From the IMG/VR virus record IMGVR_UViG_3300044724_003649, positions 1 to 30,190 of that record: a stretch of DNA of 30,190 nt. One strand, given 5' to 3'. The notes under the pieces were generated by a model, which had not been told where the DNA came from, did not search any database, and saw only the letters and a list, made by a program, of their open reading frames with translations. Of this stretch, positions 1 to 30,190 are shown one piece after another. Source of the DNA: a virus. Its lineage: Duplodnaviria; Caudoviricetes. A program made the position numbers and the translations under genes. The first letter of the stretch is position 1. Each line of letters begins with the position of its first letter.

Positions 1-27
1 GCATTAAAAGCAAAGTTAGGAAGGTAA
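1..27 (+). CDS. 3' end of a CDS entering the window (..ALKAKLGR*)
   Basis: Frame 1 is open to TAA at 25-27, immediately followed by the next ATG at 29. Confidence 0.5.
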   Translation, partial: ALKAKLGR

Positions 28-28
28 T

Positions 29-172
29 ATGAAAATACATAAGTCATACGAAGGACATATTTCACAACCTAAGAAAACAAGTCAGGCAGGAACCAAAGCA
101 CGTTGCAAGTTTTCATCAATGAACAAATCTAAAAAACGTAGTCACAAGTTTTATAGAGGACAAGGAAAATAA
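29..172 (+). CDS. Small basic phage protein, 47 aa (MKIHKSYEGHISQPKKTSQAG...KRSHKFYRGQGK)
   Basis: Translated by hand, below the ORF-track cutoff. TAATG overlap with the next gene. The PKKTSQ..YRGQG pattern resembles a small conserved protein of T4-like aquatic phages. Confidence 0.8.
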   Translation: MKIHKSYEGHISQPKKTSQAGTKARCKFSSMNKSKKRSHKFYRGQGK

Positions 173-372
173 TGATTAAAAATTTTAAAGACATTGTAGT
201 TTTATTAATCACAACTGGTGTTCTAATTTTATTAGGTACTATTATTATTGGAGATTATATTGTAGCACTAGAAGAAAACAGACCAGTAGATGAAAGTGTA
301 ATAACCTTAATGAAAATGTCAGTTACAGGATTAATAGGAGTTATTGGTGGCTACATTGGTGGGAGTAAATAA
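172..372 (+). CDS. Small membrane protein with two hydrophobic segments
   Basis: Hydrophobic IVVLLITTGVLILLGTIII and MSVTGLIGVIGGYIG; TAATG coupling at both ends. Confidence 0.75.
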   Translation: MIKNFKDIVVLLITTGVLILLGTIIIGDYIVALEENRPVDESVITLMKMSVTGLIGVIGGYIGGSK

Positions 373-560
373 TGGCCGGCGTAAAAGCAAGAGGTATTAT
401 TACCCACCACCTAGCAAGATATCACGATGAAAGAGAAATTAAACCTTGTAGATGGATTGCAGATGGTAAGGGTAAAGGTATAATGGTTGCTCAATATAAA
501 GATACTAGTGATTTAGTTGTTGATGATAAAGGTAATCCAATACCTTGGGGCAGAGCCTAA
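372..560 (+). CDS. Hypothetical protein, 62 aa
   Basis: ATG coupled to the upstream stop; converges on the PAAR gene. Confidence 0.7.
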   Translation: MAGVKARGIITHHLARYHDEREIKPCRWIADGKGKGIMVAQYKDTSDLVVDDKGNPIPWGRA

Positions 561-847
561 CCGCCTGCGAAACAATCTCCGGATCCTTCAGCAACTGAAG
601 TGCAACCTGTAACTGCATCACCTATTCTTCCACAACCTTTACCGTTTATAAACACTGTTGTAGATCCTGTTGTTATAGGTGCTTGGTGACTAGGACAAGG
701 TGCACCCGGTAATAGATGACTATTGTTTACGTCATCTTGTCTTGAAATAGGAATTCCGTTAGCATAAACATCCGGACTATGTGCTTCACGAACTGGTGTA
801 GAACAGTGAGTTACATCTTTGTCGCCTTTTCTAGTTATTGCAGGCAC
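557..847 (-). CDS. PAAR-domain tail spike tip protein (T4 gp5.4-like)
   Basis: MPAITRKGD, VYANGIPISRQDD, GSTTVFINGKGCGRIGD repeats and conserved His/Cys metal ligands; GTG start. Confidence 0.9.
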   Translation of the reverse strand: MPAITRKGDKDVTHCSTPVREAHSPDVYANGIPISRQDDVNNSHLLPGAPCPSHQAPITTGSTTVFINGKGCGRIGDAVTGCTSVAEGSGDCFAGG

Positions 848-1034
848 GTTCTTTCTCCATTAGAGTTTGTAATCTATCATTCCACTTATCCATTTCTTCA
901 TGCTGTTCTTCAGTATGAGGTGGTTCAGGAACTTCCGGAGCAAACTTAATTACATGATCAAACTGTTCTGGAACATCATCCCAGTTATGAACTGTAACTA
1001 ATTTTCCATCTATCCTAAAAACAAACTCGTGCAT
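831..1034 (-). CDS. Hypothetical phage protein upstream of PAAR
   Basis: ORF overlaps the PAAR start; TAAATA lies 5 nt before its ATG. Confidence 0.8.
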   Translation of the reverse strand: MHEFVFRIDGKLVTVHNWDDVPEQFDHVIKFAPEVPEPPHTEEQHEEMDKWNDRLQTLMEKERACNN

Positions 1035-1050
1035 ACGAGTATTTAGCGGA

Positions 1051-1362
1051 TTATTTTACTTGTAGATTTGACGGCGGTGTTGCTAGTCCTGTTGTACGTT
1101 CTATATACAGTTTAGCAAAGTTGTCAACTGTTTTTGTCATTACTGTGATTGCATTTTGCCCAATCTTAAGTGTGCCTTCTGGATCACCTGTAAACAAAAA
1201 TTGTTGTAGTCCTAGACCTTGTTGACTGGCAACAAGTGTTAGTGGTGTTTTTAATTTAATAAAAGTATCTGTTTCTTCGAGTAGTTTGCCTACTAGTTCT
1301 TCGCCTGAAGCAAGTTTAATTGTAACTACATCATTTATTTTATATGGTTGTTCTAATAGCAT
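1051..1362 (-). CDS. Small beta-barrel (Sm-like) phage protein
   Basis: VVTIKLASGEELVGKLLEE..IKLKTP resembles an Sm1-type motif. Confidence 0.6.
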   Translation of the reverse strand: MLLEQPYKINDVVTIKLASGEELVGKLLEETDTFIKLKTPLTLVASQQGLGLQQFLFTGDPEGTLKIGQNAITVMTKTVDNFAKLYIERTTGLATPPSNLQVK

Positions 1363-1613
1363 TATAATGTGTGTCCTGTTCCGTTATAGCCTGTGTCATC
1401 TACGTATTTTGTAAAAGCATCGTAGCCACCAATTTTCTTTCCGTTGATTACAATTTGTGGTACAGTTCTAGCATTAGGAAACTGTTCCATTAATTCTTCT
1501 CTTGTATAGTCTGTGCCTAGTGATTTGTATGTAAAATCAAATCCTTGTGTCTCACAAAGTCTTTTTGCCTTGTCACAGAATGGACACATTGGTTTTCCGT
1601 ATATTTCAATCAT
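1362..1613 (-). CDS. grx: Glutaredoxin
   Basis: CPFC active site, TVPQI and IGGY motifs; directly downstream of nrdB. Confidence 0.95.
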   Translation of the reverse strand: MIEIYGKPMCPFCDKAKRLCETQGFDFTYKSLGTDYTREELMEQFPNARTVPQIVINGKKIGGYDAFTKYVDDTGYNGTGHTL

Positions 1614-2740
1614 AGTTTAAATCCTGCAAATGTGTTTTCTTCAATGTCTTGTTTTACACCACCAACGATATAACTTTCAACTTCAGTTTCTTGTGGAGCA
1701 ACTTGTAATCCTGCACTTGATAACCAATGTTGTGTCCATGGTAGTGGGTTTTGATTTAGTGGGCGATCATAAATTGTTTTTAAGCCTAAGGCTTTTAATC
1801 GCTTGTTAGCAATAAACTCTACATAAGCATGTAGTAGGTTTGCATTAAGTCCGATCATAGAACCGTCCTTAAAGAGGTAATCCGCCCAACGTTTTTCTTC
1901 CTCTACACACTCACGCCATAAGTCGTATACATCTTCTTCACACTCTTTTGCAATCTTAACAAAGTCCGGATCATCATCTCCTTTTGCCCAATGCTTAAGA
2001 ATGTGTGTACTCAAGTTTAAGTGTGTTGCTTCGTCACGAGCAATTAGTGAAATAATCTTAGCAGAACCCTCCATAAGTTTAAGTTCACCAAATGCAAACG
2101 TACAAGCAAATGATACATAGAAACGTAAACCTTCAAGAATGTTTACAGTCATCATTGCTTTGTACAGTGATTTTTTAACATCGTAAATATTGCCTTTTCC
2201 GTGTTGGAAATATTGATTAGCAATTTCATTAAACTCGTCATAGTGTTTAGTTACACTAATTGCACGTTCAATAATTTTTTCGTCATCAAGAATAGTGTCA
2301 AATACTTCGCTTGGATTAGGATAAACGTTTTTAACAATGTGTGTATATGAACGTGAGTGAATAGTTTCAAAGAAATCCCAAGCAATAATACAACCTTCAA
2401 GTTCTGGATTAGAACAGTGTGGTAGGAAACTTAGGCATGGCCCACGACCTTGTACACTATCTAGTAGTGTTTGATACTTTAGGTTTGCAGTAAAAATATG
2501 TTTCTGCTCTGGACGAAACTCTGCATAGTCTCCTCTATCCTTTTGCAGTGATACTTCTTCAGGACGCCAAAAATATCCAAGCATGGTTTGATTTAGTTTA
2601 TCATACTCTGGGTACTTGAATACATCATATCGTTGTGTATTCTGATCTGCTCCAAAGAACATATATTCTTTTGTAAAGTCAACCTTCTCACGATTGAATA
2701 CTGTTTTGCTCATTGCTTTCTTTTGCTCTCTCTTTGTCAT
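1610..2740 (-). CDS. nrdB: Ribonucleotide reductase class Ia beta subunit (alternative start 2713)
   Basis: FWRPEEV, LDSVQGR, ETIHSRSY (radical Tyr), LEGLRFYVSFAC, RDEATH and VAPQETE motifs. Confidence 0.97.
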   Translation of the reverse strand: MTKREQKKAMSKTVFNREKVDFTKEYMFFGADQNTQRYDVFKYPEYDKLNQTMLGYFWRPEEVSLQKDRGDYAEFRPEQKHIFTANLKYQTLLDSVQGRGPCLSFLPHCSNPELEGCIIAWDFFETIHSRSYTHIVKNVYPNPSEVFDTILDDEKIIERAISVTKHYDEFNEIANQYFQHGKGNIYDVKKSLYKAMMTVNILEGLRFYVSFACTFAFGELKLMEGSAKIISLIARDEATHLNLSTHILKHWAKGDDDPDFVKIAKECEEDVYDLWRECVEEEKRWADYLFKDGSMIGLNANLLHAYVEFIANKRLKALGLKTIYDRPLNQNPLPWTQHWLSSAGLQVAPQETEVESYIVGGVKQDIEENTFAGFKL

Positions 2741-2749
2741 ATAATTTTA

Positions 2750-5128
2750 TTATATAGCACAGGCATCACAATGTTCATCGTCTTCAGATATGTGATCACC
2801 AGTTGTGCCGTTTACTCCGTTAGTGCCATTTACATGACCATTTGTTATAGTAGCATCATTTACAGTATTGTCAACCTGTGTTTCTTCCAAACCCTGTGGT
2901 TGTACATTATCTTCAGCACCTTTAAAGTCATAGGTGTTTTGATAGTATGATGTCTTCCAACCTAACTTGTATGTAGTTAGTAAATCTTTCATCATAATAC
3001 TCATAGGAACTTCATTGTTTTCGAAGTGTAAAGGATTATAACTCCAGTTACCACTGATTGCTTGATCAAAGAATTTTTGCATGACAGCCACAATGTTGAT
3101 GTAACCTTCGTTGCTTGGCATATCCCAAAGTAGAGTATAAAAATTCTTTAATCTGTTATACTCTGGAACAACCTGCTTAAGAGGCCCTTTCTTTGATTTC
3201 TTAACGGACAAGTATCCTCTAGGAGGTTCAATTCCATTTGTTGCGTTCGACACAACGGAACTGCTCTCCGATGGCATCTGTGCGGACAATGTTGAGTGTC
3301 GTAGTCCGTGAGTTTTGATGTTAGATCTAAGATTTTCCCAATCACAATTATATTTTTTAACTGCAACTACTTCATCAACATCTTTTTTGTACGTGTCAAT
3401 AGGAAGTAATCCGTCAGCGTATTTTGTACGATGGAAGTAATCACATGGTCCTTTCTCTTTTGCAATCTGATTCGATGACTTCAATAAGAAATACTGGAAT
3501 GCTTCTGTTAAATTGTGTACAAGTTTCCATGCTTCTTTATCGCCATACTTTACCTTGTTCTTTGCAAGGTAGTGTGCAAGACCAATATAACCAATACCTA
3601 ATGAACGTCGAGACTTTGTGCTGATCTCAGCCGCCTTAACAGGATATCCTTGATATTCAATAATTTCCTCTAAAGCACGAACAGCAAGATCACATAAAGG
3701 TTCAAGTTCTTCTAAGTGATTGATCAAACCAACGTTGATCGCACTAAGAATACAAAGTGCAATTTCGCCATTTTCATCATCAACGTGTTGTACAGGTTTA
3801 GTTGGTAATGTAATCTCCTGACACAAATTACTCATATACACAGTATCCTTAAAGGAAGAGTGTGTATTACAGTGATCCACGTTCATAATATAGATACGTC
3901 CTGTTTCTGCTCTCTCTTTGAGTAACGAAGAAAATAGATCCATTGCTTTCAATGTTTTCTTACGGACGGAAGTTTTGCGTTCATACTTTTCATATAGTTC
4001 TGCAAACTTGTCCTGATCTGAATAAAATGCTTCATACAAATCTGGTACGTCGTGTGGCGAGAAAAGAGTTATATTTCCGTTAGCCAATAACCTTTCGTAC
4101 ATCAATTTATTCAACTGAATTGAATAGTCTAATTTACGTACACGGTTGTCTTCAGTACCTTTGTTATTTTTTAGCACTAGAATGTCTTCAATTTCTAAAT
4201 GCCATAATGGGAAGTGTGTGGTTGCACTGCCGCCACGCACACCATTTTGTGTACAACTTCTTACGGTTGCTTCATAAACTTTTAGGAAAGGAACAACACC
4301 TGTATGTGCTACTTCTCCGCCTCTAATTTTTGAATTGAGTGCTCTGATTCTTCCTGAGTTGATTCCGATTCCTGCCCTTTGAGCAATGTAGTAACCGATT
4401 GCACTGTTAGAACTAAAAATAGAATTAAGAGTATCGTCCACATCAACAAGAACACAAGAGGCAAACTGACGAATAGGAGTACGCACTCCAGCCATGACAG
4501 GTGTTGGAATGTTGATCTTAAAAAGTGAGGTCGCGTCATAATATTTTTTCACGTAGGTTAAACGTGTCTCCTTAGGATAATCAGCGAACAATGTTGCCGC
4601 GATCATCATATACATAAACTGCGGTGTTTCATAAATTTCACCACTGCTTCTGTCTTGACACAAATACTTATCAACTACTTGACGTAGACCTGCATAGGTG
4701 AAATCCTCATTACGCTCATGCTTAATCCATGTATTCATTTTCTTTAGTTCTGTAGCAGTGTATTTTTCTTTAATGGCAGGATCATATACACCACGTTCGA
4801 TATTTTTATCGATTACAGTAACTAAACTTTTATGCTCATAACGACCATAAACTTTTTTATGTAGATCATATAGCAACAAACGTGCCGCCGCATATTGATA
4901 GTTTGGATTTTCTAACGAAATCAAATCGTTAGCACTTCTAATTAATACATTCTGAATGTCTTCGGTTGTCATACCGTCAACAAACTGTAGGTCGGCGTTC
5001 ATTTCAATCTGCGATGCACTTACACCTGATAGATCCTTACACGCCTCTTCTACTACAAAGTGAATCTTGTCAAGATTTAATTTCTCTTTCTTGCCGTTTC
5101 TCTTTGCGATAAAAATAGGTTTGTTCAT
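2750..5128 (-). CDS. nrdA: Ribonucleotide reductase class Ia alpha subunit with N-terminal ATP cone
   Basis: KRNG ATP cone, PTPVMAG, QFASC, SNLCQEI, MPSESSS, KTSYY, C-terminal CDAC. Start placed at ATG 5128, after AGGAG. Confidence 0.97.
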   Translation of the reverse strand: MNKPIFIAKRNGKKEKLNLDKIHFVVEEACKDLSGVSASQIEMNADLQFVDGMTTEDIQNVLIRSANDLISLENPNYQYAAARLLLYDLHKKVYGRYEHKSLVTVIDKNIERGVYDPAIKEKYTATELKKMNTWIKHERNEDFTYAGLRQVVDKYLCQDRSSGEIYETPQFMYMMIAATLFADYPKETRLTYVKKYYDATSLFKINIPTPVMAGVRTPIRQFASCVLVDVDDTLNSIFSSNSAIGYYIAQRAGIGINSGRIRALNSKIRGGEVAHTGVVPFLKVYEATVRSCTQNGVRGGSATTHFPLWHLEIEDILVLKNNKGTEDNRVRKLDYSIQLNKLMYERLLANGNITLFSPHDVPDLYEAFYSDQDKFAELYEKYERKTSVRKKTLKAMDLFSSLLKERAETGRIYIMNVDHCNTHSSFKDTVYMSNLCQEITLPTKPVQHVDDENGEIALCILSAINVGLINHLEELEPLCDLAVRALEEIIEYQGYPVKAAEISTKSRRSLGIGYIGLAHYLAKNKVKYGDKEAWKLVHNLTEAFQYFLLKSSNQIAKEKGPCDYFHRTKYADGLLPIDTYKKDVDEVVAVKKYNCDWENLRSNIKTHGLRHSTLSAQMPSESSSVVSNATNGIEPPRGYLSVKKSKKGPLKQVVPEYNRLKNFYTLLWDMPSNEGYINIVAVMQKFFDQAISGNWSYNPLHFENNEVPMSIMMKDLLTTYKLGWKTSYYQNTYDFKGAEDNVQPQGLEETQVDNTVNDATITNGHVNGTNGVNGTTGDHISEDDEHCDACAI

Positions 5129-5181
5129 TTTGTCTCCTGCCAAATAATCTTTTCTTTTGTGTGTTCTACTATTTACAATTA

Positions 5182-5598
5182 CTATGAAAGATCAGTTGAA
5201 TACTGGCAATGCATAGTAGACTGTAGGTTGTGTTCTTTCATTACACTTGGTTTGTAATTTAAAACATTATCATCAACCATACAAACATTATAGTATCTTT
5301 GTTCGCTATGGTCTATAAATGTTTTTATCAAAACGAGCGATGTGGATAACTTAGTACTTAACTTGGCCGTCCAACCCATCATAAGGGGTATTGCTACGGG
5401 ACAAAACCGGTTTTCTTCTAATAGTTCCCAAGGCGTAGGCCACCGTTGAGAATTCCACGGATCTAAGTTTCGATCAATTACCGGCGCAGTTTTCCACAAG
5501 TCAACAATATCCTGCAAAGGATTTTTAGAATGTGTTAAACTTTCTCTAAATTCGCGCCAAAGAGTAATGCGTTCGTCGGTATCGGTTTCTAAAAACAT
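5182..5598 (-). CDS. Hypothetical phage protein, 138 aa
   Basis: Coupled by TAATG to the upstream tail-type gene; WPTPWELL motif. Confidence 0.75.
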   Translation of the reverse strand: MFLETDTDERITLWREFRESLTHSKNPLQDIVDLWKTAPVIDRNLDPWNSQRWPTPWELLEENRFCPVAIPLMMGWTAKLSTKLSTSLVLIKTFIDHSEQRYYNVCMVDDNVLNYKPSVMKEHNLQSTMHCQYSTDLS

Positions 5599-7253
5599 TA
5601 TGCAAAGTAACTAAATGCGTATGTTAATGTTCCTGCTCCGTTGCCGATTAAGTTTTTAAATTGAACCTTAACAGTTTCACTTCCTGTGGTACTATCAAGA
5701 TCATCAAGTATTGCACCAAACTCTACACCACCGTCCGAACTTCCTGTATGACTGTATGAGTCTGTAACATTAATGTTGGAATTATCTTGAACTGTGATTG
5801 TAAGTCTACCTGCTCTTGTAGTTGCACTACCTGTAGTCTTAATTAGTTTATAGTCCATGTAAGCAATCTTTTTATCTGTAAATGGTAATTTAGTAAATGT
5901 TTTAAATGCATCTGACTCAGATAGTTCGTAAGTGTTTACTCTACCTTTAGTATAATGATAACCTTCAATGTTTGGCTTATACGGAATTTCTTCATTTGCA
6001 GTAAGATTAATTATTGAATCTCTTTCAAATGTATCACCAATCGATTCACAAAGTGTTTCATTAAAAAGAATAACACCTGTTTGAGGATTATCTTGGCCGT
6101 TCATATTGTTACCAACATCAAGAAATACATTACCTGTAGAAATGTGTCCAACTGGATTCATTGTGCTTACTGGTTTGTGAACAGCAATACCGTGATCATT
6201 AATTCTATCAAATTTATTATTTCTAATAATAAAATTTTGCGGTCCTAAAGCCTGTGCACCTGATCCTGAACTAGTTCTGCCTAGGTCAATACCAACATGT
6301 AAAAAGTCTAAAATACTGTCTGCAATAGTAACAGTTCTTGTATCATGAATACTGTGAATACCGATACTTAAATCTCTAAAGGTACAATTAGTAATGTGTA
6401 AGTTTTCTGTTGTTGTTGCACCTAGTCCTCTTAGATCAATACCTATCTGCGAAGCATCTAGTTGTTCGTCTTTTGTCCATCTACCTTGGAATAAACAATC
6501 ACTAATGGTACTATCTGTTGTGTTATCTATTCTTACTAACGGTGCATGTGGTGTAACATTTTCTGCAACAGTTAATGTAATACCTTGAATAGTAATATTT
6601 CTTGGTCTTGTACCGTTTTGAATATTTTGAAATGTAATATAATTGCCAGGTGTACTTGTGCCGTCAATAGTTTCGATCATGCTTTTTGCTGTGTGAGCAC
6701 CTTCAGCAGGATCTAAATTCAATTCAATAATAGTTTTATTTTTACCATCACCAATTATATTAGCAAAAGGTGGAATGTAAATTGTATTTGTTACTTTGTA
6801 TTTTCCTGCATCAATTTTTAATGCAATTCTGCTTCTTGCATCAGATTTATCAGAACTGTTAATAAACAGTTCATCAATAGCACGTTGGATTGCACTAGTA
6901 TCATCTGTAATGCCATCGCCTTTAGCACCAAAACTTCTAATGCTAACAATGTCATCTAATCTTTGTTGTAGTGTTCTTGTTACAGGACTGTTTACAAACT
7001 CGCCTGTTTGTTTTACTGCTTCAGTCGTACCTTTATATGAATACTGCTCGAGCAAATCAAAGATGTTACTTTTAGATGTAAGTATCTCTGTGTTGCCTAC
7101 TGCTGGTGCACCTTCATTTACTGCACCATTACCTATATATAATTTTTGTGTATCGATTGCCCAACCTAGTTCGGCGCTGGCTAACTGAGGGATTCCGTTC
7201 TGGCCCTCTTTACCTCTACGATGCTGAATTTTTGATATTTGTACAACTGCCAT
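5598..7253 (-). CDS. Virion tail/baseplate-associated protein with pectate-lyase-like beta-helix
   Basis: N-terminal KIQHRRG..LASAELGWAIDTQKLYIGNG anchor motif; VSIRSFGAKGDGITDDTSAIQRAI beta-helix cap; repeated I.NC.F-type strands. Confidence 0.8.
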   Translation of the reverse strand: MAVVQISKIQHRRGKEGQNGIPQLASAELGWAIDTQKLYIGNGAVNEGAPAVGNTEILTSKSNIFDLLEQYSYKGTTEAVKQTGEFVNSPVTRTLQQRLDDIVSIRSFGAKGDGITDDTSAIQRAIDELFINSSDKSDARSRIALKIDAGKYKVTNTIYIPPFANIIGDGKNKTIIELNLDPAEGAHTAKSMIETIDGTSTPGNYITFQNIQNGTRPRNITIQGITLTVAENVTPHAPLVRIDNTTDSTISDCLFQGRWTKDEQLDASQIGIDLRGLGATTTENLHITNCTFRDLSIGIHSIHDTRTVTIADSILDFLHVGIDLGRTSSGSGAQALGPQNFIIRNNKFDRINDHGIAVHKPVSTMNPVGHISTGNVFLDVGNNMNGQDNPQTGVILFNETLCESIGDTFERDSIINLTANEEIPYKPNIEGYHYTKGRVNTYELSESDAFKTFTKLPFTDKKIAYMDYKLIKTTGSATTRAGRLTITVQDNSNINVTDSYSHTGSSDGGVEFGAILDDLDSTTGSETVKVQFKNLIGNGAGTLTYAFSYFA

Positions 7254-7273
7254 AATTTATTTTCCTTACTACA

Positions 7274-7969
7274 CTATTTATGATAATTGACGTAGTAGTC
7301 CTCGACACGTTTTAACCACTCGTTGCACCAATGCTCAAATTCACTAGGTTCAAGGTCAAACTGTTGATATTGTAATTCTCGTGAACACATAAACACATGA
7401 CCTTCGTTAATATTAGTGCCGTAAACAGCATTATGAGCCATTGCATAAGCCGCCATCTGCAGATAGTAATCTTCAACCCATTCTTTTTTCTTGGGTTTAT
7501 TAGTTTGTTTAAAGTCCATAATAGCAGGCTTGCCTTTGTATACACCTACTAAGTCTGTTGTGCCTGAATAAAGTTCAGGATAATATAATGCTTGTTCAAT
7601 ACCCCATATTTCATCTACATCAGTTAATGCACTTTCGATGATTACATCTGCCATCTTGTTTGCTTGTACATGAACTAGATTATTTCCAGGTTTGCGTTGT
7701 TCGCCTATAAGGAAACGTTCAAGGTTGTTGTGCATTGCTGTACCAACACCTGCGGCCTCAGTAGTAATTCGTTGTGCTTCTTGTTCACCTACACGCTTTT
7801 TCCATGCGTTTAAATGCGTCATATCCTTTGTTTTACTTAGGATAGTTGTAACGCTTGGTGTTTTAGTACCATCAGGTGCTTCGTAAAGTCTTTTGCCTTC
7901 TAAATTGATTTGCTTAACTTTATGGTATTCAAATTTTTCCACATACGGTGGCGGGGTTAGTTCATTCAT
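7274..7969 (-). CDS. PD-(D/E)xK exonuclease (Cas4/MGME1-like)
   Basis: PSVTTIL, GTAMH, E..LY, GTTDL, IMDFKQ and QMAAY motifs. Confidence 0.88.
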   Translation of the reverse strand: MNELTPPPYVEKFEYHKVKQINLEGKRLYEAPDGTKTPSVTTILSKTKDMTHLNAWKKRVGEQEAQRITTEAAGVGTAMHNNLERFLIGEQRKPGNNLVHVQANKMADVIIESALTDVDEIWGIEQALYYPELYSGTTDLVGVYKGKPAIMDFKQTNKPKKKEWVEDYYLQMAAYAMAHNAVYGTNINEGHVFMCSRELQYQQFDLEPSEFEHWCNEWLKRVEDYYVNYHK

Positions 7970-7997
7970 TTTTATACTATCTCTTATTTTAAAATTA

Positions 7998-8027
7998 ATT
8001 ATACACTAAAAGGTATTAGGAAGTCAA
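7998..8027 (-). promoter_or_regulatory. Sigma70-like promoter for the exonuclease gene
   Basis: TTGACT-N18-TATAAT on the minus strand. Confidence 0.6.
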
Positions 8028-8028
8028 G

Positions 8029-8370
8029 TTATGAGCGACGTTTTGTTGCTCGTTTTGCCATAGTGTCTACTGCCTTATCTGGCGCAATGTCTTTACCAGC
8101 ATCAGCCTTCGGAGCCTCTGTATTAGTGTTTAATACTACTCCGTCTTTATTGAAGTTATTCACAATTTGTTTTAGTGCAGGATTAGTATCATATGCTGTT
8201 TTAAAGTCATCATAGTTATACATACCATGACCCATATCAGCCATTAGATTATTAATTGCTGTCCACGATAGCATAGCATAAGAATCAGATGAATCTGCTC
8301 TTTTAATTTGATTTCTGAGAAGAAGAATCAAATCACTTACAGCATCGTTTGAAAATTCAAACAGCCTCAT
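8029..8370 (-). CDS. Hypothetical protein, probable head-associated
   Basis: AGGAG RBS; MRLFEF N-terminus shared in style with neighbouring genes. Confidence 0.75.
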   Translation of the reverse strand: MRLFEFSNDAVSDLILLLRNQIKRADSSDSYAMLSWTAINNLMADMGHGMYNYDDFKTAYDTNPALKQIVNNFNKDGVVLNTNTEAPKADAGKDIAPDKAVDTMAKRATKRRS

Positions 8371-8379
8371 TTCAATCTC

Positions 8380-9567
8380 CTACTTGCTTAGAGTTGAAAA
8401 AATTCTAGAGGATTCTGCGATTGATTTTTTCTTAGGTGTATAACTTTCACGCTTTTCTCTGCCTTCAGGTTCTGTTCCACCTGTTGCGGCATCACTTGCA
8501 CCAAACTCATCGTCTGCTGGCATATCCATTGCATCGTCACCTTCTGGATCAATTGGATCAGTTGCCATTGCATCATCTGCAGGTGCTTCTGGTTCAGCAC
8601 CAATAGTATCATCTGCAGGTGCTTCACCTGTAATAATACCAACACCCTTGTTTAATGTTTCACGTGAAGTTTTTAGTGTTTCAATTGTTGATTCAAGTGC
8701 AGGACCAACTGTGTCAACAAACTGTTGTGCTTGTTCAACACCCATCTCATCTCTAATTTGGTCTTGAATTTGTAACATACCTTCAGCACTCATTTCAGCA
8801 ACGTCTTCTAAGAAAGCAGTAAACTTATCTACCATATCTTTTGAAGCCATTACCAATGCCGCTTTGTCTTCTGCACCTTCGCGTAGCACTGATTCTTGCA
8901 TAGACTCTTCAGCACCTAGTGTTTTTAGTATTGGTTTAGTTCTTGTTACACCTTGCATTCCTTTATCAAGAATAGGTATAAAGAACTTTTCTAATGGACC
9001 TCTGATTGCATCTAACTCTTGTGGAGTAATAGTTTGCAATGTTTCGTGGTCAGTAATTTTTTGAACTGCTCTACGTGCCAACCCCATTTTGCTTGGATCG
9101 TCCATCATAGATCTTAGAGCCGCCATAGCCATTGCAGAAACCTGTTTAGGACTGTGTGCTTTATCATCGTCTGCTTCTGGCTCATCTTTTGGTTCTTCTT
9201 CGCCGTCTGCATCTACATCGTCTTTGTCATCTTCTGCAAAGTCTTGTGCAACAGCAGGATCATTCATGTCAACATCTTCGATTTCAATATCTAAATCATC
9301 TTCTAGGGGATCTTCGATGTATTGATTTAGAGCAGTTTCTACAATCTTGTGAATTAATTTGTTTTTGTGATAACTTTCATTTACTAAACTTTCGTTGAAC
9401 TTGTTGCTAGTTTCAAACTTGTGTAGTTTAGCCTCAATTTTTTTGCTGTAAGACTCTAGTTGAGCCTTGCTATATTTTTCGATGTCTACTGTAATACCGT
9501 GGTCTTTGCGTAATTGCTTATTCAACCCTTCTACAGTGACCTCATTCATAAAATCAGATGTTTTCAT
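8380..9567 (-). CDS. Acidic protein, probable prohead core/scaffold or internal protein
   Basis: Two D/E-rich low-complexity tracts; several hydrophobic-x-E sites (FMNE, LVNE, VLRE, SIAE). Confidence 0.65.
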   Translation of the reverse strand: MKTSDFMNEVTVEGLNKQLRKDHGITVDIEKYSKAQLESYSKKIEAKLHKFETSNKFNESLVNESYHKNKLIHKIVETALNQYIEDPLEDDLDIEIEDVDMNDPAVAQDFAEDDKDDVDADGEEEPKDEPEADDDKAHSPKQVSAMAMAALRSMMDDPSKMGLARRAVQKITDHETLQTITPQELDAIRGPLEKFFIPILDKGMQGVTRTKPILKTLGAEESMQESVLREGAEDKAALVMASKDMVDKFTAFLEDVAEMSAEGMLQIQDQIRDEMGVEQAQQFVDTVGPALESTIETLKTSRETLNKGVGIITGEAPADDTIGAEPEAPADDAMATDPIDPEGDDAMDMPADDEFGASDAATGGTEPEGREKRESYTPKKKSIAESSRIFSTLSK

Positions 9568-9587
9568 TTGTTAATCCCCTATATGCT

Positions 9588-10079
9588 TTATTTATTGTCA
9601 AACAGTAATTTTTCTGCATCATCTAGAATAGTATTTACCTCTTGCTTGATAGGTTTTAACGCATCATAATGATAGTCTATCCTGCTTAACACTATTTCAG
9701 AACGCACATTGTCGCCTGCTTCTAATGCTTTATTGCTTGTATGTTTATATATCCTAATATTTTGCAGATGATGACAATAGCGATTATCAACACCTAGTAT
9801 TTGGTCTATATTGCGTATTTCTTGTTTTTTGCCCAGGTTAATTGCTATGGCCATTGCGATCTTATGCACACAAATACTGCTGTAATACACTATTTTTGGG
9901 TTGTGTAGGTTGGTGATATCATAAAATCCGCCACCGTTTTTCTTTACAAATACATGTAAAAACTTGATCCCACCGTTATGGGCAACAGGCAACACAAAGC
10001 CTTTGGCCTTAAGATCACTTTGTACAGATCTAAAGGTGGCTTGAAAATTGTCGACTAGTTTTTTGACGTCAGGTTTCAT
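9588..10079 (-). CDS. Hypothetical protein, 163 aa
   Basis: Full ORF with a promoter immediately upstream. Confidence 0.75.
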   Translation of the reverse strand: MKPDVKKLVDNFQATFRSVQSDLKAKGFVLPVAHNGGIKFLHVFVKKNGGGFYDITNLHNPKIVYYSSICVHKIAMAIAINLGKKQEIRNIDQILGVDNRYCHHLQNIRIYKHTSNKALEAGDNVRSEIVLSRIDYHYDALKPIKQEVNTILDDAEKLLFDNK

Positions 10080-10085
10080 TCAGTT

Positions 10086-10114
10086 ATTATAACAAATTAT
10101 TTGCTATTGAGCAA
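10086..10114 (-). promoter_or_regulatory. Sigma70-like promoter, probably giving a leaderless mRNA
   Basis: TTGCTC-N17-TATAAT with extended TG; -10 ends 6 nt before ATG 10079; no SD. Confidence 0.55.
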
Positions 10115-10490
10115 GATCTTTTTTATTAAATTTAATACTATTTGGCAAACCAGGCTTTTTGTTAATTGGCTCTAGTTCTACTTGATCACCGGCTACGGCT
10201 TTAACTTTGAATTTTTCAGGTCTTGCTGGATTGTCAGCGTTTGGCACATCAATTTCTTGCCCACGCATAAATTTGGCTTGATCCATTTTTTGTGAAGCAT
10301 TATTACCAATTGGTGGTGTTTTATCTGTAGTGTTTTGTGCATTAGGATCTTGTCCAGGCTTAACTGTACCAACAGTACCTTGAGGATCTCCGGACTTTGT
10401 GTCTTGTGTTCCTACGCCCGTTTTATTCTTTTGTTGTAGAGCAGTTTTGGCACTTACTGCTAATGGTATACCTAGTTCACTAATTCTCAT
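10104..10490 (-). CDS. Hypothetical protein, 128 aa
   Basis: TAATG coupling; MRISEL N-terminus; flexible Q/T/K/P-rich linker. Confidence 0.75.
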   Translation of the reverse strand: MRISELGIPLAVSAKTALQQKNKTGVGTQDTKSGDPQGTVGTVKPGQDPNAQNTTDKTPPIGNNASQKMDQAKFMRGQEIDVPNADNPARPEKFKVKAVAGDQVELEPINKKPGLPNSIKFNKKDLAQ

Positions 10491-10828
10491 TATCTTGCCT
10501 TCTTTGCACGTTTAATTGGTTTAGGAGTCAATGCTCCTTTGGATTTGTTTAGGTTGGCAACTGTTCTTGAAATTGCACTGCCCTTCTTGGTCATTTTAGC
10601 ATGCCAAGCCGCCTTCTTAGGTGCCCTTGCTCTAGTAACAGTCATCCTTTGTTTTGAGTCTACTTTAACTGGAGCATGACAAGTACTAATATTAGCAACA
10701 ATACGTCCTTTACGTGGGCCACTCATACAACGAAACTTACGTGATTGAACACGCCCTTTATGTGTACCGCCTTTACCGCCGCCACGTTTGTAAATTGTAT
10801 CTGCTTCTAAAAGTTCTACTATCTTCAT
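10490..10828 (-). CDS. Highly basic protein with RCxxGxRxGRIV..C motif (paralog 1)
   Basis: RKFRCMSGPRKGRIVANISTCHAP; K/R-rich. Confidence 0.75.
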   Translation of the reverse strand: MKIVELLEADTIYKRGGGKGGTHKGRVQSRKFRCMSGPRKGRIVANISTCHAPVKVDSKQRMTVTRARAPKKAAWHAKMTKKGSAISRTVANLNKSKGALTPKPIKRAKKAR

Positions 10829-11103
10829 TTTCTTTTATTCAAAAACTTTAATGCTCTACTCGCTGGATTAGTACGTTTGGTACGCTTTGATTTCATTGCC
10901 ATACGCTTACCTAACTTCTTGCGAGTGATTTTCATTCTAATCTTTTGTTGTATGTTAGGTGGAGCAAAACACTGTGCAGGATTAGACACAATACGTCCAT
11001 GACGTTTTCCGCCACTGCAACGATACTTGCGAACTAGTTTCTTACCAGTTCGACCCCAAATCTGTTTCTCCGTGAGATCTTCAAATAATTCTACTAACAA
11101 CAT
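10825..11103 (-). CDS. Highly basic protein with RCxxGxRxGRIV..C motif (paralog 2)
   Basis: RKYRCSGGKRHGRIVSNPAQCFAP; TAAATA 5 nt upstream of the ATG. Confidence 0.75.
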   Translation of the reverse strand: MLLVELFEDLTEKQIWGRTGKKLVRKYRCSGGKRHGRIVSNPAQCFAPPNIQQKIRMKITRKKLGKRMAMKSKRTKRTNPASRALKFLNKRK

Positions 11104-11117
11104 GCTAGTATTTAGTT

Positions 11118-11354
11118 TTAAGAAAGGTTAATGAGTATGACTACGATTGTGGATAGTAGTCCTGCTACGATAGTACCTGATGTACCAATGATTACTTTGA
11201 TTAGTGATGAGTGTGACTTATTCATGTCATTATGAATATCACCCATTTTTTCTTCCACGCTACCGAGGCGTTTTTCCAGATGCTCGTAACGCTGTTGACA
11301 CAGGTCTACGTGTGCTTCTAAATTTTCTCTTTCTAATTCTGTGGCACCTGCCAT
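11118..11354 (-). CDS. Coiled-coil protein with C-terminal transmembrane helix (holin/hemolysin-like architecture)
   Basis: LEAHVDLCQQRYEHLEKRL heptads followed by hydrophobic IVAGLLSTIVVILI; GGAG RBS. Confidence 0.7.
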   Translation of the reverse strand: MAGATELERENLEAHVDLCQQRYEHLEKRLGSVEEKMGDIHNDMNKSHSSLIKVIIGTSGTIVAGLLSTIVVILINLS

Positions 11355-11433
11355 CTTTTAATCTCCGTTTATGTCCGCTCAGGACGTTAATCATGGAGCC
11401 TAGTTTGCAAGCCTATTTGTTTTGCCTATAAAA

Positions 11434-11844
11434 CTATTTATCAAATACTTCTAGTATTATGTTTTTATCGGTGTTACCTTTAACCTTAAATATGCTAGGT
11501 TTACTAATGGTTTCTGTTAAAGCACCTACCACAGGAACACCTTCAAAATCGGCCTTTAAAAAGCCAATACGATCGTCACCGTCGTTGTATACTTCGTCAC
11601 GGTCAATGGTAAATTCATACGTCCAAACCTTGTGTTCACCCTTGAACTTGCTACCAAACTCTCCTGCAAGTGTTTTAGTTTCAACCGCAGGATCAGCATT
11701 TTCTTCAATCAATCCTCTAAGGTTAATAATTTGTTGCAGTGTATTAAAGTTAGCCTGTTGTGATAGTTTTACAGGGTCGCTAGAGTCATGTCTACGAACT
11801 CCTGTTTTTGTGATATCTACAAGTGTTTTGATTACTATACGCAT
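11434..11844 (-). CDS. Hypothetical phage protein, 136 aa
   Basis: TLVDITKTG..QQANFNTLQQIINLR; TAAATA 5 nt upstream of the ATG. Confidence 0.75.
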   Translation of the reverse strand: MRIVIKTLVDITKTGVRRHDSSDPVKLSQQANFNTLQQIINLRGLIEENADPAVETKTLAGEFGSKFKGEHKVWTYEFTIDRDEVYNDGDDRIGFLKADFEGVPVVGALTETISKPSIFKVKGNTDKNIILEVFDK

Positions 11845-11878
11845 GAATATATTTATGGGGTGTATATAGAGTGGTCAT

Positions 11879-11908
11879 AAAAAAAGGGCGACATAAAGCC
11901 GCCCTTTT
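11879..11908 (-). terminator. Intrinsic terminator after the 110-aa gene
   Basis: Minus strand AAAAGGGCGGC-TTTAT-GTCGCCCTTTTTTT. Confidence 0.85.
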
Positions 11909-11933
11909 CTACTATGTATAATAGTATTAACTA

Positions 11934-12266
11934 TTATGCCGCGTCAAATGCGTCTAAGTCTCTTTCTACAACTGTTTGTGCAGAAAGGTTAACACCGTCA
12001 ACTGTACCCATAGCCTGTAATCTTGCAGTTGCAGAAGCGGCAGTTACACCGTGTCCGTCAACGATAGCAAAGATTTTACCTGCTGTGCCTGTTGAAATGT
12101 ACATTAGAGGTTGAAACTCTTGTACGATTTGAGCAACAGCACCGTCAATACCGTCTTTTGCCGCTAATGTTACACCAGCGTCGATTTCGATACCTTTTAA
12201 CTGTGCTACTGAATATTGAACGCCATGATCGCGTCCGTCTTGATTTACTTTTGTTATTCCAGCCAT
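11934..12266 (-). CDS. Probable abundant virion structural protein, 110 aa
   Basis: Ala/Gly/Val-rich; own TAAATA promoter, AAGGAG RBS and terminator. Confidence 0.7.
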   Translation of the reverse strand: MAGITKVNQDGRDHGVQYSVAQLKGIEIDAGVTLAAKDGIDGAVAQIVQEFQPLMYISTGTAGKIFAIVDGHGVTAASATARLQAMGTVDGVNLSAQTVVERDLDAFDAA

Positions 12267-12365
12267 TTTATTTCTCCTTTAGTTTTAGTCTCTTAAATGG
12301 CGTTCCCACGCTCAGTGGGCAACGTAATAATATTTAGTCTTTTTTGAAAAAATAAGAAGAAATGG

Positions 12366-13250
12366 TTAGTTTTTTGCTATTTTTGCTTTATTATGCACCT
12401 GTCTTAATAGGTTTACATAGCCAGGACCTGCTTTTACTATGTCATCTATTATTTGCATAATAGGTCTATATGCTTGTGCAAACCTAGGAGGTAGTGCTTG
12501 TCCTCTGCTTACAATGCTTAATGCTTTATAGGCAAATGGTAAATCTTTTGTTGGGACTCCTAGTAAACGTAGCATATTAATATCTTTTACATCTGCTTCT
12601 ACTGGATCAGGAATACTAACCATAGGTTCTGTATCTCTTGTTCTAGCACTTTCTAAATCATAACTTAATACAAACATAGTAAAGTAATCAACTAGGTCGC
12701 TGTTTCTGCCTCGTGCCTTAAGTGCATTTTCTAAACGTGTTACTGTGTCTTTTCTTTCTAGGTTATTCATTCTTACATAGTTAGAAACTTTTCTTCTAAT
12801 AACACTGTAACTTGTAATGCCGTTTTTAAGTGCGTTATCAATCTTCATAATGTCGCCGGCATCTTGTAGGCTAGGTGCTTTGTTATTCGCCATATCACGC
12901 AACAAACGTTTTGCTGTTAGTGTAGGAAAATGTGTGCGTTCACGCATCAACATTGCACTCTTAGGATCTTTTAATTTTTCTAGTATTCTTTTGTCGCCAT
13001 CTATAATAGAAAGTAAATTATACATGTCATTGCCACTGTTTCTATGACTGGTCCAATCGTTCCATTTAAGAACTTCACTTGCGTAACTTTGTACAAACTT
13101 TCTTGATTGTGGATAATAACGCATTGTTTGTAGTGCTAGAAAATACAGCAACACAAGATCGCTTACGTCAGTAAATGTCATTCTCTCCATATTGTTATTA
13201 CGGATAAGTTTGCCTTCGTTTACGAAATCAAAAAACTTGTAGTCACTCAT
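12366..13250 (-). CDS. Hypothetical protein, 294 aa
   Basis: Long ORF, TAATG-coupled to the upstream gene. Confidence 0.8.
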   Translation of the reverse strand: MSDYKFFDFVNEGKLIRNNNMERMTFTDVSDLVLLYFLALQTMRYYPQSRKFVQSYASEVLKWNDWTSHRNSGNDMYNLLSIIDGDKRILEKLKDPKSAMLMRERTHFPTLTAKRLLRDMANNKAPSLQDAGDIMKIDNALKNGITSYSVIRRKVSNYVRMNNLERKDTVTRLENALKARGRNSDLVDYFTMFVLSYDLESARTRDTEPMVSIPDPVEADVKDINMLRLLGVPTKDLPFAYKALSIVSRGQALPPRFAQAYRPIMQIIDDIVKAGPGYVNLLRQVHNKAKIAKN

Positions 13251-14485
13251 TAACTAAAGTCCTTAGGTGTTGTAAAGTTTCTATAAGAAAACTCTAGTCT
13301 ATCAACAATCTTAACTGCTCCACCTACATGGTCGATGGCTACGTAGCCTTCGGGTGATCCTGCTTCGTAGCCATCTTGTGTTCTATAAAAATGTGCTATG
13401 CTTTCTACTGCGTTTAGTTTTCTAATAAAAAGATTTTTTAAGGCTGTAATTTCTTTCATAAATTCAATAATTGCACTCAAGCCTTTTCTGTTTGCATTGA
13501 TAAAATTCATGTTGCTTTGTATTTTTTGTAGTCTATTTTTTACTGCTGGTTTTTCTGGATCTTGATTTTTTAGTTTAGCAATCTCTGCTTCGATTCTTTC
13601 TCTGTACCAATCAATAAACCCGTTTAGAAACTCGCCAGGATCACCTGCTAGTTTTTGTTGTCTAATATTTGTGTTAATCCAAATTTTAAAGTTTTGAATA
13701 AAAGGTTCGTTTGATTTTAGTGCTTGCCATACTGCTCCTGGCACTGCTTTATAAGCGGCCATAGCGTCTGCCAAATCCTGTTTCGCTTGTGCTGTTTCAT
13801 CTTTTGTCATTAACACTGATCCAGATACATCTTTAAAAAACGCATCATCAAACCATACGTCCGGTGTGCGTTTAAGTTTATTAATATCTACATCATAGTT
13901 TGCCTCTGATGTTCCTAGTGTATCGCCTACATAATTTGTGTGAAATATAATACCAAACTTTGCTTTACCAATACGTTTACCAATATCGCTGTCAACTGGC
14001 ACTGCATAGGTAATAATCTGTGGCTTGAATACATACATCATTTGGCCGTCGATTTCTTCTTTTTTCAATGTTGTTTCATTAAACATAAAGTCGCCTTGAA
14101 GTACGCCTGTAATACCTAGTTTGCCTAGATGTTCAAATGCTTCATGTAGTTTAGATACTGCACCTGACTCACCATATAGTCTGTCTATTTCTTCGTGGCT
14201 GGTTCCCAGTTTAGGTGTTGCATTGAACACACCTTTTGTTCCTACAAAGAACTTACCACTCTCTGGATCAATACCAACAATAATAGCAGGAGCACCGTCC
14301 CACTTTACTGAAACTCTAAATTTTTTATTTGTACGTCCTTTGAGCATGTCAGCAAACATCATCATCTGCTTGATAGCATATTCAGCACCTTCTTTACCAC
14401 GGTTAAGAATTTCTTCTTCAACGTGTTCCATGTGTGTGTTTTTGCCAGCCGACTCGTTTAATTTAAGAACTTCTTCAATCAACAT
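13250..14485 (-). CDS. DUF6267-like protein with ligase/nucleotidyltransferase-type motifs
   Basis: KNTHMEHVEE, SVKWDGAPA, LQGDFMF, PEGYVA and VKIVDRLEFS motifs. Confidence 0.75.
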   Translation of the reverse strand: MLIEEVLKLNESAGKNTHMEHVEEEILNRGKEGAEYAIKQMMMFADMLKGRTNKKFRVSVKWDGAPAIIVGIDPESGKFFVGTKGVFNATPKLGTSHEEIDRLYGESGAVSKLHEAFEHLGKLGITGVLQGDFMFNETTLKKEEIDGQMMYVFKPQIITYAVPVDSDIGKRIGKAKFGIIFHTNYVGDTLGTSEANYDVDINKLKRTPDVWFDDAFFKDVSGSVLMTKDETAQAKQDLADAMAAYKAVPGAVWQALKSNEPFIQNFKIWINTNIRQQKLAGDPGEFLNGFIDWYRERIEAEIAKLKNQDPEKPAVKNRLQKIQSNMNFINANRKGLSAIIEFMKEITALKNLFIRKLNAVESIAHFYRTQDGYEAGSPEGYVAIDHVGGAVKIVDRLEFSYRNFTTPKDFS

Positions 14486-14735
14486 TCTCTTTACCTTTTT
14501 TATAATTCTTTATACCACGTGCAAACTTCTGTGGGTCTGAACTTTTAATGCTATTAATAAATCGCTTTTCTAAATCACTAGCAGTATCGCTGTCAAAATT
14601 TTCACGAATCATTTTTATAACATTTATAGCAGATTCTATAACATGAACGGCTCTGCTGTCAACCACATTTTCAACCGGTGGTTTTGCTTTGAGATCGTGT
14701 AATTCTTGTAATATGCTCTTTGTAGTACGTTTCAT
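14475..14735 (-). CDS. Hypothetical protein (MKRTTKSILQEL...)
   Basis: ATG at 14735 after GAGG, itself downstream of TAAATA; preferred to the TTG start at 14750. Confidence 0.75.
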   Translation of the reverse strand: MKRTTKSILQELHDLKAKPPVENVVDSRAVHVIESAINVIKMIRENFDSDTASDLEKRFINSIKSSDPQKFARGIKNYKKGKENVD

Positions 14736-14799
14736 AATAACCTCTAACAATATTTAGTGAATTTTATGGTAAATATCTTAAACAAGAGCGGAGGGCAAA

Positions 14800-15408
14800 A
14801 TGACTATTGTTGATTTTATAATAGAACAATTAATCACTTGGTGGCAATTTACTGTCGTTGGTGTATTAATAATTATAGGTTATGTGATTAATTTATTTGG
14901 TGTTGATCAAGATAAACCTATTGTAAATCTAAAGTATGAAGGAATGCCGTCAATGATTCCTATTAGAATACCCACAGCAGGAAAAGGTTTCTGGGGTGCA
15001 ATTTGGATGTGGCTTACAGGTGTACGCACATGGGAAATTGGCAAAGATTGGCATTTTTCAGTAAATGGGGAAGACTATGTAATACCAAAAGGCTTTGTGT
15101 TTGACGGTGCAAGTGTTCCTAAGTTTTTAGCATCATGGCTATCACCAGTTGGTGTCTTGCTAGTTGGCGGATTAGTACATGATTACGTTTACAAATATAC
15201 TGTGCTACTCAAGTACGGTAAAAAGTCTGCTTCTAATGTAATGAATCAAAAACAAGCAGATGAATTGTTCCGTGATATTAACATTGAACAGAACGGTTTT
15301 CACTTTCTAAACAACTTGGCTTACTGGGCATTACGCTTAGGTGGTTTTGTTGCTTGGAACGGTCACAGAAAAAGAAACTGTGATTGGAAAGAGTCGATGA
15401 AAAAATAA
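14800..15408 (+). CDS. DUF1353-like protein with N-terminal membrane segment
   Basis: IPKGFVFDGASVP, LVHDYVY, ADELF and ALRLGG motifs; GGAGG RBS. Confidence 0.8.
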   Translation: MTIVDFIIEQLITWWQFTVVGVLIIIGYVINLFGVDQDKPIVNLKYEGMPSMIPIRIPTAGKGFWGAIWMWLTGVRTWEIGKDWHFSVNGEDYVIPKGFVFDGASVPKFLASWLSPVGVLLVGGLVHDYVYKYTVLLKYGKKSASNVMNQKQADELFRDINIEQNGFHFLNNLAYWALRLGGFVAWNGHRKRNCDWKESMKK

Positions 15409-15633
15409 ATGAAATGGTTTCTTGTAGTCTACTTTTTAATAGGTAACACTTGGTATCCAGGAGATGTTGTAGCACCAGATGGTTGGTCAAGTCTCAAGTA
15501 CGATACTAAAGAAGAATGTATTAAAAAGCAAGACTACATGAACGATAATTTTTTAGGTACCGAAGCCGAAGGTAACATGATCGGCAGATGCCAAACTGAA
15601 GACCCTAAAACATCTTTATTGTTTAACAGTTAA
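15409..15633 (+). CDS. Small protein with hydrophobic N-terminus and two Cys
   Basis: Abuts the previous stop; MKWFLVVYFL..YDTKEEC. Confidence 0.7.
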   Translation: MKWFLVVYFLIGNTWYPGDVVAPDGWSSLKYDTKEECIKKQDYMNDNFLGTEAEGNMIGRCQTEDPKTSLLFNS

Positions 15634-15656
15634 AAATAGGCCCCGAAGGGCCTATT
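15632..15656. terminator. Terminator hairpin with cUUCGg loop between convergent genes
   Basis: AATAGGCCC-CGAA-GGGCCTATT perfect 9-bp stem; reads ...TTCG...TATTTTT on the minus strand. Confidence 0.85.
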
Positions 15657-15665
15657 GAAGTTTTA

Positions 15666-15869
15666 TTACTTGACTGTTAAATTCACAGCACTTGGACCTT
15701 TTGGACCATCCTGTGTTTCAAACGTCACAGTATCACCTTCATTCAGCGATTGTAAGCCTGCGGCTTCTACTGCTGAAATGTGTACGAAAACATCCTTATT
15801 GTCTTCGCTAGAAATAAATCCAAAACCTTTAGAGGCATTGAACCATTTTACTGTTCCTTGATTACTCAT
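15666..15869 (-). CDS. cspA: Cold-shock protein
   Basis: GTVKWFN, RNP1 KGFGFI, RNP2 [14 protein letters not shown]; AAGGA RBS. Confidence 0.96.
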
Positions 15870-15992
15870 GTTTTTCCTTGTTAGTGTTTATATTTGAGGA
15901 AGTTTGTATCTAATATTAGGGCGGGAGGGTTGTTACTTCTACTGCGTCTTGTTCTTATTACTGTCTTGTCTCATATCTATTTAGTTCGCAGA

Positions 15993-16244
15993 TTAGTCTT
16001 TAAGATTATCTTTGGCTACACCATACCAATATTCGCCACTGTCTCGCAAACTTTCATTTGCTCTGCGTAGTTGTTCCAATGTCTTTACAATTTGCTTGTG
16101 TCTGAACTGGGTATAGTTCCTTTTTGTTTCTAGATGTTTTTCCAGTTTGGTAATAATGCTGTCTATGTCCGGGCAGGTTATATCAGGAACCTTAGGTGCT
16201 TTCTTTTTCCACCTCTGCCAGGGAGTCAATCGCTTACGCTTCAT
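15993..16244 (-). CDS. Hypothetical basic protein (MKRKRLTPWQRWKKKAPKVPDITCPDID...)
   Basis: Start reassigned to ATG 16244, 5 nt after TAAATA. Confidence 0.7.
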   Translation of the reverse strand: MKRKRLTPWQRWKKKAPKVPDITCPDIDSIITKLEKHLETKRNYTQFRHKQIVKTLEQLRRANESLRDSGEYWYGVAKDNLKD

Positions 16245-16353
16245 CATATTATTTAAGTGATTGCCAACTTTTAGTTGACACACTTATGCAAAAATAGCAA
16301 CACTGTCTTGCACAAAAATAGGTCGACTTTTGTATAACTTTATGTTAGTATAT

Positions 16354-16361
16354 TATAAATA
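16354..16361 (+). promoter_or_regulatory. T4-type late promoter TATAAATA
   Basis: Exact consensus upstream of the structured leader and small-gene operon. Confidence 0.6.
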
Positions 16362-16533
16362 AGCGTGAATAGGACAGTGATCCTGTACTATTTTACTCAC
16401 AGACACTAGGATAGACTAGAGCATTATCCATGCTTTACAAGTGATTGACGATTACCAAAGGTAATTGCACCGCCGGGGAAGTTCCGGGGTATCATGCTAA
16501 CCACAAAGCATCCATACATCGAAGGAGAAAACA
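16362..16533 (+). ncRNA. Putative structured leader or ncRNA
   Basis: Six consecutive short hairpins in about 150 nt lacking a long ORF. Confidence 0.4.
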
Positions 16534-16731
16534 ATGACACACTTAATAAGTGGTCTGATGTCTTGGATGAAACGCGACAAAAGAACTAGTCGTGACGAAC
16601 TCTTGACTTGGGCCCAAACTGAGTACAAAAAAGATTGGCGTTTCGCTTATCAATTTATGCTAGACCATAACGGTAGAGCACCATCACACAGAGAACTAAA
16701 CGGTCCTGTTTACCGTAAGGAGGTCGCTTAA
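16534..16731 (+). CDS. Hypothetical protein, 65 aa
   Basis: AAGGAG RBS; LLTWAQTEYKKDWRFAY. Confidence 0.75.
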   Translation: MTHLISGLMSWMKRDKRTSRDELLTWAQTEYKKDWRFAYQFMLDHNGRAPSHRELNGPVYRKEVA

Positions 16732-16890
16732 ATGCTACACTTCCTTAAAAAACTATTCACCTATTCGCAACGTAACTGGGACGAAGACTATCTGTCTAAG
16801 TCTGTTGATCATGTTGACCTTGAACGTCGTATCAGGGAACTTGATAGGCGCCAGGTCGTTACCGGACCGTTTGGGTACAAAAGAACTTAA
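16732..16890 (+). CDS. DUF3563-like small protein, 52 aa (MLHFLKKLF...DEDYLSKSVDHVDLERRIRELDRR...)
   Basis: Hand translated; AGGAGG RBS; YL..S.D..DLERR.R.L motif. Confidence 0.7.
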   Translation: MLHFLKKLFTYSQRNWDEDYLSKSVDHVDLERRIRELDRRQVVTGPFGYKRT

Positions 16891-16916
16891 CATATACACA
16901 CAGAGGAGAACTTAAA

Positions 16917-17171
16917 ATGTTATTATGGGAAAGACTAAAAAATGCTTGTGTATCAGCAGGCTATGCTAGAGCGGCTTCACAACTTGCTAGTCAAGGGCAT
17001 TACGAAGCGGCAAAACACCTAATGCTAAATGGCGTTAAGGAAACAATCGAACGTAAACGTGCTATTAAAAGACTTGAAAGAGTTAAGAAAGCAAAAAGAA
17101 ACTACGAGCCAGGCGATCATTACATGAAAGGTCACAGGGTTGCTTTCTGGAGAGGACACGCAAATGGTTAA
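16917..17171 (+). CDS. Hypothetical protein, 84 aa
   Basis: GAGGAG RBS; GYARAASQLASQGHYEAAK. Confidence 0.75.
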   Translation: MLLWERLKNACVSAGYARAASQLASQGHYEAAKHLMLNGVKETIERKRAIKRLERVKKAKRNYEPGDHYMKGHRVAFWRGHANG

Positions 17172-17268
17172 AAATTTATTTGAAATGGTAGTGCCTGTTA
17201 TACTTGTGTTTGGTATTCTTGTAGGATACTTTGCAATCGTTGCGGCGTTTTGGGGAGGTATGCTATAA
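17164..17268 (+). CDS. Small single-pass membrane peptide, 34 aa (MVKNLFEMVVPVILVFGILVGYFAIVAAFWGGML)
   Basis: Hand translated; GAGGA RBS; overlaps the previous stop. Confidence 0.6.
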   Translation: MVKNLFEMVVPVILVFGILVGYFAIVAAFWGGML

Positions 17269-17339
17269 TGTTAAATTGGATGCCTTACACGGATGAAGAA
17301 TGGGAATACCAAACTTATCCTAACAAACCAAAAAAATAA
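17268..17339 (+). CDS. Micropeptide, 23 aa (MLNWMPYTDEEWEYQTYPNKPKK)
   Basis: GGAGGT RBS and TAATG coupling. Confidence 0.5.
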   Translation: MLNWMPYTDEEWEYQTYPNKPKK

Positions 17340-17349
17340 TGATTTTCAT

Positions 17350-17379
17350 TATTGACTTATAGGGTCAATACTGTATAAT
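17350..17379 (+). promoter_or_regulatory. Sigma70-like promoter of pqqA overlapped by an inverted repeat
   Basis: TTGACT(17352)-N16-TATAAT(17374); palindrome TATTGAC-N7-GTCAATA at 17350-17370. Confidence 0.6.
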
Positions 17380-17465
17380 TATTATTGTAGACTCAAAGGG
17401 GACCTGTTTCAACTCTCCCCCGATCTGTTTACATTTTATTTTTAATTTTTAAAAGGAGAAATATT

Positions 17466-17537
17466 ATGTGGACTAAACCTACAGCAGAAGAAATGCGTTT
17501 TGGCTTTGAAGTTACGATGTATGTAATGAACAAGTAA
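17466..17537 (+). CDS. pqqA: Pyrroloquinoline quinone precursor peptide PqqA, 23 aa (MWTKPTAEEMRFGFEVTMYVMNK)
   Basis: Hand translated; canonical MWxKP..R.GFEVTMY with the ExxxY core; AAGGAG RBS. Confidence 0.95.
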   Translation: MWTKPTAEEMRFGFEVTMYVMNK

Positions 17538-17549
17538 TTACGTAAGAGT

Positions 17550-17578
17550 AGATAGGGTCTTAAGGCCCTATCTTTTTT
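17550..17578 (+). terminator. Intrinsic terminator after pqqA
   Basis: AGATAGGGTC-TTAA-GGCCCTATCT followed by a T run. Confidence 0.85.
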
Positions 17579-17600
17579 AAAATTCTCAAAAGGAATCATT

Positions 17601-17765
17601 ATGAAAGTTGTTGTTAAAGAGGTACCCAATCCTGCAGAAGGACATCAAGCACTTGATGAAAACGGTAACCTTGCTGTTTTTACAAAAGGCCAATGGATAT
17701 CAAAAGAAGAATATGATCGCGGAGTCTATATAAAACTTATCAACTCAACTGGCGATTGCGTTTAA
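17601..17765 (+). CDS. Hypothetical protein, 54 aa (MKVVVKEVPNPAEGHQALDENG...STGDCV)
   Basis: Hand translated; AAGGA RBS. Confidence 0.65.
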   Translation: MKVVVKEVPNPAEGHQALDENGNLAVFTKGQWISKEEYDRGVYIKLINSTGDCV

Positions 17766-17776
17766 GGAGATTATAT

Positions 17777-17968
17777 TTGGCTAAAAACCCACAACCTAGT
17801 CCATGGGGACTGATTATATTTTTAATAGTTTTTATTTTGTTAATTTGGTCGCAAAGCGGAGCAGATGATACTGTCGAAGTTTATGTAGATGATGTGCGAT
17901 ATCTAGCAAACACTTGTTCATTATACTACACAGATTGGCCATGCTTAGAAGCACAAGGATGTTTGTAA
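17777..17968 (+). CDS. Small membrane/secreted protein with three Cys
   Basis: TTG start after AAGGAG; hydrophobic GLIIFLIVFILLIW. Confidence 0.6.
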   Translation: MAKNPQPSPWGLIIFLIVFILLIWSQSGADDTVEVYVDDVRYLANTCSLYYTDWPCLEAQGCL

Positions 17969-17996
17969 ATCTTCTCTTTTTTGGTTTATATTATAG

Positions 17997-18025
17997 TTGA
18001 CAGATATAAATACTTCTGTTATATT
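17997..18025 (+). promoter_or_regulatory. Composite promoter: sigma70 with an embedded late element
   Basis: TTGACA-N17-TATATT with extended TG; TATAAATA at 18005-18012 inside the spacer. Confidence 0.65.
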
Positions 18026-18076
18026 AGTAGAGTTATATTAGTATAACAACACACATACACACAAAGGAGAAAACGT

Positions 18077-18388
18077 ATGACTGACTATACAAAACAGTTC
18101 GCCGAAATGGCAGAACAAATGCAGAAAATGGCTGAGCAATTCAAGCCACAACTTCCAGAAGTAAAGTTTAACAAGAATGGTTACGAGATTCGTACACAGG
18201 TTCTTGATATGGCTAAATCTTTTACAGAGTTTGAGTTCTCGCAAAAATGGATGGGGTTTGAAACTTCAACAAAGCGTGATCCACACACTGGACAGATTAT
18301 TTCTAAAGTGGATGCACCTGAAATTCCAGGCGTAGACAAAGTGTTAGATACTGCTGAGAAGTTTTACGACTTTATCAATAAGCGTTAA
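18077..18388 (+). CDS. Hypothetical phage protein, 103 aa
   Basis: AAGGAG RBS; NKNGYEIRTQVLDMAK..AEKFYDFI. Confidence 0.8.
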   Translation: MTDYTKQFAEMAEQMQKMAEQFKPQLPEVKFNKNGYEIRTQVLDMAKSFTEFEFSQKWMGFETSTKRDPHTGQIISKVDAPEIPGVDKVLDTAEKFYDFINKR

Positions 18389-18406
18389 TAATAAACACTA
18401 GAATAG

Positions 18407-18441
18407 AAACCCCGACGCTAGAGATAGTGCCGGGGTTTTTT
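18407..18441. terminator. Terminator between convergent units
   Basis: AAACCCCG..CGGGGTTTTTT stem-loop. Confidence 0.8.
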
Positions 18442-18445
18442 GTGA

Positions 18446-19132
18446 CTAGTAATGAAAAAAGAATACTTGATTTCTACGAACTTCTTTTTGCCAACGATCT
18501 GATTCAAGTGCCATACCGTGATATATTAAACTAGGAAAAACTACTGCCCTGTTGAATTTACTAGGCATGTGACCTCCCTTTATCCATCTATCTTTAGGAC
18601 TCCATGGATCGCTATGTTCACTGTTTCGTTCTGCACCTGATCTAACTGCACTATCGAAACCATGTTGTGCAATCATTTTAGGCATGCCTGCTCTATGATA
18701 TAGATTAGTACCTTCGCAACCTTCTTCGTTAAGATATATTAGTGCTGTCCAGCCATGGTCAAGATGTGGCCACCACCAATGTGTTTCGTGTTTATCAAAT
18801 TCTGGATCTAATACTGTAAATGTATTTGTAAGGATTGTGTGTCCTTCATTTTTGTATTCCTTTGCCCCGCATATCTTCGCCAGGGTAAAAGCAACACCTT
18901 CCATACCAACATGAGTACCTGTATGACGTCTATCTGCAAATGCTTTACCATTTAGACTGTTTGGTTCTCCTTCTTTGAACAGCGTATACTGACATTGTGT
19001 GTCAAGGAATTCATTAACACCTTTTGGATCAGCATAAAAATCATCTATTTGCCAATAGTATCTTTCGTAATACGGTAATTCAATCTTCTGCACATCGGCT
19101 TTGGAATTCATTAGAAAAGGATTTTGTGTCAT
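18446..19132 (-). CDS. DUF6445-like 2OG-Fe(II) oxygenase-fold protein
   Basis: IDDFYADP, PHLD (HxD), ALIYLN, GTNLY, FNRAVVF..YHG, RRNQVFF. Confidence 0.8.
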   Translation of the reverse strand: MTQNPFLMNSKADVQKIELPYYERYYWQIDDFYADPKGVNEFLDTQCQYTLFKEGEPNSLNGKAFADRRHTGTHVGMEGVAFTLAKICGAKEYKNEGHTILTNTFTVLDPEFDKHETHWWWPHLDHGWTALIYLNEEGCEGTNLYHRAGMPKMIAQHGFDSAVRSGAERNSEHSDPWSPKDRWIKGGHMPSKFNRAVVFPSLIYHGMALESDRWQKEVRRNQVFFFHY

Positions 19133-19156
19133 GATAATATTTAATCTCTCATGAAA

Positions 19157-20434
19157 TTAAATTAATGCAAGTTGGTATTTTGCAAGTAACGCAGGATCAT
19201 CTATAGAACATTTTGACTTAATACCTAGCCCTTGTATTATACACAACCAACTAAACACATCGTACCATTGCCAGTTGTTTTGTTTAATATAGTCAAATTC
19301 ATTTTCTACAATTAGTTTTTGATATGTTTTGTCAAACCATTTAGCATTTTTTTGGTTTGTCCAAAATTCTGTATTGCTGTTAGGATTATCAATATAATGT
19401 AATTTAAGAAAGGTTCTTATTTCATGTGCTGATTTGTATAGTTCAGCATTAAACTCGTCAACTGTCATACTAGAAGCAAACACTCTGTCTAATAAATCTA
19501 GTTCTGTTATTGTAAATTCTATGTTAGTTGCTTCCATTGGCTCTACAAAGTGTGCTGATAATCCTATTGCTATGACATTTCCCTTCATAATATTCTTTTG
19601 TACACCAACATCAAATTTTATAGTTCTAGCATCTGGAACACCTATTTCTTGTCGTGCTTGATCTGGACCGATATAACTGCTATCAAATACATATCCTCTG
19701 CCGGCACGATCTTTTGTGTGTATTGTCCAACACCAACCATATTCTTTTGCTTCTAAGATAGTATATGGACAAAACTCTTTGAACGGTTCATTCCAAACTA
19801 CTGCACTATCTACAACTCCTTTATCGTTCCAAGATTCAAAGTCGTCGTTGCCAACTAACACTTTATGAAATCCTGTGCAATCAATAAAATAGTCTGCTGT
19901 AATTTCGTGTTCGTTATCTAGTACAATACTCTTTATGTGGTTGTCGTCTCTTTTGATATTTGACACTTGCTGTTTAATAATTGTTATTTTATTCTTTAAT
20001 AGTTTTTCAAGGTACTGTGGTACAAGCCCTGCTTGCCAATGTATTGCTACACCCTCTAAACTGTCAGGCACTTGTTTGTTAACTACAAAGTTATAAAAAT
20101 TTGATAATGGTGCTACTGGTCGATTATTAGCGTATGCCCAAGTACTTACATCTAAAAACTCTTGATCATCTCTAATGTTAAAAGGATGACAATATTCTTT
20201 TTTACTAAAGTTTACATGATAAGTTGCAAGTTTTATTGCACCATTAACTTCTTTAATGTATTCCTGTAAATCTATACCTTGTCTTAACAACCATTCTACT
20301 AATCTATCTGTGGTAGATTCTCCTACTCCAACAGTTGGAATACTACTGTCGATAATAGTTACATTATGATTTTTACTCAATGACAATGCAGATAACCAAC
20401 CTGCTGTTCCGCCACCTACAATTACTATGTTCAT
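19157..20434 (-). CDS. Flavin-dependent halogenase homologue (tryptophan halogenase family)
   Basis: IVGGGTAGW, GVGEST, GAIKL (Lys at the PrnA catalytic position), FIDCTGF, GWCWTI, FVEPMEAT. Confidence 0.88.
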   Translation of the reverse strand: MNIVIVGGGTAGWLSALSLSKNHNVTIIDSSIPTVGVGESTTDRLVEWLLRQGIDLQEYIKEVNGAIKLATYHVNFSKKEYCHPFNIRDDQEFLDVSTWAYANNRPVAPLSNFYNFVVNKQVPDSLEGVAIHWQAGLVPQYLEKLLKNKITIIKQQVSNIKRDDNHIKSIVLDNEHEITADYFIDCTGFHKVLVGNDDFESWNDKGVVDSAVVWNEPFKEFCPYTILEAKEYGWCWTIHTKDRAGRGYVFDSSYIGPDQARQEIGVPDARTIKFDVGVQKNIMKGNVIAIGLSAHFVEPMEATNIEFTITELDLLDRVFASSMTVDEFNAELYKSAHEIRTFLKLHYIDNPNSNTEFWTNQKNAKWFDKTYQKLIVENEFDYIKQNNWQWYDVFSWLCIIQGLGIKSKCSIDDPALLAKYQLALI

Positions 20435-21000
20435 ATCTTTTCGAGCAGTTCTCCGGCAGTTCCTTCTACAACTGTAATACTATTAGTATCAATAACTTCC
20501 TTATAAGTTTTGTCCCATAAAGGTTGTAGTTCTTTACTGGCCGCAGGTCCTTGTCTAATACTGTCTGTTATTAAATCGTGTTCTGGATTGTGTCTTACAA
20601 AGTACACTTCGTGAAATGCTTTTGCTTGAGCAACTGCCATATCCCAGTAGTATTGTTCAAACTTTTTGTCTACCATGCCTAATTCAAATGCACACTTGTT
20701 AAACACTAGATAATCTAATGGCAAACGTTTTGTAATAAACACATCACAACTGTATTCATGCTCTAACATTTGACTCCAATGCCTATGAAACAGCCAACTG
20801 CAACTGTCAATGTTGCCACCTATTTCTTTTGCTAGGATATCGTGGTCCATAAACATTGTGCTACGAACAGTTTCAGGCATGTAAGTTACATTAACTCCAC
20901 GTTGACCAAACTTTTCTCTTTGTAGTAATTTTATACATACGGTATTTTTGCCAACACCGTGGGCACCTACTACTGCTATTCTTTTGTCTGCTACACTCAT
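20431..21000 (-). CDS. P-loop NTPase / nucleotide-kinase-like protein
   Basis: IAVVGAHGVGKNT Walker A; PETVR; KRLPLD. Confidence 0.7.
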   Translation of the reverse strand: MSVADKRIAVVGAHGVGKNTVCIKLLQREKFGQRGVNVTYMPETVRSTMFMDHDILAKEIGGNIDSCSWLFHRHWSQMLEHEYSCDVFITKRLPLDYLVFNKCAFELGMVDKKFEQYYWDMAVAQAKAFHEVYFVRHNPEHDLITDSIRQGPAASKELQPLWDKTYKEVIDTNSITVVEGTAGELLEKI

Positions 21001-21602
21001 TGCTTTAAACTGTCCTCTTGATATATCTTATCTCTATCTTGTATATCATACTGTGATATATGTGTTGCATCTAGGGTATTGATATTATACTCTAATCCAA
21101 ATATAGTAAATTTATATTTTGGTTTTGTAAAAGGTATGCTTAAATCTCTAAACCATTTTCTAACCCATTCAATGTTATCGTGAAAGAAATATATCTTTCT
21201 TAGGTGTTCGACACCTTCCCCATAGTAAACACCTATACCACTTTTAATTACATCTATTCTACTGCCTGGTGGAAGTGCAGGTAACGGATGCTGTTGTAAA
21301 TTTTGATCGTATACTTTTAATACTCTAGTTTCTTTTTTAATAAAGCATTCGATAGCATAATAATCACAAAAAATATGATAATCTTTTACTCTAAACTCTT
21401 GTATAACATCTTCGCTAGGATAAACTTCATAGGTAAGATTGATTTTTTCTTTGTTAGGATCGTAACTAATCATGTGCAAACCTTGAAAATCAAAGTCTGG
21501 CCAAACAGCCAATACCATTGCTTTGTATTCTAATGCTGACTCACTACTAGCATCTACAAATATTTCGTTGGCTCCGTCACTGCTTATTTTAGTTTCAATC
21601 AT
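20997..21602 (-). CDS. Hypothetical protein, 201 aa
   Basis: ORF overlapping both neighbours in the cluster. Confidence 0.7.
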   Translation of the reverse strand: MIETKISSDGANEIFVDASSESALEYKAMVLAVWPDFDFQGLHMISYDPNKEKINLTYEVYPSEDVIQEFRVKDYHIFCDYYAIECFIKKETRVLKVYDQNLQQHPLPALPPGSRIDVIKSGIGVYYGEGVEHLRKIYFFHDNIEWVRKWFRDLSIPFTKPKYKFTIFGLEYNINTLDATHISQYDIQDRDKIYQEDSLKQ

Positions 21603-22008
21603 TTAACATAAACTCATCTTTAAAGTAGTTTCTAATATCAGGAATAACTCCTTGTGTTTCATCAAATCCTAACCCTACACTGTTAATTATAGCATCGTAT
21701 ATTTCTTTGCTCATTTTTGAATACTTGTAAGGCACAAAGTAAGGATCATTGTTGTATAATAATTCAGGGTCATCTAGCACTTCCCAAAAGTTTTCTGCAA
21801 ACTCTTTGCTTAACCATTTTGCATAACAGATAGCAACAACAAAACTTTTGCTAGGATAAATCCAGCCGGGATCTTTCGTGAAGTATTTTACAGCATTATC
21901 AACTATTTCTTGTCCGTGAACAAACACCAACTGCTTGTCCTTAAGATCATCACCGTGTGATTGATTAAGCCTGTGATATACTTCTTGTCTTACTTTCCAG
22001 TCTTGCAT
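21595..22008 (-). CDS. Hypothetical protein, 137 aa, radical-SAM-associated
   Basis: Overlaps the 3' end of a rSAM gene; YPSKS..AICYA..DPYF. Confidence 0.7.
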   Translation of the reverse strand: MQDWKVRQEVYHRLNQSHGDDLKDKQLVFVHGQEIVDNAVKYFTKDPGWIYPSKSFVVAICYAKWLSKEFAENFWEVLDDPELLYNNDPYFVPYKYSKMSKEIYDAIINSVGLGFDETQGVIPDIRNYFKDEFMLND

Positions 22009-22906
22009 AATCTAATAATCCTTTGTACCCGTTACAACCGTTGTCTAAATCTTTAACCCATCTGTAATGTTCTGTCAAACAATTACCAAAGTATTCGCAA
22101 CTGTGACACACAGGACTGCAATTTTTAGTTGGCTCTTGCTCTGCCCATTGTTTGTATTCAGCATAGGTATCTAGTTCTAAAAAATATTCTTTATCGTCTT
22201 TGTCAAATTCTAGCACTCCAAACTTACCATTAGGAGTAATGTAAACATGATCACTAGAAAACGCATTGTATTCTTTTGCTAGACTTTCTTGTATTTGATC
22301 TTTGTTAATAAAATGAAAACGTTTAGGTGTTGATGCTTCTAACCATTTGATAACAAACTGTTCAAACTGTTTATGTGTAACTGAATAATTGTTTGCTTGA
22401 TTAATACTGTACGGCTTTATTTCTACACTGGTTACACTGCTACATGCATTGAGTCTTGTTATCATGCTCTCTACGTCCATTGCAATAACTTCAGGACTTG
22501 CTAGAATTAGTACAGCGATTGGAACAGGACTTTGTAACATATTTTGATACACACGATCGCTTTTTTCTCTTGCTTCAAAGTCATAACTTACACTTAGATA
22601 AAAGTCATTTTCAAAGAAGCCTTCATGTAGCATACTAAAGTTTGTGATAATGTTTATATCATCTCTGTAATGCTTTCTAATTACATCACGCATACCATAG
22701 AAATAATCTTTTTTAAGAGCACCTATTTCGCCGCCATACAAATCAACATGTGTGATTTTATCAACCATACGTATCTCTAGTAAACGTTCATCTAATATAT
22801 CTAAATCAATTTTGTTTTGATCAGCGAGTTGTTCTGGTGTAAGATAACAAAACTTACATCTAAAGTTACAAAAATAACTAGGATTAATTGACACGTTCAT
22901 CTGCAA
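21965..22906 (-). CDS. Radical SAM enzyme with C-terminal Cys cluster (SPASM-like)
   Basis: CNFRCKFC, YGGE, TN; C-terminal CSPVCHSCEYFGNC..C. Confidence 0.9.
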   Translation of the reverse strand: MQMNVSINPSYFCNFRCKFCYLTPEQLADQNKIDLDILDERLLEIRMVDKITHVDLYGGEIGALKKDYFYGMRDVIRKHYRDDINIITNFSMLHEGFFENDFYLSVSYDFEAREKSDRVYQNMLQSPVPIAVLILASPEVIAMDVESMITRLNACSSVTSVEIKPYSINQANNYSVTHKQFEQFVIKWLEASTPKRFHFINKDQIQESLAKEYNAFSSDHVYITPNGKFGVLEFDKDDKEYFLELDTYAEYKQWAEQEPTKNCSPVCHSCEYFGNCLTEHYRWVKDLDNGCNGYKGLLDYARLESKTRSISQA

Positions 22907-23450
22907 TATCCTTTTTAATAATTTGTAACAGTTTATTTTTACTGTATTTTGATAATAGTTTTCTAGTCAACCAATTACTGTTTTTAAACAAACCTATATA
23001 AAGATATCTATAGTCATCATAGTTTTTTAAAAACAGGTTGTTCATATATTCAACTTCTTGTTTTTTATCTTGTATGCCAACAACCTTTCCTATACTTTCA
23101 TTTGTGTTGTTAACTTGCTCTCTTATTTCAAAGTTAATGCCGGGAACATCTTGCATAGTCTTTATGACACTGTACATTCTTCCTTGTATATTATCGCCGC
23201 CAAATGCTAACATAATATACCAATTCATATTTTGTTTATTGTAGTAGTGTCCTTCGCAACTGCTTATAGGCAAATAACCTTTGTGTACAAACTCTTGCAC
23301 GTGATATTGCACACCTTCTTCTATTTCTTTGTAGAACTTCATATCAAACGGACTGGCTGTGTATGCAACATATCCTGTTTCATATGTATCATCGGGGTTA
23401 GCCGAACCATGTATTCTGCCATTTGCAAACAGTTTATTCTTCAATGTCAT
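22884..23450 (-). CDS. Hypothetical protein with SSCEGH motif
   Basis: KGYLPISSCEGH; likely start MTLKNK at 23450 after AAGGG. Confidence 0.65.
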   Translation of the reverse strand: MTLKNKLFANGRIHGSANPDDTYETGYVAYTASPFDMKFYKEIEEGVQYHVQEFVHKGYLPISSCEGHYYNKQNMNWYIMLAFGGDNIQGRMYSVIKTMQDVPGINFEIREQVNNTNESIGKVVGIQDKKQEVEYMNNLFLKNYDDYRYLYIGLFKNSNWLTRKLLSKYSKNKLLQIIKKDIADERVN

Positions 23451-24117
23451 ACCCTTTAATTTTATTCCACGCCCAATGATGATCGTAACCACAACTTGCA
23501 ATCACACTGTAACGCAGTTGATCCGTTTCATTTACTCTATGTACAAACTTGGGATTTTGATTGTTTAAAATTATCATAGTGTTATTGTCAATATCTATTT
23601 TGCCTGTGCTAACAACATCGCCTTCTATGTAATTTAAACCTTTGCTAGGTTGCCAATGCGGAAAACTGTCAGTGTCTTTGACTTGTATTTTATTTGCTAT
23701 TCCTACTTCAAACTGTCCTTGCTGTAAAGGTTGTAGATAAAATAGCAACTGTATAAATGTTCCATCGAACCCGTCCCAATGCCAGTCCATGCTAGAGCCA
23801 GGTTGCATTTTGTTAATGCTTACTTTGAAGAAACTGAAGTCTCCGTAAATTTCGTTCCAATACTTAAAGTATTCTTGTTGCAATAAGTCTTTGATTAGTT
23901 TTACATACTTGTCTTGTGATTCATAAAAGTTAAGATCAAGATCCTGATAGTCCCTATCCCATAAAGGGTTTTCAACACCTGGATATGTTCCACTACCAAA
24001 CTGTTCACTGAATACATAGCCTGCCAGATGATCAATAAACGATCTATCTATTGTGCTAGTATCATATCCTTTTTCAAAAAAACTGTTTAAGTTTGGTGCT
24101 TGTTTAATCATTTTCAT
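23434..24117 (-). CDS. 2OG-Fe(II) oxygenase
   Basis: WHWDG (HxD), LFYL, NNQNPKFVHRV and RYS. Confidence 0.82.
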   Translation of the reverse strand: MKMIKQAPNLNSFFEKGYDTSTIDRSFIDHLAGYVFSEQFGSGTYPGVENPLWDRDYQDLDLNFYESQDKYVKLIKDLLQQEYFKYWNEIYGDFSFFKVSINKMQPGSSMDWHWDGFDGTFIQLLFYLQPLQQGQFEVGIANKIQVKDTDSFPHWQPSKGLNYIEGDVVSTGKIDIDNNTMIILNNQNPKFVHRVNETDQLRYSVIASCGYDHHWAWNKIKGYDIEE

Positions 24118-25195
24118 TTACATATGGAGTAACTTCTACTCCTTCTAATCCATTTGCTTCAAGTATTTTTGGAGCAATTGATTTCATAATTTTACAATGT
24201 GCTTCAACTACATTGTGTTGTTTAAAGTCTTTGACTGTTTTTCTACAGCCATTACATATATCAAACATAGGACAAGTATAACATGATTTCTTCATACTTG
24301 CAAGTTCAAAACTATCCTGAAGTGGTGTAAAGAATTCACCATTCATTTCACGTTCAAAGTTAATTGGCTTGTCCATATCATCTCCAAACGCACCACAACT
24401 GTAATAGTCACCGCCTGGATTCATAGCACGTATGCCTTCGTCACATTTTCTATTCTGCGGACAACTTGTGGCATTACCTTTTAGTCTTTGCATCATTTGT
24501 TTGGTGTTAAATTCCCATGGAGCAAGTCCTGCTTCCCATATATCAACATAGGTTTTATATATCTTAGATAGCAAGTAAGGACGGTCCTGTTCACCACTGC
24601 TCATTGCGTAGTTAAGTTTACACTCAACTCCTGTTTTATCTTGTCTATCAAAATTATGTAATGTTCCGCCAGGCTCTAGTCCTTCGCTCATTTCCATAGC
24701 AAGTTCTACATTTTTAATTGCTAGATGATCGTTTGTATCTGTTACTACACTGATGAAGTCAGGACGATAACCGCAGTGTTCTAGCATAGCATCGCTTACC
24801 TTCCAAAAGTCTTCTACAGTAAACAAACTAAAGTCGCCCTTCAATCTACCATCACCATAGTTAAAACTTGTAGTGATTCCTACACGCTCATTGTTAAACA
24901 ATGCTTTCCATTTATTAGGCTTAACATAGAATGGCCATAGGTTTGTTGTAAGTGCTATTGATGTTGACATTTCATGCTCATCAAGATAGTCTATTATCTT
25001 CCAATAGTAGTCTGGGTCCATCATTAAAGGATCGCCGCCATTAACAATTATTGTATTTGTGTTTGGATAACGTTTTAGAAATCTAAAGATGTGTTCGTGA
25101 TCTAATACTACTTTGCCATGCTCTGCAATTTTTGTGCTTGAACAAAACGTACATTTAAAATTACAAAGTTCAGTTGGTTTAATAATTAATTCCAT
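24104..25195 (-). CDS. Radical SAM/SPASM enzyme
   Basis: IKPTELCNFKCTFC, GGDPL, TTN; SPASM-like CPQNRKC, GDYYSC, CYTCPMFDICNGC, HC. Confidence 0.92.
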   Translation of the reverse strand: MELIIKPTELCNFKCTFCSSTKIAEHGKVVLDHEHIFRFLKRYPNTNTIIVNGGDPLMMDPDYYWKIIDYLDEHEMSTSIALTTNLWPFYVKPNKWKALFNNERVGITTSFNYGDGRLKGDFSLFTVEDFWKVSDAMLEHCGYRPDFISVVTDTNDHLAIKNVELAMEMSEGLEPGGTLHNFDRQDKTGVECKLNYAMSSGEQDRPYLLSKIYKTYVDIWEAGLAPWEFNTKQMMQRLKGNATSCPQNRKCDEGIRAMNPGGDYYSCGAFGDDMDKPINFEREMNGEFFTPLQDSFELASMKKSCYTCPMFDICNGCRKTVKDFKQHNVVEAHCKIMKSIAPKILEANGLEGVEVTPYVNEND

Positions 25196-25839
25196 ACGCT
25201 TATTCCTACATTTAAAGTATATCTATTTTTAGTATTATCTTTTAGTTGTCCTACACTGTGTACAAATCGTGGATTCATATTGTTTAACAGTATCACTTTA
25301 CCATCTGATGGTATTATAGTATTTTCATTATACACTTTATCATCAGGCCATTCACGCTCTGCAATTTTTAAAACACTTCCGTATTCTTCTTTCCAATTAG
25401 GTTCGTCAGTTAGGTAAATTAAAAATCCTAGGTCATGGTCCTCAACTCCGTCCCAATGATATGCTAGTTCGTCACTGCCGTTCCACAAATCTATAAAACG
25501 TAGTTCATAGTCAAACCCGCATGTTTCTCTAAACCATTTGCTGTAATAAGTGTTATCAAACAACTGCTTGATGCTATCAACATACACTTGTGGTACAACA
25601 TCTAAACTAGAAGCACTTTTTGCTTTCTCATATTCTCTGTTGTATTCTCTATCCTGTTTAGGTGGTGTTGTTATATCTGTGTTAATGCTCCAACTAGGTA
25701 TGCTCTTATACACTGAATGCTCTGACCATTCTTCTGTGTATATTGCTCCCCATAACATTGTGCGGATGTCTTCGGGTAACGACCATTCATCATACCCATG
25801 CTTGTAAAAGTTATTCACGTTTAGCATCGACATAGTCAT
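25186..25839 (-). CDS. 2OG-Fe(II) oxygenase
   Basis: YHWDG, LIYLTDEPNWKEEYG, NNMNPRFVHSV and RYT. Confidence 0.82.
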   Translation of the reverse strand: MTMSMLNVNNFYKHGYDEWSLPEDIRTMLWGAIYTEEWSEHSVYKSIPSWSINTDITTPPKQDREYNREYEKAKSASSLDVVPQVYVDSIKQLFDNTYYSKWFRETCGFDYELRFIDLWNGSDELAYHWDGVEDHDLGFLIYLTDEPNWKEEYGSVLKIAEREWPDDKVYNENTIIPSDGKVILLNNMNPRFVHSVGQLKDNTKNRYTLNVGISVWN

Positions 25840-26812
25840 ATACCTCCGCTAACCAACAAGGCTCTTGTGTTCTAAAACTCTTTAGATGATTGCTTAGGAA
25901 ACACCCCATAGAGCATCTTTGAAAGTGTGGACACTCTAAACAGTTATAGTCTTCAAACCATTTTTGTTCCATCTCTGCTTTTGTTGGTTTGTAACCATCT
26001 AAGTCTTGTGATAGTAATATTGTACACCCGCCGGCGTCTCCACTAGGCATAATAGTAAATGTATCTTGGCAGGTCATGCGTTTCTTTTGCTTGTTAGGAT
26101 AATCTTTGAAAGGTAAACAGTTAGGATAGTTGTCTACCATAAACTTCATAAAGTCACGCAACTGCACATCATTAGGAGTCATACGCTCTCTATTCTTTTC
26201 TGGTGTGTAGTAATCAAAATATATGTCGTAGTTGTCGTATAAAAAATCAAAGAAAGGTGTAGCACGTTTTAAGAACTTTTCAATGTTAGGCTTTGTCATA
26301 ATAACATTAGCACTCTTAATATAATTCTTAAACAGTCTTACGTTCTCTTGAAACTTTTCTAACTGTCCGTAACCAAAACGTCCACTAGGATCATAACTTG
26401 TTAGCAATTTAATTTGAGGGCAATCATCTAGTAATTTTTGTAGTCTGTCTGTGCGTTCGTAAACAAAGTTTGTAGTAAAACATATTTCAACATCATAGTT
26501 GTTTTCTTTGCTCCACTTATCTAATTCATCTGCTAGATATCTGTAATCATCAAAACAACTGTCAGGAACAAGATCACTAAACACTTCACCGCCCATAAAG
26601 TGAACGCTGAACATGCCTCGGGTAGCACTCATGTTTTTAATAGCACGTTGTACAACTTCAAGTTTATCTCGTATGGTATCCATACCAACCTTGCTGTTGT
26701 GATCTTGATTACAAAACTTACAACTCATATTACACTGTTCAAACAGCGTAACAATAATTTCTCCAAGAATACTTCTCTTGTTGGTCTTTGTAATAATGTT
26801 GTGTTCTATCAT
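25811..26812 (-). CDS. Radical SAM/SPASM-like enzyme
   Basis: CNMSCKFC, MGGE, TTN; TC..IMPSGDAGGC, CLECPHFQRCSMGC, PC. Confidence 0.9.
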   Translation of the reverse strand: MIEHNIITKTNKRSILGEIIVTLFEQCNMSCKFCNQDHNSKVGMDTIRDKLEVVQRAIKNMSATRGMFSVHFMGGEVFSDLVPDSCFDDYRYLADELDKWSKENNYDVEICFTTNFVYERTDRLQKLLDDCPQIKLLTSYDPSGRFGYGQLEKFQENVRLFKNYIKSANVIMTKPNIEKFLKRATPFFDFLYDNYDIYFDYYTPEKNRERMTPNDVQLRDFMKFMVDNYPNCLPFKDYPNKQKKRMTCQDTFTIMPSGDAGGCTILLSQDLDGYKPTKAEMEQKWFEDYNCLECPHFQRCSMGCFLSNHLKSFRTQEPCWLAEVYDYVDAKRE

Positions 26813-27369
26813 TCAACTATCTCATTAAAGGTCATATTGCACACTAGACTTAATCTAGTTTCACTGCCTAGGTACGGTGTAACCTCGTGCCATACATAGT
26901 AAGGTGCGGCAACTAATAATCCTGTTTCAGGTTTAATTTCTTTGTACGGCTTGCCGGGAGCAAACGCTTTCTTGCTTTGCCAGCGTGGATCATATAATCT
27001 AAGTTTGCCACTGTCTACACTGTTGCCTGTGTCTACATAAAATATAGCAAACGCATCTATAACATCATGCGAGTGAACACCTTTGAAATCACCAAACTTC
27101 ATAGGATTGATTATGTTTAGTTCTGTCATTGTGTAGTTGCAAGGATGTCCTGCACTTTCACATAGTGTATCAAAAGCAAGTTTGAATCTGTCTTCCATAT
27201 CAGGAAAGGCAGAAAAATTTACATTCTCATCTGCAATATTAGTCACACCTGACGCTTTCATATCTGCCATTTTGGCATTGATAAGTGTTGTCAAATGTTT
27301 TTGCCATTCTTCGTCATCATCATATTGACGAGAATAGATTGGCGTTTCCCAATATGTATCAATAGTCAT
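26809..27369 (-). CDS. Putative 2OG-Fe(II) oxygenase (TIGR02466-like)
   Basis: WETPIY, HSH, IFYV, GKLRLYDPR, PETG, WHEVTP and RLSLVCN. Confidence 0.78.
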   Translation of the reverse strand: MTIDTYWETPIYSRQYDDDEEWQKHLTTLINAKMADMKASGVTNIADENVNFSAFPDMEDRFKLAFDTLCESAGHPCNYTMTELNIINPMKFGDFKGVHSHDVIDAFAIFYVDTGNSVDSGKLRLYDPRWQSKKAFAPGKPYKEIKPETGLLVAAPYYVWHEVTPYLGSETRLSLVCNMTFNEIVE

Positions 27370-27400
27370 ACTGGTATTTATTTTAACAGTTTTAGATGGA

Positions 27401-28483
27401 TTAGCCTATTGAAAAGTTTGCCAAACTAGATGAGTTTGCTTTTTTCAATTTGTAAAAATAGTTAAGAAGCAATACATTTACTTTTAATCTATCTTCAATT
27501 TCAAATGCACTTAGAGCACTGTTGATATCTTTATCTAATACTGTGTCAATATCACTGCTAGAAAGTTTAGTATCTGCTTTTTGTACAATTTTAATTACTT
27601 CTTTAGATAGTGTGCTGTCATCATCGCCGGCATCAGTACCTGACGCCTCAAACATCTTTTGTCTAAAGTCAGCAACATCAATTTTAAGACTGTCAATTGA
27701 CTGAGCATTTAAAACAAAATCAATCTTGTCGTTTGTGCCTTCTAGGGCAAAAAGATCTTCATCAAGGTTGTAAGTAACACCTAGTAAGTTTGCTACCCAA
27801 TCTTTATTGATGTTCTGTAATAAACTGCTTCTAATAAACAATGCTTCGTCCATAACCTTTTTGCTTAGGATAGCATACATCTTAATACCTAGTGCTTCGT
27901 CATAGGTATTGTTACCACCGAGTTTGTTAGCAATTAAAAACTCAATTGGTGCTTTTGCTCTAATCTTACCTGTTAGTGTTGCATTGGCTTCTACTGTTAC
28001 AGTTTTAAATAGTCCTTGAAACTTTTCTTTGTTCAAGTACTCAAATGCGTTTGCCAAGTTCTTTTGACTGTCAACGCCTTTGTTGTCACTGCCCCAAGTA
28101 AAGTCTTGTCTAGTAATTAACTTTGCTTCTGTAACATTGGCATTGTAAACTTTGTATGCATCTTCTTTTGTTATTGTTGGGTATAGTAACTTTATCCATT
28201 TAACAAATAATGTATTGTATGTTGTAGCATCTACAAAGATATCCATTGTACCTTTTGATAGCAAGAATTCAAAAAATTCTGAATCATTAGGAAACTGTTT
28301 TTCAGCACCAACTAGGTCTGCATATGAATCTACATTAAAGTAACTTTCACCTAAGTTTCTAAACTTAGTTTCAATTTGGTCTAAAAGCACTTCACTTAGT
28401 GCTGATGAAATAACACCACGTGGACGTTCCATATCCATACGGTATTCTGGCTTTACATATACTTTATCAAATAGTAGAAACAT
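27401..28483 (-). CDS. Hypothetical protein, 360 aa
   Basis: Long ORF within the cluster; MFLLFDKVY. Confidence 0.75.
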   Translation of the reverse strand: MFLLFDKVYVKPEYRMDMERPRGVISSALSEVLLDQIETKFRNLGESYFNVDSYADLVGAEKQFPNDSEFFEFLLSKGTMDIFVDATTYNTLFVKWIKLLYPTITKEDAYKVYNANVTEAKLITRQDFTWGSDNKGVDSQKNLANAFEYLNKEKFQGLFKTVTVEANATLTGKIRAKAPIEFLIANKLGGNNTYDEALGIKMYAILSKKVMDEALFIRSSLLQNINKDWVANLLGVTYNLDEDLFALEGTNDKIDFVLNAQSIDSLKIDVADFRQKMFEASGTDAGDDDSTLSKEVIKIVQKADTKLSSSDIDTVLDKDINSALSAFEIEDRLKVNVLLLNYFYKLKKANSSSLANFSIG

Positions 28484-29204
28484 TCTCTAAACTCTCTTCT
28501 TTTAACTGTTTGTATTTATTTGAATCCCACATTCCTTCAGCAACTGCATCGCTAATCAATGCCACAGTATTACCAGGAACAAACCAATAATTGTACATTG
28601 GATCGCCCTTAAACATAGGTTGCTCAAATTGTTTCGTCAAAAATTTGCGTTCATTTACAGGAACATGCGGGAATATTTCATATAGATCGTGATATTTGTA
28701 AAGATTTACGTAGTTGATGCCACAGAACTGATCATCATCGATCTTTTCAAAGCCTTCAATGCTTTTCTTAACACCTTCGTCGTTGACACAATGCAAGTTG
28801 TAAATGCTACCACTAGTAATAGCAACCATCCATTTATCAACTATTTCAACATGTTCTTCTATAAAATCTTTTGCTTCATTAAAACTTAACAGTTTGTTTT
28901 TGTACAATGCACCTTGGTTTTCGTTAATATTAGCAAGTAAAATTTGTAGCACTGTTAACTCTAGCGATGGTAATTTAACAAGCATTCTTGTCTGCATATA
29001 GTCAGCAATAAATTCTACAACTTCTCTGTGCTCTACATCTTTAAAATTAACATCACATGGGACATCAAGATTGCTTAGATAAGTTAAAAGTTTTTCACCT
29101 TTTAATGTGCTTTTACTATAATCAATTATAAATGTGATAGACTTATCTTCAAAATAAGACTTAAGGTCCTCTAAAGGAATAGGTGCAATAGTGTTTTTAG
29201 TCAT
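28467..29204 (-). CDS. Hypothetical protein, 245 aa
   Basis: TAATG-coupled to the Cys/His-tail gene; IDYSKSTLKG..LTYLSNL. Confidence 0.75.
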   Translation of the reverse strand: MTKNTIAPIPLEDLKSYFEDKSITFIIDYSKSTLKGEKLLTYLSNLDVPCDVNFKDVEHREVVEFIADYMQTRMLVKLPSLELTVLQILLANINENQGALYKNKLLSFNEAKDFIEEHVEIVDKWMVAITSGSIYNLHCVNDEGVKKSIEGFEKIDDDQFCGINYVNLYKYHDLYEIFPHVPVNERKFLTKQFEQPMFKGDPMYNYWFVPGNTVALISDAVAEGMWDSNKYKQLKEESLENVSTI

Positions 29205-29761
29205 TAACGTCTACCTCGTGAACCGTGGCAATTACTGTGACAACTGCTGTGACATCTAGTAAAGTCTTCGGCTTTAACTGTATCACGTTTTTCGTCCATC
29301 TCTCTTTGTAGATCACCAAAATAGGTTTCTAATCCAGTAACACTCACTAGATCATCTTCTTCAACGGTACTTGCATCGATACCATCGAGTGCAAGTCTTT
29401 CTGTATTGGTAAGATAAGCAACCTGCGTATCATCAAAATCAATACGAGGATTTGCTTCACCTGTTCCTGATGTTTGTGTTAATAATCTTGCTCTTTGTTT
29501 TCTAATTTTAGTATATTCAAATGCTTCACCTTCTAGTGTAGCAATTAAATCACTTGAATCAATTGTCGATCCTGAAATATCTGTTCCTGTAATACCAATA
29601 GCACGGCCAGTTGTAGTACCACCATAGACAGCATCAGGCATCTGTGTAAACGGTTTGTTGTTTGTTCCCCATACAACCTGTGTGTTATTGTGTGAAACGA
29701 CAAAATCCGCAAATCTATCCACAATATTTTGCTTTCTAATAGGGTTTGTTAGTGTAGCCAT
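29204..29761 (-). CDS. Putative modification substrate/precursor: 185 aa with C-terminal CHSSCHSNCHGSRGRR
   Basis: The only three Cys lie in the last 16 aa as (CHxx)3; gene abuts a rSAM/SPASM gene. Confidence 0.75.
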   Translation of the reverse strand: MATLTNPIRKQNIVDRFADFVVSHNNTQVVWGTNNKPFTQMPDAVYGGTTTGRAIGITGTDISGSTIDSSDLIATLEGEAFEYTKIRKQRARLLTQTSGTGEANPRIDFDDTQVAYLTNTERLALDGIDASTVEEDDLVSVTGLETYFGDLQREMDEKRDTVKAEDFTRCHSSCHSNCHGSRGRR

Positions 29762-30190
29762 CTAGTTATGTACCTTTATTAATTTCTCTGTAAACTTTGC
29801 ATTTCTTTTAAATGTATGTGTATTTATATCATCTTTTAGTTTCATCATGAGTGTTTTTGGCGAAGCACACACATCATCTTCCCATTCTAATTGGTGACAA
29901 TCACTGCCGCACACATCAAACACAGGACATTCAAAACATCTAGGATCACGTGCTGTTTCGCAGGCTATAATAGTGCGTCTTTTTGGATTGAATAACAGTT
30001 CTGCTATGGGCATATCCAGTGTTCCGTAGTGATCTTCTGGTGCTGAATTAGGGCATCCTGCTATGGTTCCATCTGCATTAATTGTAAACATCTTTTGTTC
30101 ACAGTTTCTGCACCATGTTCCTGCATCTGGAAAGCCTAGTTCAAATTTAGCATAGATGTTTTCCATAAACGTATGATAGATTTTATCACG
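29762..30190 (-). CDS. Radical SAM/SPASM enzyme, 3' part only (truncated by the window edge)
   Basis: Frame open to 30190; CRNC, INADGTIAGC, CFECPVFDVCGSDC..C SPASM pattern. Confidence 0.85.
   Translation of the reverse strand, partial: RDKIYHTFMENIYAKFELGFPDAGTWCRNCEQKMFTINADGTIAGCPNSAPEDHYGTLDMPIAELLFNPKRRTIIACETARDPRCFECPVFDVCGSDCHQLEWEDDVCASPKTLMMKLKDDINTHTFKRNAKFTEKLIKVHN

What the first reader, a model, noticed from the sequence alone, without database searches (positions are those of the whole stretch)
18446..30190. Phage-encoded multi-enzyme RiPP-like tailoring cluster: 4 rSAM/SPASM, 4 2OG-Fe(II) oxygenases, halogenase, kinase and a Cys/His-repeat substrate
Seen: 16 co-oriented, mostly overlapping genes over about 11.7 kb. 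Three are complete CxxxCxxC enzymes with C-terminal Cys clusters and a fourth is a SPASM domain at the edge. There are also four oxygenase-fold proteins, a PrnA-like halogenase, a P-loop protein and a protein with a (CHxx)3 tail. Known: rSAM/SPASM enzymes are typical peptide maturases (sactipeptide, ranthipeptide, triceptide, PqqE, MftC), and 2OG oxygenases and halogenases are common RiPP tailoring enzymes. Inference: a lytic phage carries its own post-translational modification pathway. Internal TAAATA late-type promoters (27375, 19138) suggest expression during virion assembly. No protease or exporter is visible in the window, which favours modification of a virion protein over a secreted peptide. 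I know of no characterised pathway of this kind in phage.
Basis: partly seen in the sequence, partly recalled or inferred. Interest (0 to 1): 0.93.

Follow-up and report, generated by a model that had tools for sequence, protein, structure and literature searches.

The report
Radical-SAM maturation of phage virion protein
This marine phage carries a widespread, unstudied gene set in which four radical-SAM enzymes likely modify the invariant cysteine-histidine tail of a small folded protein whose counterpart is found in the particles of a cultured jumbo phage, which would mean that antibiotic-type peptide chemistry is used to finish a virus part.

Summary
The 16 genes are real. Oxygenases are exchangeable. 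The halogenase and P-loop gene occur only in the closest relative. The core recurs in 120+ IMG/VR stretches, 15 cultured jumbo-phage records and Bdellovibrionota chromosomes, usually beside chaperone-bearing fibre genes. One rSAM had the tail gene nearby in 27 of 28 full-flank loci. The substrate is not a leader peptide: it has a confidently predicted fold with no PDB match and a flexible tail. Its Atu_ph07 homolog gp170 is in the published virion proteome (8 peptides) and runs mostly in the top gel band; the enzymes are not in that list. Best reading: the enzymes cross-link and oxidise the tail of a fibre-associated virion protein. The chemistry and purpose are inferred, not shown. No curated family or paper was found. 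This scan noted the same system before on other DNA (e1-5925064); the virion evidence was not in the lines of it I saw.

The parts
29762..30190 (-). RS1, core rSAM/SPASM; C-terminal 142 aa only (gene cut by the window edge)
   Evidence: TIGR04085 30.8 bits vs 27; 92% to the 356-aa ORF in L001; family in 37/41 viral and 15/15 MAG full-flank tail loci
29821..29826 (-). TAAATA late-promoter-like site 60 nt upstream of the tail gene
29204..29761 (-). Putative substrate: 185-aa folded protein with tail CHSSCHSNCHGSRGRR (residues 170-185)
   Evidence: invariant C/H/R columns in a 60-row alignment; AF2 pLDDT 89, last two blocks 57-58; Foldseek match to Atu_ph07 gp170 E 8e-7, a virion protein
28467..29204 (-). 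Core unknown protein, usually directly after the tail gene; possible substrate-binding or chaperone subunit (inferred)
   Evidence: 40/41 and 14/15 loci, next gene in 74 loci; AF2 pLDDT 93; no clear PDB fold
28513..28518 (-). TAAATA site 30 nt upstream of 28483
27401..28483 (-). Core unknown protein, 360 aa
   Evidence: clusters 9+23 homologous (hhalign 99.8%); 39/41 and 11/15 loci counting positional analog cluster 17, whose homology is not shown
27375..27380 (-). TAAATA site 6 nt upstream of 27369
26809..27369 (-). Accessory 2OG-Fe(II) oxygenase (PF13759)
   Evidence: 33.1 bits
25811..26812 (-). RS2, core rSAM with C-terminal Cys set
   Evidence: 41/41 and 15/15 loci
25186..25839 (-). Accessory 2OG-Fe(II) oxygenase (PF13661), HWD motif
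   Evidence: 29.9 bits
24104..25195 (-). RS3, most conserved core rSAM/SPASM; nearest solved structure anSME
   Evidence: Radical_SAM 31.1; anSME 4k36 E 4.5e-8 over the full length; 38/41 and 13/15 loci
23434..24117 (-). Accessory 2OG-Fe(II) oxygenase-like protein, HWD motif
   Evidence: Pfam sub-cut-off E 0.005; homologous to 25186
22884..23501 (-). Accessory unknown protein
   Evidence: 12/41 and 1/15 loci
21965..22906 (-). RS4, core rSAM with a partial C-terminal Cys set
   Evidence: 39/41 and 13/15 loci
21595..22008 (-). Core unknown protein, 137 aa (phrog_20737)
   Evidence: 35/41 and 13/15 loci
20997..21602 (-). Accessory unknown protein
   Evidence: 3/41 viral, 6/15 MAG loci
20431..21000 (-). 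P-loop protein, lineage-specific; kinase activity not established
   Evidence: AAA_28 sub-cut-off; BLAST E<1e-5 only in L001
19157..20434 (-). Flavin-dependent halogenase homolog, lineage-specific
   Evidence: PF04820 E 1e-72; PDB halogenases incl. VirX1; 1/41 and 0/15 loci
19138..19143 (-). TAAATA site 6 nt upstream of the last gene
18446..19132 (-). DUF6445 oxygenase-like protein with its own promoter-like site; probably outside the core system

Best explanation
The cluster is a conserved phage gene set whose four radical-SAM enzymes likely modify the C-terminal (Cys-His-x-Ser)3-RGRR tail of a small folded protein that is likely built into the virion (shown for the Atu_ph07 homolog), probably together with the tail fibres. 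Shown: gene content, tail invariance, two-way linkage of tail and enzymes, adjacency to fibre genes, and virion presence of one homolog. Inferred mechanism: late in infection the substrate is made from its own late-type promoter. The unknown core proteins (28467, 27401, 21595) present the flexible tail. The SAM-radical enzymes abstract H atoms from tail residues and close Cys-thioether and/or His-N-to-carbon cross-links, within one chain and perhaps between chains. Cupin, 2OG oxygenases and, in other loci, extra rSAMs or a B12 methylase add variable decorations. The product would be a rigid, basic, probably metal-binding tip used in attachment to the bacterial surface. The halogenase may decorate it in this lineage but more likely belongs to the surrounding halogenase/oxygenase island. 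I put 0.65 on 'tail of a virion protein is modified', about 0.4 on cross-linking as the main chemistry, and about 0.3 on the adhesion/metal role.
For: (1) Tail invariant on bodies of 26-30% mean identity: alignment of 60; 146 of the best 150 among 872 50%-clusters keep three CHxx units (the profile included the tail, so partly circular). (2) Tail to enzymes: RS1-4 in 37-41 of 41 viral and 13-15 of 15 MAG full-flank loci, not dereplicated. Enzyme to tail: 27 of 28 RS3 loci with full flanks; the miss, L258, ends just short of the tails seen on the same contig in L071. (3) Same order in unrelated cultured jumbo phages RSL2, Atu_ph07, Phosso, pPa_SNUABM_DT01. (4) PMC6102473 Table S5: gp170 (31.89 kDa, mass matches my translation) has 8 peptides and 35.16% coverage; gp164-169, 171 and 172 are not listed; neighbours gp176 and 177 are. 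gp170 peaks in band 1, the band of 75-139 kDa proteins. Of 24 proteins of 27-35 kDa in the part of the table I read, 2 peak there, and the other has one peptide (counted by eye). The only set of eight fully tryptic peptides of 7+ aa giving 104 residues (35.14%) omits the tail peptide. (5) Folded body and low-confidence tail; no hydrophobic N-terminus in 140 of 141 tail proteins. (6) Upstream fibre family in 34/41 viral loci, with sub-cut-off Peptidase_G2 hits in 9 of 13 and collagen in 2 of 13; Bdellovibrionota neighbours carry Peptidase_S74 (6 of 6). (7) Nearest curated rSAM models are peptide or protein maturases, all far below cut-off.
Against: No modification has been measured. Virion presence rests on one phage, a PEG-purified preparation, and a homolog that shares fold and tail but only 14% identity. 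The loading buffer as described lists no reductant, so band 1 may be disulfide oligomers or aggregates. A 30-mer with three Cys is often missed by MS even when unmodified, and with 5-aa peptides allowed 2 of 8 combinations include the tail. In the window's own lineage (L001) the upstream genes are oxygenases, halogenases and a ligase, not fibre genes. Bdellovibrionota copies sit among housekeeping genes and lack signal peptides, so how they would reach a surface is unexplained. One bacterial locus has a 104-aa, peptide-like variant. TAAATA precedes only 26 of 93 viral tail genes within 100 nt. The reverse test used the best 80 of 358 loci, ranked by likeness to the window.
Confidence: 0.65

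Rival explanations
1. A true RiPP: the folded body is an unusually large leader, and the modified 16-residue tail is cut off and released as a toxin, signal or metallophore.
For: Core-like invariant tail; multi-enzyme tailoring set; short 104-aa variant in L276; tail peptide probably unseen in virion MS; one protein with many CHxx repeats (P0090).
Against: Body peptides are in the virion and run at high mass. No protease or exporter family is conserved among the recurring clusters, apart from the fibres' own self-cleaving chaperones. The body fold is kept across lineages.
Confidence: 0.15
2. The Cys/His tail is a metal or Fe-S scaffold; the rSAM proteins build or load a metallocofactor on it, or draw sulfur from it, rather than cross-linking it.
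For: 3 Cys + 3 His invariant; PMC5332604 (passages) reads multi-rSAM marine phages as Fe-S metabolism; His-iron motifs in phage fibres are in the literature (listing only).
Against: Four distinct rSAM families with intact CxxxCxxC plus oxygenases are more than loading needs; invariant Ser and Arg fit substrate recognition.
Confidence: 0.12
3. The enzymes act on another target (DNA bases, a small metabolite, host proteins) and the tail gene is only a linked structural gene.
For: Marine phages carry halogenase/2OG islands with other proposed roles (PMC7824862 passage); halogenase and P-loop genes here are not tail-linked.
Against: Two-way linkage, kept through operon rearrangement and in bacterial chromosomes; no match to QueE/NrdG/MoaA/viperin above cut-off.
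Confidence: 0.08

Closest known systems
QhpD/QhpC (rSAM thioether maturation of the quinohemoprotein amine dehydrogenase gamma subunit; chemistry recalled, comparison suggested by note e1-5925064)
   Same: rSAM/SPASM enzyme plus oxygenase acting on Cys of a small protein that stays a subunit of a larger assembly.
   Different: One rSAM and an enzyme-cofactor product there; here four core rSAMs, a CHxS repeat and a virion protein. TIGR03906 scores only 16.3 vs 453 for RS2.
CXXX-repeat system (TIGR04114 target, TIGR04115 maturase)
   Same: Cys every fourth residue; rSAM maturase; an unchecked scan note (e1-361939) places such repeats on phage fibres.
   Different: Only three repeats, His invariant, RxRR end, folded body. 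TIGR04115 scores 34.8 vs 350 for full-length RS1; no TIGR04114 hit in 60 substrates.
His-Xaa-Ser system (HxsA-D)
   Same: His-x-Ser units; paired rSAMs.
   Different: Period 4 with Cys rather than period 3 (recalled); HxsC 26.9 vs 267.9, HxsB 14.9 vs 370.
Sactipeptide, ranthipeptide, triceptide and darobactin/dynobactin RiPPs
   Same: Best sub-cut-off models are DarE, DynA, PapB, CbpB, anSME.
   Different: No short leader-core precursor, no recognised RRE domain, no conserved protease or exporter; substrate homolog retained in the virion.
Bdellovibrio MAT fibres and phage S74/G2 chaperone fibres (PMC10769870, passages)
   Same: Neighbouring genes carry the same self-cleaving chaperone types.
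   Different: That paper has no occurrence of 'radical SAM'; the neighbours are about 350 aa, some with a pilin-type N-terminus, not the ~1000-aa MATs.

Membership tests
Radical SAM superfamily | CxxxCxxC motif and Radical_SAM domain | tested here: met
   Motif in three ORFs; Pfam E 3e-7 to 1e-5, one above cut-off; fourth complete in L001
rSAM/SPASM | C-terminal auxiliary-cluster Cys set (TIGR04085) | tested here: inconclusive
   RS1 passes (30.8 vs 27), RS3 23.1, RS2 14.4, RS4 not among its best 25 hits; conserved Cys sets in alignments
RiPP biosynthetic cluster | Short leader-core precursor | tested here: not met
   Median 187 aa, range 119-434; folded body pLDDT 89
RiPP biosynthetic cluster | Conserved maturases clustered with the precursor | tested here: met
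RiPP biosynthetic cluster | Dedicated protease and exporter | tested here: not met
   None among recurring clusters scanned with Pfam; three core unknowns remain unassigned
RiPP biosynthetic cluster | RRE/PqqD domain | tested here: inconclusive
   No Pfam hit; 28467 model gave no clear fold match; 27401 and 21595 not folded
RiPP biosynthetic cluster | Chemical modification of the core | not testable with these tools
   needs MS
CXXX-repeat system (TIGR04114/04115) | Maturase above TIGR04115 cut-off | tested here: not met
   34.8 vs 350 for L001 RS1; not in the listed hits of RS2-4
CXXX-repeat system (TIGR04114/04115) | Target matches TIGR04114 | tested here: not met
   0 of 60 members at E<=1; P0090 none
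His-Xaa-Ser system | HxsB/HxsC above cut-off, HxsA repeat | tested here: not met
QhpD/QhpC system | TIGR03906 maturase with amine dehydrogenase subunits | tested here: not met
   16.3 vs 453; no dehydrogenase genes among recurring neighbours
Nucleotide/cofactor rSAMs (MoaA, NrdG, viperin) | Score above curated cut-off | tested here: not met
   MoaA <=28.9 vs 284, NrdG2 <=23 vs 131, viperin <=33 vs 180
Flavin-dependent halogenase | FAD motif, catalytic Lys, WxWxIP motif (names recalled) | tested here: inconclusive
   GGGTAG present, AIKLA aligns with the Lys region, WCWTIH replaces WxWxIP; activity untested
Virion structural protein | Detected in purified particles | tested here: met
   for homolog Atu_ph07 gp170 only; not testable for this phage

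The most novel reading that the evidence does not exclude
Large phages and predatory Bdellovibrionota share a dedicated radical-SAM pathway that turns the tail of a fibre-associated protein into a cross-linked, metal-binding, RiPP-like tip for recognising or gripping Gram-negative prey, with exchangeable oxygenases, methylases and halogenases diversifying the tip chemically instead of by sequence.
Probability: 0.3. Interest if true: 0.95.

Novelty: categorically new. Interest (0 to 1): 0.86.

Why it matters
No enzyme pathway for radical-SAM maturation of a virion protein turned up in the searches run. If true, phage particles carry RiPP-grade chemistry that standard proteomics misses. It would give a purpose to the multi-rSAM and oxygenase clusters of marine and jumbo phages, so far read as Fe-S metabolism. 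It offers four new rSAM families and three unknown protein families with a defined substrate, and links phages and bacterial predators through a shared surface module. It is directly testable because cultured phages (Phosso, Atu_ph07) carry it. The enzyme class is known; the category that is new is the substrate and role.

Tried and rejected
Fold searches: substrate against PDB gave no Foldseek E<=0.001 and best VIA Z 4.2, rmsd 4.6, 130 aligned. 28467 gave none either, best Z 4.8, rmsd 2.7, 54 aligned. This does not show new folds. PDB sequence-profile searches of the substrate, 28467, 21595 and 27401 gave nothing below E 0.03. ESM Atlas: no usable hit for two proteins. The substrate body showed no homology to neighbouring fibre families by hhalign, though BFVD lists three 504-660-aa proteins of one myovirus with a similar fold (not followed up). 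Cluster 17 is not shown homologous to 27401. tblastn of the substrate against cultured phages found nothing; homologs were reached through the rSAMs. Halogenase search in IMG/VR found only the L001 contig (close relatives only). RNA: contigs of two metatranscriptome runs cover pieces of the cluster, including 29376-29776 with 22 differences; contigs cannot show transcription, so I draw nothing from this. phiRP12/RP31 carry rSAM genes too but were not among my phage hits; not resolved. No RSL2/RSF1 virion table was found. Literature searches with no description of the system: (motif strings; only unrelated papers in the 30 listed of 1,136). Subscription journals and bioRxiv supplements are not covered, and the Haft and Basu paper was not held, so the CXXX and HxS definitions beyond HMM scores are recalled. 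22 of 53 genome contigs pattern matches had no in-frame terminal tail and were dropped. The RS3 tree is a quick tree, midpoint-rooted; I claim no donor direction.

Full report
Observation. The sixteen minus-strand ORFs are present as described, with 12 overlapping junctions of 15. Family scans confirm three complete rSAM proteins, a SPASM fragment at the edge, four oxygenase-type proteins (one below cut-off) and a halogenase homolog. The P-loop protein has only a weak AAA_28 hit. The rest of the window (nrdAB closest to Pelagibacter and cyanophage myoviruses, PAAR, tailspike-like protein) marks a large myovirus. Near-identical DNA occurs in estuary and marine metagenomes, and contigs of two runs not flagged as the source cover all 30 bins of the cluster, though no single piece spans it.

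The substrate. The 185-aa protein ends in CHSSCHSNCHGSRGRR. A profile found 872 clusters at 50% identity. In the best 150, 136 have the strict tail and 146 three CHxx units (partly circular because the profile includes the tail). Bodies are 119-434 aa, rich in Thr, Ala, Asn and Gly and nearly Cys-free. AlphaFold gives a confident body (mean pLDDT 89) and a low-confidence tail. The only clear fold matches are uncharacterised phage proteins, including Atu_ph07 gp170. No NCBIfam model fits any of 60 members.

The core. In 41 viral and 15 MAG loci with full 10-kb flanks (not dereplicated; two of the MAG loci look like binned phage contigs), RS1 is in 37/41 and 15/15, RS2 41/41 and 15/15, RS3 38/41 and 13/15, RS4 39/41 and 13/15, the 28467 family 40/41 and 14/15, the 27401 family with its positional analog 39/41 and 11/15, 21595 35/41 and 13/15, and a cupin 36/41 and 6/15. 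At least one 2OG oxygenase is in 34/41 and 8/15, with changing number and type. Extra rSAM families, including a B12-dependent type, come and go. The halogenase is in 1/41 and 0/15. In that one relative the cluster sits in an island with two more halogenases and four more oxygenases. The reverse test started from RS3: of the best 80 of 358 loci, 55 show a tail; of 28 with both flanks complete, 27 do. The single miss ends just before tails seen on the same contig in L071. Other misses are short contigs or the split-operon arrangement. In bacteria RS3 was found in 11 of 301 sampled genomes of the phylum. Of eight stretches fetched, three have strict tails, two have variant tails, one ends at the contig edge next to the 28467 homolog, one stops short of the tail seen in L150, and one shows none within the stretch taken. 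On a quick RS3 tree the 15 Bdellovibrionota-type and 58 phage-type rows need 2 label changes against 13.9 shuffled. Their neighbours are housekeeping genes, so these are not stray phage contigs.

Link to the particle. Fifteen cultured phage records carry RS1 and RS3; four read in detail keep the order cupin-RS1-tail-28467-RS2-RS3-RS4-21595. In PMC6102473 (passages and supplementary Table S5, part 3 of 3 plus a row search) a virion-protein gene block starts at CDS 170. gp170 has 8 peptides and 35.16% coverage, and its mass of 31.89 kDa matches my translation of the tail gene. None of the neighbouring enzymes is listed. gp170 is most abundant in band 1, with proteins of 75-139 kDa, while most 27-35 kDa proteins peak in bands 7-9 or lower. 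This fits covalent oligomers, but the buffer as written has no reductant, so disulfides are an equal candidate. The coverage figure is best met by eight peptides that omit the tail, which is weak evidence. Upstream of most viral loci is a fibre gene with a Peptidase_G2-like end (sub-cut-off in 9 of 13 tested) and sometimes collagen; bacterial loci have S74-chaperone genes beside them. The window's own lineage lacks this adjacency within 10 kb. A TAAATA site lies 60 nt before the tail gene, and such sites are strongly tied to gene starts in this genome; calling them late promoters rests on recalled T4 biology.

Mechanism. The nearest curated models and the nearest solved structure (anSME) are peptide or protein maturases, all far below cut-off. 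From known rSAM/SPASM chemistry (recalled), an invariant Cys/His/Ser repeat served by four enzymes most likely receives thioether and His-carbon cross-links, with hydroxylation and methylation as variable additions. I commit to this as maturation of a fibre-associated virion protein (0.65). A released peptide (0.15), a metallocofactor scaffold (0.12) and an unrelated target (0.08) are the rivals. No chemical step is shown.

Prior knowledge. PMC5332604 (passages) notes a marine T4-like genome with 12 rSAM genes and reads it as Fe-S metabolism. PMC11898562, PMC8066314 and PMC5468394 (passages; supplement rows for the last) only list rSAM genes. PMC7824862 and PMC10769870 (passages) have no 'radical SAM' occurrence. 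Iron-binding fibre papers were seen as listings only. Searches found no description of this system; subscription journals and bioRxiv supplements were not visible. I had recorded my reading before seeing it, I do not count it as support, and I borrowed its QhpD/QhpC comparison. Note e1-361939 describes a parallel CXXX-repeat system on phage fibres; I tested only that TIGR04115 does not fit here.

Verdict. Real, widespread and undescribed in the sources searched. The enzyme class is known; the substrate class and apparent role are not. Interest 0.86.

Noticed in passing
L276 14794-15108 (-): A Bdellovibrionota-sample locus with about 10 rSAM genes has a 104-aa variant ending CNSNFICHSNCYTPPPKSRSRR, too short for the usual folded body; may be a true peptide precursor.
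   Followed up: partly
L277 8562-9170 (+); P0051, P0111: Tail variants in which the second Cys is lost or shifted (CHSNHCSHSNHGSRGRR; CHSNHSNTCHSSRSRR); useful for assigning enzymes to sites.
   Followed up: no
P0090; L156: Substrate with an expanded run of CHxSCHxSCHSN repeats.
   Followed up: partly
L008, L027, L034 and similar: A second layout: two tandem 125-140-aa substrates right behind the fibre gene, with 5-6 copies of an extra rSAM family and a convergent core operon.
   Followed up: partly
L139, L143, L149, L159, L164, L169, L175: Bdellovibrionota-type loci carry a stand-alone ~200-aa G2-chaperone-like gene (hhalign 62% to the phage fibre end; weak phi29 appendage hit E 0.2) beside ~350-aa S74 proteins, some with a pilin-type N-terminus.
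   Followed up: partly
BFVD A0A8S5USJ8, A0A8S5USJ7, A0A8S5USV2; P0035: Larger phage proteins (453-660 aa) contain the substrate fold; in P0035 it is fused behind a Gly-rich domain.
   Followed up: no
window 10490-11103 (-): Two adjacent small, very basic paralogs sharing an RK(F/Y)RCxxGxxxGR(I)V motif, no PHROG hit.
   Followed up: no
window 5598-7253 (-): 551-aa tailspike-like protein with weak hits to many tail PHROGs, next to nrdA.
   Followed up: partly
window 18077-18388 (+): Conserved 103-aa gene convergent with the cluster end, also in L182; no family hit.
   Followed up: no
phiRP12/phiRP31 ORF70-80 (PMC5468394 supplement): Another rSAM cluster behind YomR-like fibre genes with a 125-aa ORF in front; relation to this system not checked.
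   Followed up: no

Follow-up and report, generated by a model that had tools for sequence, protein, structure and literature searches.

A phage protein with a conserved Cys-His tail, encoded within a multi-radical-SAM cassette, as a probable enzyme-modified virion component

The DNA analyzed here (the window) is a 30,190-nucleotide stretch of a Caudoviricetes virus (IMG/VR record IMGVR_UViG_3300044724_003649). Near one end of the window, the minus strand encodes a protein, here called the carrier, that begins MATLTNPI and ends CHSSCHSNCHGSRGRR directly before its stop codon, embedded in a cassette of radical-SAM enzymes, oxygenases, and partner genes (Table 1). The first 169 residues contain no cysteine, and all three cysteines lie in the tail, where the units CHSS, CHSN, and CHGS are followed by a basic RGRR end; an earlier note on this DNA had described this arrangement without naming a strand, and it is confirmed here on the 185-aa minus-strand ORF. 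The description of the body as rich in Thr and Asp likewise stands, with 24 Thr and 17 Asp making up 24% of residues 1–169. The pattern CHxxCHxxCH arose in none of 200,000 residue shuffles of the carrier, and no second Cys/His-repeat candidate was found in a real ORF of the window. That all three units are His-Xaa-Ser triplets is correct only in part: HSS and HGS fit, but HSN does not, leaving tandem His-Xaa-Ser motifs in two of three units. Across 133 diverse homologs the fourth position of units 1, 2, and 3 is Ser in 123, 100, and 119 cases, the main alternative being Asn, which is common in the second unit, with Ala and Asp also tolerated; His-Xaa-Ser therefore fits the family, but not every unit.

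Table 1. Features of the carrier locus in the window, with the strand and the basis of each assignment where given.
Feature	Positions	Strand	Basis
Late-promoter motif of T4 type, TATAAATA, 60 bases before the carrier start and inside the end of F0	29821..29828	-	single site not above chance; conserved in relatives
Radical-SAM/SPASM enzyme F0, C-terminal (SPASM) part, truncated at the window end; next to the carrier on its upstream side in nearly all relatives	29762..30190	-	family searches, synteny
Carrier protein, 185 aa: folded alpha/beta body (residues 1-170) and conserved tail; likely virion component and enzyme substrate	29204..29761	-	sequence, predicted structure, homologs
Tail, (CHxS/N)x3-RGRR plus stop codon; predicted modification site	29204..29254	-	sequence, homolog conservation
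Conserved partner F2 (phrog_20767), 245 aa, folded, without a match among solved structures; scaffold or chaperone candidate	28467..29204	-	
Conserved partner F4, 360 aa, no family	27401..28483	-	
2OG-Fe(II) oxygenase, variable accessory	26809..27369	-	
Radical-SAM enzyme F5	25811..26812	-	
2OG-Fe(II) oxygenase, variable accessory	25186..25839	-	
Radical-SAM/SPASM enzyme F6, the cassette's most conserved enzyme	24104..25195	-	
2OG-Fe(II) oxygenase-like, variable accessory	23434..24117	-	weak Pfam match
Variable cassette gene F19, no family	22884..23501	-	
Radical-SAM enzyme F7	21965..22906	-	
Conserved small partner F8 (phrog_20737), 137 aa	21595..22008	-	
Lineage-specific extension: F31, P-loop kinase-like, tryptophan-halogenase-family, and DUF6445 genes; possible accessory tailoring enzymes	18446..21602	-	

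The earlier count of at least four radical-SAM genes nearby is borne out by F0, F5, F6, and F7, which belong to one run of genes and are distant relatives of one another. The three that are complete in the window measure 313–363 aa, and their CxxxCxxC motif starts within the first 30 residues, a position that leaves them without an N-terminal recognition domain. The top-ranked NCBIfam matches of F0, F5, and F6 are mostly peptide or protein maturases (DarE, PapB, anaerobic sulfatase maturase, DynA), with F6 ranking anaerobic sulfatase maturase first at 48 bits versus a cut-off of 349; viperin is the first-ranked match of F7. The partners F2, F4, and F8 have no NCBIfam match up to E 5, and fold searches with F2 returned no solved match, which does not of itself prove a novel fold. 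Cassettes hold 4–8 enzymes, as against three repeats in the tail. A B12-binding radical-SAM gene, a possible methyltransferase, is an optional member in 35 loci (e.g., L017, 8707–10377) and is absent from the window. The halogenase, DUF6445, and kinase-like genes of the extension may be accessory tailoring enzymes, acting on the same substrate or on a fiber. Annotation of the conserved cassette families revealed no protease or exporter; one Bacteriovorax cassette has two ABC-transporter genes next to it. The rest of the window includes ordinary large-phage content, namely a class Ia ribonucleotide reductase pair, a Cas4-like exonuclease, DUF6267, and DUF1353 (1610–5143, 7274–7969, 13250–14485, and 14800–15408). 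Another radical-SAM cluster, with an MgoB-like gene, is described in phages RP12 and RP31 (PMC5468394); these phages are absent from the F2 and F6 matches, and their cluster may be a separate system.

A word-based search yielded 561 carrier homologs among 760 candidates, and an exhaustive search yielded 220 clusters at 50% identity. The earlier note had allowed that its reading would fall if the tail were poorly conserved among homologs; the exact C-terminus CHxxCHxxCHxxRxRR is instead present in 118 of the 120 homologs listed from the word-based search and in 133 of the 150 listed from the exhaustive one. Three CH units are kept in 142 of the latter 150, the other eight being three short fragments, one sequence that ends after two units, and four variants. 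Over 51 dereplicated loci, mean identity is 87% in the tail versus 46% in the body. The tail is widespread, its 16 residues being close to invariant across hundreds of phages and numerous predatory bacteria. The carrier has no match in Pfam or NCBIfam, and PHROGs matches its C-terminal part only, to a family of unknown function (phrog_35144). A crude hydropathy test found a hydrophobic N-terminal stretch in one of 251 homologs. Related-phage contigs in three RNA libraries partly cover the carrier gene, although such contigs cannot show transcription.

Complete carriers span 124 to 402 aa, and some are tandem pairs. A Gly-rich region is fused ahead of a whole carrier in P0129; at three loci (L069, L071, and L072, about 9070–10438) the gene is split, with residues 1–43 joined to a Gly_rich_2 domain and the remainder forming a separate 140-aa ORF; and a group of 257-aa carriers has an insert near the place of that split. 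We infer from these fused and inserted Gly-rich domains the behavior of a modular surface protein. One group of phages (L088, L091, L116, L124, L390, L409, L422, L425) has tandem short carriers of 124–140 aa and up to five copies of a radical-SAM-like family, F24, while divergent versions occur at L083, L113, L123, L141, and L456, some with at least four CH units or bodies of 257–402 aa.

The association between tail and enzymes was examined from both directions. A DNA pattern for the tail only, independent of the body, was run over part of each collection (25 and 39 of 64 parts). In this search of C-termini and their neighbors, of a kind that the earlier note had proposed, 143 of 145 matches on viral contigs run up to a stop codon. 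The note's other stated ground for doubt, that homologs might routinely occur without radical-SAM neighbors, finds no support, as all 58 viral loci of at least 9 kb that the tail pattern picked out by itself have two or more ORFs with the radical-SAM CxxxCxxC motif. In genomes, 23 of 89 matches are terminal; enzymes are present at eight of 11 long terminal loci, the other three being frames of 29–38 residues, and any radical-SAM-motif ORF occurs at three of 40 loci with non-terminal, chance matches. In the reverse direction, among F6 loci with at least 9 kb upstream (the viral ones drawn from the best 80 of 377), a carrier is present at 45 of 49 viral and 22 of 25 genome loci, or 67 of 74. Six of the seven loci without a carrier end early downstream, and the four viral misses share one arrangement, complete examples of which carry the carrier about 10 kb downstream. 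On a Bacteriovoracaceae chromosome (L444, 875–7942), the enzymes surround a 2355-aa RCC1-repeat protein, with no carrier within 10 kb.

Among 91 redundant loci (79 viral, 11 genome, and the window), the neighbor families recur in the order F0 (86), F2 (83), a cupin (77), F4 (76), F5 (74), F6 (73), F7 (69), and F8 (63). Carrier divergence correlates with that of every neighbor tested (Spearman 0.23–0.71), a pattern that reflects shared ancestry and so names no particular partner. The linkage of tail and enzymes persists on bacterial chromosomes as well as in T4-like, phiKZ-like, and Rak2-related phages, while the adjoining fiber genes switch family. From this association we infer that the radical-SAM enzymes act on the tail as their substrate.

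The carrier gene also appears to have its own regulatory signal. The motif TATAAATA is the T4 late promoter and is used by cyanophages as well (PMC2984593). It occurs three times in the window versus 4.1 expected; two of these sites, 16354–16361 and 18005–18012 (+), lie ahead of small plus-strand ORFs and are not above chance alone. In 57 of 65 T4-like loci the motif occurs no more than 200 bases upstream of the carrier; the shorter ATAAATA does so in 63 (6.3 expected). Upstream of other cassette genes the late motif is found at one of 69 loci for F0, six of 61 for F5, none of 59 for F6, none of 59 for F7, none of 69 for F2, and none of 54 for F8. It usually falls within the coding sequence of F0, in different frames, and where the end of F0 encodes Ile-Asn-Ser the codons spell the motif at 33 of 35 sites versus none of 115 control sites, which indicates that the motif is selected as DNA. 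It is absent before all five cultured-phage carriers, all 16 from Bdellovibrionota, and 41 of 79 in a wider viral set. Judging from this promoter sequence, the carrier gene is likely expressed late.

AlphaFold2 (53 sequences) models the carrier with a pLDDT of 88.4 and a pTM of 0.81, with low values of 57 and 51 in the tail; ESM Atlas returned nothing usable for the carrier or for F4. In the prediction, the body folds into its own domain, with three long helices and three long strands, and the tail hangs free from the last strand. Against solved structures, Foldseek found no match at E 0.001 and the best VIA-align hit reached Z 3.7, results that do not in themselves prove the fold novel. A viral structure library contains four carrier matches at E ≤0.001, all unnamed or uncharacterized, including a 296-aa protein of Agrobacterium phage Atu_ph07; the library holds three proteins of 504–660 aa with the carrier fold from one myovirus.

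Direct tblastn of the carrier against cultured phages found no match, and cultured homologs were reached through more distant carriers and partner genes. The cassette is present in 15 cultured-phage records, among them Atu_ph07, Sinorhizobium phage Phosso, Ralstonia and Burkholderia phages of Chiangmaivirus type, and a Pseudomonas jumbo phage, and the tail is present in all five cultured-phage carriers inspected. Counting from gp180 identifies the Atu_ph07 carrier, AUZ94952, as gp170, and the computed masses of gp170, gp176, and gp177 (31.89, 66.07, and 21.66 kDa) equal those tabulated for the virion proteome (PMC6102473, Table S5). In that table gp170 is detected in virions with eight unique peptides and 35% coverage; gp164–169, gp171, and gp172—the enzymes, cupin, and F2—are absent from it. 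The likeness of gp170 to the family is distant but detectable (296 aa, 62 bits to the family profile, Foldseek E 8e-7, TM 0.54), and the detection concerns this one distant homolog in a PEG-purified preparation rather than the phage of the window. The suggestion in the earlier note that a tail-bearing protein might be displayed on the virion thus gains real support, from gp170 in Atu_ph07 particles together with the late-promoter motif conserved in T4-like loci. Its term "precursor," with a disposable body, does not suit a body that is predicted to be folded (pLDDT 88) and whose homolog is detected in a virion proteome; on the structural model, the body is not a leader peptide.

In the Atu_ph07 gel, gp170 peaks in band 1, at the top, and is the only one of 41 proteins of 25–45 kDa with at least three peptides to do so (three of 51 when proteins with fewer peptides are counted), which suggests an SDS-resistant assembly. 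The loading buffer as written lists no reductant (PMC6102473), and annotated tail-fiber proteins of 61–80 kDa also peak high, in band 2, so that disulfides or a stable oligomer would explain the top band as well as enzymatic crosslinks would. Whether the 35% coverage of gp170 includes the tail peptide was also considered, and an inference from coverage was rejected: counting only fully cleaved peptides of at least seven residues leaves a single solution, without the tail, but once missed cleavages are allowed most solutions (9,123 of 13,205) include it.

The genes around the cassette point toward the tail fiber. The usual order in T4-like phages is a baseplate wedge, a giant DUF4815 protein, a small virion protein, a fiber with a Peptidase_G2-like C-terminal domain, a cupin, F0, the carrier, F2, F4, the other enzymes, and an LtfC-like fiber-assembly gene. 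A fiber with this autocleavage domain lies within 4.5 kb upstream at 103 of 150 redundant loci, Atu_ph07 and Phosso included; many of the 47 loci without it are phiKZ-like, with a different fiber family upstream (10 of 10 such genes tested). The window ends before its own genes upstream of F0; in its closest relatives, L001 and L004, the upstream genes are halogenase (two in addition to the halogenase-family gene of the extension), oxygenase, and (in L001) ligase genes, and not a fiber gene. The sole recognized fiber-like gene of the window is a tailspike-like gene (5598–7253, minus strand) with an Mtd N-terminal domain and a pectate-lyase-like beta-helix. Bacterial cassettes extend the pattern: 27 of 38 genome matches of F6 are titled Bdellovibrionota, and the flanks tested there hold housekeeping genes (e.g., SHMT, FabF, ribosomal L25, CarB, and pyruvate kinase), indicating that the cassette is chromosomal in this group. 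S74-chaperone fiber genes were found in the flank at 12 of 25 Bdellovibrionota loci, two of which are contigs used to build the profile; none was found in the fetched flank at the other 13. S74 fibers are described as prey-recognition fibers in Bdellovibrio (PMC10769870). The S74-chaperone proteins beside the cassettes at L238, L087, L290, L428, L434, L443, L448–L450, and L455 are short (320–395 aa), with prepilin-like N-termini in those inspected, unlike the roughly 1000-aa MAT fibers of B. bacteriovorus. The carrier is probably attached to the tail fiber.

Taken together, we think it probable that the carrier belongs to the virion and has a tail modified by enzymes; we are much less certain of the exact chemistry and of the site. 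In the mechanism we propose, the carrier would be expressed late, and the four radical-SAM enzymes of the surrounding genes would introduce covalent changes into its Cys-His tail of 16 residues. Modification would take place in the cytoplasm, before assembly, and would be helped by F2, F4, and F8, which are proposed as scaffolds because the enzymes are without an N-terminal recognition domain. Most likely, the C-H-x-S units would be stapled, through Cys thioethers or through His-to-Ser crosslinks, with RxRR retained as a recognition end and cationic tip, and the variable oxygenases, halogenase, or B12 methylase might add further decoration. The modified carrier would then join the particle at or near the fiber, where it could present a rigid, basic tip or crosslink to its neighbors; the likely product would be either a crosslink between subunits or a rigid element for host contact, hardened chemically. 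A more ambitious reading, which we hold to be doubtful, is that the cassette is a portable device common to large phages of three unrelated lineages and to predatory Bdellovibrionota: a subunit of novel fold whose Cys-His tail would be crosslinked by the multi-radical-SAM cassette into an SDS-resistant assembly at chaperone-cleaved fiber ends, gripping or breaching Gram-negative surfaces. Were this true, RiPP-type chemistry would for the first time be seen as part of a virus particle, and viruses and predatory bacteria would have a prey-contact tool in common.

The tail might alternatively be released. As a strict RiPP precursor, the carrier would have its tail modified and cut off to give a free or injected peptide—serving, for example, superinfection exclusion or counter-defense in mimicry of HxsA—and the body would be only its vehicle. 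All of the conservation does sit in the C-terminal 16 residues, flexibility is predicted for the tail, an ABC-transporter pair adjoins the one Bacteriovorax cassette, and the published Atu_ph07 proteome is compatible with a particle that has the tail peptide or lacks it; HxsA itself, a His-Xaa-Ser protein matured by radical-SAM enzymes, is cleaved and blocks phage DNA entry (PMC13128918). We nevertheless consider release unlikely, given a body that is predicted to be well folded, accepts inserted and fused structural-type domains, and is detected in virions as its Atu_ph07 homolog, along with the lack of a protease or exporter among the annotated conserved families and the rarity of hydrophobic N-termini. 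A further alternative dispenses with tail modification: the three Cys and three His, at i,i+4 spacing, could form an unmodified metal or Fe-S site on a virion protein, with the enzymes and oxygenases acting elsewhere (on a fiber protein, DNA bases, or a small molecule). Cys and His are common metal ligands, and these are the near-invariant residues of the tail, whereas the Ser of position 4 tolerates Asn, Ala, and Asp. Enzymes also outnumber the repeats, and the high gel band could be due to disulfides in a loading buffer that lists no reductant (PMC6102473). This arrangement is nonetheless improbable, as it would leave unexplained the two-way linkage of enzymes and tail across three kinds of phage and bacteria, and no other real ORF of the window offers a Cys/His-repeat candidate.

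It is also conceivable, though very unlikely, that the tail is where the enzymes assemble a cofactor or metallocluster, in the manner of anaerobic sulfatase or cluster maturases, producing a catalytic or redox-active virion tip and not a stapled peptide. Anaerobic sulfatase maturase oxidizes a Cys in a folded protein, and it is the family that F6 ranks first; B12-dependent radical-SAM genes, moreover, join the cassette in 35 loci. But the 48 bits of that match lie far below the cut-off, the short tail is predicted to be flexible, and a conserved catalytic set of His, Cys, or acidic residues is missing from the body.

A virion protein with an enzyme-modified tail would bear on several existing accounts. 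Aquatic T4-like phages are rich in genes for radical-SAM enzymes, 2OG-oxygenases, and halogenases, which have been interpreted as auxiliary metabolism, without a substrate (PMC5332604, PMC11898562), the first of these papers taking such genes for Fe-S metabolism; for carrier-bearing phages, too, the enzymes are listed without a substrate (PMC11898562, PMC8066314). The carrier tail is a concrete candidate substrate for a set of these genes. If the interpretation is right, phages finish a particle protein with RiPP-type chemistry, which would add four or more new enzyme families and a new fold; it would offer a reason why such peptides have been missed in virion proteomes, and it would link phage fibers to the prey-contact fibers of predatory bacteria. 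Because the cassette occurs in cultured phages that have laboratory hosts and the tail is a single tryptic peptide, the question of modification is directly testable.

The closest parallel in concept is the HXS anti-phage system (HxsA/B/C/D; Li et al. 2026), in which two radical-SAM enzymes work with a partner to mature a protein of the His-Xaa-Ser type (PMC13128918). As in the carrier system, the substrate is a full protein with short His-Xaa-Ser repeats rich in basic residues, served by several radical-SAM enzymes and a small partner, and acting at the phage–cell interface (PMC13128918). HxsA is, however, a bacterial periplasmic effector with a signal peptide, a domain that binds peptidoglycan, and five N-terminal repeats (PMC13128918), whereas the carrier's repeats hold Cys, are C-terminal, and end in RxRR on a different predicted fold, in phages. 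The HxsA model matched neither the carrier nor six diverse homologs up to E 5, in searches where HMMER filters drop most matches above E ~0.1, and no HxsD match was found among F2, F4, and F8. The best enzyme scores are 14.9 versus 370 bits for HxsB (TIGR03978) and 26.9 versus 267.9 for HxsC (TIGR03977), and the carrier has no Pfam match to a signal peptide or peptidoglycan-binding domain. With no HxsA or HxsD match, enzyme scores of about a tenth of the cut-offs or less, and no signal peptide, the carrier system is not a member of HXS.

Nor can it be filed with the ranthi/sactipeptides or triceptides, as the earlier note had done alongside the His-Xaa-Ser family, given that all enzyme scores lie far below the family cut-offs. 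It resembles CXXX-repeat (TIGR04115) and ranthi/sactipeptide systems (PapB, RumMC) in having Cys at every fourth residue, small flanking residues, and SPASM-type enzymes nearby, but it differs in having only three Cys, each before a His, on a folded body of 170 residues. Those peptides are defined by a short leader-core precursor and an RRE-bearing maturase, as against a 185-aa folded carrier and enzymes with an N-terminal cluster motif; the best scores are 34.8 versus 350 bits for TIGR04115 (full-length F0 of L001), 37.1 versus 340 for PapB, and 19.1 versus 720 for RumMC. The His-x-x triplets could serve as the three-residue cyclophane sites of triceptides. The corresponding enzyme families (XyeB, GrrM, FxsB, YhhB, AmcB) score 18–33 bits versus cut-offs of 310–450, and triceptide substrates are short exported peptides, unlike the carrier. 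His-Xaa-Ser precursors with unrelated enzymes have also been named (PMC9062424).

On the structural side, cassette loci with the fiber-then-small-protein order, and the carrier variants with fused Gly-rich domains, recall the gp38-type adhesins. In T-even phages, these fiber-tip adhesins follow a fiber with an autocleavage chaperone, as a small protein next in gene order. The carrier has no match to gp38 in PHROGs, Foldseek, or VIA-align (best Z 3.7). The S74 fiber genes beside Bdellovibrionota cassettes similarly recall the MAT fibers of Bdellovibrio, the account of which, so far as it was available, mentions no maturase cassette (PMC10769870). "Radical SAM" does not occur in PMC7824862, and the literature searched, which mostly excludes subscription papers, contains no description of the cassette or the tail. 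The carrier system, apparently undescribed and without precedent in that literature, would thus represent radical-SAM protein maturation, a process of a known kind, in the setting of the virus particle.
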